Below are positions 1-52,636 of a DNA stretch of 52,636 bases, piece after piece. How positions within the stretch are numbered: position 1 is the stretch's first letter; each line of letters starts with the position of its first letter. A program made the translations under genes and the position numbers. Source of the stretch: an archaeon (GTDB taxonomy: Archaea; Methanobacteriota_B; Thermococci; Methanofastidiosales; NM3); the NCBI GenBank assembly GCA_004212155.1, contig RXIG01000014.1, forward strand, positions 1 through 52,636, read 5' to 3'. The notes under the pieces were generated by a model. That model ran no database searches. It saw only the letters and a program-made list of their open reading frames with translations, and had not been told where the DNA came from.

Positions 1-2
1 AC

Positions 3-1097
3 ATCGGTGTGCTGGGGTCGGGCATCTCGTATGCCTACGTCAAGGAGGCAGTTGCCCTTCTCGGTGTCGATGTCGAGGTCCTCAAGCTCGGCACGGTCCA
101 TCCACTGCCCAAAGATCTCATCACCACGTTCATCACCGGCAAGAGGAAGGTCGTCATCGTCGAGGAGATGGAGCCCGTGGTCGAGGAGCAGGTCAAGGCG
201 CTCGCCTACGAGCTCGGCCTCAATGTCGATATCCACGGAAAGGACGTCATACCCCGCGTCGGCGAGCTCACCACGACGCGCGTGAAGGCCGGCCTTGCCC
301 GTGCGCTCTCGCTTCCCCCCGATGAGCCTGTGGAGACAGAGGGCCTGGCGCTTCCGCCCCGCCCGCCCACGCTGTGCCCGGGCTGTCCGCACCGCGCGAC
401 GTTTTACTGCATCAACAAGGTGGCCAAGAAGTCGATCAAGACAAGCGACATCGGATGCTACACGCTGGGCGTTGTCGCCCCGCTCTCGGCCGTCGACACG
501 ACGCTGTGCATGGGCGCAAGCATCGGCGTGGCATGCGGCCTTGCCGCCGCGGGCAACAAGGGCGTCTTTGCCACCATCGGCGATTCGACGTTCTTTCACA
601 CTGGCATCCCCCCGCTCATCGACGCGGTCTACAACGGGCACGACATCAACGTCGTCGTGCTCGACAACAGGACCACCGCGATGACGGGTCACCAACCGCA
701 CCCCGGAACGGGCTGGACGGCAACGAGGCGCGAGGCCCCAAAGATCGACATCGCCGAGCTGTGCACCTCGATAGGCGCTTACACGCAGGTCGTCGACCCC
801 CAGGACCTCGACGACACGGTCGAGGCCATGAAGCGCGCGCGAGACCACGAGGGCGTCTCGGTCATCGTCGCGAAGCGACCATGCGCCCTGCTCGTCGGAC
901 CACTCGAGCGCGATGCGGAGCACTTCGAGGTCGACACCGAGATATGCAACGGGTGCAAGGTCTGCATCAAGCAGCTCGGGTGCCCGGCACTCCTCTTTGA
1001 CGAAGAATCTAAAAAGGCAGAAATTGATACCCTACTGTGCACCGGTTGCGGCGTCTGCGCCCAGGTGTGCCCCTTCAACGCGATAACGAGCATGTGA
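3..1097 (+). CDS. iorA: Indolepyruvate ferredoxin oxidoreductase alpha subunit (5'-truncated by window edge)
   Basis: PPRPPTLCPGCPHR, SDIGCYTLG, TPP motif GDSTFFHTG...DNRTTAMTGHQPHPG, C-terminal 2x[4Fe-4S] (CNGCKVC...CP; CTGCGVCAQVCP); frame is open back to the window start. Confidence 0.93.
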   Translation: MGVLGSGISYAYVKEAVALLGVDVEVLKLGTVHPLPKDLITTFITGKRKVVIVEEMEPVVEEQVKALAYELGLNVDIHGKDVIPRVGELTTTRVKAGLARALSLPPDEPVETEGLALPPRPPTLCPGCPHRATFYCINKVAKKSIKTSDIGCYTLGVVAPLSAVDTTLCMGASIGVACGLAAAGNKGVFATIGDSTFFHTGIPPLIDAVYNGHDINVVVLDNRTTAMTGHQPHPGTGWTATRREAPKIDIAELCTSIGAYTQVVDPQDLDDTVEAMKRARDHEGVSVIVAKRPCALLVGPLERDAEHFEVDTEICNGCKVCIKQLGCPALLFDEESKKAEIDTLLCTGCGVCAQVCPFNAITSM

Positions 1098-1101
1098 TAC
1101 G

Positions 1102-2766
1102 ATGGACGATGACTACGAGAAGTTCGAGGGCGTGATCTCCCGAGAAGAATTCGAGCGAAAGGTCAACGAGAAGATCAAGGAGTTCCAGGGTCTCCTTACC
1201 CGAGAGGGCGCGATATCGATACTTGCCTCCGAGCTTGGCGTGACGCTCTCGCAGCCCAAGGACGTCTCCATCACCATATCGGATATAAAGGAAGGCATGA
1301 CCAACATCGACATCGTCGGCAAGATCGCCCGCATCTCCGAGGTAAAGCAGTTCGTGCGGCGCACGACGGGCACGACAGGCAAGATACTCAGCCTCGAGCT
1401 GGCAGACGAGACCGGCACCATCCGCGTGGCGCTCTGGGACGACGATGCCGACGCTGCAAGCACGCTCAATGCCGGCGACACGATCGAGGTCGTCAGCGCA
1501 TATGCGAAAAAGGGCCTCAACAACTCACTTGAGCTCTCGCTCTCGCGCAAGGGCACGGTCAAGCGAAGCGATGCCGAGGTCGACGTGCCGGTGAAGGGGC
1601 CGGAACACGTCGAGATAGCCTCGCTTGCCGAGAACATGTACAACGTCACGCTTGTCGGCGTCGTTGCAGGCGTCTCCGACGTCAGGGAGTACGAGCGCAG
1701 CGGCCGTTCGTTCAAGGTGTGCAGCCTCTTCTTGCGCGACAACACCGGACAGGTGCGTGTCTCGCTGTGGAACAAGCATGCGGAACGGACCCGCTCGCTA
1801 TCCATGGGCGATGTCGTACGGTTCGTGGGATGCCATACGAAGATGGGCCTCAACGGCGTCGAGGTCCAGACGAACTCCTACACGCAGTTTGAGACCAATC
1901 CCGACATCGACGGCCTCTCGCTTCCCACCATCGATGCCGACGTGCAGCTCTCCGAGCTTTCCACCGACAATCAGTTCTTCTCGGTGCGCGGCGTCGTCAC
2001 GCAGGTCTACGAGCCCCGCTCGTTCTTTCGCGACGACGGCACAGAGGTCATGGTGGGCTCGCTCGAGATCGAGGACGGCACCGGGTCGTGCAAGGTCACA
2101 CTGTGGGAGGAGAAGGCGGAGATCCTCTCGACGCTGGCACCCGGCACATCGCTGTGCCTGGAGGGGTGCAGGGCGCGCGAGGGCCTTGACGGCCTTGAGA
2201 TCAGCATCGGGCGCACCGGACGCGTGACGCCCTCCATACCCGACGAGGTCAACCAGGACGTGCCGGCCGAGGGGCTCGCACGCGTCGTCGAGGCCAAGGA
2301 CGGCGCATTGAAGGTTGCATCGACGCACGGCAGATTCACCCTCCTTACCGACGATGAGTTCGAGGCAGGAACGCTCGTGCGCTACGCGGGAACGGTCGAC
2401 GGCACCCAGGTCAGCGCCTCGTCAGTGACAAGATCGGACGAACACTACCCCTCACTCGACGAGCTCACCTCGCCGCCGCGCCACGCCATCGAAGCGGTCG
2501 GTGCGGGACGCCTCGTCTCGATAGCGGGACTCGTCAGGGCGGCCACGAAGGTGCGCGAGGACTGCATCCTCCTGCGCGTGGACGACGGCACCGGCACGAT
2601 CACGGGATATTGCTCCGATGGCGTCGACGAGGGAAGGGAATACGCTTTTATAGGCAGGACCATCGACAATGGCGTGGGAGTCGAGTTCGTATCACAAGAC
2701 CTCCAACCGATCGACGCGGAACGGGAGGCATACCGATTATTAGAAGAGTTTGGAGAGTACGATTAA
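1102..2766 (+). CDS. rpa: Replication protein A (multi-OB-fold ssDNA-binding protein)
   Basis: N-terminal '[17 protein letters not shown]' then repeated OB folds ([47 protein letters not shown]); directly upstream of radA. Confidence 0.88.
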
Positions 2767-2767
2767 C

Positions 2768-3718
2768 ATGAGCGACGTAATCAGGAACATAGACGACCTG
2801 CCCGGCGTAGGGCCCGTCACTGCGGAGAAGCTGCGCGGCGGAGGATTCAGCAGTATCGAGGCCATCGCGGTCTCATCACCGCTGGAGCTTCACGAGGTGG
2901 CAGACATCACTGAATCGACCGCTGCGAAGGTGATCGCCGCCGCGCGCGAGGCGGCCGACATCGGAGGATTCCTCTCGGGCGAGGAGGTCTATGAGAAGCG
3001 CCAGAGCATCGGACGCATCACGTCGGGCAGCACCCGCCTCAACGAGCTCATCGGCGGTGGATTCGAGACACAGGCCATAGTGGAGGCGTTCGGCGAGTTT
3101 GGCAGCGGCAAGTCGCAGATCGCACACCAGCTCGCGGTCAATGTCCAACTCCCGGTGGAGCAGGGCGGCCTCGACTCGGGCGCCGTCTACATCGACACGG
3201 AAAACACGTTTCGCCCGGAGCGCATCATGGGCATGGCGGAGCACATGGGCCGCGACCCCCGCGAGGCGCTGCGAAACATCCATATCGCGCGCGCGTTCAA
3301 CTCGAGCCACCAGATCCTCCTTGCCGAACGGGCCGAGGACCTCTTCGAGGAGGGAGGCTCGCGCCTGCTTATCGTCGACTCGCTCACCTCGATGTTCCGT
3401 GCCGAGTATGTGGGGCGCGGCACGCTTGCCGAACGACAGCAAAAGCTCGGAATGCACTTGCGACAGCTCCACAAGATAGCAAACGTCTACGATTCGTGCG
3501 TCTTTGTCACCAATCAGGTCTCGGCCAAGCCCGACGCCTTCTTCGGCGACCCCACGCGCCCCGTGGGCGGACATGTGCTGGGACACTCCGCGACGCTTCG
3601 CCTCTACCTTCGAAAGAGCAAGCAGGGACAGCGCATCGCGCGACTCGTGGACTCGCCGTCGCTTCCCGAGGGCGAGGCGCTCTTCATGGTCACAGAACAC
3701 GGGATCGAGGACAAGTAA
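2768..3718 (+). CDS. radA: DNA repair and recombination protein RadA
   Basis: N-terminal HhH (DLPGVGP), Walker [48 protein letters not shown]; ATG at 2768. Confidence 0.97.
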
Positions 3719-3729
3719 GGTGCCTGCTG

Positions 3730-4497
3730 ATGGATGTCGGCTATCTCATCGATATCGACGGAGTCGTGAAGATCGAGGACGAGCCGATACCGTCAGGCGT
3801 CTCATTTGTCAGGTCGCTTCTTGACCATGGCGTTCCCTTTCTTTTCATCACAAACAACGCGACGCGCACGGTAGGTGAGAATGTCTCCCTGTTGCGGCGG
3901 CTCGGCATGCCAATTGGCCCGGAACACGTGGTGACCTCCGGTCTCGTCACCGCCGAGCACATTGCTGAGACCGCCCCCGACGCCCGCGTCTACGCCATCG
4001 GGGAGCAGGGTCTTCGCGACACGCTCGCATCCAAGGGGGTCAAGCTCACCGACGATGACCCGACGCACGTCGTCGTGGCGCTCGACTGGTCGTTTTCCTA
4101 CGACAAGATGCGTCGTGCCACGCGCGCGGTTCGCGAGGGGGCAATGTTTATCGCGACCAACATCGACAGGACGTTTCCCTCTGCAGAGGGCCTCATTCCC
4201 GGCGCCGGCGCGCTCGTGGCGTCGATCGAGGCCGCCACCGATGTGACACCGATGTCGATGGGAAAACCGTTCGCACCAATATTTTCCTATTCTCTTTCGC
4301 GCCTCGGCATCCCGAGGGAGTCGGTCTACATGATCGGCGACCGCATCGACACGGACATCAACGGCGCCCGTGATGCGGGCATACGTTCCATACTCGTGCT
4401 CTCCGGCGTGACCACGAGGGAGACGTTGCAGGGAGACGAACCGTATGACCTATGCATCGACTCGCTTGACGAGCTGTCGTGGAGGGGTCCGGGATGA
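3730..4497 (+). CDS. HAD-IIA family hydrolase (NagD-like)
   Basis: DIDGV, ITNN, GKP, MIGDRIDTDI, LVLSGVT motifs; ATG at 3730. Confidence 0.9.
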   Translation: MDVGYLIDIDGVVKIEDEPIPSGVSFVRSLLDHGVPFLFITNNATRTVGENVSLLRRLGMPIGPEHVVTSGLVTAEHIAETAPDARVYAIGEQGLRDTLASKGVKLTDDDPTHVVVALDWSFSYDKMRRATRAVREGAMFIATNIDRTFPSAEGLIPGAGALVASIEAATDVTPMSMGKPFAPIFSYSLSRLGIPRESVYMIGDRIDTDINGARDAGIRSILVLSGVTTRETLQGDEPYDLCIDSLDELSWRGPG

Positions 4498-5141
4498 TCG
4501 GTGTCGACGAGGCGGGGCGGGGCCCCGTCCTGGGTCCGCTCGTCGTTGCCGCCGTGCTCGTCGATGACGCCGAGACGTTCGGGACGCTTGGCGTGAAGGA
4601 CTCAAAAAAGCTTACTCCTGCTCGTCGCGAGCGCCTCTTCCAGGAGCTTCTCTCGTGCACGACCGTGGCCGTGGAGAGCGTCGAGCCGTGTGACATCGAC
4701 GGCCATCGGCGCTCATGTTCGCTCAACGACATCGAGACGGACACGTTCGTGCGTGCCCTCTCGCGCCTCCCCTACAGGGGACAGGAGATATACGTTGATT
4801 GCTGCGACACGGTGGAGGAGCGATTCGGAAGGCTCATCTCCGAGCGCCTTGGTGGGGCGACGGTGCACTCGCGCCATCATGCCGATACCGAGGTGCCATG
4901 CGTCTCTGCGGCATCGATCGTGGCAAAGGTCGTGCGCGACAGGGCGATCGCCTCCATAAATGAACAGGTGCAGCAGCGATGGGGCATCTCGGCGGGCAGC
5001 GGTTATCCAATCGATGCCACCACCGTGGCGTTCCTGCGGTTCGTGCAGAGAAACGAGATCAGATTCCCGTCATTCGTTCGACGGTCGTGGGCCACGGCAC
5101 GACGGTTCAATCAGTCAACGCTTGATGCCCACGATGAATGA
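4494..5141 (+). CDS. rnhB: Ribonuclease HII
   Basis: GVDEAGRGPVLGP, KDSKKL, VSAASIVAKV, GSGY; C-terminal QSTLD resembles a PIP box; ATGA overlap with upstream gene. Confidence 0.95.
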   Translation: MIGVDEAGRGPVLGPLVVAAVLVDDAETFGTLGVKDSKKLTPARRERLFQELLSCTTVAVESVEPCDIDGHRRSCSLNDIETDTFVRALSRLPYRGQEIYVDCCDTVEERFGRLISERLGGATVHSRHHADTEVPCVSAASIVAKVVRDRAIASINEQVQQRWGISAGSGYPIDATTVAFLRFVQRNEIRFPSFVRRSWATARRFNQSTLDAHDE

Positions 5142-5765
5142 GTGGTCGTGTTCGTACTCGCTGATGTCCACGGTCTCGGTGACGTCGACGAACGGCTTAA
5201 GGGTCGCCACCTCCTTCTTGAACACCAATTCGGGATCCTTCGTGACATCGATGCTTCGCGCCTTGATGCAGAGCATGATATGCCCCCCAGGCCTCAGGAA
5301 GGGAAGATTGCGCACGAGGATGTCGGCCTGTTCGACCTGGGCGATGTCCTGGTAGATGACATCGACCTTCTCGATGAGAGGCGCATAGCTCAAGGGATCC
5401 TTCGCGTCTGCGAGGATGGGCACGATGTTGGGGCGCTCGCGGGCGACGTTGAGGAACTCGCGCATGGAGCGCGGTGCGAACTCGACGGCATAGACGACGC
5501 CGCTGTCGACGATGTCGGAGATGTGCGAGACCGTCGTGCCGGTGGCAGCGCCAAGGTAGAGCACCTTGGACGTGCCAGTAAACGGCAGGTCCATGAGCCC
5601 CGAGGAGAGCGCCGAGGCGAGCTTTGAGCGGTACGGATTCCAGACGCGGTATTCGATGCCGTCGCGCTCGATGAGCTTCTCTCCGTAGACGCGCCGTCCG
5701 GGAACCAGATTCCTGGTAAGGTAGCCGCGCTCATCGGCGTAGACGTGGGAAAACACTTCCTTCAT
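5115..5765 (-). CDS. flpA: Fibrillarin-like rRNA/tRNA 2'-O-methyltransferase
   Basis: VYGEKL, YRVWNPYRSKL, VLYLGAATGTTVSH, YQDIAQ, IKARSIDVT; start at 5765 overlaps the nop5 stop. Confidence 0.96.
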   Translation of the reverse strand: MKEVFSHVYADERGYLTRNLVPGRRVYGEKLIERDGIEYRVWNPYRSKLASALSSGLMDLPFTGTSKVLYLGAATGTTVSHISDIVDSGVVYAVEFAPRSMREFLNVARERPNIVPILADAKDPLSYAPLIEKVDVIYQDIAQVEQADILVRNLPFLRPGGHIMLCIKARSIDVTKDPELVFKKEVATLKPFVDVTETVDISEYEHDHSFIVGIKR

Positions 5766-6853
5766 CGAGACTTCCTCCTTCCCTTCTTCTTGCGCCGGGG
5801 GGGATACTGGTGTTTCTTGCGTACCTCCTCCACCCGCGCGTCGATGCGCGCCTGGAGCTCGGAGGCCACCATGTTGCCCGAGTGGTAGTCGACCCGCGCC
5901 GCGATGGCAAGCTCGGAAGCGAGCGTACGCGCGATCTTTCCGCTCTGCCACGGCTTAGCGGTGTGCACGAGGGGATGTTGAAAGATGATGCCGTGCTTTG
6001 GAGGCTTGGCACCCGTCTTGAGGTGGCGGAAGAGCGCCTTTTCCGCCCCTAGCACCTGGACCGTCGAAGCAGGTTTGCGCGCCAGATTCGCAAGCCCCCC
6101 CGCAAGCGCGATGAGCCGTGCGGCGATGAGCGGTCCTGCAAGCTCGGTGAGGTTCGGCGCCACCGCCCTGACACCCTCCTCGATGTAGTCGGTGTAGTCC
6201 TTTCGCACCGTGCTCAGGTAGACCACCTGCTTCGCAAGCGATCGGATCGCCTCCATGTCGCGCGCGGAGAGCTCGACGCCGACGCTCTGTTGCGCGGCGG
6301 CCTGTATGTCGTTGCCAGGGATGTTTTCCCGTTGCCCGTGCTCAGCGATCAGGGTGCAATACTGCACGTTGTCGACGACGAGCCGCTCAAGCTCAGGGAA
6401 GTGGATGCCATACCATTCGACGAGCCGCTCGGTAAAGAGGTTTATCGTCTGGTCGAGCTCGTCGATGGCATTGGTCGCCTGGGAGATTGAGAGGCCCTTG
6501 GACGATGCGGTCGTGCGGAGTCGCTGCTCCACCAGCGAGAGCGTCATGTCCCTTTGAAATTCCATGGACGCCGCCAGGTCCTCGCCGGCCTGTTTGAGCG
6601 CGCCCTCATGGAACGCCTGGCGCTCCTCGAGGGGCAAGAGCTTGCATCCGAGCCATGAGGCGATGGCATGATTGTCACACCGGTCGATGTCCCGCTGCGC
6701 CAGCTGGCCGAGCATGTCGGGCACCTCGCCCTCCCACAGCGATGAGAATAATGTTGCGACGTCCTTGGCGTCGCCGGGAAACGCTATGGTCTCAATGAGC
6801 GCGCCCTTCTCGTCGAGCAGCAGCATGCCACGAACGGTGGTGATGAGTATCAT
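5762..6853 (-). CDS. nop5: C/D box sRNP protein Nop5 (Nop56/58)
   Basis: EWYGIHFPEL, APNL...GPLIAARLI, PASTVQVLGAEKALF, PPKHGIIFQHP, Lys/Arg-rich tail; operon with fibrillarin. Confidence 0.96.
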   Translation of the reverse strand: MILITTVRGMLLLDEKGALIETIAFPGDAKDVATLFSSLWEGEVPDMLGQLAQRDIDRCDNHAIASWLGCKLLPLEERQAFHEGALKQAGEDLAASMEFQRDMTLSLVEQRLRTTASSKGLSISQATNAIDELDQTINLFTERLVEWYGIHFPELERLVVDNVQYCTLIAEHGQRENIPGNDIQAAAQQSVGVELSARDMEAIRSLAKQVVYLSTVRKDYTDYIEEGVRAVAPNLTELAGPLIAARLIALAGGLANLARKPASTVQVLGAEKALFRHLKTGAKPPKHGIIFQHPLVHTAKPWQSGKIARTLASELAIAARVDYHSGNMVASELQARIDARVEEVRKKHQYPPRRKKKGRRKSR

Positions 6854-6983
6854 GGTATCATACCTACCTGATTGGTCATATTTAAATATCTACTGCTGTG
6901 TTGCCTGGGCAAAAAACAGAGCCTTCAAAAACTTTGTTCAGGAAAAAAAGAAGTGGTGGGAAATAGGAAGAAAAGATGATGGT

Positions 6984-7913
6984 TTATCCTTCTTCCTCAA
7001 AGAAATCATCATGTTCATCTGCAATTTCCTTGCGTTGCTCCAAGTACGAGGCAGAATTTTCATGTGCGGTGTCCCGCTCATCTACGAACTCGTCGAGGAG
7101 CGTGGCAAGTGCCGTTCCGTCCGCGGGAAAGTCTTGCGGATGATCTTGTTCGATGGCCTTCATGCCATCGTAATGGTTTACCATCTCATCGTCGTGGGCA
7201 TTTTGCTCATGTATCAGCTGGCTGGCGGTCTCCATGTTCTCGTTGCTGGCCGCATATGCTGCATCCTTGAGGAACCCCAGCGACTTGATCGTGTGGTCGC
7301 TCATCTCTACGAGGTGCGTGGCATATTGCGTGACGTAGCCCACCTCTATCTTCTGTGCCAGCTCGAGCATCGATTCTGCCGTCAGGAGGAGATCTTCCCA
7401 CTTGTCCTCCGAAAGGTTGGCAGCGGATATCGCCGACTGGTAGTTGCCGTCGTTGTAGTACGATACCGCGTCCAAGTATTGTTGAACCGCGGAATCAAAT
7501 GATCCCTGGAATGCGTCGTAGTGCTGTCCGAACTTGAGCGAATAGATGATCTTGTCGTTCCATTCGAACTGTTCCAAGTATGCCTCGATCTCCTTTTCCC
7601 ACAGATTGACATATTCATTCAAAAAGTCCTTGTCCAGGTCGTCCGCCAGCGGCCTGAGATCCTGGACCTTGTTTAATCCTTCCTGGTATTCCGAGTAAGC
7701 GGCCTCGTACTTGGTGAGCGCTAGGTCGTACTGGTCCTGCTGCAGCGCCTCGTTGCCTTCGTCCTTTAGCTCATCACCGGCGTTGAGGTACTCGTTTGCG
7801 GCATCGACGGTGCTGTTCCATTCCTCGATGTTCTCATCGTCGCCCCCCATGCATCCTGAAGCTGCCACCACCGGTATGAGCAGCAGCATGGTCAATAGCA
7901 GTCTTTTCTTGAT
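6984..7913 (-). CDS. Hypothetical lipoprotein with helical/TPR-like repeats (start uncertain, possibly ATC at 7913)
   Basis: KKR + hydrophobic stretch + lipobox ASGC; acidic helical repeats (GNEALQQDQYDLA, AVSYYNDGNYQSA). Confidence 0.7.
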   Translation of the reverse strand: MKKRLLLTMLLLIPVVAASGCMGGDDENIEEWNSTVDAANEYLNAGDELKDEGNEALQQDQYDLALTKYEAAYSEYQEGLNKVQDLRPLADDLDKDFLNEYVNLWEKEIEAYLEQFEWNDKIIYSLKFGQHYDAFQGSFDSAVQQYLDAVSYYNDGNYQSAISAANLSEDKWEDLLLTAESMLELAQKIEVGYVTQYATHLVEMSDHTIKSLGFLKDAAYAASNENMETASQLIHEQNAHDDEMVNHYDGMKAIEQDHPQDFPADGTALATLLDEFVDERDTAHENSASYLEQRKEIADEHDDFFEEEG

Positions 7914-8187
7914 TATATCACCACTAGTTCTCTCGGGAGCATTATAAAAATATTTTTTTATTGTTTATATCTTATAGCTCTCACTCGATCTCCATCATGT
8001 GATGGCCCCTCCTTCTTGGGCGATGAGGTCCTTCGCTCGAGCATATCGATAGAACATGCCGGCACATATGGCTACTTGCCTGTATGAGCACACAAGGCCA
8101 TACAGCGGCCATATGTTGTTCTTTTTTCTTCCCTATTTGAAAAAACTTATAAAGATACAGCCTTATCTTCACTACGAGGAGATTCTG

Positions 8188-8934
8188 TTGCCCAAGCTTT
8201 CAGTGTCAGAAATATATGGTATCTCGGCGAGTGTTTATAGGGAGAACTTCTTGAAGCTTCTCATACCCGTCATCATCCCGGTCATACTGCTGGTGGGCGT
8301 CTCCCTCATATTCTACATATCGACGCTTCCAACGCTCATAATCGACGATATCGCCCAGTACTACTCATTCTCCTCGTATAAGGCGCTCGAGCAGATCCTC
8401 GGCACGTGGTACTATATCTTCATAGGCGTCATAGCGGTCTACATCGTGATGAACATCTATTCTGTGTCTGCGATCGTCGGCGTCATCAGCGAGGGGCTTG
8501 CCACAGGCTCGCTCTCGCTCGATGAGGGCGCGCGAAGCGGCGTGCGCGGCTTCGTGCACAGCGTCATCCCCCTCGCGGTCCTGCTCGTCCTGACGTATTA
8601 CATGCTTACCACGTACGGGCGATATTCGCTCATCGTGACGTTCATACTCTCCTACCTTGGCGTCTATACGATCTCTGCCAGCGTGGTGGAACATGCCGTG
8701 ATCATCAAAAACATCGCCTTTAGCATACGCGACGTGGTACGTGCGCCGCTCTTCTCGATGGTCGTCTTCGTCGTTCCCGTAGCCATGGTCCTGCTCGCGG
8801 GGGGCGTGGTGCTCAGGCTCTCCATCACCTATCTTCCCGAGTTCGTTCTCGTGACCACGCCGATAGCGATGATGATCGTCATACCGTATGCGTCCATCAT
8901 CAACGCCATCGCCTACCTATCGCTGCGGCAGTGA
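8188..8934 (+). CDS. Hypothetical multi-pass membrane protein
   Basis: About 6 hydrophobic segments; GAGGAG precedes TTG at 8188. Confidence 0.7.
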   Translation: MPKLSVSEIYGISASVYRENFLKLLIPVIIPVILLVGVSLIFYISTLPTLIIDDIAQYYSFSSYKALEQILGTWYYIFIGVIAVYIVMNIYSVSAIVGVISEGLATGSLSLDEGARSGVRGFVHSVIPLAVLLVLTYYMLTTYGRYSLIVTFILSYLGVYTISASVVEHAVIIKNIAFSIRDVVRAPLFSMVVFVVPVAMVLLAGGVVLRLSITYLPEFVLVTTPIAMMIVIPYASIINAIAYLSLRQ

Positions 8935-8938
8935 TCGC

Positions 8939-10618
8939 ATGTCTCGAATGGACGAGGCCCTGGACCGGCTCAAGGAAGAGATCGAGCAGGGCGTTATTCA
9001 TGACAGGGAAACGCTCGCTCGGCGCAAGCGAGAGGTCTCCGCCGCACTGCACCTTGAACGGATGCCATCGAACTCAGAGATCCTCGCCCGTATGGATCGC
9101 CCATATGACCTCCTCCGGCGCAAGCCCGTGAGGACGCTTTCCGGGGTCGCCGTCATTGCCGTCATGTCCCGGCCCGCTCCGTGCCCACACGGCACGTGCG
9201 TCTACTGTCCCGGAGGCCCGACTGCCGATGTGCCCCAGTCGTACACGGGTCATGAACCGGCCGCCATGCGCGCCATACAGAACAGGTACCATCCATTTCT
9301 TCAGGTCTACAAGCGCATCGAGCAGCTGCACTCTATAGGCCATCCCACCGACAAGGTGGAGCTTATCATCATGGGCGGAACCTTCCCGTCGCAGGACCTC
9401 GACTACCAGGAGTACTTCGTGCGCGAGTGCCTCTCTGCCATGAACCGTTTCGATCCGTCGGTGCCCGCGTCTGCCGTCGAGGAGGCCCTCTTTGGCGATA
9501 CGGACAATCCTTCATCGGACGCAACCCGGGCGCAAGCGCTCCTTTCCCGCAGGCCGCTGCTTCTCGAGGATGCCCAGAAGCGAAACGAACGGGCACGCAA
9601 TCGGTGCGTGGGCATGACCTTCGAGACGCGCCCCGACTGGTCGAAGCGGCCGCACATCGACCGCATGCTCCTCTACGGCGGAACGCGTGTCGAGCTCGGT
9701 GTGCAGACCGTCTACGACTTCATCTATGCCCGCGTCAAGCGCGGCCATACGACACGCGACAGCATCGAGGCAACAGCGCTTCTCAAGGACCAGGGGTTCA
9801 AGGTCAACTACCATATCATGCCCGGGCTTCCCGGTTCGGACAAGGGGCGTGACCTGCGCATGGTCGAGCGCATCGTCTCAGACCCCGAATACCGCCCCGA
9901 TATGATGAAGTTCTACACGTGCCTCGTCATGGAGAATACACCACTTCATGATGATTATGTGTTGGGCGACTATATACCCTACTCAACCGATGAGACGGTG
10001 GACCTGCTCGTTCGCGCCAAGTCGCTGCTCCCTCCGTGGATCAGGACGATGCGCATACAGCGCGACATCCCGACGACCCGTATCGCCGCAGGGGTGATGA
10101 GCTCGAACATGGGACAAATGGTCGAGGACGAGATGCACAGGCGCGGCGTGTCATGCCAATGCATCCGCTGCAGGGAGATAGGGCTGCAGAGCTACAAACG
10201 CGGCATCGAACACCACAGGGAGGACGTGAAACTCGTGACGCGCACGTATGACGCTTCGGGCGGCACCGAGGTCTTCCTCAGCTACGAGGACCAGCGCCAT
10301 GATGCGCTCATCGGCTTCCTGAGATTGCGCATACCGGGCGATCATGTGTTCCGAAGGGAGATAACCGAGAAAAGCGCGCTTGTCAGGGAACTGCACGTAT
10401 ATGGGCCCCTGGCCGCGCTCGGCACGAACGAGCGCGATCTGCCGTGGTGGCAGCATCAGGGATATGGAAAGAAGTTGCTTGCCGAGGCGGAGCGCATCGC
10501 GCATGAGCGTTACGGCGCGGCCAAGATGGTCGTGATATCGGGGATCGGCGTCAGGGAGTACTATCGTTCGCAGGGATACAGAAAGGAAGGGCCCTATGTT
10601 ACGAAGCGGCTTCCGTAA
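8939..10618 (+). CDS. elp3: Elp3 radical SAM/GNAT tRNA U34 modification enzyme
   Basis: RTLSGVAVIAVM, CPHGTCVYCPGG, ETRPD, RVELGVQ, RIQRDIP, CIRCRE, RELHVYG, QHQGYG, ISGIGVREYY. Confidence 0.96.
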   Translation: MSRMDEALDRLKEEIEQGVIHDRETLARRKREVSAALHLERMPSNSEILARMDRPYDLLRRKPVRTLSGVAVIAVMSRPAPCPHGTCVYCPGGPTADVPQSYTGHEPAAMRAIQNRYHPFLQVYKRIEQLHSIGHPTDKVELIIMGGTFPSQDLDYQEYFVRECLSAMNRFDPSVPASAVEEALFGDTDNPSSDATRAQALLSRRPLLLEDAQKRNERARNRCVGMTFETRPDWSKRPHIDRMLLYGGTRVELGVQTVYDFIYARVKRGHTTRDSIEATALLKDQGFKVNYHIMPGLPGSDKGRDLRMVERIVSDPEYRPDMMKFYTCLVMENTPLHDDYVLGDYIPYSTDETVDLLVRAKSLLPPWIRTMRIQRDIPTTRIAAGVMSSNMGQMVEDEMHRRGVSCQCIRCREIGLQSYKRGIEHHREDVKLVTRTYDASGGTEVFLSYEDQRHDALIGFLRLRIPGDHVFRREITEKSALVRELHVYGPLAALGTNERDLPWWQHQGYGKKLLAEAERIAHERYGAAKMVVISGIGVREYYRSQGYRKEGPYVTKRLP

Positions 10619-10651
10619 TCATCACGTAGGACGGAAGACCGGAAAGAATCG

Positions 10652-10972
10652 CTACAGTCGACCTATCGTCTCATTCATACGCTCCTCTATCGACTTGAAT
10701 CGCTCAAGGAGCGAAAGTCCGTCTTCGGTGAGCGTCGAACTGCCGCCGCCGGACCCGCCGCGCGAGCGATCTACCAGTTTCGTGTCCAGATTGCGTTCGA
10801 GCTTTCGTATCTTTTTCCACGCATGTGCATATGATATTCCGCTTTTGCGTGCCGCATCAGAAAGCGAACCCGTGGACCGGATGTGCTCGAGAAGCTCGCA
10901 TGTGCCCTCCCCAAGCAAGAACCGTCCTTCCGCATCCTCGAGCCACAGTTTGAACCTTGGATATATCTGCAT
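10652..10972 (-). CDS. ModE N-terminal-like winged-helix transcriptional regulator
   Basis: KLWLE...LGEG..ELL..I..TGSLSDAARKSGISYAHAW...RGGSGGGSSTLT. Confidence 0.88.
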   Translation of the reverse strand: MQIYPRFKLWLEDAEGRFLLGEGTCELLEHIRSTGSLSDAARKSGISYAHAWKKIRKLERNLDTKLVDRSRGGSGGGSSTLTEDGLSLLERFKSIEERMNETIGRL

Positions 10973-11016
10973 ACATATATCGGCACGGCAGACAATAAAA
11001 TCATTGTGCCATCGAT

Positions 11017-12036
11017 TCAGGGAAGCGTTATGGTGTCCGAACGCTCTATGAGGGCACAGATGAGCTCCACCGTACGTTCGAGGTCACACATGTCGACAAT
11101 CTCGTTGCCGGTGTGCATGTAGCGCAGCGGTATCAGCAGCGCCATAGTCGGCACGCCCCCGTTCGACTGGTAGACCGGCGCGGCATCGGTCTTTCCCTTC
11201 GAGATGTCGTATTGCAATGGTATCCCTAGCTCCTTTGCCGTTTCCTCTACGATCGCACGTAGTGGGGCACTCAGTATCATCCCGTCGTCCTTGAGCGTGA
11301 GCGCCGGTCCGCCGCCCAGCACGACGTTCGTGTCCTTTTTCTCCTTCTTCTGGGGCGTGTCGTAGGAAAACGTTACATCAAGGACGATGCAGAGGTCGGG
11401 GCGCACAGACTGCGCGGCCACATGGGCCCCGCGCGTTCCCACCTCCTCCTGTCCGGTGGCGACCGCATGGACGGTCCCCGGAAATTGATCGAGGCGCCGA
11501 CACACCTCAAGCATGACGCAGACGCCGGACCTGTTATCAAACGCCTTCGAGATGAATCTCGAGCCGATGAGCGGCGCGAACGGTGAGACGCGCGTGATGG
11601 CCGTACCGATGCGTATGCCCTCTCGCTCGACATCCTCGCGGCTTGACGCACCGATGTCCACATAGAGGTCGTTAAACGTTGGTTTCTTGTCGTTTGGCTT
11701 CTCCTTTTGCTCGACGATGCCGCTTGCTGTCGTGCCTACGATGACGCGCTGGCCAAGAAGCCGGTATGTGTCGATCGACCCCAGGGGATCGATATAGAGG
11801 AATCCATCGTCATCGATATAGCGCACCATGGCGCCGACCTCGTCCATGTGGGCGCACAGCATCACGGACGGGCCGGGATGTGTGCCCTCCTTCGTGAGGA
11901 CAACGTTGCCAAGCGCATCGCGTCGCGTCTCGTACATGTTGCGCGCCGCCTCCTCGGCGACGATGCCTGCCACTTCGTGCTCCTGCCCCGGCACGCCGTG
12001 GGCAGAGCATAATCGTCTCAAGAGCTCTTCCATCAT
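11017..12036 (-). CDS. M42 family aminopeptidase (TET/FrvX) paralog 3
   Basis: AHMDEVG, KAFDNR, QEEVG, LDVT, RYMHT; GGAGG before ATG 12036. Confidence 0.92.
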   Translation of the reverse strand: MMEELLRRLCSAHGVPGQEHEVAGIVAEEAARNMYETRRDALGNVVLTKEGTHPGPSVMLCAHMDEVGAMVRYIDDDGFLYIDPLGSIDTYRLLGQRVIVGTTASGIVEQKEKPNDKKPTFNDLYVDIGASSREDVEREGIRIGTAITRVSPFAPLIGSRFISKAFDNRSGVCVMLEVCRRLDQFPGTVHAVATGQEEVGTRGAHVAAQSVRPDLCIVLDVTFSYDTPQKKEKKDTNVVLGGGPALTLKDDGMILSAPLRAIVEETAKELGIPLQYDISKGKTDAAPVYQSNGGVPTMALLIPLRYMHTGNEIVDMCDLERTVELICALIERSDTITLP

Positions 12037-13025
12037 ACTCCCTCCGCGAGATAGCGTGCCGTGGCACCTATCAATTCCTTCATGTGTATCACATCGTTCC
12101 ACTTCGCCATTGCGCATGGCGAATGGATATACCTGCACGGCGCGGCGATGACGCCGCTTGGCGTCCCCTTGCCGCCGATGTGGAACGCCCCCGCGTCCGT
12201 GCCTCCCGCAAGCGGGCGCTTGTACTGGTACGGTATGTCGTTTTCATCCGCCGCGCACCCAATGGCTTCGAGAACAGTTGTATGTGCGATGAGGGTCCTG
12301 TCGGCGATCGTCACAGCCGGGCCGTGACCCATGCGGGGCATGCGCTCCTCTTCAGAGAGCGACGGATGGTCGAGCGCAAACGTGCCCTCGCACGCGATGG
12401 CATAATCGCATTCGATGCGCGAGCGGACCACGGATGCACCGCGCAGCCCCACTTCTTCCTGGACGGTGAACACGCATGTGAGCGGGACTCCGAGGCGCTC
12501 CTGGAGCAGTTCGATGAGGCAGTAGCATCCAATGCGGTCGTCAAACGCCTTGCCATATATCGTGTCGTCCCTCCGGAGAAACGGCGTGTCGAAGGTGACC
12601 ATGTCGCCGATCTCGATAGACGGGTGGGCCTCCCCCACGTCGATGCGCAGCTTTTCCTTGGGAAGTGGCTTTTTCCTGTCCGTCGACGATTGCAGATGCA
12701 CGGCGGGAAGCCCGATCACTCCCGCATGGCCGTGGGGACCCACGCGCACCGTCGTTCCTGGCAGGAGCGAATCCCTGATGCCCCCCACCGTGTCGAATGT
12801 GAGCCACCCGTTCTTCTCGTCGCTGCCCGTTACCATAAGGCCCACCTCGTCCATATGGGCAAGGAGGCACACATGGCTCCCGTCCCCATCCTGGTGTGCA
12901 TAGAGATTGCCAAGCGAATCGGTCGTGAGGGTGTCGCAGTGGGGTTCTATCTGTTCGGTGATGAATGTGCGCACCTCATGCTCATATCCAGAGATGCCAC
13001 GCAGCTCCGTAAGCGCGCCTAGCAT
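12033..13025 (-). CDS. M42 family aminopeptidase paralog 2
   Basis: AHMDEVG, KAFDDR, QEEVGLRG, CEGT, GGTDAG, RYIHS. Confidence 0.92.
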   Translation of the reverse strand: MLGALTELRGISGYEHEVRTFITEQIEPHCDTLTTDSLGNLYAHQDGDGSHVCLLAHMDEVGLMVTGSDEKNGWLTFDTVGGIRDSLLPGTTVRVGPHGHAGVIGLPAVHLQSSTDRKKPLPKEKLRIDVGEAHPSIEIGDMVTFDTPFLRRDDTIYGKAFDDRIGCYCLIELLQERLGVPLTCVFTVQEEVGLRGASVVRSRIECDYAIACEGTFALDHPSLSEEERMPRMGHGPAVTIADRTLIAHTTVLEAIGCAADENDIPYQYKRPLAGGTDAGAFHIGGKGTPSGVIAAPCRYIHSPCAMAKWNDVIHMKELIGATARYLAEGV

Positions 13026-14044
13026 GCTATGGCCTCCACGTACGATTCATCAAGCGAGGATAAAAACGAGCTGACGAGGCGCTGTGTCGCCTTGATGTCG
13101 CGCATGTCGGCAACCTCGGCGGGCGTGTGCAGGTAGCGCGTGGGTATGCTGAGAAGCGCCGTGGCAACACCCCTTCCTGCGGTCTGCATGCTTCGCAGGT
13201 TGGTGGGCGTTGCGCCCGCGTAGGCCTTGATGGTATGGGCGATCCCGTCGTTTTTAGCCGTTTCGCGCAGGCGCGAGAAGAGCGAGTGGTGAATGTTTGC
13301 TCCAACGCCAATGATGGTGCCAGAGCCAAGTGTTCGAGTCTTTTCCCGCGGGACGCCGTACATGTCGCCGTGGGTCGTGTCGATGGAAAGCGCCAGCGCC
13401 GGGGCAGACGATGTCAACGCCGCATACGCACCGCGCGTTCCCACCTCCTCCTGCGAGGAGAAGAGGAATGCGAGATTGAACGGAACGTCAAGCTTGCGCG
13501 AGAGCGAGCAGAGGACCGTGCAGCCGGCCCTGTTGTCCAGCGCCTTCGAGCATACCTTGTGCTGGCCCACCTGCCGAAGTCTTGTCGAGAACGTGACCGG
13601 GCTCCCTACGGGCACGGTCTCCCGGGCCTCGCGCCCCGACATGCCGATGTCGAGCGGGAGGTCGCCAAGCTCAGGAACGGTGGATCCATGGGCGATATGA
13701 GGGGGCATGTCGCTGACGATGCCGCGCAACAGGCTATTGCCGTGCACGAGAAGGCATGCGCCAGAAAGCGCCTTCGTGTCAATGCCGCCGACGGCATCAA
13801 GATAGAGGTAGCCGTCGTCATCGATATATTTGACGATGAATCCCACCTCGTCCATATGCGCGTCAAGAAGGACAGTGGGGGCGCCTGGCGTGGTCTCCTT
13901 CATACAGAGGAGATTGCCCATGGCGTCGCGGCCATATGAGGTGAAGTCCCCATGCTGAATAATGCTCGTTGCGACCTCATCCTCATGCCCTGCGATCCCG
14001 TGACAAGCAGTGAATGTTTCAAGAATCGTTCTCAAATGGGCCAT
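13019..14044 (-). CDS. M42 family aminopeptidase paralog 1
   Basis: DAHMDEVG, KALDNR, QEEVG, IDTT, RYLHT; ATG 14044. Confidence 0.92.
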   Translation of the reverse strand: MAHLRTILETFTACHGIAGHEDEVATSIIQHGDFTSYGRDAMGNLLCMKETTPGAPTVLLDAHMDEVGFIVKYIDDDGYLYLDAVGGIDTKALSGACLLVHGNSLLRGIVSDMPPHIAHGSTVPELGDLPLDIGMSGREARETVPVGSPVTFSTRLRQVGQHKVCSKALDNRAGCTVLCSLSRKLDVPFNLAFLFSSQEEVGTRGAYAALTSSAPALALSIDTTHGDMYGVPREKTRTLGSGTIIGVGANIHHSLFSRLRETAKNDGIAHTIKAYAGATPTNLRSMQTAGRGVATALLSIPTRYLHTPAEVADMRDIKATQRLVSSFLSSLDESYVEAIAC

Positions 14045-14404
14045 GATAGAAGTGAAGGCCGCATCTAGAAAAATGTTTGTATATGGTTTGAGGATTCGTT
14101 TCATGGCGCACCGTACGAACACGGGCACAGGGCGTGAGCGTAACTCGTTAACTGATTTGACAGCGACCGATCGACCGCTCCCCTTCTATGTCACTACCCA
14201 TTCCATTACAAGGTGTTTGGAACGTCTCTTTGCGAATTTTGAAGGAAATGGCACAAATGCATTCCCATATGCCCTTTCCATACATATATCACCAATTCTG
14301 CAATGAATCTATTCAAAAATCCTGGATCGCACCCCCTGTCCAGGCGGTATGAAAACCACTACATTTATAAATCGTAAAAAGCTTCTCATCTTAGAGGTGT
14401 AACA

Positions 14405-14848
14405 ATGGCTATCGTAGGTGTACGCATTGACAAAATAGAGGCATCGAGGAACAACCAGACCAAGGTCGATGGATCCGTCCGGATTGGCTCCTCACCCCGA
14501 ATACTCTCGATCACAGAAAATCAGGTCCCGAGCGCGACCGGAAAGATGAACGTGCTCGAGGTCGGATTCGAATACTTCATCAACTACGACCCGGCACTCG
14601 GGTCGATACGTATTGACGGCGCCGTGCTCGCCCAGGAAAAGGACGAGAGGAAAAAGAAGGTCCTCAACGACTGGAAGTCGGAACGAAAGCTTCCCCAGGA
14701 CTTCTCGACCGAGATCCTCAAGCAGCTCACGCAACGCTCGATGCTTATCAGCATGTTGCTTGCACGCGAGATGGGGCTTCCCAGCCCGCTGCCGCTCAGG
14801 ATCAGCCAGCAGGAAGCGGCGTCGGCCCAAGAGCCAACGCAGCAGTGA
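14405..14848 (+). CDS. Conserved archaeal hypothetical protein (possibly SecB-like fold)
   Basis: TTTATAAA box and GAGGTG upstream; beta-rich N-half and C-terminal 'LAREMGLPSPLPL'. Confidence 0.65.
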   Translation: MAIVGVRIDKIEASRNNQTKVDGSVRIGSSPRILSITENQVPSATGKMNVLEVGFEYFINYDPALGSIRIDGAVLAQEKDERKKKVLNDWKSERKLPQDFSTEILKQLTQRSMLISMLLAREMGLPSPLPLRISQQEAASAQEPTQQ

Positions 14849-16174
14849 TCACAATCTCTTCTTCAAGAAAGCCCCCAGCACCTCATCGAGGTCGGGCTTT
14901 CCCAATTCTTGCAGTTCGTAGTGTATCCTTACGTAGGGTTTGCCGATGTCCATTATCCTGGTGAGGTCGATGGGCGTGCCCATGACGACCACGTCGCACT
15001 CGGCCGCCGCCACGGTCTGCTGGAGGTCGCGCACCTGTTTATCCCCATAGCCCATGGCGGGAAGCACCTTCGTCAGGTGGGGGTAGGCGGCAAAGGTCTC
15101 CTTGAGCGATCCGTGTAGGTAGGGCCTGGGATCGACGATCTCCTTGGCGCCGTACTTTTGTGCAGCGACGTAACCGGCACCGTACTCCATATCGCCGTGT
15201 GTCACGGTGGGGCCGTCCTCGATGACCAGTGCCCGCTTGCCCTTGATCAGTGAGGGGTCGGTAACGGATATGGGCGATGCGGCCTCTATTATCGTGGCAT
15301 CGGGATTGACGTCAAGCAGATTGTTGCGCACCCGGCGCACTTCCTCCCCGCTTGCCGTGTCGGCCTTGTTGATGATGCACACGTCGGCCATCCTGGCGTT
15401 TGCCTCGCCTGGGTAGTACGACAGCTCGTTGCCGGAGCGTAGGGGGTCTGCCACGACGATATAGAGGTCAGACCTGTAGAACGAGAAGTCATTGTTGCCG
15501 CCGTCCCAGAGCACGATGTCCGCTTCCTTTTCAGCTTCACGGATGATCTGTTCGTAGTCGACACCGGCGTAGACGACGATGTCGTTGTCGATATGTGGTT
15601 CGTATTCCTCGCGCTCCTCGATGGTGGTGTCATACCTGTCGAGGTCCTCATACGATGCGAACCGCTGGCACCGCTGCGCATCGAGGTCCCCGTAGGGCAT
15701 CGGGTGCCGTATGGCGACCACCTTGAAGCCCTTTTCCTTGAGGTATTGTGCTATCTTTCGTGATACCTGGCTTTTGCCGCTGCCCGTCCTGGTCGCGCAT
15801 ACCGATATGAGCGGCTTGGACGATGTGAGCATCGTCGTGTTGGGCCCCATGAGTCGATAATCCGCGCCTGCCGCGAGCACGCGTGAACCAAGTTGCATGA
15901 CGTGCGAGTACGGGAGATCCGAGTACGCCATAACCACCTCGTCGATGCCGTGGTCGGCGATAAGGTCTTCGAGCTCTTCCTCCTGATGGATGGGTATGCC
16001 ATCTGGGTAGAGCTCTCCAGCGAGCTCGGGAGGATATTTTCTATTGTAAATGTCAGGTATTTGTGCAGCCGTGAACGCTACCACCTCATAGGACGGGTCG
16101 TCCCTGAAGTGTACGTTGAAGTTGTGGAAATCTCGACCTGCTGCACCAAGGATCACTACTTTCTTTTTCGCCAT
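14849..16174 (-). CDS. COG2403 P-loop NTPase (cyclic 2,3-diphosphoglycerate synthetase / arginine synthetase-like family)
   Basis: GAAGRDFHNFN, ATRTGSGKSQ, RHPMPYGDL, TIEEREEYE, WDGGNND, EDGPT, LPAMGY. Confidence 0.88.
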   Translation of the reverse strand: MAKKKVVILGAAGRDFHNFNVHFRDDPSYEVVAFTAAQIPDIYNRKYPPELAGELYPDGIPIHQEEELEDLIADHGIDEVVMAYSDLPYSHVMQLGSRVLAAGADYRLMGPNTTMLTSSKPLISVCATRTGSGKSQVSRKIAQYLKEKGFKVVAIRHPMPYGDLDAQRCQRFASYEDLDRYDTTIEEREEYEPHIDNDIVVYAGVDYEQIIREAEKEADIVLWDGGNNDFSFYRSDLYIVVADPLRSGNELSYYPGEANARMADVCIINKADTASGEEVRRVRNNLLDVNPDATIIEAASPISVTDPSLIKGKRALVIEDGPTVTHGDMEYGAGYVAAQKYGAKEIVDPRPYLHGSLKETFAAYPHLTKVLPAMGYGDKQVRDLQQTVAAAECDVVVMGTPIDLTRIMDIGKPYVRIHYELQELGKPDLDEVLGAFLKKRL

Positions 16175-16219
16175 ACATGTCACCATTATATAGTGAATGA
16201 GAAAATATATAAGCATATC

Positions 16220-18457
16220 TCATCGCGCGTAGCGCTTGATGGCGGAGAGCAGTGTGGTAAAGGACGATGGATGGTATGCCGAAGGGACCTTGGTTCCGTC
16301 GATGTAGACGCCTGGCGTACGTTCATCCCACTGCGTGATCGTATACCGTAGCTTTCCTCCCGAATAGTGAGAGGCCAGGGCGATGATGTTGAGGATGTCC
16401 TCTGAGAGCTCTGAGTCCTTTTTTAGATACAGCTCGACCGTCGTTATGGGAAGCTCGCGAAGCTCGTTTATGAATTCGGACGCCTTCTTGGCGTAGAGGA
16501 GCGCGTTGCTCTTCGGGTGGTCGATAAAGAGCATGTGCTCATGGAGCGGTTTTCCGTAGTGCGCCCAGAGCGCACCCATTTCACAGCTTGCCATGAGCTC
16601 TCCCGGGGACGATGCGTAGAACATCCCGAAGTGGTAGGCGCGCTGCGACTCGAGCTCGAGTCCGCCGGTAAATCGCATGCATCCCTTGTTCCTGCAGTTC
16701 CTGCATCTCCCTGCAAAGCAAGACATGTAGATTTCCTGGTAGGTCTCCTGTACGGTTCGAAGGAACGTCAGGAGGCCGGACACGTCGTTGATCGAACCAG
16801 TGTAGACCTGTCCGTTGACAACGATGACAGGCGTGCGGGCATGCCCCTTGTAGACCTTGCTGAAATAGTCAGCTGCGGCCTCATCCTTGTAGATGTCGTA
16901 TCGCTCAAGCGAGTATCCCGCTGTTTCCTCGAGCCTGGCGAGGAGTCGGGGCATGTCCGTATACGACTTGTAGTATGCCTTTATTGACACGGCAATGGGC
17001 CAGGGACGTTCGTACGTTGGCTCCTGGGACGTCTCGGGCGCCTTTGAAGCCGGGATGCCCGTGGGCCTTGCAGGGCGCGGAGGCGCCATGCGGGGTGCCT
17101 CATACGACCCATACTCTTCCTCTTCTGCCTCATGGGGCACACGCTTGCCCCTGCGCACGACGTCAAACGACAGCGAAAGCGCCCCATCCCTGCTCTTGCA
17201 CGCCTCAACGCATTCGCCGCACAGTATGCAGTTCGTCTGTTCGTTCTTGATGGTGTTGACGACCTTCTTCACAGGGGTCGACATGTCACCAGTCTTGCTC
17301 AAAAACGCCACGGGGTCGAGCTCCATGGGGCATGCCTTCCTGCACAGTCCACAGTTTGAACAGCGATCGGGATCGAGGTGAAGGCGCAAAAGCGATATGT
17401 GATTGAAGTGACCCGCAAGGTGGCCAAGCGGGCAGAAGTACCTGCACCAGTAGCGCGATATCACGACGGCCAAGAGGATAAGCGATACGAATATGATGAT
17501 GCGCACGACGTAGAGGGGGTCGGGAAATACGTTGTGGATGACGCGGTAGGGAAACGCCGCTTCGAGGAGCCCCGCCGGACAGAGCTTGCAAAACCATGTG
17601 TCGACGAGCTTCCATGCGGTCACGATCATCGCGACAAAGACCGCCGACCTCGTGAAGTATGTAAGGATGCCTATATTGTCCTTGTGCCGGCGCACTGCCT
17701 CGTGTGGCATGCCTGCCTCATCCTTCTTGAATGGCGCGATGAAGACGCGCCGCAGCGCAGACGACGTGTGCTTGCGCGTGAACTTGACCTCCGTGACCTT
17801 GTCGATGACGTCATGTAGGAATCCAAATGGGCAAGCCCAACCGCAAAACGCCCTGCCCACCACCGTGTAGAGTGCAAAGAACGATCCGAATAGGTAGTAT
17901 GGCACATCGCCCATGATCACCCAGTTCTGGATAAGGCCTATTGGACATCCCGCGGTCGCCCACGGGCACGCGTAGCAATGGAGCCCCGGCGCTATGAGGT
18001 GTTTTGCCACAATGCCGAGCGCACCGAGATTGAACATGATAAGCGAGAACGTCTGGTAGAGCTTTCGCTTGTTTGAAAGCGAGCTTTTGAGTTTGAGTAT
18101 CGCATAGGAGAGCCCAATGATGATCACGAAGAGCCCGATCGTCTCCGGCATGACCGATAAGGGGTGAGGTAGCTCGCCGCCGCGCACCTCGTATCTGAAA
18201 AGGGTAATGCCATAGAGCGCGGTGGCGCTCAGAAATATGGTGATAAAGAAGATGGACTTTCTCGCAAGCAGATTCGATGCCCCAATGGTGAGCAGAAGCA
18301 GCCCGATATAGCCCATCGTGAGCGTGAGCGCAGAATAGCCCTTTGTCCCCAAAAGCCCCACCGAGATGGAAAGCAGGCTAAGCAAGAGTATGGCAAGCCC
18401 TATGGTGACCATAATCTTCCAGGCAATCGATTCCCTAGGTGCTCGTCGTTGTTCCAA
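16220..18457 (-). CDS. Membrane 4Fe-4S-binding protein (NapH/MauN-like) with long C-terminal extension
   Basis: TM helices, PGLHCYACP...CPIG, GRAFCGWACPFG, FCKLCPAG, WCRYFCPLG, two CxxCxxCxxxC motifs; GGTGAT before TTG. Confidence 0.85.
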   Translation of the reverse strand: MEQRRAPRESIAWKIMVTIGLAILLLSLLSISVGLLGTKGYSALTLTMGYIGLLLLTIGASNLLARKSIFFITIFLSATALYGITLFRYEVRGGELPHPLSVMPETIGLFVIIIGLSYAILKLKSSLSNKRKLYQTFSLIMFNLGALGIVAKHLIAPGLHCYACPWATAGCPIGLIQNWVIMGDVPYYLFGSFFALYTVVGRAFCGWACPFGFLHDVIDKVTEVKFTRKHTSSALRRVFIAPFKKDEAGMPHEAVRRHKDNIGILTYFTRSAVFVAMIVTAWKLVDTWFCKLCPAGLLEAAFPYRVIHNVFPDPLYVVRIIIFVSLILLAVVISRYWCRYFCPLGHLAGHFNHISLLRLHLDPDRCSNCGLCRKACPMELDPVAFLSKTGDMSTPVKKVVNTIKNEQTNCILCGECVEACKSRDGALSLSFDVVRRGKRVPHEAEEEEYGSYEAPRMAPPRPARPTGIPASKAPETSQEPTYERPWPIAVSIKAYYKSYTDMPRLLARLEETAGYSLERYDIYKDEAAADYFSKVYKGHARTPVIVVNGQVYTGSINDVSGLLTFLRTVQETYQEIYMSCFAGRCRNCRNKGCMRFTGGLELESQRAYHFGMFYASSPGELMASCEMGALWAHYGKPLHEHMLFIDHPKSNALLYAKKASEFINELRELPITTVELYLKKDSELSEDILNIIALASHYSGGKLRYTITQWDERTPGVYIDGTKVPSAYHPSSFTTLLSAIKRYAR

Positions 18458-18977
18458 ACTTTATCACCATGTCAATGACCTGTACGATGTAGCGCATGTC
18501 GTTTGTGGGGTACCCTTCGAGGTACGATTCGTACAACCAGCTCTCATACTCGCCGTCGTCCTCGTCGGTAACGACCATCCATGGAACGCCTACATTCTCG
18601 GCCTGGGAATCATACCTCTCCGCAAGCTCTCTGAATCTTTCGACATCATCTTCGAACTTCACCTCCTCCACTGTGACCTTGTTGGTGAACTTCGCGAGCT
18701 CGTTGCACATGCTGATGACGCGAGGGCATGACTTGCACGTTTCCGTGGAGAAGATGTAGATGATGACGTCGTCGTTAAACGTCGTGTACTTCATGCGTGT
18801 GAAGTCGTCGATGGTAAGCTCATCGCTTGTCGTCCCGGTAAGGCCGAGGCAGGACAGGCATACCACCGATGAGATGTTCCTGCTCCTCGTCACGTCCTCG
18901 TTTTCCGGCAAGGTACCTACGTAGAGAAAAGCGATGCCCAACATGATAACCAGGTACGGAGCGAGTCGGCGCTTCAT
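18435..18977 (-). CDS. Membrane-anchored CxxC protein (CD1871A-like 'CLSCLG') fused to thioredoxin domain (CKSC)
   Basis: TM helix, VVCLSCLGL, then YIFSTETCKSCP...GVPW. Confidence 0.75.
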   Translation of the reverse strand: MKRRLAPYLVIMLGIAFLYVGTLPENEDVTRSRNISSVVCLSCLGLTGTTSDELTIDDFTRMKYTTFNDDVIIYIFSTETCKSCPRVISMCNELAKFTNKVTVEEVKFEDDVERFRELAERYDSQAENVGVPWMVVTDEDDGEYESWLYESYLEGYPTNDMRYIVQVIDMVIKFGTTTST

Positions 18978-18982
18978 ATGGT

Positions 18983-19645
18983 TCACCTTTGGTCTAGTCC
19001 CAAATAAAGCTTATCATATATTTTGTCCCATTTCACGCATGTCTCGATGCAACCGGTCGTATCAAGCAACACGCCCTGCACCGCTATGCCCGCGTGCTGA
19101 GCCGTCTGCATGCCCTCGAGAAGGTCGGTCGCGCATCCGACGCCCAGTACCGCTCGCGGGCGTTCGTTGGCTATGATGCGCCGCACGAACGTGCCGCCAG
19201 GCACGATGAAGACATGATAGCCCAGGGTTTCTGCCTGTTCCATGAACTGGTCTATCGTGCACTTGCCGCATCGCTGGCAGCTGATGCCGTCCTTGGCGGA
19301 AAGCTTTGCGGGGCAGTTGATCGAACGAAGGCATTGTGGGAGCACAACAAGCCGCTCGTCGACGCTCGTATCGGAAAATCTGCGCTTATGAATGTTGTTC
19401 TTGAGCGATACATCAAGCTCGTCGATAACAGAAGGCTCAAGTCGAAGGAGCTCAAAGACCTTCTTGAAAATAGGGTTGAACGTGTCTACGAGGAATGAGA
19501 GAAAGGACGGAAAGATGAACTTGCCAACGCGTAAGGACACCAAGAATTGCATGAGCCCTATCACGACAAGTATGAGGAGCACCAGAAAAAGGTATACGAC
19601 AATCTCGCCCACGAGTTGAAAGAATGATCCTGTGAAAGGGGACAT
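18983..19645 (-). CDS. DUF116 domain protein
   Basis: LPQCLRSINCPA, CQRCGKC, FIVPGG, GVGC, GC; N-terminal TM. Confidence 0.88.
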   Translation of the reverse strand: MSPFTGSFFQLVGEIVVYLFLVLLILVVIGLMQFLVSLRVGKFIFPSFLSFLVDTFNPIFKKVFELLRLEPSVIDELDVSLKNNIHKRRFSDTSVDERLVVLPQCLRSINCPAKLSAKDGISCQRCGKCTIDQFMEQAETLGYHVFIVPGGTFVRRIIANERPRAVLGVGCATDLLEGMQTAQHAGIAVQGVLLDTTGCIETCVKWDKIYDKLYLGLDQR

Positions 19646-19700
19646 GGCATTCACTATGCATATGAGGGCGATTTAGTAGATACTTAAATGTTTCTAACCG

Positions 19701-20081
19701 TGTGGATTTGCACATAAAGACAACTTTGAACATGCGGGCCCTGTCGACTGAACATAAAGTTTCTATCCTTCTTTCCCCACTTGTTATACGCTATCCCTTA
19801 CCTATCTTCTTTATGCGTTCTCATCACAGTAACTGTCTTGCACGCGTATCGAACGCGCCAGTTGGCGCTGCGAGGCGGTGCGTCAGCTGGGTCCTGTTTG
19901 TCGCCGGAGACGGCAGCGTTGTCAACGCTGACGTGAACGCTGCATACAACATAATACGAAAAGCATTCCCCGATGCATTAGCGAAGGGAATAGAGGATGC
20001 CAGCTTGCATCCGGCATGCATGCCGCTTGGCACTGCGTGCGAATGCACATGAGAAGAGACGATTTTATGTGCAAAGCCACA
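19701..20081 (+). mobile_element. Non-autonomous, internally deleted tnpB element (MITE-like derivative, IS200/605-IS607 type)
   Basis: 19708-19872 is homologous to 52391-52556; remnant NADVNAAYNIIRKAFP is the TnpB C-terminus; ends TGTGGATTTGCACATAAA (19701-19718) and TTTATGTGCAAAGCCACA (20064-20081) are 17/18 inverted. Confidence 0.85.
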
Positions 20082-20127
20082 AAACTTTATTAAGATGATA
20101 TAAACACCATCACACGGTGACAATCAC

Positions 20128-20361
20128 ATGGACTTGACCCAGGAAGAGATTGAAGAAACGGACAGGAAAAACATCAGGCTCGTCTTCGAGCGCACGGGCG
20201 TCTCTCCCTCAGAAGATGAGGTTGAAAAGACCAGGCTGGCAATGCTCAAGGCAATAGCGCTCAAGCAGATCGCGGCAAACGCACTTGTCGAAGACGATGC
20301 AGAGAACCAAGAGATGCTTATAGCCACCTACACGTCTGCGTTATGTTCGCTCCTTAAGTGA
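20128..20361 (+). CDS. Small hypothetical protein
   Basis: TTTATTAA box and GGTGA upstream; 77 aa; runs into next gene. Confidence 0.6.
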   Translation: MDLTQEEIEETDRKNIRLVFERTGVSPSEDEVEKTRLAMLKAIALKQIAANALVEDDAENQEMLIATYTSALCSLLK

Positions 20362-20366
20362 AGGCG

Positions 20367-21482
20367 ATGAGAAATCGTTATAAGCTCCTTGCGCTACTTC
20401 TCGTAGTCATAATAGCGTTCTCTTTTTATACTTTTAATCTCCAACGATACATGGCTCCCCTTTCCGCATTTGGCAATCCTGTCGAAGAGGACCATGACCT
20501 CTTCACTGTCAACATGTGGCCCAACGGGATGTCGGGTGCATGTATGGTCACGCTCGATGACATATCCTCAGGGACATCCCCTTCAGACATGTGGCTTGTC
20601 GATTCCATCCTTCAGGAATATGGTGCCCACGCGACGTTTTTCGTTATACCAGCACATGGTGGGGAATCGAATGCCATCGCTGACAACGATGATGTCACCG
20701 ATGCGCTCAGGCAACTTGTTGATAAAGGCCACGAGGTTGCGTTGCACGGCTATTCGCATACGCCCCCAAAGGAGTTGCGTGGATTGAACAAGGAAGAACA
20801 GGCCAGCCTCATAACTGCCGGCAAGGAGATGCTCATTAATTCCATAGGGCCCGTATACGGATTCAGGGCGCCTTCTTTCTGGGACAACACGTCGACACAG
20901 GTCGTGCTGGCTGAAGAGGGATTCGAGTACAACGCTGGCGCCAGCCTGTTCAACGTATATCCTTATCAACCAAAGGACCTGTTCGACCCATTTTTCGGTG
21001 ATGTCATTGACATCATCGAAGTGCCGTGCTTTCCAATAGACTATCTGGCGCACGTTACGTCGGTATCTTACAGTGAGGACCTCTACAAACTCGAGGCCCG
21101 ATTTGAGGGGTGCCATAGCAAAGGCACGCCTTTTGTGCTTTTTACCCACCTCCCTGCATTAATGGAGGTGGACTCGCACACACGCCGTCACGAAGGCTTG
21201 CTACTCCTTGATTCGTTCCTTGGATATGCCGAAGAGCAGAACGTGTGGATGCCGTCCATGATAGAATTTGTACGATGGTGGGAGTTCATTACCCAGGCAA
21301 AGATTGATTACCATATGTCGTCAAACAATCTCGTCATATCAGTGATATCGGAGGATGTCATTGAGGGATTAACGTTCAATCTTGCCCTCCCTCCGGACAT
21401 CAACGACGTGTCAGTCTATGTGAACAACGAACTCGTCTTCACACAACAGGATATCGATAGCGATGCGAGGATTATCCTTTAA
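20367..21482 (+). CDS. Membrane-anchored polysaccharide deacetylase (NodB/DUF2334-like)
   Basis: N-terminal TM, TLDD, ATFFVIP, HEVALHGYSH, GFRAPSF. Confidence 0.85.
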   Translation: MRNRYKLLALLLVVIIAFSFYTFNLQRYMAPLSAFGNPVEEDHDLFTVNMWPNGMSGACMVTLDDISSGTSPSDMWLVDSILQEYGAHATFFVIPAHGGESNAIADNDDVTDALRQLVDKGHEVALHGYSHTPPKELRGLNKEEQASLITAGKEMLINSIGPVYGFRAPSFWDNTSTQVVLAEEGFEYNAGASLFNVYPYQPKDLFDPFFGDVIDIIEVPCFPIDYLAHVTSVSYSEDLYKLEARFEGCHSKGTPFVLFTHLPALMEVDSHTRRHEGLLLLDSFLGYAEEQNVWMPSMIEFVRWWEFITQAKIDYHMSSNNLVISVISEDVIEGLTFNLALPPDINDVSVYVNNELVFTQQDIDSDARIIL

Positions 21483-22720
21483 AAGAAGATTATCTCTTTT
21501 TCTATTGCGTTTACCGCTTCTTGGTCCTTCAAGATCCTGATGGATGCGCGTTTGAGCGATGAACCCAGCCCGCGTTGTGAAACGATGATGTCATTGATGA
21601 GATCATCGATGGAGACGTACTTCCGCTCACGAATGGTGTAGAGTACATCCTGTTCGACAAATACGTCCGGATGCTTCTGTTTGAACTTTTCCGCATGAGC
21701 ATATTTTTCCACCGGTGGACCTCGGTGTTTTTCCTTCTCCGGAAGCTGGCCGATCTCTATGTCGAGCATGACGCCCTTTGAGAAGACGCCGTGGCGAAAG
21801 AGGGTAAATCCATTGTCCCCACATTCCTTCACGACGTGCTCCACGAATTTGCGTGCCTGAGCGTAAAAGACCTCTTCGATGACATCAATGTCAAAAATGA
21901 TGACTACAAACGTCCCCGCATCGACAGGTTGGTACCCTGGCCTTGGCCCAGAAAACATCCGCACGTCTTTTGTTTCTGATACCGTGCGTGCCGCTTCGAT
22001 AAACCGTGAGAAGGTGGAAAGCGACACTGCGGAGGCCACATTCCTTGTAGGGTCTACAGGGTCTACGACGACCAACGGGTCTTCAAAGCCCTTCCCGTTT
22101 CCGTTCATGTCGATGATAACACCCCGCTCCCACTGAATGGCGTGAGCAAGAAGATTGGCAAAGGAATTGTACTTTATTATAAGCAGTTCGCAGAGATATC
22201 CCGAAAAACCATTCGCTCGAGAGTCAGCACCATAGAGCTTTTGGGCCTTGAGGAATTTTTTGAGAAGGCGTACATCATCCCTTTGAGAATCGTTCAGGTG
22301 TTCCATTACATATTCGAGATGGAAGGGGGTCCTGTCGACAGCGGATCGTATGTGCCTTCCAGAGGCGACCTTGTAGCATGGCACGATTTCCACGGGTAGA
22401 CCCTCGATGTCACCAGACACATATGGGTGCTCTGCATACGCTATCTTGTAGGAAGACCCAAAATGATTGAACGTAGACTTGCCTATCCGGAGTCCTTCAC
22501 GCTCAAGGAGCTCTTTGGGAAGGGATGGGTCAAAGAAGACGAATATGTCTAGGTCCATGTCCTCTTTTAGAAATGTATCCTTTGCTACCGAACCAACAAT
22601 AATCGATTCCTTACCAAAGGATTCCAATATATATGTCTTAATATGGTTGAACAGTTTTAGGGCGTTATCCCTTTCTCCTTCCTTTGGTCTGATTCGTTTA
22701 GTTATCTTGTCAAAGTTCAT
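21479..22720 (-). CDS. cca: CCA-adding enzyme (archaeal class I)
   Basis: VGSVAKDTFL...DLDIF, YAEHPYV, SAVDRTPFH, GFSGYLCELL, DPVDPTRNVASA. Confidence 0.96.
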   Translation of the reverse strand: MNFDKITKRIRPKEGERDNALKLFNHIKTYILESFGKESIIVGSVAKDTFLKEDMDLDIFVFFDPSLPKELLEREGLRIGKSTFNHFGSSYKIAYAEHPYVSGDIEGLPVEIVPCYKVASGRHIRSAVDRTPFHLEYVMEHLNDSQRDDVRLLKKFLKAQKLYGADSRANGFSGYLCELLIIKYNSFANLLAHAIQWERGVIIDMNGNGKGFEDPLVVVDPVDPTRNVASAVSLSTFSRFIEAARTVSETKDVRMFSGPRPGYQPVDAGTFVVIIFDIDVIEEVFYAQARKFVEHVVKECGDNGFTLFRHGVFSKGVMLDIEIGQLPEKEKHRGPPVEKYAHAEKFKQKHPDVFVEQDVLYTIRERKYVSIDDLINDIIVSQRGLGSSLKRASIRILKDQEAVNAIEKEIIFF

Positions 22721-23268
22721 AGGAAGAAATCCTTGACGGTTGAGTATATTGGCCCTTTCGGAGTAAGGGTGCTTTTGACAAGGCTAAATGATGTTACATC
22801 CTGGGTGCCTATTTCTATATCGTTCAATGATTTGATGATGTCATTGACATCCTTTTTTTCGTATACGGACTTGACGCGCGCGAACGTGATGTGTGCCTTG
22901 TATGGTTTCTGTTCCTTTTTGATACCCAATGTTGCCAAATGATCATCGATAGATTGAGCCAATTCTTCGATTTTTGGTTCATTGGCACCCACCCATATGA
23001 TTTTAGGGGCAAAAGAGTGAGGAAAAGCCCCCACACCATATATATGTAGAGAAAATGGTCCAATGTCATCATGTGAGTGTTTCAATGATTTGATGATGTC
23101 ATTGATGTCATCGTCTCTCTTTTCACCGATAAACTTCAGAGTGATGTGAATGTTATCTTTTGGAACAAACTTTGCCTTGATAACATTTTCTGGAAACTTC
23201 TCATAGAGCTCTGTGATTTTTTCTTTTATTTTCTCATCAAGAGTTATGGCTACGAAAAGCCTTGTCAT
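22717..23268 (-). CDS. thpR: RNA 2',3'-cyclic phosphodiesterase (2H family)
   Basis: RLFVAI, HITLKFIG, HITFAR, STLTPKGPIY. Confidence 0.93.
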   Translation of the reverse strand: MTRLFVAITLDEKIKEKITELYEKFPENVIKAKFVPKDNIHITLKFIGEKRDDDINDIIKSLKHSHDDIGPFSLHIYGVGAFPHSFAPKIIWVGANEPKIEELAQSIDDHLATLGIKKEQKPYKAHITFARVKSVYEKKDVNDIIKSLNDIEIGTQDVTSFSLVKSTLTPKGPIYSTVKDFFL

Positions 23269-23771
23269 ACAATATCTCCATTACCCTTGCTTATAGGCAT
23301 CTTTTCCCAGGGAAAAATGATCCACTTGTCAGTTTCAAAAACATAGTAATCTGGATCAATGATGCTTTTTGGTTTCTTAGCAATAACAGCTATCTTAATC
23401 GATTTGGCTTTTTTCTCAATAATATGTTTTTTTATTGCTACAAGCGTTTTACCAGTATCAGCAACATCATCGATTATTAAAACATTCATATTTTCTATGT
23501 TTTCAGTTAAAGGAGCTGTAATTTCTGGTTTTTCCATTCTTTTTTCAATGTCTGTGTAGAATTTGACATCTACTACACGCATAAGGATATTGTCTGAGAT
23601 ATGTGAAAGCCTGACGGCAGGCACTAATCCGCCCCTTGCGATTCCAACTATTATGTCGGGCCTGAACTCCTTTTCTATTTCATCTTTGAGAGTCCATATC
23701 GCTTCATCTACTTTTGCCCAATCCAAGTACTCCTTATCCATGTCGTTCACATCGGATATTTTTGTTTTCAT
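23265..23771 (-). CDS. Purine phosphoribosyltransferase (Gpt/Hpt-like)
   Basis: IVGIARGGLVPA, VLIIDDVADTGKT, PDYY...WIIFPWE. Confidence 0.9.
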   Translation of the reverse strand: MKTKISDVNDMDKEYLDWAKVDEAIWTLKDEIEKEFRPDIIVGIARGGLVPAVRLSHISDNILMRVVDVKFYTDIEKRMEKPEITAPLTENIENMNVLIIDDVADTGKTLVAIKKHIIEKKAKSIKIAVIAKKPKSIIDPDYYVFETDKWIIFPWEKMPISKGNGDIV

Positions 23772-23825
23772 TATTTAAATATTGGTATAGGAACAAGTTT
23801 TTATATGCGTTGAGAGAAATATCAT

Positions 23826-23845
23826 GTCAAGTAAAACGCCTTGAC
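23826..23845. promoter_or_regulatory. Candidate operator, inverted repeat GTCAAG-N8-CTTGAC
   Basis: Perfect 6-bp arms between a TTTTATAT box and the ATG at 23858, in a divergent intergenic region. Confidence 0.45.
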
Positions 23846-23857
23846 TGAGGGATTTTC

Positions 23858-24259
23858 ATGAAATACTCCTTTGAGTACATAGAAAAATGGATAGAAACTG
23901 ATTCTTTTGCTAATAAATTATTGAATATTAGTTATTTTTCTAAAATACAATTAAAAGATTATGTTTCATACATATGGAACAAGGAATTTGGAGATAATGT
24001 CACTCTTATAGAGCTTGCTGAACATCGAAATGTATCAAAACAGGCTATTTCTGACAACATACGACTTGCAAAGGACAATGTTGACAAGGCAATGGCCACC
24101 TTTATTTTGGGAGTTTACGCAAACCTTATCCCTCTAGAATCGATCATGATCTACATGGAATTATTGGAATTGTTAAGGGATGCAAAAGAAAGTGAAAGTG
24201 AATTGGCCTTTCAAAAAATGAGAAAAAAGATGATGATAATTTTGGATGAATTATTATGA
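23858..24259 (+). CDS. HTH DNA-binding protein (YlxM/sigma70-region-4-like)
   Basis: TLIELAEHRNVSKQAISDNIRLA resembles a YlxM-type HTH; GAGG SD. Confidence 0.72.
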   Translation: MKYSFEYIEKWIETDSFANKLLNISYFSKIQLKDYVSYIWNKEFGDNVTLIELAEHRNVSKQAISDNIRLAKDNVDKAMATFILGVYANLIPLESIMIYMELLELLRDAKESESELAFQKMRKKMMIILDELL

Positions 24260-24319
24260 TGTCAATAACATCTTAATGATATCATTGATGTTATTGATAT
24301 CTTCGTCACATCACCGATG

Positions 24320-24928
24320 TTATACTGCGTTGTAGATGAATTCCTTGCCTTTGCGTGTTCTTGTAAGATATCCTTTCTTGTGTAGTGTCTTGAGGGTTCT
24401 TGATATATGTCCTTTCGACATGCCCGTTTCTTTTGATATCTGTTCAGATGTGATGTTATTTTTGTACTTTGAAAGGATGCCCTCTTCGAATTCTGTTAGA
24501 TCCTCATCGGATGTTTCCTTGGGCGTAATCTTAGTTTCCTTCTCTTTCAGGGCAAAATCTATGAATTTATCTGTTATTTGATGCTGTGAATCCTTTATTG
24601 TCTTAACATCTTCTTCAATGAAGCTCATTTCTTTTTTGAGCAGATTTAATTCATCTTTATACACTACTTTTAGCATATCGTTATCGATTTCTACCATTTT
24701 TTCTGCTAATTTGTCGAGCTTAAATTCTTGTTTTTCTGTAGTTGCATCCAAGTTTTTTATATCACTTTTTATATTTTGCACTTCTGAGAACAAAGACCGT
24801 ATATCAGTGCGTAATGCTCGTATATTTTCGTCATCATGTTTTTCGACGACTTCTTTGAGTTTAGATATCTCCTCTTCAAGGTGAGTGTCCGGTTCTTTTT
24901 TCAGTCCAAGAAATGATAGAAGCCCCAT
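24320..24928 (-). CDS. Amphipathic-helix / coiled-coil / C-terminal winged-helix protein
   Basis: N-terminal MGLLSFLGLKK; heptad-rich central region; LTEFEEGIL...TSEQISKETGMSKGHISRTLKTLHKKGYLTRTRKGKEFIY. Confidence 0.8.
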   Translation of the reverse strand: MGLLSFLGLKKEPDTHLEEEISKLKEVVEKHDDENIRALRTDIRSLFSEVQNIKSDIKNLDATTEKQEFKLDKLAEKMVEIDNDMLKVVYKDELNLLKKEMSFIEEDVKTIKDSQHQITDKFIDFALKEKETKITPKETSDEDLTEFEEGILSKYKNNITSEQISKETGMSKGHISRTLKTLHKKGYLTRTRKGKEFIYNAV

Positions 24929-24949
24929 AATATGCTTTAGGTAATTATC

Positions 24950-24965
24950 TTTTAAATAACTTTCG
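24950..24965 (-). promoter_or_regulatory. BRE-TATA promoter of the coiled-coil wHTH gene, abutted by a repeat copy
   Basis: Minus strand reads CGAAAGTTATTTAAAA 22-37 nt upstream of ATG 24928; GATGTCATTGA at 24968 lies immediately upstream. Confidence 0.6.
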
Positions 24966-25085
24966 ATGATGTCATTGAAATATCGTTGAATATGATTTTT
25001 ACTTGTTTTTTAATATTTCTTTTATAAACACTCGGACAATATAAAATATCGATGATGTCATCGATGTTATTTGACATCAATGATA

Positions 25086-25751
25086 TTATTTGACATCAAT
25101 GACATCATCAACAATACTTATTGTTTTACACTCTCTTGTGAATATGCCGTTCTCTATAGTACCGGGGATGTTATTCAATTCCACTTCACGTGTTTTCGGA
25201 TTATCTATTTTCACCCAAAGATCTATTATGAAATTTCCATTATCAGATATCACTGGTCCGTCCTTTGCCTTAGCTTCACGCAAAATGGGGTTGCCAATCT
25301 CTGAAATACGCTTTATAACACTGGTATATGCTAGTGGTAGCACCTCTATTGGCACGGGGAATTTACTACCTAGTTGTTCAACGAACTTACTATCATCGAT
25401 AAGAACAAAAAAATCCTTAGCGCTGTAGCCTATTATCTTTTCCCGTGTCAGCGCCCCTCCCCGCCCTTTGATGAGATTTTTGCTTGGATCGACTTCATCA
25501 GCTCCATCAAAGGCTTTTTCTGGGGTGAATTCATGCAGTGTAACGATATTAATTTTATTATTTATGCATAGTTGCATTGATTGATAAGACGTCGGTACAG
25601 CATAGAATTTTTCGCCGTCTTCTATGCGCTTGCCTAGAGCATTAGCCAGATACTTGACCGTACTTCCAGTTCCCAACCCTATGACTTCTTCATCTTTGAT
25701 TAGTTGTGCAGCATATTTTCCTATTTCTTCTTTTTGCTTTTCTTTGTTCAT
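25086..25751 (-). CDS. rpiA: Ribose-5-phosphate isomerase A
   Basis: GLGTGSTV, DGADEVD, IKGRGGALTREK, PVPIEV, SDNGNFIID. Confidence 0.96.
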   Translation of the reverse strand: MNKEKQKEEIGKYAAQLIKDEEVIGLGTGSTVKYLANALGKRIEDGEKFYAVPTSYQSMQLCINNKINIVTLHEFTPEKAFDGADEVDPSKNLIKGRGGALTREKIIGYSAKDFFVLIDDSKFVEQLGSKFPVPIEVLPLAYTSVIKRISEIGNPILREAKAKDGPVISDNGNFIIDLWVKIDNPKTREVELNNIPGTIENGIFTRECKTISIVDDVIDVK

Positions 25752-26143
25752 ACTGTACAAACCTTTTTTATTAATATTAATATATTGTTCATGTAATATT
25801 TGTTTAGTTTTGAATAGGTTATCTTTATATATGGAGATTAATTAATGCATTCTACTTTTTATCTTTCTTTTTCATGACTTCACTTGAATTTACATATCTA
25901 CTGCTGGTATAATCATTTAATAGGTGATATATAGATTAATCACACATTTGAAAATTGCTTGATGGAATTTATATTTTGCATTGAGATGAGGGCAGCGTAC
26001 CTCCATTGATACACATTTGTCTTCAGTGCTTAGGAATGTGTATCTGAATGCTGTCTTAGGATCCGTTACACATGATGTCTTCGAATCGCGGTATGCGCAT
26101 GGAATCAGATACCTTTTTGAGCAATGCCTTCGATATCTGTACT

Positions 26144-27727
26144 ATGCGCCGGCACATTGTTAAGGTCTGTATTTGCTTACTCATACTCCCCTTATTTTTA
26201 CCTTCCTTGGCGTGTGCTATTGATTCTTCTGAAATAGATGAGGCTTTGGATGATGGCAATGTTACAATTCTTTTTTTCCGCGATGAAAGTTCAGTTTGTG
26301 GCATCATCATGAGCATGTTGTCCGATATCTCTTCGTCCTATGACGATGTGGATCTTATAGAGATATTTATTAGTGATAATGCTGATCTTGCAGACAGGTT
26401 CGAGGTTGGTGAACCCCCCGAGGTCCTTGTTTTTGATGGATTCGGCAGTTTGCATGAGCGCATCACCGGTGCACGCAGCAGAACATTTTATGAGGAATCA
26501 GTTCAAGGGGCCCTTGCAGCTCTAGAGAACATGAACGCTTCGGCTGATAAGTTCTATCAGAATGCCACTATTTTTTTCGATTCCGGTAAGTATACCAATG
26601 CACTTCAAAATTTTACCATGGCCGAGGAATTGTATGTTGAACTGGACAACGTCGAACGAACTTTGTTGTGCCGCATGTATATCCAAAAATGCAATAATTA
26701 TATCACTGCGCATGATCACTTGTCGCAGGCCGATGAATTATTTGAAGACGGCGAGTATGAGGATGCTGCTTTAGAGTATGATATTGCTTCTACGTACTTC
26801 GATAAGGTTAACGATGAGGAACTAATTGCATATTGTTCTCAGCAAATTGGTAGGTGTGAGCTTATCCCCTCTGCCGAGGATGATTTTTCGAGGGTTCAAG
26901 TCCTTATGGACTCTGGCCGTTACGGCACTGCTCGGCCTCTGCTCGTTTCTCTCAAGGACACGTATGCGGCCATTGGTGATGCAGAAAAAGAAGAGACAGT
27001 GTCCCAGTTGCTTACTACCTGTGACCTCTACCTTGAGGCGGATGCGTATGTCACGTCCGGATCCTCTGCCATGAGCGAGGGCAATTATGATATAGCGGTC
27101 GAAGAGTATACTGCGGCGCGAGATATATATACGGACTTGGGCGATTCTGACAAGGCTAGCATGTGTACCCAAAACATAACGCTTGCTCAGCAATATAGCA
27201 ACTCACAGACGCCCGCCCCTCCTGAAAAAGATGAAGAAGTTTTGGCGTTGGATTATCGTTATATTGCAATTGGGGCAACAGCCCTTCTCGTCATTCTCCT
27301 TTCAATCGTGTTATACAGACGTTCATCGAAAGCCTCCCGGGATTCGGGTTCAGCAATGGCCCGATTATCAGCTGGGCTGTCTTCTACCGAGCTGGAACAG
27401 GTGACCGAGCAGGAACCTGAGCCCGTTGAAGAGAACATGGAGCAAGCACATGACACATTCCTTCTGCATAGGGACAGCATTTTCGAGACAAAAAACACGT
27501 TGTTGTTCCAGTTTTCCCAATGGGTCGATGAACTATTGAATGAGATGGAAGGGGCCCAGCCGCATCAATACTTCTTTTTCAGGGGGAGATTCGAATCATT
27601 GCAGGCGTTCTTCACACGAAGTTTCAGTTCAGACGAGGAGTATATCGACCAAAGGCTCCTCTCGGATGTGAGGGATCGATTGCATGAATGCCAGTCCCGC
27701 CTCAACGATTTGATGGATCTTGTGTAG
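26144..27727 (+). CDS. Secreted/membrane-anchored thioredoxin-fold (SxxC) + TPR-like repeat protein
   Basis: Signal peptide, ESSVC, LADRFEVGEPP, helical repeats, single TM (YIAIGATALLVILLSIVLY), cytoplasmic tail. Confidence 0.72.
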   Translation: MRRHIVKVCICLLILPLFLPSLACAIDSSEIDEALDDGNVTILFFRDESSVCGIIMSMLSDISSSYDDVDLIEIFISDNADLADRFEVGEPPEVLVFDGFGSLHERITGARSRTFYEESVQGALAALENMNASADKFYQNATIFFDSGKYTNALQNFTMAEELYVELDNVERTLLCRMYIQKCNNYITAHDHLSQADELFEDGEYEDAALEYDIASTYFDKVNDEELIAYCSQQIGRCELIPSAEDDFSRVQVLMDSGRYGTARPLLVSLKDTYAAIGDAEKEETVSQLLTTCDLYLEADAYVTSGSSAMSEGNYDIAVEEYTAARDIYTDLGDSDKASMCTQNITLAQQYSNSQTPAPPEKDEEVLALDYRYIAIGATALLVILLSIVLYRRSSKASRDSGSAMARLSAGLSSTELEQVTEQEPEPVEENMEQAHDTFLLHRDSIFETKNTLLFQFSQWVDELLNEMEGAQPHQYFFFRGRFESLQAFFTRSFSSDEEYIDQRLLSDVRDRLHECQSRLNDLMDLV

Positions 27728-27735
27728 GTGCGATT

Positions 27736-28821
27736 ATGTACGAGTTTACCGAAGGGAGCGTCACGATCGATGTGCCTGAATATGAGATACAGACAAGCAG
27801 GAACGAGGTTTTCTACAATCCTGTCATGGAGTTCAATAGGAATGTTTCAATCCTACTAACCCGCTGCCTGCCACCCGAACGCGATATATTATGTGGCATG
27901 GCAGGAACGGGAGTAAGGGCGCTTCGATACGTGCGTGAGGCAGGACACCACGTTGATGCAAATGACATTAATCCCTTGGCCGCACGGCTCATCTCCTCCA
28001 ATGCAGAGAAAAACGATATCAACATCACTGCGATGAACAAGGACCTAAATCTCATCGACGGAAAATATGACGTCGTAGATGTCGATCCATTTGGTTCGCC
28101 GGTGCGCTATGTTCATCCCATAATGCGCCTTTTTAAGAAAGAAGGGTATCTTTTTGTCACTGCCACCGATACAGCCGCGTTGTGCGGATCGTTCAAAAAC
28201 GCATGCGTACGCAAATATGGCGCCCTTCCCCTAAAGACTGCGTATTGCCACGAGGTCGGGCTTCGCATCCTGTTGGGATATGTCGCAAGGTGTGCCGCAT
28301 CTTGGAATTATGGTGTAACTCCCATCATGTCATTTTACAAAGACCACTACATGCGTGTTCATGTCTATATACGCAGGGGCAAGCGCCGTGCAGATGAGAG
28401 CATGCGTCATCTGGGATATATCAATCACTGTTTCTCTTGTTCGCATCGGTCACATTCGCACACGCCCGAGTGTACGTGCGCGTGCGGAAACACGTTCAAC
28501 CATGCGAACCCCGTTTGGACCGGCAAACTATGTTCTGAGACCATGCTTGATGAGATGTTACAGGAAGTTCAGCAGGCGCATGTTGGCGACAAAGAGGCGA
28601 TGATCCGTTTCATAACGTTGTTGCGTGATGAGGTTTCCATACCGTACCATTGGGATTCGCACGAGATGGCCTCGATCTTACGCCTTCCTGCCGCGCCGCT
28701 GGAGACGATACTATCAAAGATTCGTGATGCCGGACATGCATGCTCTAGGACGCATTTCTCACCCACAAGCTTCAAGACGGATGCAACACTCGCTGATTTG
28801 GCATCGATATTCACCGATTGA
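27736..28821 (+). CDS. trm1: tRNA (guanine26-N2)-dimethyltransferase
   Basis: VFYNPVMEFNR, GTGVRALRY, DVDPFGSP, TATDTAALCG, HEVGLRIL, RTHF. Confidence 0.95.
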   Translation: MYEFTEGSVTIDVPEYEIQTSRNEVFYNPVMEFNRNVSILLTRCLPPERDILCGMAGTGVRALRYVREAGHHVDANDINPLAARLISSNAEKNDINITAMNKDLNLIDGKYDVVDVDPFGSPVRYVHPIMRLFKKEGYLFVTATDTAALCGSFKNACVRKYGALPLKTAYCHEVGLRILLGYVARCAASWNYGVTPIMSFYKDHYMRVHVYIRRGKRRADESMRHLGYINHCFSCSHRSHSHTPECTCACGNTFNHANPVWTGKLCSETMLDEMLQEVQQAHVGDKEAMIRFITLLRDEVSIPYHWDSHEMASILRLPAAPLETILSKIRDAGHACSRTHFSPTSFKTDATLADLASIFTD

Positions 28822-29398
28822 ATCCCTTGCCCACGAGGTAAATCTCCGTGCTTCTCTTCCGGGTCGATGGAGGCCTGTAGCGCTTTGTATATGAAAAGCA
28901 TTGCTTCATGTCTCTAAAAAGTTCCTCGCTCTCTTCGCTCTGGAATACTTTCGTAAGGAAGTTCCCTCCATCCCGCAAAAGGGCGCAAGCGACCTCGAGC
29001 GCCTGCATCGAAAGAATGGCCGAACGCGAACGGTCCAGGTCGATAATGCCTGTCGTCTTTGGCGCGATGTCGGATATGACACAATCGATCTTTTCGACAT
29101 GTTTTTTTATCTCTTCTATGATGTCCTCGTCGGTGATGTCTCCTTTTATGAACGTCACGTTTGGGGACGGGAGTGGGTCAATCTCCTCCAGGTCGATACC
29201 GATGACCTCTCCCTCACTACCGACAAGTTCGGCAGCCACTTGCGACCAACCTCCGGGCGCTGCACCAACGTCCACGATGGCATGGCCCTTTTTTATGATG
29301 GAAAACTTGTTGTTTATTTGCTTGAGCTTGAACGCCGATCGCGATCGGTATCCCTGCTGTTTGGCCTTTTGGTGGTAGTGGTCCTTTTTCTTATACAA
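28811..29398 (-). CDS. rlmE: 23S rRNA U2552 2'-O-methyltransferase (RlmE/FtsJ)
   Basis: GYRSRSAFKL, DVGAAPGGWSQ, VISDIAP, KVFQ, STEIYLV. Confidence 0.95.
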   Translation of the reverse strand: MYKKKDHYHQKAKQQGYRSRSAFKLKQINNKFSIIKKGHAIVDVGAAPGGWSQVAAELVGSEGEVIGIDLEEIDPLPSPNVTFIKGDITDEDIIEEIKKHVEKIDCVISDIAPKTTGIIDLDRSRSAILSMQALEVACALLRDGGNFLTKVFQSEESEELFRDMKQCFSYTKRYRPPSTRKRSTEIYLVGKGFNR

Positions 29399-29453
29399 TG
29401 TATCACGTTCTTTCCATGGTTAGTTATTTATTCACACGATGCGATTCAGGTGC

Positions 29454-30017
29454 ATGCGCCTCAAGTCTGAAACGCGCATTGTAGGTATAGACGACGCATC
29501 CTTTGATAAATGTGACGATACCGTGCTCATCATCGGATCCATCTTTCGTGGCGGATTTTGGATGGACGGCATGCTTTCAACATACGTTACCGTCGACGGG
29601 CTCGATGCTACCGATAAGATCAGCGACATGATATCGGGGTGTAAGTATCAGGATCTGCGCATCATCATGCTTGCGGGCATAACGGTCGGAGGATTCAACG
29701 TCATCGACTTGCCAGAGCTCAACGAGCGCACCGGTCTGCCGGTCATCGCCGTCACGGAACGACATCCGAACTTTGAAAAGATAGAGAATGCGTTAACAAA
29801 CGTTTCAGACGTTGAAACGCGGCTTGAGATCATGAAGAAGGCAGGCAACGTGCATGCGGGCCCCAACAACGTGTTTTACCAGGTTAGTGGCATGGACGCC
29901 TATACGGCAAAACGGGTCATATACAAGACGAGCACCCGCTCCTATATACCCGAACCATTACGTGTGAGCCACATCATTGCCTCGGGTCTATCACGCGGGG
30001 AATCAGCTAAACGTTAG
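29454..30017 (+). CDS. DUF99 / endonuclease V-like protein
   Basis: IVGIDD, VDGLDAT, GGFNVID, IPEPLRVSHIIASG. Confidence 0.9.
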   Translation: MRLKSETRIVGIDDASFDKCDDTVLIIGSIFRGGFWMDGMLSTYVTVDGLDATDKISDMISGCKYQDLRIIMLAGITVGGFNVIDLPELNERTGLPVIAVTERHPNFEKIENALTNVSDVETRLEIMKKAGNVHAGPNNVFYQVSGMDAYTAKRVIYKTSTRSYIPEPLRVSHIIASGLSRGESAKR

Positions 30018-30380
30018 TTCCATCAATCAGGCATCGTACACTTATATACCGATTTTTCAAAAGATCTTCTCTTTCGCACATCGTTAGTATCGCCGCGCGA
30101 ATAAAAGCTATTGTTCCGCCCTTTGGATCAACTGGATTCTCTTTCAGTACGGGTCTGTTGGGCGCTTATTGTATGTTTTGGCATTGTGCGACATATTGTC
30201 GCGTGGGGGCCATCAGCAAGCGCTATACTGTTATTCGGCCGTGAGCGCATCGCATGCGACATCAGCATTAAAAATCCCTTTTTCTTGCAAAAGTTTATAA
30301 TACCCCTTAGCATATTCTGCATCGACCCTTGTCCTAACAACGAAAACTTTTAAAGGGCCTATGACGGTGGCGCTTCTATC

Positions 30381-30938
30381 ATGTCTGACACGAAAAAGGA
30401 AGTCAAGGAGGCCCTCAAGGGCATCCTCATGGCCATTTTGCTCTACTTCGTGATACAGGTATCACTCGTGGCGGCCACCGGCGTTGACAACCCAATCTCC
30501 GTTGTCATTTCTGGCAGCATGGATCATAGGGGATATGATTTCGACGATTGGTGGATGTACAAGGGAACTGAGTATGCCCCATACGACATCGACAAGCAAG
30601 ACTTCGCTTCGTTCCCCTACCAGAATGGATTTGCCCGTGGCGACATCCTCATCGTCAGTGATATCGATCCGAAAGAAATTGACGTCGGCGATGTGATTGT
30701 GTTTGATCGCGGAAATGACTCCATACCTATCGTTCACAGGGTAATAGACATATACCAGAACAATGGCGAACGTTACTTCCTTACAAAAGGCGATTACAAT
30801 CAGATACCAGATAACTATTATTGTGGCGGCATCCATGGTATTTGTGAAGAAGACGTGATAGGGAAAGTGACCACAGTCGTCCCCAAGGTCGGGAACATAA
30901 CGCTGTGGATACGTGGAGTATTTGGGTACAATGCATAG
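30381..30938 (+). CDS. Signal peptidase I (Sec11-type, S26)
   Basis: VVISGSM, GDILIV, GDVIVF, PIVHRV, TKGDYN..D. Confidence 0.92.
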   Translation: MSDTKKEVKEALKGILMAILLYFVIQVSLVAATGVDNPISVVISGSMDHRGYDFDDWWMYKGTEYAPYDIDKQDFASFPYQNGFARGDILIVSDIDPKEIDVGDVIVFDRGNDSIPIVHRVIDIYQNNGERYFLTKGDYNQIPDNYYCGGIHGICEEDVIGKVTTVVPKVGNITLWIRGVFGYNA

Positions 30939-31365
30939 GCACAAGCAACCATCATTGGCAGTGGATGGCCTTCTTACTGATGGCACCCACATCCTGCTCA
31001 TTCGAAGACGCAATTCACCCTACAAATCATACTGGGCGCTCCCGGGGGGATTCGTGGAATATGGGGAGACCGTTGAGAATGCGGTCATGCGAGAGATACG
31101 CGAGGAGACTGGGCTTCGCATCTTCGCTCCGATGCTCATAGGCGTTTTTTCCGACCCAGAGCGCGATCCGCGCGGACACGTCGTTTCATGCGCGTTCCTT
31201 TGCAATCACACGTTGGAGAACTATTCACCAGGAAGCGATGCGTCCGACGTGCGTGTCTTCGAGATCGACGAGCTTCCCGAAAAGCTTGCCTTCGACCATG
31301 GAAAGATTATTCAGGAGGGCAAAAGGCTTATAAAGAACTCCAGATATTTTACCACAGTAAAATAG
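30931..31365 (+). CDS. NUDIX hydrolase (ADP-ribose pyrophosphatase-like)
   Basis: WALPGGFVEYGETVENAVMREIREETG, RDPRGH, LAFDH. Confidence 0.93.
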   Translation: MHRHKQPSLAVDGLLTDGTHILLIRRRNSPYKSYWALPGGFVEYGETVENAVMREIREETGLRIFAPMLIGVFSDPERDPRGHVVSCAFLCNHTLENYSPGSDASDVRVFEIDELPEKLAFDHGKIIQEGKRLIKNSRYFTTVK

Positions 31366-31379
31366 TTGGATGTTCTATC

Positions 31380-31964
31380 ATGCTCGCCCGTTACCGTTCG
31401 ACATATCAACGTGTGTTTCTGGGCCTTGGAAGCCTTATGGCGCGGACACGAATTCCTCCAAATGGGTTCACGCTGCTCTCACTCGTTCCGGCCTTGGTAG
31501 CGGGATACCTGTACTATTCTGGAGATATAATCGGCGGGTTCGTCTTCGTGCTCGTTACCGCGCTTTTCGATGTCATCGATGGCAGTGTGGCCCGGGCGAC
31601 TGGAAGGACGAGCGTATATGGCAAGGTATTGGACCACAGCATCGACCGTTACGCCGAGTTCATCCTGATTGGCGGTATCGTCATAGGGCCGCTCGCATCG
31701 CCATTTGCCGGATTCTTCGCCATTTCGGGCATGGTCATGGCATCCTACGTACGTTCAAAGGCCGAGTCTGAAGGCGCGAAAAATGTTGACATGGGGCTCA
31801 TGGACAGGGCTGAAAAGCTTATCCTCGTCCTTCTTGGAAGCCTTATCGCGCTGTATTATGGCAATGCGCTTGAATATGTGCTTATCATCGTCGGTGCGCT
31901 CTCTCATGTGACCGTTGCGCAGCGACTCGTCTTCGCCAAGCGTCAATTGGAGGTTAACGGATGA
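31380..31964 (+). CDS. CDP-alcohol phosphatidyltransferase (archaetidylinositol phosphate synthase-like)
   Basis: DVIDGSVAR...G..LDHSIDR, SYVRSKAE, GLMDRAEK. Confidence 0.88.
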   Translation: MLARYRSTYQRVFLGLGSLMARTRIPPNGFTLLSLVPALVAGYLYYSGDIIGGFVFVLVTALFDVIDGSVARATGRTSVYGKVLDHSIDRYAEFILIGGIVIGPLASPFAGFFAISGMVMASYVRSKAESEGAKNVDMGLMDRAEKLILVLLGSLIALYYGNALEYVLIIVGALSHVTVAQRLVFAKRQLEVNG

Positions 31965-32860
31965 TAGCAGCTATAGGAAATCCAGTGTATGATCATATCG
32001 TAACACCGTATGTGACAACGGGTGGGCGCGTCCTTTCGGGCTGTTCCACCAATGCCTGCATCATAGAATCTAAGCTCGGGCTCAGGTGCGGCCTCACGGG
32101 AAGCGTCGGAGAGGACTTTCGCTCCACGTTCGAGGAGGACCTTCGTTCGTTTGGCATCGATTATGTGATACAACCGTCCCGTGAAACGGGCGGGTTCTAC
32201 CTCGAATACGATGAGAACGGGGACAGAATACTCAATCTGCTTGGCGTCGCAGACCCAATCAGGTCGTTCCCTGAAAAGTATCTCGATGCCGATGTTATCG
32301 TCGTGGGACCCATCCTCGGTGAAGTGTCGCTTGACCTTCTCAAAGAGATAAGGGATGGCTCCGACGCCATGGTGTTTCTCGATCCACAGGGCTTCGTCAG
32401 GCAGATAGAGGACCGAAAGGCCGTTCGCAGACGCCATCCACAGATGGAGGACGTTGTGGGTACCGTTGACATCGTCAAACCGAACGAGCATGAGGCAGAG
32501 ATCATGACAGGACTCGACGCCACGAGGGACACGGAGCGGATATGCGAGGTCCTGCATTCCTGGGGTGCATCGATCTCCATCGTCACGCTCGGTTCCCACG
32601 GGTCTGTCGCGTACGACGGTGAGGAGTTCGTTCGTCTCCCCGCATATGCAACGGAAGCACGCGACCCGACGGGCGCTGGCGACACGTTCATGGGAGGATT
32701 CATCTTCGAGTATCTTCGAACGGGCGACCTCCTCTCGTCCGCGCTCTTTGCCACATGCACATCATCGTTTGTCGTCGAAACAGTGGGACCGCAGTTCCCT
32801 GTGACAGAGCGCGCAGTGAGGGAACGGGTGGCCTCTCTTAGAGAATCTTTGGGCATGTGA
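31961..32860 (+). CDS. PfkB/ribokinase-family kinase (possible myo-inositol kinase)
   Basis: LDPQG, KPNEHE, VTLGSHG, DPTGAGDTF. Confidence 0.85.
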   Translation: MIAAIGNPVYDHIVTPYVTTGGRVLSGCSTNACIIESKLGLRCGLTGSVGEDFRSTFEEDLRSFGIDYVIQPSRETGGFYLEYDENGDRILNLLGVADPIRSFPEKYLDADVIVVGPILGEVSLDLLKEIRDGSDAMVFLDPQGFVRQIEDRKAVRRRHPQMEDVVGTVDIVKPNEHEAEIMTGLDATRDTERICEVLHSWGASISIVTLGSHGSVAYDGEEFVRLPAYATEARDPTGAGDTFMGGFIFEYLRTGDLLSSALFATCTSSFVVETVGPQFPVTERAVRERVASLRESLGM

Positions 32861-32992
32861 TCTCCTCATATGCATCGCGGATGTCCAAATTAAATGGATG
32901 AGCGAACATATCGACATTCGATTCATGTGCTTGGCCTCCCATCACGATAGGTTTTTATATTTTTCAACATAGTGAATGCAGGGAGGAATCAC

Positions 32993-33220
32993 ATGGTAGT
33001 AGCGTTCGTGCTTTGTGTTACCGATGCAGGCAAGGAGGGCGAGGTCGTCGATGCACTTCAGGCGTTCGACGAGGTCGAGGAGGCCTTCGTGGTGTATGGC
33101 GAATACGATGTCATAGCCAAGGTGAACGTGCCTGAGCTCAAGATGCTCGACAAGTTCATCACGGAAAAGATCCGATCCATCAAGCCCGTCCAGATGACAT
33201 CAACGATGATCTCGATTTAA
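32993..33220 (+). CDS. Lrp/AsnC ligand-binding (RAM) domain protein
   Basis: AFVL...GKE..V...VYGEYDVIAKV...KIRSI...TSTMI; GGAGG SD. Confidence 0.9.
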   Translation: MVVAFVLCVTDAGKEGEVVDALQAFDEVEEAFVVYGEYDVIAKVNVPELKMLDKFITEKIRSIKPVQMTSTMISI

Positions 33221-33283
33221 CGACCCACATCTTTTTTATACCCTCTCGTAAACTTACCCATGGTTATACATGGGGATGGTCAT

Positions 33284-34240
33284 ATGAAGAAGGTCGTTTT
33301 ATGCAGCGGTGCCGAGCACCTTTCGGAATCCTTTGCCAATGCAGGATGCGAGGTCTTCTCCTCTATGGAGAATTATGATGGAAAACGGTTTTTCATGAAC
33401 TCCGACGTTTACAGCAGGTTGCCCGTTGAGTCGCTATCGGGAGAGGACGTCGTCGTAGTTCAGAGCGCCACGCTCTCGCAGTCAAACGGTGAATGGTACA
33501 CCACGCAGGACAGGATTTACGAGCTTTTGGAGTTTCTCTCCATCCTTCACGAACCATATATCGTCACACCTGCGGGACACAAGCGTTACGACTATTCCGG
33601 CATGGATCCCGTCGGCTCCGTAGAGGTCGTCTACACCTGCATGCCGTGTGCCAAGCAGGACCATGCATGCCTCACGGGCGAGGTCAACTCCGCCAAGCTT
33701 GCCATCGACCTCACGCTTTCCCGTTCGGAGCGGGTGCATATCATCGATCCTCATCCGCCGACCACCCTTCAGTGGTTTGGGGATCTTGTGGAACAGGGCA
33801 AGGCTAACGTGCTTTCGATGACCGAACAGCTCATCACCGGGGCACTGGCAGACCTTCCCGACGCGGTGATCCTCGGTCCCGACGAGGGTGCTGCCGAGCG
33901 GCTTGGCATACAGTCGTTCTCCAAGTCGCGCATATCGTCCGTACAGTCAACGATATCGGGATCGTTTGATGTAAGGGGCGACGATGTCCTGATCGTCGAC
34001 GACATGGTGCTTTCGGGAGGCACGTTGCGCAGGACGCGCGAGAAGCTCAAGGAACTGGGAGCAAGACGTATCGGCGCGGCCATCACGCACACGATGCCAG
34101 TCTGGGGAGGCGAGGAGAATCTGCAAAAGATCGCCTCAGCCTTCGAGGGCCACGTCTATGCGGCAAACACCGTTTACACCGAAACCTTCAAGGACACGGC
34201 CTTCGATTGCACGGAAACGATCGTTTCCTCCGTGCTGTAA
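33284..34240 (+). CDS. Divergent ribose-phosphate pyrophosphokinase-like protein
   Basis: VVVVQS, AKQD, IDPH, PDEGA, IVDDMVLSGGT, TH. Confidence 0.7.
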   Translation: MKKVVLCSGAEHLSESFANAGCEVFSSMENYDGKRFFMNSDVYSRLPVESLSGEDVVVVQSATLSQSNGEWYTTQDRIYELLEFLSILHEPYIVTPAGHKRYDYSGMDPVGSVEVVYTCMPCAKQDHACLTGEVNSAKLAIDLTLSRSERVHIIDPHPPTTLQWFGDLVEQGKANVLSMTEQLITGALADLPDAVILGPDEGAAERLGIQSFSKSRISSVQSTISGSFDVRGDDVLIVDDMVLSGGTLRRTREKLKELGARRIGAAITHTMPVWGGEENLQKIASAFEGHVYAANTVYTETFKDTAFDCTETIVSSVL

Positions 34241-34323
34241 GCGCCATATTCGCCATCCCGGCGTGCAGATGTCGGTAAAATTTAAAAAGCATCCTTTGAA
34301 TTGAGCATAATACTGGTGAAAAC

Positions 34324-34668
34324 ATGAAAACGTTACTGATAACACTGGGAGTAGGCAAAGGCACATGGGGAAAGGCCAAGCGCGTTTGCAGCGAGGAATG
34401 GGACAAGATCGTCATACTCGGCAACGAATGGGCGCAGGACACGTTCAAGGCCGACTTCGCCTATGATTGGATAGTGCTTGACGAGAACAAGGATTCGTGC
34501 CAGCTTGTCGAGGATATTGCCGAACAGCTCCCCGCAGACGGAGACGTCTACATTAACCTTTCATCCGGCAGCGGAAGGGAGCACAACGCTCTCGTTGCCG
34601 CCCTTGTCACAAAAGGCGTTTCCTTCCAGGTGGCATGCCTGGGTGACGATGGGGTCAGGATCTTCTAA
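34324..34668 (+). CDS. Small Rossmann/CARF-like hypothetical protein
   Basis: LLITLGVGKGTW...DKIVIL...VYINLSSGSGREH; GGTGA SD. Confidence 0.6.
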   Translation: MKTLLITLGVGKGTWGKAKRVCSEEWDKIVILGNEWAQDTFKADFAYDWIVLDENKDSCQLVEDIAEQLPADGDVYINLSSGSGREHNALVAALVTKGVSFQVACLGDDGVRIF

Positions 34669-34690
34669 GCAATGACGAGGTGAAAACAAC

Positions 34691-34825
34691 ATGATGAAAC
34701 GATTGAAGAACAAGACACGAACACAGCTTCGACGCGAGAGGGAAGCAAAGAAGCGCAAGATGCGTGGACTGGCAACTTCTATCAAGCGAGAGAAACGCCG
34801 CAAGGCATCGATATGCAACGAGTGA
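34691..34825 (+). CDS. Small basic protein, 44 aa (not in ORF track)
   Basis: GAGGTGA SD; MMKRLKNKTRTQLRREREAKKRKMRGLATSIKREKRRKASICNE; fills the gap before trpS. Confidence 0.6.
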   Translation: MMKRLKNKTRTQLRREREAKKRKMRGLATSIKREKRRKASICNE

Positions 34826-34846
34826 GCAGGGACCTATGTGGTGTGC

Positions 34847-35965
34847 ATGACTGAGTTTAGGGTCACGCCGTGGGATGTCGAGGGCGACATCGACTACAAG
34901 AAGCTTATCGAACAGTTCGGCACGCAGCCGATCACCGACGGGCTTATCGAACGCGTGGAGACCCTTGCTGGCCATGTCCATCCACTCCTGCGCAGAAAGA
35001 TATTCTTTTCTCACAGGGACTTCGACTGGATCCTCTCCCTCTACGAGAAGGGGGAGCAGTTTGCCCTCTACACAGGCAGGGGCCCCTCCGGCCACACGCA
35101 CCTGGGCCACATCCTCCCCTGGATATTCACCAAGTACCTGCAGGATACGTTCGGATGCGAATTATGGTTTCAGCTGACCGATGACGAGAAGTTCGTCCTC
35201 TCGCCCCATCTTACCATCGACGATACGATCAGCTTCTCATACGAGAACGCCCTTGACATCATTGCCCTTGGCTTCGATCCCGAGAAGACGCATATCTTCT
35301 CCGACCTCGATTATGCCAAGACGATGTATAGGCATGCCTTGCAGGTGGCAAAGCGCGTCACGTTCTCTACCGCCAAGGCGGTGTTCGGATTCGATAACTC
35401 GACCAACATCGGATTGATATTCTTTACCTCGATGCAGTCCGTTCCCGCATTCCTGCCATCTATTATGCAGAAGAGGAAAGTGCCAGTGCTCATACCGAGC
35501 GCGATCGACCAGGACCCACACTTTCGTGTCACGCGCGACGTTGCAGAAAAGCTGGGATACTACAAACCCGCGCTCATACAGAGCATGTTCCTTCCTTCGC
35601 TGCTTGGTCCAGACTCGAAGATGTCTGCATCAAAGAGCGGGTCGGCCATCTACACCGTCGACTCACCCAAGGTTGCAAGGAAGAAGGTCATGAACGCATT
35701 CACCGGCGGGTGTCAGTCCCTCGAGGAACAGCGCGTTCAGGGTGGAAATCCCAACATCTGCACCGTCTACCAATATCTCTACATCCTCTTCGAGGAAAGC
35801 GATGCTGACCTTGCCCGCCTCAAGGAGCGCTGCCTGAGCGGCGAGGAGATGTGTGGCAACTGCAAGAAGCTGCTTGCCGCCAAGGTGTCAGAGTTCCTCA
35901 AAGACCATCAGGCAAAGCGGGAAAAGGCGCGCGATCGTATCGACGAATTCATGCTTTCCGACTAG
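34847..35965 (+). CDS. trpS: Tryptophan--tRNA ligase
   Basis: VTPWDV, YTGRGPS..HLGH, AIDQDPHFR, KMSAS. Confidence 0.96.
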   Translation: MTEFRVTPWDVEGDIDYKKLIEQFGTQPITDGLIERVETLAGHVHPLLRRKIFFSHRDFDWILSLYEKGEQFALYTGRGPSGHTHLGHILPWIFTKYLQDTFGCELWFQLTDDEKFVLSPHLTIDDTISFSYENALDIIALGFDPEKTHIFSDLDYAKTMYRHALQVAKRVTFSTAKAVFGFDNSTNIGLIFFTSMQSVPAFLPSIMQKRKVPVLIPSAIDQDPHFRVTRDVAEKLGYYKPALIQSMFLPSLLGPDSKMSASKSGSAIYTVDSPKVARKKVMNAFTGGCQSLEEQRVQGGNPNICTVYQYLYILFEESDADLARLKERCLSGEEMCGNCKKLLAAKVSEFLKDHQAKREKARDRIDEFMLSD

Positions 35966-37346
35966 ACGCCCGCTTCTTTCGTATGTAATAGATGAGCGGA
36001 TTCGTGATCTTTCGTCTCCCTACGAGCTTGTTCTTCGAAAGCGTCTGCAGCAGGGGCGCCACCTGTTTCTTGTCGAGGCCGAGCTCCTCGGCGATGGCAT
36101 CACGGGTTCGTGAGCGTTTGAGCAGCAGTGCGAGCACCTGCTCCCCCTCGGCCATCCGCTCCTTCGCAGCCGCCTTGTTGACCACCTCCTCGGCGCGTTC
36201 CCGGTCGATGACGCCCCATGTCACCTGGCTGCAAAACGCATCAGGCTCGCACAGTTGCGGGGCGTTCTCCGCGATCTTCGTGCATGACGGGGGAAGATAC
36301 CATTTCGACTTGCCGTAATCTGCCGCCGTCGGCGTCTCGGTCATGCCGAATCCGAGGTGGTAGAGGATATTGAGCTTTTCAAGCGGCTGCTCCTTGAAGA
36401 AGGGGGGGTCGCACCGATCGCCTGCTTCGATGATCTCGGGCACCACCTCGTCGAGGAGTATCTGCACGTCCTCCTGGGAGAGAGTGAACGAGCTCTCCCT
36501 GTCAAAGACCTTCGTTGACGGGATCAGCCGGGCGTATGAGAGAAATGATGTGAGCAAAAACGTGATGGCGTAGTTCCTCTGTCCCGACGAAACGCCGCCA
36601 AGCGCGATGCGAACGCACGGAGGAAAGAGCTCCTCCTCGAGGTCGCCCGATGCTGTCCGTTCGATACGCGTCTCCGTCTTGAGCAGCGCCTTGACCTTGG
36701 AAGATATCTTCTCGTAGACCGGATGGTTCACCCCTTCCATCCTCGTCGAAAGTCCGTGCACATAGTCGTAGCACCGTTTCCTGACGACCTTGCTGTATAG
36801 GTCAAAGAGCTCCCATTTCGTAAGGTAGAGATAGCCGTCGACGATGTACTGGCGCGTGATGTCCGTTACCTCGTACACATCGGTCCATACGACCGCGTAC
36901 TCCACCTCGCTGCGCCTCATCGTCTTGAGCCTGAAGAGGTCTTCGCGAGGGAGGATCGTGCCCATGCCTGGCAAATCCACCGCCTTGCTGAGAGGCCTGT
37001 CGGCCACCATGTGGTCCTTGATGTAGTATATGGGAATAAGCGTTCGCATCTCCTCCAACACGTCATCGGAGAAGTGCCATGAGAGGCGTTCCTTTAACAG
37101 GTGCTCATACGCGTTTAGCGCCGCGTACACCTCTGGTGCATGCGGGTGCTGCGCCAGGCTCTGGAGCAGCAAGAAGAGTGATATGGCGTCGTCCCGTTCA
37201 TCAAGGTCTACGTATTTGTCGTTGTTCTTCTCGTTGGATCGCGCAATTGAGAGGCGTACGAGCGACTGGTCGATGTCGTTGAGATCGATTGTCAGGAGGT
37301 CTTTTACGCGTTCCGAAAAGGGATTGACAAGCACCATCGTAATCAT
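35949..37346 (-). CDS. priL: DNA primase large subunit PriL (Thermococcales-like) with inserted winged helix
   Basis: FPPCV...RNYAITFLLTSFLSYAR, HLGFG, WYLPPSC.KI...LC.PD..C, NPLIYY; GGAGG before ATG 37346. Confidence 0.9.
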   Translation of the reverse strand: MITMVLVNPFSERVKDLLTIDLNDIDQSLVRLSIARSNEKNNDKYVDLDERDDAISLFLLLQSLAQHPHAPEVYAALNAYEHLLKERLSWHFSDDVLEEMRTLIPIYYIKDHMVADRPLSKAVDLPGMGTILPREDLFRLKTMRRSEVEYAVVWTDVYEVTDITRQYIVDGYLYLTKWELFDLYSKVVRKRCYDYVHGLSTRMEGVNHPVYEKISSKVKALLKTETRIERTASGDLEEELFPPCVRIALGGVSSGQRNYAITFLLTSFLSYARLIPSTKVFDRESSFTLSQEDVQILLDEVVPEIIEAGDRCDPPFFKEQPLEKLNILYHLGFGMTETPTAADYGKSKWYLPPSCTKIAENAPQLCEPDAFCSQVTWGVIDRERAEEVVNKAAAKERMAEGEQVLALLLKRSRTRDAIAEELGLDKKQVAPLLQTLSKNKLVGRRKITNPLIYYIRKKRASSRKA

Positions 37347-37372
37347 CTCGTATCCTCCGTTATTAATTGTTT

Positions 37373-38581
37373 CTAAATCGTGAACGAAAGCACCGGGACG
37401 AGCAGGAACGCCATGAGTGTCGTCCGATGCACACCCATCAATGGGGGGAGCATGCCAATGCTTGCAGCCACTGCGCACATCACAAGCCCGCGGTAACCAG
37501 CAAGCGCGGCGATAGCCAGCACCTGTATGGCAATGCCGGTGATCGAGAGTTTCGCATAGTCGATACGAGTGGCATACGCGAGAAGCGGCGAGGCAAGCGC
37601 ATGTAAGGTGGCGAAGGCCGCACCTGCCGCGCATACCATGGTCGCGACGAGGATGCACATATCGTGATGTGTAAGTGACCCGAGAAGCTCCTGCACCTGC
37701 ACGAGCGCCCCGTTGCGCGCCTTGTCGAACTGAAAGAGCACGAGAAGCGCAAAGAGCGCGTTGGCCGTGTTTATCGAACAGCATGTCGCAATGAACGAGC
37801 GTGCCGATCCCGCCCTCTGGCCGAAGAGCTGTGCGATGACGGCGGCCTGGCTCGCTCCAACACCAGGCAGCGTCGCAACGAGTGATCCGGCGATCGTTCC
37901 CCTCGCACACGACGACACGATGGCGTGCCTTGGCAGGAGCATGGTCGCGTCCCGGTCCTGTTCAGGGATGCGCGATGTGGTGCCGAGGCTCACGAGAAGC
38001 GTGCTTATCCCGAAGAATCCGCTGAAGATAGGAAAGAGAGGGTCGCTTCCGAACCACGGAGACCCGAACACGATGCATCCGTAGGCGCCACTCAGTGCGA
38101 ATACGGACCCAGCGCACGCCCTTGTTTTCCAGGTATGGTGCACGAACACGGTCAGCAGCGAGCACCAGACGAGCAGGAGTGGTGTCGCATACCGTATGAA
38201 CGGGTAGAGGCTTGAAAGTGCTGCCATCACGAGTGGCACGGAAGACACGATCACCACTACGGCAAACAGGCTTGCGATGCCTGACAATCGTATCGCCTCC
38301 ATCCCTCGCCCCTCCCGCATCATCCTGTGTGCCGGCAGGACGGCGAGCGCAGTCTCCGCATCGGGCACCCCGAGGAGCGTGGCAGGCAAGAAGTCGATGA
38401 ACGTATGTGTTATCGAAAGGGCGCACACGAACACTGCGGCTCCAAGCGCCGGTGCTTCGATCAACGTCGCTAGCGTTGCCGCAAGCGGCGCTGCCGTATT
38501 CACGTGAATTCCCGGGACAAGCCCGGTCGTAACACCACATACGAAGCCGAGCGCGGTAAGCATCAGCATTGTCGCATCCAC
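37373..38581 (-). CDS. Archaeal TctA-like tripartite tricarboxylate transporter permease (COG1784)
   Basis: TGLVPGIHVN, HTFIDFLP..LLGVPD, LPAHR, GFFGISTL, LPGVG. Confidence 0.88.
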   Translation of the reverse strand: MDATMLMLTALGFVCGVTTGLVPGIHVNTAAPLAATLATLIEAPALGAAVFVCALSITHTFIDFLPATLLGVPDAETALAVLPAHRMMREGRGMEAIRLSGIASLFAVVVIVSSVPLVMAALSSLYPFIRYATPLLLVWCSLLTVFVHHTWKTRACAGSVFALSGAYGCIVFGSPWFGSDPLFPIFSGFFGISTLLVSLGTTSRIPEQDRDATMLLPRHAIVSSCARGTIAGSLVATLPGVGASQAAVIAQLFGQRAGSARSFIATCCSINTANALFALLVLFQFDKARNGALVQVQELLGSLTHHDMCILVATMVCAAGAAFATLHALASPLLAYATRIDYAKLSITGIAIQVLAIAALAGYRGLVMCAVAASIGMLPPLMGVHRTTLMAFLLVPVLSFTI

Positions 38582-38668
38582 ATCGACGCTGCGTCGGCCA
38601 AGAATTAATACAATGGTTCAAGCAATATGTATAGCATTGAGAAAAAGTTACAGAGGGGCTTTAGTTTA

Positions 38669-38989
38669 TTATGCCGAGCCCCTCTCGGTAGTTCCAGATA
38701 CCAGTTCCTGGCTCATTCGTACGATGACGTAGTCTATTGGTGGTCCGGAGTACAGTTCGTCCACTATTTCCCTCAATGTCGCAATGAATTCCCTCATCTG
38801 CGGCGTGTCTATTGGAGGGTGGGTTTTCATCACACGTTCGTAGAGTGCGAAAAAGAGTCCGCCGCTGATGTCCAATTCGTTATTGGTAGCGACATATTTG
38901 TCACGGTATTGTGCCAAGGTAGTAAAATAGTCTTTGTACAGATTGAACACGTGTTGTCCAACATTCAATTCTAAGTAGTTACCGTGCAT
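38669..38989 (-). CDS. Hypothetical protein
   Basis: GGAGGT SD and TTTATATA box upstream; 106 aa. Confidence 0.6.
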   Translation of the reverse strand: MHGNYLELNVGQHVFNLYKDYFTTLAQYRDKYVATNNELDISGGLFFALYERVMKTHPPIDTPQMREFIATLREIVDELYSGPPIDYVIVRMSQELVSGTTERGSA

Positions 38990-39089
38990 GTATACTACCT
39001 CCCCTACAACACACTATATAAATAAATAGTTTGTGCTTGAACGATTTGTCGGATTGGGAAGAGGTATCGGGCACCTGGCAGAATAATCG

Positions 39090-40550
39090 TCATCGATCCC
39101 CTTTTCCACGTCGGGAGTCCCAGCGTTGCAGGAGCTCCTCGTACGTGTCCTGGCTGATAGCGCCGCTCTCGTACTTGTCCCGCAGGTCGCGATATAGCAT
39201 GTCCCATTCCGCATCGCGCACCGCGCGCGACTCGGACTGCCCGCGCGCCACGATCCCTAGCGCCATGATGAGTGCCGCAAGCGGCACGATGAAGACGTAC
39301 CAGGGGTAATCGTTCCCGCCATCGCCATCCGAAGCGCCAAGACCGAGGATCTTGCTGAAGCATGCATTGATCTTCGGTCGGTCCTCGAGCTCAGTATAGA
39401 GTTCCTCGGCAGCCTTGTATTTCTCTTCTGCGAGTTCGTAGTTGCCCTGCGTCTCGGCCTCCTTGGCCTCATCGTAGAGCTGCTGTGCGAGCGAATACTT
39501 CTGTGCCCGCTCCATATAGGCCGTCGCCTGGTTGGCGCGTGACAGGTCGCCTTCAGCTTCGAAAGCGTCGGCTGCGTTTGAGAATCCGGCCGCAGCAGCG
39601 CCCCACAGCTCATCCTCGTAAAGATTAATCGCCTCATCATATAGGTCCTGGGCGCTTCGAGGCGGGTTCTCCGGAAGGCAGACGTTCACGCAGGCGTAAG
39701 CATAGTTGTTAGTGATGGTCTGTTCATGCGACGGTGATGAAACGAACGCCTTCACGTTTCCCATCGTGTCCGATGTGATCGTTGTCAGGGGGACCGTAAC
39801 AGTGTCGTACGCTTCAAGCTCTACGCTCTGTGCCGCGAGGCGCACGTTGGTCGCCTCTTCATAGAGCACCACGGTCAGTGGTCCGCTCGGTCTGTCGCCG
39901 TCGTTTCTGATCGTTGCCTCGAACGTGACCTCTTGTCCGTCCTCGGGCGTCTCTGGGAAGAACGTGAGCTCTTCGAACACCACATCGATATATGACATTA
40001 CCGTCACCGTTACGGTGGCGGTGGCTTCGCGACCGCCGGCCGTGCTCACCGTGATGGGGACGTCGTAGTCACCGGGTGATGCAGTCTCGTCAGCATCGAT
40101 ACGCACACCGATATCCCATTCCTTGCCGAACTCGGTGTTTATCTTCGTCTGGCCGAAGCTGACCGTCAGTCCCTCGGGCGCCTCTGTAGAGAGGTAGAGG
40201 CTAGTGTCGCGCACGAAAAAAGAGTATGAAGTTATTGTAGAAGAATTATTACTACCAAAAAGAGTATTATTAATCGAAGCAGGAGGGGCCGGAGGCCCCG
40301 GACTGTTGGGGTCATCAGGCGGCGAAGGCGTAGTCGTCGGATTGTTCGTTGGTTTCGATGTCGTCGGCGGCGTAGTCGTCTCATGCGTCCCGCTGGCCAT
40401 GACGGTGACATCGAATGATTCGTGGCCCCCGGGGTAGAGCTGGATGCTGCTCAATGATGCTGTGATGCTGACATCCGTCTCTTCTGCTGCGCCAGCCGCC
40501 GCTGAGAGGAGCAACGTCACGATAACAAGGAAGGGAATGTGTTTTCTCAT
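39090..40550 (-). CDS. Cell-surface protein: signal peptide, Ig-like/CARDB, TPR-like repeats, TM, SHOCT-like tail
   Basis: Signal peptide, Pro/Thr linker, VTFEATIRNDG...TITNN (CARDB), helical repeats, TM, LRDKYESGAISQDTYE. Confidence 0.78.
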   Translation of the reverse strand: MRKHIPFLVIVTLLLSAAAGAAEETDVSITASLSSIQLYPGGHESFDVTVMASGTHETTTPPTTSKPTNNPTTTPSPPDDPNSPGPPAPPASINNTLFGSNNSSTITSYSFFVRDTSLYLSTEAPEGLTVSFGQTKINTEFGKEWDIGVRIDADETASPGDYDVPITVSTAGGREATATVTVTVMSYIDVVFEELTFFPETPEDGQEVTFEATIRNDGDRPSGPLTVVLYEEATNVRLAAQSVELEAYDTVTVPLTTITSDTMGNVKAFVSSPSHEQTITNNYAYACVNVCLPENPPRSAQDLYDEAINLYEDELWGAAAAGFSNAADAFEAEGDLSRANQATAYMERAQKYSLAQQLYDEAKEAETQGNYELAEEKYKAAEELYTELEDRPKINACFSKILGLGASDGDGGNDYPWYVFIVPLAALIMALGIVARGQSESRAVRDAEWDMLYRDLRDKYESGAISQDTYEELLQRWDSRRGKGDR

Positions 40551-40582
40551 TATACAGATTTGATGAGCAATGTTTATAAATT

Positions 40583-40717
40583 TTACTCATCATCTTTGAT
40601 CTCTAGTTTTCGTAGTATGCCTTTCTTCTCTTCCTCTATCATATGTTTGCGCGCATGCTTCATGAGGACAGGAAGAAATTCCTCTGGAAGATCTTCTTTC
40701 TTCTTCGAGGACGCCAT
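40583..40717 (-). CDS. Small charged protein, 44 aa (not in ORF track)
   Basis: MASSKKKEDLPEEFLPVLMKHARKHMIEEEKKGILRKLEIKDDE; fills the gap between co-oriented genes; AGGAAG upstream. Confidence 0.5.
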   Translation of the reverse strand: MASSKKKEDLPEEFLPVLMKHARKHMIEEEKKGILRKLEIKDDE

Positions 40718-40752
40718 TTCTTCCTATAATCTTTCAGGTTCCCTATTTATAT

Positions 40753-41925
40753 TTATGTATCATTTGTCATCACAACGTCAAGGATCGAGGCACGCACAAC
40801 ACCATCCTCGTAGCCCTCGATGGAGAGGAAAAACAGCACCGGGACACCCTCCGGCAGGCATAGCGGATCCCTGTCGCGACGCTCGAGGTCGTCGCGCTCG
40901 CTGGCATAGAGGTGCGCCTCGATGGCCGTCTTGCCGTCGTGCAGCGTGAGGATAGGATGATTGCCCTTGAACGTCACGTCCCGTATCGATGCCTCGACCA
41001 CCATGTTCGCCCCCACGTCGTCACGGGTCACACTGGCACCGTTGCGCCTGGGGCGCACCGTGATGCACTCATGCGAGGGGGCGTAGACGACGTACCGCCT
41101 GTAGTAGTTCTTGTAAATGCCCCGCGCGCTCATCAGGTCATGCGGAAACGCATCGATCACCTGTGGCACGAAGATGTCTATGCTGCCGTCCTCGTCCCCC
41201 AATTCGATAAGACATCCTGTATAATATGCCTTGACCGAGCGCACCGTGCCGGAGACATAGTATGGCATTCCCAGTGTCTCCACGTCCGAGGGGGCGACAG
41301 GCGACGCCTCGACGTGTTCTATCGTCAACGGAATGCCGACGGTATCCCCCTCGAGGTCGCAGATGATCACTGCGCCGCAAACATGGTCCCCTATCTCGTA
41401 GTCGTTCTCGTGGCAAAACGATACGTCTCCCACCACGCACATGCCGCCAACGCTTTGCATCACGAGGTCGTCGAATGTGTACACCCTGCCAGCGTTTCTA
41501 AGGGCATATGCGGCGGTATGCCGTAGCGTGTCCGTGTCCTCATCGACGTAGCAAACATCTTCCGGTGATGCAGGCGTGACGGCATGCCTGGGCCAATAGT
41601 GACGAAGGTAGCGGTCATCCACGCGGGTGAGCTTGCCGCGCACTGAAATCCAATCGCCGAGATCGGGAATGCGCTCCATTTGGGATGCGACACCGTAAAA
41701 GATGGGCACCTCGATATCGTGCGCCCCCGCTATGGCCAGGAAGTGGTGGCCGTCTGAGACGTGTTCCCTGCACACGACGCCCGATACCTCGACATACGTG
41801 TCGACATAGTCGTCAAGCTCTCCCACCGGAGAGTGGGGCGCTGTCCTTCCCGACTCGAAATACATAAATCCCACCCCGGCCAGCGAGAGCACGAGACTGA
41901 AGAGGATGAGCCTACGTTCGTTCAT
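40753..41925 (-). CDS. Membrane-anchored multi-OB-fold protein
   Basis: N-terminal TM, then VEVSGVV, LGDWISVRG, ELGDEDGSIDIF, LTLHDGKTAI. Confidence 0.65.
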   Translation of the reverse strand: MNERRLILFSLVLSLAGVGFMYFESGRTAPHSPVGELDDYVDTYVEVSGVVCREHVSDGHHFLAIAGAHDIEVPIFYGVASQMERIPDLGDWISVRGKLTRVDDRYLRHYWPRHAVTPASPEDVCYVDEDTDTLRHTAAYALRNAGRVYTFDDLVMQSVGGMCVVGDVSFCHENDYEIGDHVCGAVIICDLEGDTVGIPLTIEHVEASPVAPSDVETLGMPYYVSGTVRSVKAYYTGCLIELGDEDGSIDIFVPQVIDAFPHDLMSARGIYKNYYRRYVVYAPSHECITVRPRRNGASVTRDDVGANMVVEASIRDVTFKGNHPILTLHDGKTAIEAHLYASERDDLERRDRDPLCLPEGVPVLFFLSIEGYEDGVVRASILDVVMTNDT

Positions 41926-42033
41926 GAGGGCAATGTGGAATTATTAAATGAAAAACAATAGCAATCGTATTCTGTGTATAAATGGTAAATCATTACGTAA
42001 CTTTTTTAAAGCATATTTTATCTATCACTCTGC

Positions 42034-42813
42034 ATGGGCATCGTGGGGAGCCATGTTCGCCAGGTCTACGACGAGGTAGTTGAGTTCGTTTCTTACAAGA
42101 ACAACAAGATCTACCTTGCCATCGTCTCGGCTTTCCTTGTGGGATATCAATCACTTCAGTTCTTTCTCGAACATCCAGATTGGTACGTGACGTTCGATCC
42201 CGGGCTCACAATATGGCTCCAGGAGACGTTCTCGTTCCCACTTCTCGACTATGCCCTCTCATACTATTATCCCATTGGCTTCATCGCATGCCTCGTTCTC
42301 TTGAACTACCTCATGGTCAAGGAGGGAAGCCAAGGATGGAAGTGGGGGTACGCCGTCTTGTGTTGCTGGGTGGCACACCTTGTCATCGAGATGGCCTATC
42401 CCGTCGCTCCTCCTCTGCGCTGGGATTCTGGCGCCCGACCCATTAGGCTTGACGTGTTCCCCTTATCCGATATGCTGGTCAGCGTGAAGTACGGCGGCCT
42501 CCCTTCGGGACACTTCGGATATGTCTTCATAGGTTACCTCATAGCGAGGTACAAGCATATTCGGACGGGGTTGTCATCATATAACAAGTACAAGCTCTTC
42601 CTCCTCGCAAACCTCATCATCACGACGTTTACCGTGCTCTACCTTGGTGAGCACACATGGGAGGACCTCGCTGCATCGTTTTTCATATTTGGAGGCATTT
42701 TCTGGGTATTCTCCCAGTGGATGGAGAAGACCACCGACGTTCACATGCCCGAGCGGTCCCCGCAGCCCGTTCCACAGGCAAATTACGCGGAATCGTATTC
42801 AGAAGAGTCTTAA
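42034..42813 (+). CDS. PAP2-superfamily membrane protein (AUR1/IPC-synthase-like)
   Basis: YPVAPP, LPSGH, LYLGEHTWED; about 6 TM. Confidence 0.8.
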   Translation: MGIVGSHVRQVYDEVVEFVSYKNNKIYLAIVSAFLVGYQSLQFFLEHPDWYVTFDPGLTIWLQETFSFPLLDYALSYYYPIGFIACLVLLNYLMVKEGSQGWKWGYAVLCCWVAHLVIEMAYPVAPPLRWDSGARPIRLDVFPLSDMLVSVKYGGLPSGHFGYVFIGYLIARYKHIRTGLSSYNKYKLFLLANLIITTFTVLYLGEHTWEDLAASFFIFGGIFWVFSQWMEKTTDVHMPERSPQPVPQANYAESYSEES

Positions 42814-43283
42814 ACTCGGTAGTGCTGTGCTATCGATCCTGCGAACGAACGTTTTCTGTCAACGGCGGTCTTGTCGGCACTCACGTACCTGATCGCGCCG
42901 GTCGGGCATAGCCTGCAGCATTCGGGATCGCCGCCGCACAGGTCGCACTTGAACGCCTTGTGCCGTCTCCTGTCGTAGCCCATACAACCATAGGGGCACG
43001 CCACGAGGCACATCTTGCATCCGATGCACTGCTCCTCCATGACGAGCACTGCGCCCGTTGCCGGGTCGCGCCAGAGCGCGTCGTACTTGCAGGCGTCCAT
43101 GCACGGCGCATCGTCGCAATGGCTGCACACGACGGGCACGCTTACACCCTCCTCGGCCCATATGATCGCATGGATGCGCGATTTGGAGGGCTGACACCTC
43201 TTTTCATGGCGAAGGGAGCATCCGAGCTCGCATATTCTGCACCCCGTGCATTTGTCGACATTAATTTCTATTATCTTTTCCAT
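42810..43283 (-). CDS. 4Fe-4S dicluster protein (HydN/CooF-like)
   Basis: CTGCRICELGC, CSHCDDAPCMDAC, CIGCKMCLVACP, KCDLCGGDPECCRLCP. Confidence 0.92.
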   Translation of the reverse strand: MEKIIEINVDKCTGCRICELGCSLRHEKRCQPSKSRIHAIIWAEEGVSVPVVCSHCDDAPCMDACKYDALWRDPATGAVLVMEEQCIGCKMCLVACPYGCMGYDRRRHKAFKCDLCGGDPECCRLCPTGAIRYVSADKTAVDRKRSFAGSIAQHYRV

Positions 43284-44250
43284 GTTCACCACGCGTGAGC
43301 TTGCGTTCCTGCTGGAGTTCTATGTCCGCCACTACTACATCATCGTCTGCAACTATATATTTTTTTTCAACAGCGCGCTCGAAGAGACCGGCAGCCTTTC
43401 GCGTCCTCACGACAACGGTCGTATATCCGTCCCCTGTTCCCGCCGACCCGAACGAGATGTCGCAGTTGTGGCAGACGAAGTCTGTGCAGTAGGCACATCC
43501 GTCCACGGCGCATCCCTCGAGCTCGGAGAGCTTTACCTGTCTTTTCGTCCCGTCCTTGAGCGTGATGGCCAGCTCCCTATGGATCTGCATCTTGTCAACG
43601 TCATCGGCATCGATGCCGAGTGTGGCCAGGCGTTCGTTTAGCCGTTCATGGTGGAACGCATTGGTGCAAAAGAGCCCTATGCGAAGCGACACTTCCGGCA
43701 GGAGCCCGATATCCTGGGCATGGGCGAGTCCCATCAGCTGGCACGGAAGCCCGACGAATGCGATGCGCTCATGGGAGCGGGGAAGCAGGGCGAGCGACCC
43801 AGTGGCAGCGTATTTTGACCCCATGGCTGCCCTGGGGTCCGCCCCGATGGTGGAACGGGGCCGTCCGGGCGTCCCAGTAACAGCTGCGATGTGATAGTCA
43901 TCAAGCGATTCAAGGAAGGCGGTGCACGCCCCACCGTCCTGCGCATGGGATGCGACCTGCTCATCGACCGCCCTGGCGCGCCAGATACCGACATGGGTGC
44001 CGACACCCTCGCTCACGACGTGGTTGAGGATGGGGCACACCTGCTTGCAGCGGATGCAGCTTGTCGCGACGGCACTTGGCACCCCCTGTGACTCAATGCT
44101 TGCGCGCACGAGAGGATTCACGAATCGGCGGTCTGTGTTTTTGGGGCACACGGCAGTGCACGTACCACACTGGCAGCATCTGCCTTCTTCGACGATCAGC
44201 GTCTTGAGTTGCGAATCATAGGTACATTCATAAAACGCTCGGGGGCGCAT
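43261..44250 (-). CDS. F420 hydrogenase/dehydrogenase beta-subunit family (FrhB/FdhB)
   Basis: CCQCGTCTAVCP, AQDGG, GSKY, VGLPCQ, IGLFC, GCAYCTDF, DISFGS. Confidence 0.88.
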   Translation of the reverse strand: MRPRAFYECTYDSQLKTLIVEEGRCCQCGTCTAVCPKNTDRRFVNPLVRASIESQGVPSAVATSCIRCKQVCPILNHVVSEGVGTHVGIWRARAVDEQVASHAQDGGACTAFLESLDDYHIAAVTGTPGRPRSTIGADPRAAMGSKYAATGSLALLPRSHERIAFVGLPCQLMGLAHAQDIGLLPEVSLRIGLFCTNAFHHERLNERLATLGIDADDVDKMQIHRELAITLKDGTKRQVKLSELEGCAVDGCAYCTDFVCHNCDISFGSAGTGDGYTTVVVRTRKAAGLFERAVEKKYIVADDDVVVADIELQQERKLTRGEHGKDNRN

Positions 44251-44255
44251 TAGAT

Positions 44256-44963
44256 TCACCTGAGCCGTATCTCCATACGTTTTCTGCCCTTTCCCTTGTT
44301 GATCGTCTTGGTGGCCTCGATAGCGCCTATCTCTCTCGTCGAACGGACATGCGTGCCCCCGCATGCGTCGAAGTCGATGTTGCCGATGCCAACGATGCGC
44401 ACTGAGCGGATCGCGGACGGAAGCATGTCAAGGCGCGTCTTTGTCGGATCGACCAATCGCTCGGCTTCCTGGCGCGCAACAGCGCGCGTGTCCACCCGAA
44501 GATCTTTGGCGATGAGCTCGTTGGTCTCACGAACAAGGCGTTCGGTCATCTCGGAGTCGAGTTCATCAAGGCCCAGGTCGATGCGTGCCTTTTCCTCCGA
44601 TATCTGATTGCCCGTGATCGATGCGCCGAAGTCGGCATGCGCGCAGTATGCGAGCAGGTGCAGCGACGTATGGTACTTCATCATCGCATAGCGGCGGTCC
44701 CAATCGAGTGCGAGCGTGACATTGTCGCCTTCCCGTATGTCATTGGGCGCCGCGAGATGGACGACCTTGCCGGAGATGCGTTTCATTCCGGCTATTTCAT
44801 AGGTGTTACCGTCGAACTCGAGCATGCCGGTGTCGCAGTCCTGCCCGCCGCCGCCAGGATAGAGGATGGTGCGGTCGAGCACGAGCCCCTCGGGGACAAT
44901 CTCTTCCACGGCAGCCGTCACCGACGTCATGTAGGCATCGTCAAGGTAGAGGAGTTCGGTCAT
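44256..44963 (-). CDS. alaX: Alanyl-tRNA editing protein AlaX-M
   Basis: LDRTILYPGGGGQ, HTSLH, CGGTHV, KGKGRKR. Confidence 0.92.
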   Translation of the reverse strand: MTELLYLDDAYMTSVTAAVEEIVPEGLVLDRTILYPGGGGQDCDTGMLEFDGNTYEIAGMKRISGKVVHLAAPNDIREGDNVTLALDWDRRYAMMKYHTSLHLLAYCAHADFGASITGNQISEEKARIDLGLDELDSEMTERLVRETNELIAKDLRVDTRAVARQEAERLVDPTKTRLDMLPSAIRSVRIVGIGNIDFDACGGTHVRSTREIGAIEATKTINKGKGRKRMEIRLR

Positions 44964-45049
44964 GTGTGAGAAGCGACGTGGAAGCATTTAAGGTTTTAGA
45001 CGGGTTGCGGTCGCATAATTATTTATATCCTCGTGCCACAACGAAAACC

Positions 45050-45319
45050 ATGGGCGTGAAGGTTTCGTTCCTAGCACATCTGCGCAATCTTGTTGGTGGA
45101 CCCAGCGTGGAGCTTGACACCAATCCCGCAACGCTCAGGGATGTCATCAAGGAGCTTGGCACGCGATACGGGCCCCAGGTCACCGACGAGGTACTGGAGG
45201 ACGGCGAGGTAAGCGACCTCGTGGTCATACTGAAAAATGGCAACATCACCTACGACCTTGATCAAAAAATAGAGGATGGAGACGAGATAACGATCCTTCC
45301 TCCCGCATTTGGCGGGTAG
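45050..45319 (+). CDS. MoaD/ThiS/SAMP ubiquitin-like sulfur carrier
   Basis: VKVSFLA, ILKNG, DGDEITILPPAFGG with C-terminal GG. Confidence 0.92.
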   Translation: MGVKVSFLAHLRNLVGGPSVELDTNPATLRDVIKELGTRYGPQVTDEVLEDGEVSDLVVILKNGNITYDLDQKIEDGDEITILPPAFGG

Positions 45320-45327
45320 GACGGCGA

Positions 45328-46404
45328 TTAGCGTTCTCGCTCTCCGGATATGAACTCTTCTACCATCTGGTGGCAGACGTCATCAGGGAACTGTTGCGGC
45401 GGATGCTTGAACGAATACGACGAGATGGATATCAGCTGTCCACCCACACCCCTGTCAATGGCGAGCTTTGAAGCACGGATGGCGTCGATCATGACACCGG
45501 CCGAATTTGGGGAATCCTCCACAGAGAGTTTCACATCGAGCTCGAAGGGCACGTCGCCGAACTTCTTTCCTGTCATCTTGATGTAACAGACCTTGTTGTC
45601 CTTGAGGAACGGCACGAAGTCCGATGGTCCGATGCGCAGCGGCACCTTGTAGGGCACGAGCGACTGCACGGCCTCCGTCTTCGAGATCCGCTTCGATGTG
45701 AGGCGCTCCTCCTCGAGCATGTTGTAGAAGTCGGTGTTGCCGCCGATGTTGAGCTGGTACGACTCGATGATCTCCGCGCCACGGTCGATGAACAGGCGTG
45801 AGAGCACCCTGTGCAATATCGTTGCACCGACCTGTGACTTTATGTCGTCGCCGGCGCATGGTATCCCCGCATCACGGAACCTGTCGCCCCACTCATCGGT
45901 AGAACAGATGAACTCCGGCATTCCGTTAACGAATGCAGTATTTGATGCGAGGCATTGTTCGGCGTAGTACCGTGCAGCCTCTGCCGACCCCACTGGCATG
46001 TAGGATACGAGCACATCGGCATTCGTGTCCTCAAGCACCTTGGCGACATCAACGGTCGGAGCATCCTTGTCGATAGGGATGACCTCACCGAGCTTCTTAC
46101 CGATACCATCATGCACGGGCGCCCTCTCGACGGTCACTCCTGTCCTTGGGCCGTCGGAGAACTTCTTCGTGCAGTTCTCGCCTGCGAAGATGGCTTCCTC
46201 GAGAGGAAGGCCTATCTTCCTGTTGTCGACGTCAAACGCGGCGACAGGCTCAATGTCTGAGATCTTGTAGCCGCCGAAGACGTTGTGCATGAGGCCAGGG
46301 ACCAACTGGTCGTTCTCACCTACGTCCTTGTAATACTCGAGTCCCTGGATGAGTGATGAAGCGCAGTTTCCTACACCTGCTATTGCTAAACGTATTTTTC
46401 CCAT
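45328..46404 (-). CDS. ino1: myo-inositol-1-phosphate synthase
   Basis: GVGNCASSLIQG, GDDIKSQVGAT, GGNTDF, SKRISKT, DSPNSAG. Confidence 0.96.
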   Translation of the reverse strand: MGKIRLAIAGVGNCASSLIQGLEYYKDVGENDQLVPGLMHNVFGGYKISDIEPVAAFDVDNRKIGLPLEEAIFAGENCTKKFSDGPRTGVTVERAPVHDGIGKKLGEVIPIDKDAPTVDVAKVLEDTNADVLVSYMPVGSAEAARYYAEQCLASNTAFVNGMPEFICSTDEWGDRFRDAGIPCAGDDIKSQVGATILHRVLSRLFIDRGAEIIESYQLNIGGNTDFYNMLEEERLTSKRISKTEAVQSLVPYKVPLRIGPSDFVPFLKDNKVCYIKMTGKKFGDVPFELDVKLSVEDSPNSAGVMIDAIRASKLAIDRGVGGQLISISSYSFKHPPQQFPDDVCHQMVEEFISGERER

Positions 46405-46545
46405 ACAATCACCCTTTATCTTTTGGTGAGATACTCTTTTTATATTTTATGGTTATAAAATAGTGGTGATAGCACATGCCGCAGCATGGCAAAGGGACAA
46501 GTGCTTTAAATCTGTTGATGCCAGATAGGTCGTTACGGTGGCCAT

Positions 46546-47112
46546 ATGACATACGAGAATCCCAATATCCTGGATGTTGTGGGCGAGTACGTCTTTGGGG
46601 TGCTCGCACGACCGCATTACCATGCTGCCATCGAGCGGGCCTTGCTCGCCCCGGACGAGGACGTGCTCGAGTTCGGGAGCGGAGGCGGCACATGTTCCCG
46701 TTTGCTTGCCGATGCGCTCGGGGACGGCGGTTCGCTCACATGCCTCGATATCAGCGAGTACTGGCTCCGAAGGGTTGAGAAACGCATCGGTGACCGCGGC
46801 AACGTGCACTTTCTTCACCAAGACGTCACGAAAGAGCCCATACCCACCGGGTCGTTCGACCTCGTGTTCATCCACTTCGTCCTCCACGACATAGGGCGTT
46901 CCCTTCGAAAGCCTGTCGTCGATGCGCTCGTGAGGGGGCTGCTCCCAGGCGGACGTGTCTTTGTCAGGGAGCCGACGAAGGAGAGCCACGGCATGCCGAT
47001 CGATGAGATACGCGCACTCATGGACGGAGCAGGGTTGCGCGAGACGTATGCCGGCACCGACAAGAAGCTCGTCGTCGGGCCGTTTTTCGAAGCCCTTTAT
47101 GAGAAAGACTGA
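46546..47112 (+). CDS. Class I SAM-dependent methyltransferase
   Basis: VLEFGSGGG, LDIS, FDLVF, LLPGG. Confidence 0.88.
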   Translation: MTYENPNILDVVGEYVFGVLARPHYHAAIERALLAPDEDVLEFGSGGGTCSRLLADALGDGGSLTCLDISEYWLRRVEKRIGDRGNVHFLHQDVTKEPIPTGSFDLVFIHFVLHDIGRSLRKPVVDALVRGLLPGGRVFVREPTKESHGMPIDEIRALMDGAGLRETYAGTDKKLVVGPFFEALYEKD

Positions 47113-47184
47113 TGAGCGACACTCCGCTCGTGACGGCACCAAAACATTTAAAAGCCATATCTCGATTGTAGGTAATTGATTAGT

Positions 47185-47262
47185 GGCCGGGGTAGGGTAG
47201 CATGGTTATCCTAAAGGACTGTGGATCCTTTGACTCGGGTTCAAATCTCGGCCCTGGCCCCA
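47185..47262 (+). tRNA. tRNA-His(GTG), with encoded G-1 and CCA
   Basis: Acceptor GCCGGGG/CCCTGGC, anticodon arm AAGGA-CTGTGGA-TCCTT, T arm GGTTCAAATC, C discriminator + CCA. Confidence 0.96.
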
Positions 47263-47316
47263 TTTAATCTGCCTGTAGGCCTTTTTTTGGGAGACTTCCG
47301 ATATGCTTTTCAGACG

Positions 47317-47682
47317 TCATATCTCCAATGTGGCGCTTCCCCTGCTGGAATGCTGCGCGGTAAATGAGTCGGATCCGCTGTATGCCCATATCAGCGTTGT
47401 CGGACTGTTGGTGGCTATTTCTTTGTCGTAATCGTCGCTCCAGCGAGTGGGCGCATGAACTTCACCGTTGTCACACCTTCTGATTGGCTGCCCCGCCGAT
47501 TCGAGTATGTCGTCCTGACCCCCGAGGTCAGTATCTTTCGGGTGTGGTCCCGAAGCTTCGGTGTCGTAACAGTAGAAAATCGACAACGAACCGTCCTTGA
47601 CCCATGCAATCAGCATGTCCGCGTCCCTCATGCCAAAGGATGGATCAACCCCCACAGAAACTATGCCATCGGTGTCGCCAAC
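47317..47682 (-). pseudogene. DOMON-domain gene remnant (5' part missing, frameshifted)
   Basis: VSVGVDPSFGMRDADMLIAWV, GPHPKDTDLGG, LIWAY...H..RG; segment GSQSEGVTTVKFMRPL lies in a different frame. Confidence 0.7.
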
Positions 47683-48804
47683 AACACGCCAGTGTTCTTC
47701 ATATGCGACCCGTTGAAGTTGCCCGGCTTCATCCATACGCAAAAGCGCAATCCCGCGACGAACTGCAAAGATGCAAACATGTTCTGGGACTTCCTCTCAC
47801 TAACGCCCGAGTCCACTCACCAGGTGAAGATTCTCTTCTCCGATCGCGGCACGCCAGCGACATACAGAAACATGAACGGCTATAGCAGCCATACATACAA
47901 ATGGTACAACGAGGGCGGGGAGGCGTTCTGGGTGAAATACCACTTCAAGACCGATCAGGGCATCAAGAATCTCACGAGACAGGAGGCCGAGGAGATGCGT
48001 GCCAAGTATCCAGACCGTGTCACACACGACCTTTACGAGGCGATAGAACGCGGCGACTACCCCTCATGGACGCTCGAGATGCAGATCATGCCTGTCGAGG
48101 AGGCAGAAAAGTACCGATTCGACGTGTTCGATGTGACCAGAGTATGACCGCATGGCGACTATCCACCTATGAAAGTGGGCAAATTGGTGTTCAATCGCAA
48201 TCAGGAGAACTACTTCGCCGAGGTCGAACAGGTAGCTTATGCCCCCAGCACGCTTGTGCAGGGTATAAGTTCTTTCCCGGACAAGATGCTCCAGGCACGG
48301 CTCTTCTCCCATCACGACACGCACATACACAGACTGGGCCCAAACTACCATCTCATCCACGTGAACTCGCCGAAGAACGTGCCTGAGACAAGCTACCAGC
48401 GAGACGGATTCATGCGTACCGATGCCAGTGGTGGAGGACCGAACTACTGGCCCAATTCGTTCGGCGGATCCACACCGGACATCGCAGCGAGCGAACCTCC
48501 GTTCGAGGTCACGGGAATTGCAGACCGTCATCCATATACGCATCCCAACAACGACGTCGTGCAGCCTGGTAATCTCTATTGCGACGTAATGACCGATATG
48601 GATCGCGAACACCTTGTGGGAAACGTCGTGGACCACCTGGGCGGTGCACAGAAACGCATCCAGCTACGCCAGGTTGCATTGTTCTACAATGCTGAAGAGG
48701 AGTACGGGTCGCGGGTCGCAGAAGGCCTCGGACTCGATGTGGGCAAGGTTGAGAACCTGGCCGGGATGACTAAGGAAGAGAGGGAGCGCGCCACCTCCAG
48801 GTAA
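47680..48804 (+). pseudogene. katA: Heme catalase pseudogene (N-terminus deleted, in-frame TGA at 48145-48147)
   Basis: NNTPVFF..DP, HQV.ILFSDRG, NGYSSHTY, VTRV*PHGDYP (stop at the conserved Trp), NYFAEVEQ, DKMLQARLFS. Confidence 0.88.
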
Positions 48805-48806
48805 GG

Positions 48807-49193
48807 TCATGGCCCGCCCTTTTCATTTTTTGTCTTCAGCAGGGCGATATGCATACTCACAGCAGCAGCTATAATCAGCAAAATGACCTGTACGTAGGCG
48901 CTTGTTACCACCATGAACGCAGAGAACAGTATCGTTACCCATAACAATAGGATGATAGCTATTTTCATCACGAGCGGTATGCCGCGCCCTTCACGGTAGT
49001 TGCGTATGTAATTTCCAAACAATCGATTGCCCAGTAGCCAGTTGTAGAATCTGTCCGAGCTTCGTGCGTAGCATCCTGCAGCTAACAGGAGGAACGGCGT
49101 TGTAGGCAATATGGGAACAAATATGCCTATGACCCCAAGACCGACTGAAACAGAACCAGACACGATGAGCACACCGCGCATCATGCCACCCAT
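48807..49193 (-). CDS. YbaN/DUF454 family membrane protein
   Basis: GVIGIFVPILPTTPFLLLAAGCYARSSDRFYNWL. Confidence 0.9.
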   Translation of the reverse strand: MGGMMRGVLIVSGSVSVGLGVIGIFVPILPTTPFLLLAAGCYARSSDRFYNWLLGNRLFGNYIRNYREGRGIPLVMKIAIILLLWVTILFSAFMVVTSAYVQVILLIIAAAVSMHIALLKTKNEKGGP

Positions 49194-49251
49194 TCGTATA
49201 TCACTTTCTTGGTAAGGCACGATGTGACTATCGCATTCCTTTTTTATAATT

Positions 49252-50718
49252 GTGATACCCTATACACTGTTAGTTCCCGTTCAAGACCCCCAATACGTGT
49301 CACACCCAACAAAATCCTTAATAGTGGCCGATTATAGTAGGTATGTGGAATTCGAACAGGGCGAAGGCAAGGGTATCATCGGGTGCAATGTATATCCCGC
49401 ACTCCTCAAGGAGCCCCTGGCACGCAGGAAGTTCGTATCCAAAGGACCATTGATCATCATAGCGCTCTCGCTCGTCCCGTTCTTGGTGCTTCTTATTAGC
49501 TACGTGGGTCGCCCAATGCCGTCTGTCCTGCTCTTTTTGGCTAAATCAACGGCATTCCTTGCGTTTGGAGGATTGTCGATGATGTTTCTTCTTTCCTCTC
49601 GTTTCACGTTCATCGATCGCATGTTTCGTGGCCTTGACAAATCATACTTCACCCACCATATCTTGGGGATAGCCGTCACGACCTTTATCGTGCTTCATCC
49701 CCTGTTCCTCGTTCTTAGGTATGGGGGTGTAACAAGCTTTTCCGACCTCTACTTCCTACCATGGAACGGCACGGGCTACCTGCTTGGATACATTGCCCTT
49801 ATCGTCCTTGCGGCGCTCATGTTCCTCACGATGTGTGCACGTCTGCATTATCAGACGTGGCTTACCACCCACAAAGGAATGGGCATCGTGCTCGTGCTTT
49901 CGTTCGTCCATGCCGTGCAGGTCGGCACCGACATCAATTACTCCACGACGTTACAGGCTGTCACGTGGGCATACTTCTCCGTGGGGCTCTCTTGCTTTCT
50001 CTATAAGCTTCTGTTCTATACGCGCACCGCGCCCCATACCACGGGACGCGTGGAGAGGGTGTCCGACCTCGGCAGCGTCACCGATGTCATCGTCGCCGCC
50101 GACGAGATATCACCGGAATTGCGGCCCGGCATGTTCTTCTATATCGATCTTCTCATCTCACGCGGAGAGTCAGAGCTTCACCCTTTCAGCGTATCAAGCA
50201 TACGCGACGGTAGGATACGGTTCTCGATTAAGAAGAGCGGCGATCATACAAAGAGGATCGATCCCTCTCTGGAAGGCGAACGCATACGCATGTACGGCCC
50301 GTATGGCGCTATCGCTAACGCTTACCTGTCATCCTCGCGCCCCATGCTGTGGATCGCAGGAGGCATCGGCATCACGCCGTTCCTCTCGATGCTCGAACAC
50401 GAAAAGCGACACCCCTCCGGGAGGAGCATTACGCTCATATGGTCGGTCACGAAGGTCGACGAGGCCCATTATACGAATGAGCTCGATGAGGTCGCAACAT
50501 CCCTTGATAACGTGACGTACATGTTGTGGTTGTCGGGGCGATCGGGCCGGCTCACCGTCGATAATGTTTTTGAGCATACCGACGTAGACATTTCTTCATC
50601 GATTATCGTCCTCTGTGGCCCCCTGCACATGATGTACGATCTCTCGCGGCAGTTCATGGAGCGAGGGGTGATCTCGCATGATATCATCTTCGAGTCGTTC
50701 GACTACCGCTACGAGTGA
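49252..50718 (+). CDS. Ferric reductase-like transmembrane + FAD/NAD-binding oxidoreductase (start uncertain)
   Basis: GLDKSYFTHH.LG...H, W..TH...H heme ligands, HPFS, GDHT, GPYG, IAGGIGITPF, CGP, ESF. Confidence 0.88.
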   Translation: MIPYTLLVPVQDPQYVSHPTKSLIVADYSRYVEFEQGEGKGIIGCNVYPALLKEPLARRKFVSKGPLIIIALSLVPFLVLLISYVGRPMPSVLLFLAKSTAFLAFGGLSMMFLLSSRFTFIDRMFRGLDKSYFTHHILGIAVTTFIVLHPLFLVLRYGGVTSFSDLYFLPWNGTGYLLGYIALIVLAALMFLTMCARLHYQTWLTTHKGMGIVLVLSFVHAVQVGTDINYSTTLQAVTWAYFSVGLSCFLYKLLFYTRTAPHTTGRVERVSDLGSVTDVIVAADEISPELRPGMFFYIDLLISRGESELHPFSVSSIRDGRIRFSIKKSGDHTKRIDPSLEGERIRMYGPYGAIANAYLSSSRPMLWIAGGIGITPFLSMLEHEKRHPSGRSITLIWSVTKVDEAHYTNELDEVATSLDNVTYMLWLSGRSGRLTVDNVFEHTDVDISSSIIVLCGPLHMMYDLSRQFMERGVISHDIIFESFDYRYE

Positions 50719-50823
50719 CAAGGATGTGGGGGACACGTTCGTTAATGGCCCCTCGTGAGGACGTCGTGGTGCCACCGTAAAAAAAAACAAAAACTTTAAA
50801 AAGGGTACCTTAAAATGAACAAT

Positions 50824-50897
50824 GGGCCGTTGGCTTAGTCTGGTAGAGCAATGGACTCTTAATCCATCGGTCGGGGGTTCGAATCCCTCACGGCCCG
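50824..50897 (+). tRNA. tRNA-Lys(CTT)
   Basis: Acceptor GGGCCGT/ACGGCCC, anticodon arm ATGGA-CTCTTAA-TCCAT, GGTTCGAATCC; CCA not encoded; TTTAAA box upstream and T-tract downstream. Confidence 0.96.
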
Positions 50898-50953
50898 CTT
50901 ATTTTTCCTTTTTTATCAACAATTATTTTAATCATCCAGTGATTTCTCCTATC

Positions 50954-51802
50954 ATGGAAGATGAGCACATCATGGAGACCATCGGGATGACCCGGGTCAT
51001 CATACGCGACGGGAAGGTCGTGTCCGTCGATACACCGAAGCTCACGTTTTGTCCGCTTTTCTACAAATACCGGGACATGCACGTCATCGACAGCGATACG
51101 GTGAGAAAGAACATCGAGCAGCGCATCAGCGAGTATGGGCTCTTCACCGAACGAAGGGACCTGTCCCAGGGAACGTTCGTAGGATTCGGCACATCCGAGA
51201 TATTCATGTCGGCGCTCAAGCGCGGCACGCTCGATGCCGTCGTGAGCGCATGCGACGGCGCCGGCACGGTCATCACCGCCTCTCCCGAGCTTGTCCAGGG
51301 CATCGGCGCCAGGCTATCTGGCCTCGTCAAGACCTCGCCCATACCCGCCGTTATCGAGCGTCTCGAGGCGCTGGGCGCGGCGGTGCTCGACCCGGACCAT
51401 GCATCCATCGAACAGGTCGCAGGCGTGCGCCGCGCGTTCGAGATGGGATTCGGGCGCGTGGGGGTGACCCTCGTCGACCCGGCAGAGGCACGCGCGTGCA
51501 AGTCGATAGCGTCTGGATCACAAGAGACGGTGACGTTTCTCGTCCATACGACAGGATTGCGCTGTACGGCCGACACCGCACGATGGTGCGACCTCGTGAC
51601 CGCGTGCGCTTCACGGGACATCAGGGAGCATGTGTCAAAAAGGGCCCTTCTCCAGGCGGGCAAGTCGATACCGATATATGCGATGACCTCTCGGGGCAAG
51701 GAGTTGCTCCTCGACAGGGCCAAGGACGTCACGCGCCCAATGGTGATATATCCCTCGCCGCTCCCTGCGCTTCAGGGCGACCAACCGGAGCCGTTGCTAT
51801 AA
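50954..51802 (+). CDS. Methanogenesis marker 8 protein (DUF2099)
   Basis: DEHIME.IG.TRVIIRDGKVV, FCPLF, FVGFGTSE, ACDGAGTV, QGIGARLSGLVKTSP, HTTG, ACAS. Confidence 0.85.
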   Translation: MEDEHIMETIGMTRVIIRDGKVVSVDTPKLTFCPLFYKYRDMHVIDSDTVRKNIEQRISEYGLFTERRDLSQGTFVGFGTSEIFMSALKRGTLDAVVSACDGAGTVITASPELVQGIGARLSGLVKTSPIPAVIERLEALGAAVLDPDHASIEQVAGVRRAFEMGFGRVGVTLVDPAEARACKSIASGSQETVTFLVHTTGLRCTADTARWCDLVTACASRDIREHVSKRALLQAGKSIPIYAMTSRGKELLLDRAKDVTRPMVIYPSPLPALQGDQPEPLL

Positions 51803-51834
51803 AAACGGCATGTAGTAAAAAAGGATGTAAGGGC

Positions 51835-52326
51835 CTAGAGGCCCTTTGCATTTTCGATAAGCTCTGCTGCAGACTTTTTGGAGATGCCCTTAATCTCGGA
51901 CAGGGCGTCCACGTCGGCCCCTGCGATGTCCTCTGCAGAGGAGTATCCTGCCTCACGCAGCCGCTCGGCGGTCTTCGGTCCGACGCCCGCGATCTCTTCG
52001 AGTGGCACACCCTCCTTCTTCGGTGCGGGCTTTGCCTTCTCCTTTTTGGGCGTTTCCTTTTTGGTCGCCTTAGATTTCGTTTCCTTGGCGGGCCGCGGGG
52101 TCTCCTCAACAGGCTCAGTGACGTTCTCGATCTGTTCCATTATCATCCTGAGCGACTCGATGTTTTCCTCGCGCACGCTTTGTCTCAACGTGTCAACGGG
52201 AAGGCCCATCCAGAGCGTTTCCTTCACCGAGAGGCCTGTGGCCTCCAACTCTCCACGGGAAAATCCCCTCCCCCTGCGGATCTTTGATTGATTCTTATAA
52301 ATGATATGTACTTTTGGTTCAATCAT
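51835..52326 (-). CDS. rpl13e: Ribosomal protein eL13-like domain fused to C-terminal helix-hairpin-helix domain
   Basis: RRGRGFSRGEL.ATGL...GLPVD...S..EENIESL, Lys/Glu/Pro linker, LEEIAGVGPKTAERL.EAGY...IKGISKKSA. Confidence 0.75.
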   Translation of the reverse strand: MIEPKVHIIYKNQSKIRRGRGFSRGELEATGLSVKETLWMGLPVDTLRQSVREENIESLRMIMEQIENVTEPVEETPRPAKETKSKATKKETPKKEKAKPAPKKEGVPLEEIAGVGPKTAERLREAGYSSAEDIAGADVDALSEIKGISKKSAAELIENAKGL

Positions 52327-52383
52327 GGTCATCACCTTTGGAGGAGAACTGCAGGAATAACTTTATAAATGTTTCTTAATGGC

Positions 52384-52636
52384 TGCTTGGTTGCACATAA
52401 ACGCAACCTTGAACATAAAGGTCCTTTCCACTGAACATACGCCCCTATCCTTCTTTTTTCCCAATTGTTATACGCTATCCCTTACCTATTTTCTTTATGC
52501 GTTCTCATCCCAGTAACTGTCGTGTACGCGTATCGCACCCGCCAGGTGGCGCTGCGGGACAGCCACTTCTCCCGCTGGTGCCACCTGGCAAAGAACGTCT
52601 ACAATCGGGCCAACTACATCGTGCGCCAGGAGTTCT
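52384..52636 (+). mobile_element. Left end of a tnpB-carrying IS element (continues beyond window)
   Basis: Same left end as the 19701 copy, with three TG(C/A)ACAT repeats at identical 18- and 22-bp spacing, followed by the tnpB start. Confidence 0.85.
52522..52636 (+). CDS. tnpB: TnpB RNA-guided endonuclease, N-terminus (truncated by window edge)
   Basis: GTG start; YAYRTRQVALRDSHFSRWCHLAKNVYNRANYIVRQEF fits the TnpB N-terminal pattern C(H)xxKNxYNxANY.IRQ. Confidence 0.8.
   Translation, partial: MYAYRTRQVALRDSHFSRWCHLAKNVYNRANYIVRQEF

What the first reader, a model, noticed from the sequence alone, without database searches (positions are those of the whole stretch)
20691..25109. Candidate centromere-like/chromosome-anchoring locus: repeat field written through housekeeping genes around two orphan DNA-binding genes
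Seen: GATGTCATTGA occurs exactly at least 7 times in about 4.1 kb (21000, 21354, 21587, 22837, 23095, 24968 on +, 25096 on -). Under uniform composition about 0.002 copies are expected, and I noticed no exact copy elsewhere in the window by eye. Variants form GATGTCA-N-TGACATC palindromes (21000, 22837, near-perfect at 24258) and 9-bp tandem arrays (23095-23113, 24278-24301, 25054-25109). Most copies lie inside unrelated CDSs on both strands (deacetylase DVIDI, Cca INDII, ThpR NDIIK twice, RpiA DDVID), so selection appears to act on the DNA. Density peaks on both sides of a coiled-coil/wHTH gene that converges with a YlxM-like HTH gene. Established: clustered sites plus a cognate binder define parS/ParB, ram/RacA, NBS/Noc, matS/MatP, and iteron or WhiP-type origins. 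Inference: an undescribed archaeal segregation or anchoring system, or a non-Cdc6 origin. No parA/segA or cdc6 is present in the window.
Basis: partly seen in the sequence, partly recalled or inferred. Interest (0 to 1): 0.9.

Follow-up and report, generated by a model that had tools for sequence, protein, structure and literature searches.

The report
Origin-proximal binding-site array with tether-like protein
A small family of uncultured archaea carries, close to its replication origin, a unique AT-rich stretch of genes overwritten with a repeated DNA motif that always travels with one coiled-coil DNA-binding protein, which looks like a device for holding or organising that part of the chromosome.

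Summary
GATGTCATTGA occurs 7 times in window 21000-25106 (shuffles: 0.04) and 4 times in the remaining 1.49 Mb. The unit is a TCAWTGA core repeated every 9 bp.

Every locus that encodes the 202-aa coiled-coil/wHTH protein (24320-24928, minus) shows the same gene order, motif cluster and GC valley: the window, 2 related genomes and 7 metagenome contigs, one of them a duplicate. Nine loci that have only the neighbouring HTH gene show none of these.

Sites inside thpR, cca, rpiA and the deacetylase gene sit at homologous positions. They have reshaped the encoded peptides relative to 5 outgroup genomes.

The canonical ORB/cdc6 origin lies 32-46 kb away on the same contig in both relatives, and about 33 kb away here by synteny. 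This is therefore not the Cdc6 origin.

The protein models as a short hydrophobic-basic N-terminal peptide, a 114-residue helix and a C-terminal wHTH. Remote homologues carry a transmembrane helix at the N-terminus.

Best reading (0.42): an autoregulated, origin-proximal nucleoprotein complex that tethers or organises the chromosome, analogous to RicO or RacA. Binding, membrane contact and function are all inferred.

The parts
24320..24928 (-). wHTH202: a 202-aa protein with an N-terminal MGLLSFLGLKK peptide, one long helix (residues 15-128), a disordered linker (129-145) and a C-terminal MarR/TrmB-type winged helix (146-201). It is the proposed binder of the motif.
   Evidence: ORF. Pfam MarR_2 scores 30.4 bits against a cut-off of 27, at residues 158-192. 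AlphaFold2 model with mean pLDDT 82.4. Only 16 relatives were found in 5.8 billion proteins. The gene co-occurs with the motif in every locus examined.
24961..24980 (.). Operator-like 20-bp palindrome TTTCGATGATGTCATTGAAA. It abuts the TATA-like TTATTTAAAA (24950-24959, minus strand), about 20 nt upstream of the wHTH202 start codon.
   Evidence: Read. The same palindrome (TTTCGATGAYRTCATYGAAA) sits at the same place in 7 of the 7 loci that include this spacer: W, L010, L011, L059, L062, L063 and L065. It is the top matrix score in the window, 28.0 bits.
24981..25048 (.). AT-rich spacer between the operator and the rpiA-end array.
   Evidence: A spacer of similar length and composition is present in all lineages.
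25049..25111 (.). Array A2: five matrix sites in 9-bp register, on both orientations. It overlaps the last codons of rpiA (…DDVIDVK).
   Evidence: I1, I2. Matrix hits at 25049, 25068, 25077, 25087 and 25096. An equivalent array lies at the rpiA 3' end in L010, L011, L059, L062, L063 and L065.
24253..24306 (.). Array A1: four matrix sites that fill the spacer between the stop codons of the convergent HTH133 and wHTH202 genes.
   Evidence: Matrix hits at 24253, 24273, 24282 and 24291. The equivalent spacer is filled with units in L010, L011, L059, L061, L062, L063 and L064.
23081..23114 (.). Sites inside thpR (first lobe, encoding DDINDIIKSL). They are part of a 25-nt stretch that is identical to 22823-22847.
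   Evidence: D6, 100% identity; 23090, 23099; homologous position in 3 of 3 f1 genomes; a different peptide and 0 hits in 5 outgroups.
22823..22851 (.). Site inside thpR (second lobe, encoding DVNDIIKSL).
   Evidence: 22832.
21582..21609 (.). Sites in the 3' end of cca (encoding …IDDLINDII…).
   Evidence: 21582, 21594; the same region carries motif hits in L010 and L011; the outgroups have unrelated peptides there.
21876..21891 (.). Site inside cca (encoding DIDVIE).
   Evidence: 21.8 bits. This site is present only in the window's lineage.
20995..21019 (.). Palindromic double site inside the deacetylase gene (encoding GDVIDIIE).
   Evidence: 20995, 21004; the homologous DDIDIIE site in L011.
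21354..21364 (+). Exact 11-mer inside the deacetylase gene (encoding EDVIEG). It is a half-site only.
   Evidence: It is not among the matrix hits above 10 bits. Motif hits lie in the same region of the gene in L010.
20686..20701 (.). Weak outermost site inside the deacetylase gene (GATGTCACCGA).
   Evidence: 2 mismatches; 14.5 bits.
22300..26600 (.). GC valley. Third-codon-position GC falls from 0.66 to 0.32 and rises back to 0.54, centred on HTH133/wHTH202 and running through syntenic housekeeping genes.
   Evidence: genome mean GC3 0.67, sd 0.09. The same valley appears in every wHTH202 locus long enough to show it (L010, L011, L060, L062, L063) and in none of the 9 loci without wHTH202.
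23858..24259 (+). HTH133: a conserved 133-aa helical HTH protein that converges on wHTH202. It is a neighbour, probably not part of the system.
   Evidence: It is present without motif or valley in 9 loci.

Best explanation
The locus is the single chromosomal docking region of a lineage-specific DNA-binding protein, wHTH202.

Proposed mechanism:
- Dimers or higher oligomers of its C-terminal winged helix bind a TCAWTGA core repeated every 9 bp.
- One palindromic site abuts the gene's own TATA box and gives autoregulation.
- About 18 further sites lie in two arrays at gene 3' ends and inside four neighbouring housekeeping genes. Together they nucleate a large nucleoprotein complex over about 4.4 kb.
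- The 114-residue helix (about 17 nm if straight) ends in a conserved hydrophobic-basic peptide. It connects this complex to another structure, most likely the cell membrane.
- The origin-proximal part of the chromosome (32-46 kb from oriC) is thereby held or organised, as RicO/ricS and RacA/ram do in bacteria. A role as a loading or stalling point for SMC is a variant of the same idea.

Shown: the cluster, its uniqueness, its conservation, DNA-level selection, co-occurrence with the gene, and its position near oriC.

Inferred: that wHTH202 binds the motif, that its N-terminus contacts the membrane, and that the complex serves anchoring or segregation.
For: 1. Unique cluster. It holds 7 of the genome's 11 exact 11-mers and 12 of its 20 matrix sites above 18 bits, within 0.4% of the genome.

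2. The same holds in relatives, using TCAWTGATGTCA with up to 1 mismatch. G004 has 14 of 82 genome-wide hits within 6 kb. For G002 my own scan places 16 hits within 3.7 kb, against a genome total of 52; the two counts come from different tools. G000 has 9 of 57.

3. Co-occurrence. The motif cluster and the GC valley are present in the window, in G002, in G004 and in 7 of 7 metagenome loci that encode wHTH202; L060 repeats G004. Both are absent from 9 of 9 loci that have HTH133 but not wHTH202, where the 16-mer pattern gives 0 hits.

4. Conserved architecture: operator at the TATA box, AT-rich spacer, array at the rpiA end, and an array in the convergent spacer.

5. Only one site lies at a promoter. 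The others are at 3' ends or inside coding sequence.

6. The in-gene sites sit at homologous positions. The peptides they encode (NDII, DVID) replace unrelated peptides seen in 5 outgroup genomes that have 0 motif hits.

7. Synonymous constraint. Columns were defined in the window and tested only among 4 other lineages. Codons were identical in 92 of 157 cases (59%) in those columns, against 1653 of 3740 (44%) elsewhere. The lineages are related, so the p-value of 4e-4 is overstated.

8. Protein architecture. Among 34 remote profile hits, 10 have an N-terminal hydrophobic segment of transmembrane strength, 8 of them small proteins of 170-240 aa. P0059, P0043 and P0048 instead start with short hydrophobic-basic peptides like the one here. 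One source labels P0004 'uncharacterized membrane protein'.

9. Position. cdc6 with ORB boxes is on the same contig 32 kb (G002) and 45 kb (G004) away. Contigs C5 and C16 of G000 are collinear with that stretch, which puts the locus about 33 kb from oriC.

10. Precedent. RicO has a DNA-binding domain, a coiled coil and a membrane-binding helix, and binds nine origin-proximal sites. SegB sites are mostly intragenic and lie near the segAB locus.
Against: - No binding, localisation or phenotype data exist; the organisms are uncultured.
- The N-terminal peptide is not amphipathic by helical moment (muH 0.09-0.25, among the lowest 11-mers of each protein). It is too short for a transmembrane helix and has pLDDT 55.
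- No ParA-, ParM- or TubZ-type partner lies in the locus.
- The family is tiny: 16 proteins, full length only in family f1 among 133 genomes of the phylum. It cannot be a general archaeal mechanism.
- Nearness to oriC amounts to one evolutionary observation, with a chance of about 5% for a random place.
- A site at its own promoter is what any autoregulated transcription factor has.
- The GC valley has no demonstrated link to binding.
Confidence: 0.42

Rival explanations
1. wHTH202 is an ordinary autoregulated local transcription factor or small nucleoid protein. It represses its own promoter, and perhaps read-through into hpt-thpR-cca and rpiA. The additional sites are auxiliary operators, roadblocks or decoys with no role in chromosome positioning.
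For: - The best site abuts the gene's TATA box in all lineages.
- The wHTH belongs to the MarR/TrmB/ArsR class of regulators.
- KfrA-type coiled-coil proteins are first of all autoregulators (abstract).
- No motor partner lies nearby.
Against: - About 18 of 19 strong sites are not at promoters. They are conserved at 3' ends and inside coding sequence at a cost to protein sequence.
- The promoters of hpt/HTH133 (23772-23857) carry no site above 10 bits.
- This reading does not explain the long stalk, the conserved N-terminal peptide, the transmembrane helices in remote homologues or the GC valley.
Confidence: 0.28
2. The locus is a chromosome-architecture element without a membrane link. An array of stiff wHTH202-DNA complexes on AT-rich DNA loads or stalls Smc-ScpAB near the origin, as TrmBL2 does on AT-rich DNA at a domain boundary in Thermococcus kodakarensis.
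For: - The wHTH is TrmB-like (PF01978, E 1.9e-4 here and stronger in remote homologues).
- TrmBL2-dependent positioning of Smc correlates with AT content in a member of the same class (abstract and passages).
- The site is unique, origin-proximal and AT-rich.
Against: - wHTH202 has no homology to TrmBL2 beyond the wHTH, and no Smc data exist for these organisms.
- This reading does not explain the conserved N-terminal peptide or the transmembrane helices of remote homologues.
Confidence: 0.14
3. The locus is a second, Cdc6-independent replication origin. The arrays and the operator flank an AT-rich unwinding element, and wHTH202 acts as an iteron-binding initiator, perhaps derived from an integrated plasmid.
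For: - Binding-site arrays flank a 68-bp AT-rich spacer next to the binder's gene.
- wHTH202 is an insertion between HTH133 and rpiA relative to the outgroups.
- In G004:C2 the cumulative GC skew has a local minimum in the 35-40 kb bin that holds the locus.
Against: - A canonical origin with 3-4 ORB-like boxes, cdc6 and polD lies 32-46 kb away in all three genomes. The window has 0 ORB boxes.
- In G002:C47 the cumulative skew minimum is in the 70-75 kb bin, at cdc6, with no turn at the locus. The window shows no turn either.
- The protein has no ATPase, helicase-loader or Rep-like domain.
- The sites extend 4 kb into genes, which iteron origins do not do.
Confidence: 0.07
4. The cluster is not a functional element. 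It is produced by codon usage for Asp-Val-Ile / Asn-Asp-Ile peptides, by a small mobile repeat, or by assembly error.
For: The motif reads as DVI or NDI in frame, and the 9-bp period equals three codons.
Against: - Only 4 exact copies occur in the other 1.49 Mb.
- The peptides are absent at these positions in 5 outgroups.
- Half of the sites are intergenic.
- The positions are conserved among lineages whose housekeeping proteins are only 42-63% identical.
- Independent assemblies carry the same arrays.
- No RNA family matches.
Confidence: 0.01

Closest known systems
RicO / ricS of Staphylococcus aureus (bioRxiv 10.64898/2026.03.06.710092; abstract and section 8 read)
   Same: A three-part protein with a sequence-specific DNA-binding domain, a coiled coil and a short membrane-binding peptide. 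[quoted passage not shown]
   Different: - The domain order is reversed: RicO has the DNA-binding domain at the N-terminus and an amphipathic helix at the C-terminus.
- RicO has nine sites spread over about 700 kb. Here there are about 19 sites in 4.4 kb.
- RicO is bacterial. Homology was not tested because no RicO sequence was at hand.
- The peptide here is not amphipathic by moment.
RacA / ram sites of Bacillus subtilis (recalled, no call)
   Same: A winged-helix protein with a coiled coil that binds clustered inverted repeats near the origin and anchors it to a cell structure.
   Different: - RacA has a MerR-type N-terminal domain and anchors through DivIVA at the pole during sporulation.
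- Its sites are GC-rich and spread over hundreds of kb.
- No MerR domain was found here.
ParB / parS and Noc / NBS (review abstracts listed; details recalled)
   Same: Palindromic sites lie near oriC, many inside genes, and nucleate a large complex. Noc also binds the membrane through an N-terminal peptide.
   Different: There is no ParB/CTPase domain and no ParA next door. The motif is unrelated, and the sites form 9-bp arrays.
SegB sites of Sulfolobales (bioRxiv 10.1101/2025.02.07.637068; abstract read)
   Same: An archaeal site-specific protein whose sites are predominantly intragenic and concentrated near its own gene. It localises at the cell periphery, hinting at a membrane tether.
   Different: SegB works with the ParA-type SegA encoded beside it and has sites scattered over the chromosome. 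Here there is no adjacent ATPase, and the cluster is single and tight.
KfrA-type plasmid proteins (PMC7821693; abstract read)
   Same: A globular DNA-binding head with a long coiled-coil tail. It autoregulates at its own operator, polymerises on its sites, and has a proposed role in DNA positioning.
   Different: KfrA is encoded on bacterial plasmids, has its head at the N-terminus and acts at a single operator. No homology was tested.
TrmBL2 of Thermococcus kodakarensis (PMC11840125; abstract and passages read)
   Same: A TrmB-class winged helix in the same class of archaea. It forms stiff nucleoprotein structures on AT-rich DNA that position Smc-ScpAB.
   Different: TrmBL2 binds tens of loci and has no long N-terminal coiled coil or anchor peptide. 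Only the wHTH is alike.
Iteron centromeres of plasmids, ParR/parC and TubR/tubC (recalled, no call)
   Same: Short direct repeats in two blocks flank the promoter of the binder's gene, are bound cooperatively, and the binder represses itself.
   Different: Those systems have a motor gene (ParM, TubZ) in the same operon and repeats of 11-12 bp. No motor gene is present here.

Membership tests
MarR/TrmB-type winged-helix DNA-binding proteins | A winged helix-turn-helix domain that matches the family profiles | tested here: met
   PF12802 MarR_2 scores 30.4 bits (cut-off 27) and PF01047 MarR 26.0 bits (cut-off 24.6), at residues 156-193. Foldseek's best chains are ArsR/MarR wHTH proteins, but only at E >= 5e-3.
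MarR/TrmB-type winged-helix DNA-binding proteins | The canonical MarR fold, with dimerisation helices on both sides of the wHTH (recalled definition) | tested here: not met
   The model has one 114-residue helix, a disordered linker and a bare wHTH at the C-terminus.
ParABS (parS centromere) | A ParB/Spo0J-type domain in the binder | tested here: not met
   No ParB-like family appears among the 16 Pfam matches of wHTH202 or the 1 match of HTH133.
ParABS (parS centromere) | A ParA-type ATPase encoded with it | tested here: not met
   AAA_31 and CbiA matches above the cut-off lie on C5, C15 and C22, not in the window.
ParABS (parS centromere) | Sites clustered near oriC | tested here: met
   The locus is 32 kb (G002) and 45 kb (G004) from the ORB/cdc6 origin, and about 33 kb here by synteny.
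Archaeal Orc1/Cdc6 origin (oriC) | ORB boxes flanking an unwinding element, next to orc1/cdc6 | tested here: not met
   The window has 0 matches to TTCCAGTGGAAAC with up to 2 mismatches. The boxes and cdc6 are at G000:C5:337-605 and 554-1936.
RicO/RacA-type origin-membrane tethers (functional class, not a homology family) | A sequence-specific DNA-binding domain joined to a coiled coil | tested here: met
RicO/RacA-type origin-membrane tethers (functional class, not a homology family) | A membrane- or pole-binding element at the far end of the coiled coil | tested here: inconclusive
   The MGLLSxLGxKK peptide is conserved. Its helical moment is low. Of 34 remote homologues, 10 have a transmembrane-strength N-terminus and 3 have similar short peptides.
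RicO/RacA-type origin-membrane tethers (functional class, not a homology family) | The protein binds the clustered sites and positions the origin | not testable with these tools
   This needs EMSA or ChIP and microscopy. Here it is inferred only from co-occurrence.
Iteron partition cassettes (ParR/parC, TubR/tubC) | Repeat blocks around the binder's promoter | tested here: met
   The operator and array A2 lie upstream of the gene and array A1 downstream.
Iteron partition cassettes (ParR/parC, TubR/tubC) | An actin- or tubulin-like motor in the same operon | tested here: not met
   All neighbours are assigned: hpt, thpR, cca, rpiA, a TPR membrane protein and HTH133.

The most novel reading that the evidence does not exclude
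This would be a chromosome-membrane tether (a minimal centromere-like device) in a euryarchaeal lineage that works without a ParA-type motor. A single origin-proximal domain of about 5 kb has its binding sites written through housekeeping genes. It is coated by a membrane-anchored coiled-coil winged-helix protein. The V-shaped GC valley, maintained in lineages whose genomes range from 41% to 55% GC, would be the evolutionary footprint of that permanent nucleoprotein domain. It could arise from selection for many weak AT-rich sites, or from locally altered repair or recombination. That would parallel the AT-rich centromeres of eukaryotes.
Probability: 0.25. Interest if true: 0.85.

Novelty: new variant of a known kind. 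Interest (0 to 1): 0.68.

Why it matters
How archaea other than Sulfolobales hold and separate their chromosomes is largely unknown. The abstracts read and listed say so.

This locus offers a compact, testable cis/trans pair: a defined 16-20 bp site, two arrays, and a 202-aa protein with separable anchor, stalk and DNA-binding parts. It sits next to a well-marked origin.

It is also an unusually clear case of a DNA signal overriding protein sequence in four unrelated housekeeping genes. It shows a local base-composition valley that persists while the rest of the genome drifts by 14 GC points.

There is a practical point as well. The valley appears to be dropped from fragmented genome bins, taking essential genes (rpiA, cca) with it.

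Tried and rejected
- Homodimer prediction for wHTH202 (2 copies, alignment A1): no verdict, score 0.04 against a mark of 0.42. It gives no evidence either way, so parallel and antiparallel pairing remain open.
- Foldseek against the PDB found nothing at E <= 0.001 for wHTH202 or HTH133. The best HTH133 rows are UPF0122/YlxM structures at E 0.097.
- The pdb_via_wide search was not run because the machine was busy.
- GC skew on long contigs is dominated by gene orientation. It marks cdc6 in G002:C47 but is ambiguous in G004:C2, where local minima fall both at the locus and near cdc6, and flat in the window.
- The helical-moment test for an amphipathic N-terminal helix was not met.
- Rfam found no family in 20000-26500.
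- Sequencing runs listed no RNA holder.
- Laid contigs of 4 runs show related strains. A change at 24261 (G to A) appears in 4 of 4 runs and one at 24973 (C to T) in 1 run, both at degenerate motif positions. Only 40 of 450 differences were printed, so I draw no conclusion on conservation from this call.
- My first synonymous-site test (148 of 219 against 2492 of 5883) defined motif codons in both sequences being compared, which is circular. I replaced it.
- The other low-GC islands of the genome are single surface, secreted or transport genes (an S-layer-like protein, an InhA-like protease, ArsP with MarR) and are not like this valley.
- A profile search of 133 genomes of the phylum found full-length relatives only in G000, G002 and G004. 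The other 9 hits match only the wHTH inside longer open frames of 272-1918 aa.
- In 4 fragmented genomes of the same family, wHTH202 and HTH133 were not found. rpiA was also missing in 4 of 4, and cca was found in 1 of 4, cut at a contig end. The whole region is therefore unassembled there, and this is not evidence of absence.
- Literature: searches gave no paper describing this motif, protein or locus. 'Methanofastidios' together with 'chromosome segregation' occurs in 4 papers; the 3 listed are unrelated by title.
- Rows left out:
  - A1 used 15 of 17 sequences. P0001 is 98% identical to the window protein, and P0002 is a fragment.
  - A2 used 20 of 25 sequences.
  - Of 18 metagenome loci I analysed 7 (L059-L065). 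The other 11 match only 22-39 residues of the wHTH.
  - The outgroup comparison used 5 genomes that I chose for completeness (G007, G008, G009, G012, G013).
  - The codon test used 5 lineages (W, L010, L011, L062, L063). The others were too short or duplicates.

Full report
**Observation.** Shuffles expect 0.04 copies. The window is contig C16 of a 1.49-Mb, 28-contig assembly that is 89.8% complete. The whole assembly holds 11 copies, so 7 of 11 lie in 4.1 kb. Reading the sequence and the repeat tables shows that the 11-mer is part of a longer pattern. A 7-bp palindromic core, TCAWTGA, recurs every 9 bp as (TCAWTGAYR)n. Two adjacent units form a 16-bp palindrome, TCAWTGAY·RTCAWTGA. I trained a matrix on 47 sites from related loci only. 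It finds 12 of the genome's 20 sites above 18 bits, and 19 of 65 above 14 bits, inside C16:20000-26000. With local composition as background the region has 19 sites above 10 bits, against a mean of 0.32 and a maximum of 3 in 200 block-wise dinucleotide shuffles.

**Genes.** The order in the window is as follows:

| Gene | Coordinates | Strand |
|---|---|---|
| DUF116 | 18983-19654 | - |
| 77-aa ORF | 20128-20361 | + |
| DUF2334/polysaccharide deacetylase | 20358-21482 | + |
| CCA-adding enzyme (cca) | 21479-22720 | - |
| LigT/ThpR (thpR) | 22717-23268 | - |
| phosphoribosyltransferase (hpt) | 23265-23771 | - |
| HTH133 | 23858-24259 | + |
| wHTH202 | 24320-24928 | - |
| RpiA (rpiA) | 25086-25760 | - |
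| TPR membrane protein | 26072-27727 | + |

Sources label close homologues of the two small proteins as Candidatus Methanofastidiosia or Methanofastidiosa.

**Conservation and co-occurrence.** Two related genomes encode wHTH202: G002 (same genus) at 57% identity and G004 (same family) at 64%. Both show complete synteny from DUF116 to the TPR protein, the same motif cluster and the same dip in GC. Hits to TCAWTGATGTCA with up to 1 mismatch are distributed as follows:

| Genome | Hits in the locus | Hits genome-wide | Span of the locus hits |
|---|---|---|---|
| G000 | 9 | 57 | C16:21008-25102 |
| G004 | 14 | 82 | 6 kb |
| G002 | 16 (my scan) | 52 | 3.7 kb |

A scan of metagenome contigs gave 18 loci. 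Seven of them (L059-L065) encode true orthologues at 51-66% identity. All seven show the same gene order and the same motif, and those longer than a few kb show the GC dip. L060 repeats G004. In L062 the GATATCA variant of the unit dominates.

HTH133 is more widespread. Nine further loci (L012-L020) have titles naming Theionarchaea, Methanofastidiosia and 'Thermococci archaeon'. They encode HTH133 but not wHTH202. In three of them HTH133 converges directly on rpiA. None has a motif cluster (0 hits to the degenerate 16-mer in all nine) or a GC dip. Motif and valley therefore travel with wHTH202, which looks like an insertion between HTH133 and rpiA. They do not travel with HTH133.

In four fragmented genomes of the family neither small protein was found. 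rpiA is also missing in 4 of 4, and cca is found in 1 of 4, cut at a contig end. The region is simply unassembled there.

**Architecture.** The layout is the same in every lineage:
- A 20-bp palindrome, TTTCGATGAYRTCATYGAAA (24961-24980 in the window), abuts a TATA-like element about 20 nt upstream of the wHTH202 start codon.
- An AT-rich spacer of about 70 bp follows.
- An array then overlaps the last codons of rpiA (25049-25111).
- A second array fills the spacer between the stop codons of HTH133 and wHTH202 (24253-24306).
- Further sites lie inside thpR (two, within a 25-nt stretch identical between the gene's two lobes), near the 3' end of cca, and inside the deacetylase gene.

Only the first of these sites is at a promoter. 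The divergent hpt/HTH133 promoter region has no site above 10 bits.

**Selection on the DNA.** The in-gene sites occupy homologous positions in the three genomes. Five outgroup genomes of the same order lack wHTH202. Their ThpR, Cca and RpiA carry unrelated peptides at these positions and have 0 motif hits. Examples are ThpR residues 53-60 (DDINDII against eehrldei and others), Cca near residue 390, and an RpiA C-terminal tail that ends in D(D/N)(V/I)IDV only in this family. The DNA motif has therefore shaped the proteins, not the reverse.

I also ran a test that avoids circularity. Columns were defined by the window's motif, and comparisons were made only among four other lineages. Identical amino acids use the same codon in 92 of 157 cases in those columns, against 1653 of 3740 elsewhere. 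The lineages are related, so the p-value of 4e-4 is overstated.

**GC valley.** GC3 runs 0.66, 0.64, 0.58, 0.54, 0.43, 0.34, 0.32, 0.35, 0.35, 0.49 from DUF116 to the TPR gene, against a genome mean of 0.67 (sd 0.09). The valley floor is 0.27-0.34 GC per kb in lineages whose flanks are 0.41, 0.48 and 0.55 GC. It is therefore maintained and is not a fading trace of transfer. The genome's other low-GC islands are single surface, secreted or transport genes. What maintains the valley is unknown. Selection for many weak AT-rich sites, or a local bias in repair or recombination under a permanent protein coat, are inferences.

**The protein.** AlphaFold2 with 15 sequences gives mean pLDDT 82.4. It predicts a short N-terminal helix, one continuous helix over residues 15-128, a disordered linker over 129-145, and a winged helix over 146-201. 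The recognition-helix region (SKGHISRTLK) and the N-terminal MGLLSxLGxKK are nearly invariant. The family has 16 members in 5.8 billion proteins and 2 representatives in the 50%-clustered library.

A profile search adds 34 remote hits. Of these, 10 have an N-terminal hydrophobic segment of transmembrane strength, and 8 of those are small coiled-coil-plus-wHTH proteins of 170-240 aa. Three others begin with short hydrophobic-basic peptides (MGLLGFLKLKKK, MNLLFWKRK, MQFFFWKK). Of the 10 remote hits I scanned, 9 match TrmB/MarR-type wHTH families. This recurring layout of anchor, stalk and DNA-binding domain is the main argument for a membrane link.

The N-terminal peptide itself is not amphipathic by helical moment. 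The homodimer prediction gave no verdict.

**Position.** The only Cdc6 gene of G000 is at C5:554-1936. It is preceded by three ORB-like boxes around an AT-rich stretch and followed by both PolD subunits.
- In G002 the boxes and cdc6 are at C47:70.6-72.1 kb and the locus is at 103.8-104.4 kb.
- In G004 they are at C2:84.2-85.6 kb and the locus is at 38.9-39.5 kb.
- C16 of G000 is collinear with G002:C47:80,977-127,057, and C5 (reversed) with 71,868-50,045. The locus here is therefore about 33 kb from oriC, with roughly 9 kb unassembled between the two contigs.
- The window has no ORB box.
- The cumulative GC skew of G002:C47 has its minimum in the 70-75 kb bin, at cdc6. G004:C2 is ambiguous and the window is flat.

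**Reading.** The data fit a single docking region for wHTH202. It is autoregulated at its own promoter and built of about 19 sites that mostly lie where no promoter is. It is kept in place at a cost to four housekeeping proteins and sits close to the origin. The protein's stalk ends in an anchor-like peptide.

The nearest working models are RicO/ricS, RacA/ram and Noc (recalled), SegB and KfrA. An SMC-positioning role like that of TrmBL2 on AT-rich DNA is a variant. None of these is homologous as far as tested, and the ParB, ParA, MerR and ORB features are absent. I file the locus as a new variant of a known kind, with 0.42 confidence in the tether/organiser reading. The rivals are a plain autoregulated regulator (0.28), a membrane-independent architectural element (0.14) and a second origin (0.07).

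**Limits.**
- All genomes are metagenome bins.
- The lineages are related, so counts across them are not independent.
- No binding, localisation or expression data exist; no RNA holder was listed.

Noticed in passing
G000:C5:330-6900 (not in the window): This is the canonical origin region. Three ORB-like boxes (337, 561, 605) surround an AT-rich stretch, followed by cdc6 (554-1936) and the small and large PolD subunits (1930-3501, 3491-6892). Clusters of 3-4 boxes stand upstream of cdc6 in G002:C47 and G004:C2 as well.
   Followed up: yes
window 1-52636 and G000:C5: Contigs C16 and C5 are neighbours by synteny with G002:C47 and G004:C2. About 9 kb between them is unassembled in G000.
   Followed up: partly
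G001, G003, G005, G006 (same family): Four fragmented bins (120-250 contigs) lack rpiA (0 of 4). cca is present in only 1 of 4, cut at a contig start (L088). The low-GC valley seems to be lost in assembly or binning and takes essential genes with it.
   Followed up: partly
window 23858-24259 (+): HTH133 is the best-conserved protein of the locus, at 76-80% identity where cca is 52-55%. It belongs to a small family (24 proteins) found in Methanofastidiosia- and Theionarchaea-labelled records. It is all-helical, with only weak likeness to YlxM/UPF0122: Pfam E 3.8e-4 (21.1 bits, below the 22.7-bit cut-off) and Foldseek E 0.097. Its function is unknown.
   Followed up: partly
window 22823-22847 and 23081-23105: The two lobes of thpR carry a 25-nt stretch that is 100% identical, encoding (I/V)NDIIKSL(K/N). 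It extends beyond the motif core by about 10 nt. This may reflect gene conversion between the lobes or a longer composite site.
   Followed up: no
window 19655-20127: The spacer between DUF116 and the 77-aa ORF is 474 bp here but about 140 bp in G002 and G004. An ORF at 19702-20052 ends in a peptide that I recall as resembling the C-terminus of TnpB-type proteins, but Pfam gave no match.
   Followed up: partly
G000:C5:19300-22000 (L046:2346-4955): A low-GC (0.31-0.38) gene for an 869-aa S-layer-like protein holds the single highest-scoring isolated motif site of the genome, at C5:21569 with 28.5 bits.
   Followed up: no
window 24261, 24973: Related strains in oil-field and sediment metagenome contigs differ at degenerate motif positions. 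G to A at 24261 occurs in 4 of 4 runs, and C to T at 24973 in 1 of 4. No insertion or deletion was listed inside the arrays. Only 40 of 450 differences were printed.
   Followed up: partly
window 26072-27727 (+): The TPR551 protein has a signal/TM-like N-terminus, TPR repeats, a second hydrophobic segment and an acidic C-terminal domain. It is syntenic with the locus in all wHTH202 lineages and also lies beside HTH133 in L012, at 32% identity. It might be a membrane partner, but this was not tested.
   Followed up: no
window 35952-37961 (-): The DNA primase large subunit lies 11 kb from the locus, among tRNA-modification and translation genes (Trm1, FtsJ, endonuclease dU, a class I aaRS, an Elp3-like radical SAM protein).
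   Followed up: no

Follow-up and report, generated by a model that had tools for sequence, protein, structure and literature searches.

In bacteria, the DNA-binding proteins RacA, Noc, MatP and ParB position a chromosomal region through clusters of specific sites (ram, NBS, matS and parS, respectively), which extend across tens to hundreds of kb; RacA and MatP incorporate coiled coils, and the N-terminus of Noc forms an amphipathic helix. To our knowledge, the means by which chromosomes are positioned and separated in archaea outside the Sulfolobales are largely unknown. RocS of Streptococcus pneumoniae and RicO of Staphylococcus aureus are described as proteins in which an amphipathic helix accompanies a coiled coil and a DNA-binding domain, with RicO recognising its specific motif at nine sites near the origin and coiled-coil oligomerisation being required for the helix to hold RocS at the membrane (10.1101/2024.07.25.605149, 10.64898/2026.03.06.710092). 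The sites of the archaeal SegB are reported to cluster near segAB and to be mostly intragenic, peripheral foci hint at a membrane tether, and the protein is reported to form higher-order complexes which compact the DNA and loop it between sites (10.1101/2025.02.07.637068). SegB is described as a ribbon-helix-helix protein encoded beside the ParA-type SegA, which is stimulated by the SegB N-terminus (PMC8682754). Furthermore, archaeal SepF is reported to be anchored to vesicles by a 12-residue N-terminal helix (PMC8178401), and the class of the host genome considered here has been reported to be without the Dip divisome-positioning system (PMC13228585).

The window, that is, the whole 52,636-nucleotide stretch that was analysed (on a contig here termed C16), derives from a small group of methane-making archaea which encode a long, rod-shaped DNA-binding protein. 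This protein, together with a cluster of its likely sites around its gene, is suggestive of a chromosome-anchoring or centromere-like device as yet undescribed in archaea. The reading preferred here, tentatively and at something short of an even chance, is that of a site-specific, autoregulated protein which builds a multi-site complex at an origin-proximal locus, as RocS/RicO or SegB do, and which a peptide would tether to the membrane or to a partner associated with it.

The coding sequence (24320-24928, minus strand; stop codon 24320-24322) specifies a protein of 202 amino acids. A conserved N-terminal peptide (aa 1-11; 24896-24928, minus strand) could be distinguished in the alignment, and the AlphaFold2 model, built on a 15-row alignment with a mean pLDDT of 82, predicts a single, straight helix of 114 residues (aa 15-128; 24545-24886, minus strand), a flexible linker of low confidence (aa 129-145; 24494-24544, minus strand) and a C-terminal winged helix (aa 146-202; 24323-24493, minus strand), with residues 146-201 arranged as H-H-H-beta-beta. 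The winged helix already proposed in the first-pass annotation is borne out by Pfam, with MarR_2 (PF12802; 30.4 bits against a cut-off of 27) and MarR (PF01047; 26.0 bits against 24.6) both above threshold, although these matches are limited to residues 156-193 (profile positions 18-54 of 61), which represent the HTH core only. Foldseek agrees, matching the model with winged helices of the ArsR/MarR/BlaI type. Hydrophobic residues in the long helix recur with an overall period of 3.63 rather than 3.5, a value reached by one of 2000 shuffles, and with a period of 3.54 in residues 36-91, while the register shifts near residues 30-35 and 92-99. The approximately 110 heptad-like residues noted previously are thus best described as a predicted helix containing heptads with discontinuities. 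Prediction of a homodimer from two copies with the alignment returned a score of 0.04, which gives no answer on dimerisation.

Foldseek comparison of the whole model against the PDB yielded winged helix matches only, none of which had an E-value better than 5e-3 or was a full-length analogue, with AspA of plasmid pNOB8 (5k5q) at rank 19; the best E-value in a profile search of PDB sequences was 0.007. The best ESM Atlas cluster (0.89, below the 0.9 mark), a hypothetical archaeal protein of MarR/TrmB type and ~209 aa, serves as a lead only, and an exhaustive HMMER search found just two clusters below 1e-10, both of the protein's own family. The protein is a member of a new, lineage-specific family, of which ~16 proteins are known, and no archaeal protein with such an architecture was found described in the literature searched. 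An ESCRT-III/PspA relationship, suggested by the MG-hydrophobic N-terminus, was rejected, with no Snf7 or PspA family among the Pfam matches listed, one straight helix in the model and only winged helices returned by Foldseek. Families of the ParB type, with an N-terminal (CTPase) domain and an HTH, were likewise not among the Pfam and NCBIfam matches listed.

The N-terminal peptide (MGLLSFLGLKK; family consensus MGLLSxLGxKK) is near-invariant, with M1, G2, L4 and G8 at least 90 % conserved in the 15 aligned homologues, one of which is N-terminally truncated, and is directly followed by variable residues (12-16). A distant sister family (~29 % identity) retains the N-terminus as MGL[FIL]xFLKxKKK, followed by helices and a winged helix; when its member P0026 was searched within the same class, the protein studied here was the sole match. 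The peptide had been interpreted as a membrane-targeting amphipathic helix, of which the short, conserved hydrophobic and basic character stands, but not a clean amphipathicity: G2, S5 and G8 form a face of small residues, and residues 2-12 combine a mean hydrophobicity of 0.54 with a hydrophobic moment of only 0.22. With this moment and ~8 hydrophobic residues only, the sequence gives no strong prediction of lipid binding, and a protein partner is equally possible. Membrane attachment through the peptide is plausible.

The protein could alternatively be a centromere-binding adaptor, the peptide of which contacts a protein and not lipid, for example an ATPase of the ParA/MinD type or a component of the cytoskeleton or of the division machinery, in the manner of the N-terminal tails with which ParG and SegB stimulate their ATPases. 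The low hydrophobic moment fits a docking motif as well as a lipid anchor, and the reported stimulation of SegA by the SegB N-terminus (PMC8682754) provides a precedent. A MinD/ParA-like gene is present on the orc1 contig (C5:15071-15781), but its ParA-like match, at 68 bits, does not reach the family cut-off of 202 bits, and the peptide is hydrophobic rather than of the basic arginine-finger type. The archaeal MinD/ParA model matches C5, C22 and C15 only and nothing on C16, so that an ATPase gene is neither adjacent to the gene nor on its contig and there is no obvious motor partner. Such an adaptor is considered improbable.

The repeats around the gene consist of GAYRTC hexamers in 9-bp phase, and include the perfect palindrome GATGTCATTGACATC. 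The pattern GAYRTCRWYGA occurs 29 times in the window against 2.2 expected, with a maximum of seven in 100 shuffles; it was derived post hoc from this same window, and the other loci constitute the independent test. Nineteen of the 29 matches fall at 21000-25106, where 0.14 are expected (Markov-1; maximum of 1000 simulations, three), forming about ten site groups over 4.1 kb around the protein's own gene. All five copies of the exact 14-mer GATGATGTCATTGA in the 1.49-Mb genome are located in this cluster, as are 9/12 when up to one mismatch is allowed. A similar concentration is seen in G029, where 13/16 matches on the 158.7-kb contig C47 are found at 100.8-104.5 kb, around the gene. When a 15-mer pattern was used, 4/5 sites in G025 and 3/4 in G029 were on the contig of the gene, with the seven sites of G026 and the single site of G027 being scattered. 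The exact 15-bp palindrome was discarded as a lineage marker as it is too strict, and with one mismatch scattered matches occur in 17/34 genomes of the order.

The flanking repeat arrays of the first-pass annotation are real on both sides of the gene and reach further than it had noted. The 3' array (24258-24321, or 24258-24301 when delimited more narrowly) comprises six hexamers with spacings of 9, 11, 9, 9 and 20, and occupies the 60-bp gap between the gene and its convergent neighbour, with corresponding arrays in the related loci L001 and L002. The distal upstream array (25045-25106) contains seven GAYRTC-type hexamers, some of them degenerate, at a spacing of 9-10 bp, and crosses the stop codon and last ~7 codons of rpiA (…VDDVIDVK*), an overlap also present in L001 and L002. 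A putative TATA-like element TTATTTAAAA (24950-24959, minus strand; -31 to -22 relative to the ATG) and a putative BRE-like CGAAAG (24960-24965, minus strand) were read from the sequence, and the spacing between TATA element and ATG would imply a leaderless or very short-leader mRNA from this candidate promoter. The promoter-proximal site TCGATGATGTCATTGA (plus-strand letters; 24963-24978) overlaps the BRE by three nucleotides, consistent with the repeat copy previously placed against BRE and TATA at 24968. This single site over the BRE of the gene's own putative promoter lends indirect support to the autoregulation proposed at the outset, which may take the form of autorepression. G025 and G029, the two other gene-bearing genomes, retain the site at -35 to -50, followed there by an equivalent A/T-rich box.

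The proposal of flanking operators holds only in part, as flanking sites exist but the cluster lies mostly inside the neighbouring coding sequences. Thirteen of the 19 cluster matches are found within coding sequence, compared to 0.37 when codons are permuted within genes. These include a site in ligT (23095-23109; aa ~54-58, peptide D-I-N-D-I-I), with a site at aa 52-62 being present in 8/8 LigT genes that accompany the gene of the 202-aa protein (target-bearing) and in none of 21 LigT genes from target-less genomes of the order. The palindrome GATGTCATTGACATC lies further along ligT (22837-22851; aa ~140), and sites at aa 138-141 occur in 5/8 target-bearing LigT genes against 0/21 others. 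Another site is located in the 3' part of the CCA-adding enzyme gene (21587-21597; aa ~375, D-L-I-N-D-I-I), and a further match at 21876-21886; sites at aa 370-377 are found in 4/6 target-bearing CCA genes and 0/20 others covering the region. The D-[VI]-N-D-[VI]-I peptides of LigT and the CCA-adding enzyme encode the sites, and the orthologues from target-less genomes, which are just as AT-rich, are without both. A polysaccharide-deacetylase-like gene carries the palindrome with a third hexamer, GATGTCATTGACATCATCGA (21000-21019; in-frame D-V-I-D-I-I-E), as well as further matches at 21354-21364 and 21396-21406, with corresponding matches in L001 (9506, 9890) and L002 (9465-9522).

The distribution of the sites bears on whether the protein is an ordinary local transcription factor, that is, a dimeric MarR-like regulator which represses its own promoter and tunes rpiA, the PRTase gene, ligT and cca, with its intragenic sites acting as roadblocks and its helix serving in dimerisation only. 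The MarR-type winged helix, the conservation in three genomes of the site over its own BRE and the loosely related functions of its neighbours (ribose, nucleotide and tRNA-end maintenance) favour such a role, and intragenic sites can occur with a conventional regulator too. However, the regions which hold the promoters of rpiA (25761-26071) and of the PRTase gene and HTH-133 (23772-23857) contain no pattern match; matches other than the 13 in coding sequence include those in the 3'-3' gap, and three helices in housekeeping proteins have been altered in sequence to carry sites. Furthermore, dimerisation would need neither a helix of 114 residues nor a conserved N-terminal peptide. A local transcription factor is thus regarded as unlikely, and a complex assembled across the whole cluster is preferred.

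This multi-site reading presupposes that it is the 202-aa protein and no other that binds the sites, as had been proposed. Co-occurrence supports this: the motif is present, in the same places, in every gene-bearing locus (L001, L002 and 7/7 metagenome loci), and eight loci which encode HTH-133 but not the target gene have no motif matches. Eleven of 18 metagenome loci had been dropped before this count, as they matched in the HTH core only (E 3e-5 to 3e-4). Co-occurrence and adjacency thus suggest that the protein is the probable binder. HTH-133, a 133-aa YlxM/sigma-region-4-like HTH protein (23858-24259, plus strand; matches below cut-offs), is the convergent neighbour and is found in 11/133 genomes of the class, including the eight loci without target gene and motif; its membership of the system is uncertain. 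The target gene was not seen in 4/7 genomes of the GTDB family, but its absence from these MAGs is uninformative, as ligT was recovered in 0/4, rpiA in 0/4 and cca in 1/4 as a contig-end fragment.

The cluster sits in a conserved trough in which the GC content drops from 55 % to 32 %. The trough (22400-26400) has values of 0.31-0.42, the median of the genome being 0.55, covers ligT, the PRTase gene, HTH-133, the target gene and rpiA, is also seen in relatives and accompanies the gene in all loci seen. An assembly chimera or a recent foreign island as the source of the low GC was rejected, given the same synteny and trough in relatives of different base composition and the housekeeping copies encoded there. 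The edges of the trough break MAG assemblies, and two of the four target-less MAGs break inside a TPR gene at its other edge.

Proteins of the H-NS type combine a coiled-coil oligomerisation domain with a C-terminal DNA-binding domain. A nucleoid-structuring protein of this kind, which nucleates at high-affinity sites and bridges or coats the AT-rich trough without membrane contact, would account for the order of helix, linker and DNA-binding domain, for the placement of the sites in the deepest GC trough over housekeeping genes and for the trough accompanying the gene; SegB is likewise reported to compact DNA and loop it between sites (10.1101/2025.02.07.637068). Its probability is nevertheless put low: the sites are specific palindromes and not mere AT tracts, silencing is unlikely as the genes covered are essential housekeeping genes, and the near-invariant N-terminal peptide, common to the ~29 %-identical sister family, is left unexplained.

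The locus is also close to the replication origin. The gene orc1 is found 32 kb (G029) and 45 kb (G025) from the cluster, and synteny places the orc1 contig of G000 beside the start of C16; as these three genomes are syntenic relatives, the distances represent one observation and not three. The cumulative GC skew of G029:C47 reaches its minimum at orc1 (~72 kb), which is adjoined by an inverted repeat, and does not turn at the locus (100-108 kb). The cluster is thus located ~30-45 kb from orc1/oriC and is itself not an origin. Inverted copies at 24965-24978 and 25096-25109, which are 100 % complementary, enclose a 117-nt AT-rich spacer, and together with the general AT-richness and the divergence of gene orientation near 25.8-26.1 kb these could suggest iteron-like repeats on either side of a region of unwinding, where the protein would be an accessory to the initiator. 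The position of orc1 and the GC skew, which turns there and not at the locus, led to rejection of this idea; furthermore, no Orc1/Cdc6 gene is nearby and the protein is without an ATPase domain, so that a replication-origin element is very improbable.

Under the preferred reading of an autoregulated multi-site complex, two C-terminal winged helices on flexible linkers would be joined by a coiled-coil stalk of ~17 nm, if the protein is dimeric, and would read GAYRTC hexamers, inverted or direct, at a spacing of 9 bp. Many copies would assemble at the approximately ten site groups into a higher-order nucleoprotein complex, forming a centromere-like or anchoring locus, with the site over the BRE providing autoregulation. 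The N-terminal peptide, located at the end of the stalk distal to the DNA, may tether the complex to the membrane or to a partner associated with it, and the many copies bound at the cluster could supply the avidity for this attachment. A role in chromosome positioning or segregation may follow from this arrangement. In its furthest form, which is doubtful, this reading would make the locus the first of a centromere-like or anchoring kind near the origin of a euryarchaeal-type chromosome, at which many winged helix rods on about ten sites in 4 kb are coupled to the envelope by a lipid-binding N-terminal peptide, and in which selection for the sites has rewritten three helices of LigT and the CCA-adding enzyme and held a 3-4 kb AT-rich trough across lineages of ~40 to 55 % GC. 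As a self-contained module of one protein with its own site cluster near oriC, the locus would be a directly testable candidate for archaeal chromosome positioning. Whatever its function, selection at the DNA level for the sites has visibly reshaped the amino acid sequence of neighbouring housekeeping enzymes, and around the cluster a GC trough of several kb is actively maintained.

MarR proteins are compact (~140-150 aa), and the helices around their winged helix form the dimer interface and ligand pocket. The 57 C-terminal residues of the 202-aa protein are predicted to fold as a winged helix as in MarR/ArsR-type regulators and AspA, but here the dimerisation helices are replaced by the 114-residue helix and the N-terminal peptide. 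The folds of RacA, Noc, MatP and ParB are unrelated to that of the protein. A DNA-binding domain, a coiled coil and a short terminal peptide are predicted here as in RocS and RicO, although in mirrored order, with the peptide N-terminal and the DNA-binding domain C-terminal; the peptide, hydrophobic and basic with a moment of only 0.22, is a candidate for the membrane-binding element, and the sites, if bound as proposed, are likewise origin-proximal, at 32 kb (G029) and 45 kb (G025) from orc1. By contrast, the host is archaeal and the winged helix MarR-like, RicO-type sites are reported over ~700 kb as opposed to 4 kb here, and homology to RocS/RicO (e.g. DUF536) was not found among the best 25 of 47 Pfam matches at E<=1, nor was a sequence relation seen in the HMMER search or the profile search of PDB sequences. 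SegB of the Sulfolobales differs in having a ribbon-helix-helix fold rather than an HTH with a beta wing on a long helix, and in its neighbourhood, as the target gene is flanked by rpiA and HTH-133 and not by a ParA-type ATPase gene. With SegB the protein would share the character of an archaeal chromosomal site-specific binder, the probable sites of which lie near its own locus and are predominantly intragenic.

GAYRTC-type hexamers, in both orientations and at a spacing of 9 bp (sometimes 10-11 bp), surround the target gene at 24320-24928 on the reverse strand (202 codons; start MGLLSFLGLKK). Six hexamers occupy 24258-24321, in the 60 bp that separate the target from the convergent gene of an HTH protein (HTH-133), while seven at 25045-25106 span the last codons and stop codon of rpiA. 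A promoter-proximal site group (24963-24978), reading TCAATGACATCATCGA in gene orientation, shares 3 nt with a BRE-like CGAAAG and TATA-like TTATTTAAAA pair situated 22-37 nt upstream of the target ATG, and this arrangement is the same in both other genomes holding the gene. The first-pass annotation, which placed repeat arrays on either side of the gene and one copy against its BRE-TATA, thus described the locus correctly. The strict pattern GAYRTCRWYGA occurs twenty-nine times in the window (2.2 expected; maximum of 7 in 100 shuffles), with 19/29 matches falling in 21000-25106. These include perfect palindromes (GATGTCATTGACATC) within a deacetylase-like gene (21000), which carries two further matches, and within ligT (22837), a second ligT site (23095) and two matches in the CCA-enzyme gene (21587 and 21876). 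Under a local first-order Markov model 0.14 matches are expected in 20900-25200 (maximum of 3 in 1000 simulations), and codon permutation within seven genes yields 0.37 expected matches versus 13 observed. All five copies of the 14-mer GATGATGTCATTGA in the 1.49-Mb genome lie in the cluster, as do 9/12 copies when one mismatch is allowed. Over 20 nt (22828-22847 and 23086-23105) the two ligT sites are identical, and both encode the peptide NDIIKSL, which suggests internal copying or gene conversion within the gene. As the pattern was derived from the window itself, its valid, independent test lies in other loci.

The target family is small, with sixteen proteins found in a search of 5.8 billion sequences and two clusters at E <1e-10 among 1.84 billion representatives. 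The gene occurs in 3/133 genomes of the GTDB class, all within one family. The two relatives, G025 (locus L001) and G029 (locus L002, contig C47), share the order trm1, TPR/thioredoxin-like membrane protein, rpiA, target, HTH-133 (convergent), PRTase, ligT, cca and deacetylase, and carry the motif at matching places, namely the rpiA end, promoter, 3' gap, ligT, cca (towards its 3' end) and the deacetylase gene. Over the whole of G029:C47 (158.7 kb), 13/16 matches fall within 100.8-104.5 kb. The motif also recurs in seven metagenome loci encoding full relatives of the target; eleven further loci matching only the HTH core were left out. The 3' gap of L024 and L026 lacks the strict pattern. Sites of a 15-mer pattern are likewise concentrated on the target-gene contig in G025 (4/5, including a second pair 15 kb off) and G029 (3/4), while in two genomes with an unassembled locus the sites (7 and 1) are scattered and their spacers are G+C-rich. 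The second pair in G025 (C2:53996-54061), on the orc1 side of the target, comprises the perfect palindrome and GATGTCGATGATGTC, 51 bp apart.

Four family genomes give no target match. Since ligT and rpiA are also missing from all four, cca is present in only one, as a fragment beginning a contig, and in two a contig start also truncates the TPR gene, the locus is unassembled rather than absent in these MAGs. Three family MAGs break (starts of G024:C63, G028:C92 and G026:C10) inside cca or the TPR gene, exactly at the edges of a local GC trough. It seems that the AT-rich locus defeats assembly or binning, and that essential genes thus appear absent.

HTH-133 (23858-24259, forward strand; 133 aa) is a highly conserved YlxM/sigma-region-4-like HTH protein (76-80 % identity within the family; 49-59 % to other families), and in the genome G030 (L015) its gene adjoins ParA-like and ParB-like genes. 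It is present in 11/133 genomes from three GTDB families. The pattern has no match in the eight HTH-133 loci without the target, and HTH-133 keeps nearly the same presumed recognition helix whether or not the genome carries the motif. The motif therefore co-occurs with the target gene and not with HTH-133, making the target protein the candidate binder. As HTH-133 and rpiA are directly convergent in three of the eight target-less loci, the target looks like an insertion between them.

Several sites are embedded in coding sequence. The motif is found at LigT residues 52-62 in 8/8 target-bearing loci (two of the eight sequences being identical) and at residues 138-141 in 5/8, with the peptide D-[IV]-N-D-[IV]-I at both. 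Twenty-one LigT genes from target-less genomes of the same taxonomic order, whose G+C content is as low or lower (0.30-0.41), have no match at either place and one elsewhere, and encode unrelated residues there (e.g. ESSYKRIV and EKNIEDIY). Similarly, the motif occurs at residues 370-377 of the CCA enzyme in 4/6 target-bearing genes and in none of twenty target-less genes covering this region, with one match elsewhere. Read in frame as GAY (Asp), RTC (Val/Ile) and RWY, the motif suits an acidic amphipathic helix. Selection at the DNA level is the best explanation for the occurrence of the same peptide in three helices of two housekeeping enzymes, in this lineage only. The last ~8 residues of RpiA (…IVDDVIDVK; 25086-25110) are also encoded by the site array and lie outside the part matched by the RpiA profile (4-216 of 224); the equivalent tails are …DNDIIDVI in L001 and …HDNIIDVK in L002.

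The locus coincides with a 3-4-kb GC trough over the housekeeping genes ligT, PRTase and rpiA (window 22400-26400; L001 ~4500-8000; G029:C47 100-108 kb). G+C content falls from 0.50 in the deacetylase gene and 0.48 in cca to 0.39 (ligT), 0.36 (PRTase), 0.31 (HTH-133), 0.35 (target) and 0.39 (rpiA), before rising to 0.46 (TPR) and 0.50 (trm1), against a genome median of 0.55. Relatives of other base composition show the same dip (~0.48 to 0.30 in L001; ~0.40 to 0.26 in L002), its depth scaling with the background, while no multi-kb dip occurs in the 3.4 kb seen of another family's HTH-133 loci without the target. Elsewhere in the genome, comparably AT-rich stretches are confined to genes for large secreted proteins. 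Two such islands (G000:C5:19345-21954 and C12:209-2545; G+C 0.26-0.38), unrelated to the target, each encode one large secreted/surface protein (869 and 778 aa). The dip in relatives and the content of the other AT-rich stretches indicate that the trough is native, old and maintained, and it may reflect either a mutational bias acting locally or selection that favours AT-rich DNA near the site cluster. The TPR gene (26072-27727, forward strand) always adjoins rpiA at the trough edge. Its 551-aa product comprises a signal/TM segment, thioredoxin-like part, TPR repeats, a second TM and a conserved C-terminal cytoplasmic domain, is found at full length in this GTDB family only, and could be a candidate membrane partner.

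Orc1/Cdc6 is encoded 32 kb (G029) and 45 kb (G025) from the target locus. Cumulative GC skew along G029:C47 turns at orc1 (~72 kb), with no turn at 100-108 kb. The skew minimum coincides with an inverted 17-nt repeat (CCTTCATTTCCAGTGGA and its complement; 94 % complementary, arms 139 nt apart) just upstream of orc1/cdc6 (L069:11986-12158, equivalent to G029:C47 71,986-72,158), which is probably the ORB pair of oriC, judged by the Orc-binding consensus. In the genome of the window (G000), the counterpart lies in the break between contigs C5 and C16. Contig C5, which carries orc1, aligns collinearly with the segment of G029:C47 immediately ahead of the part matching C16 (from its third base); these neighbouring matches place the target ~25-33 kb from orc1 in G000 as well. 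The target locus is near the origin and is not the origin, a role ruled out by the skew turn at orc1 and by the distance of 32-45 kb. As the three genomes are syntenic kin, origin proximity counts as one observation.

An AlphaFold2 model of the target protein, built with fifteen homologues (53-66 % identity; one N-terminally truncated), has a mean pLDDT of 82.4. It predicts a short turn (residues 3-6), a single uninterrupted helix (15-128), a low-confidence linker (129-145; block pLDDT 44) and three helices with a beta-hairpin (146-201). Pfam matches cover residues 156-193 only (MarR_2, 30.4 bits, cut-off 27; MarR, 26.0 bits, cut-off 24.6), and NCBIfam ArsR/Lrs14/Csa3 HTH matches are all sub-threshold. 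Foldseek retrieved ArsR/MarR/BlaI-type winged helices; AspA, a centromere binder of an archaeal plasmid, ranked 19th. All these matches have E ~5e-3 to 1.6e-2, with no full-length match among them. Along the helix, averaged hydrophobicity repeats every 3.63 residues (such power in 1/2000 shuffles). The period of 3.54 in residues 36-91 and phase jumps near 30-35 and 92-99 show the helix to be heptad-based with discontinuities. M1, G2, L4 and G8 are kept in at least 90 % of the aligned homologues, residues 12-16 are variable, and a large share of the helix and HTH is invariant. The N-terminus, earlier read as an amphipathic helix, is indeed conserved and hydrophobic (mean 0.54; rank 5 of 192 windows), but with a low hydrophobic moment (0.22) and one face lined by G2/S5/G8 that term fits only in part, and a hydrophobic patch with lysines after it describes the peptide better. 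No second ORF in the genome begins in this way. The peptide resembles the membrane-targeting sequence of MinE.

The target protein may thus be pictured as a putative site-specific binder, many copies of which would load on a single origin-proximal 4-kb patch. Two wHTH domains, on ~17-residue linkers at the stalk end, could contact hexamers of both orientations that keep a constant 9-bp phase, which fits the observed arrangement, and the BRE-overlapping site would confer autoregulation. The conserved peptide would sit at the opposite end of a ~17-nm stalk. A distant sister family from metagenome contigs of up to 202 kb (P0019, P0025-P0027; 170-204 aa; ~29 % identity), not found in the target's own class, keeps an MGL[FIL]xFLKxKKK N-terminus (e.g. 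MGLFSFLKQKKK), after which come helices, among them a conserved one with MHDDHHRI, and a wHTH; this suggests that the peptide is the constrained functional end. Contact with a protein partner instead of lipid is a live alternative for this end. Termini of this kind, hydrophobic plus basic and ~12 residues long, anchor the archaeal proteins SepF (residues 1-12; PMC8178401) and DipA (PMC13228585) to lipid, and the target complex may by analogy be anchored likewise. In RocS, a lone membrane helix is too weak and coiled-coil oligomerisation is required (10.1101/2024.07.25.605149), which would fit a multi-copy complex of the target protein.

No archaeal protein of this build was found in the literature searched. 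The target matches MarR by HTH profile and not by protein architecture. The systems that the target would most resemble in working are bacterial RocS/RicO, whose module order is the mirror image of that of the target, and archaeal SegB, whose sites lie near its own gene and are mostly intragenic, with peripheral foci. The target belongs to neither, as it bears no sequence relation to RocS/RicO or to SegB, which has an RHH fold where the target has a wHTH, and no ParA is encoded beside it. It is possibly a membrane tether, kin to systems that pair a DNA-site cluster with a coiled-coil binder, and two of its features are both unusual and well supported: the sites within coding sequence, which rewrote enzymes encoded next to it, and the GC trough, which has been maintained.
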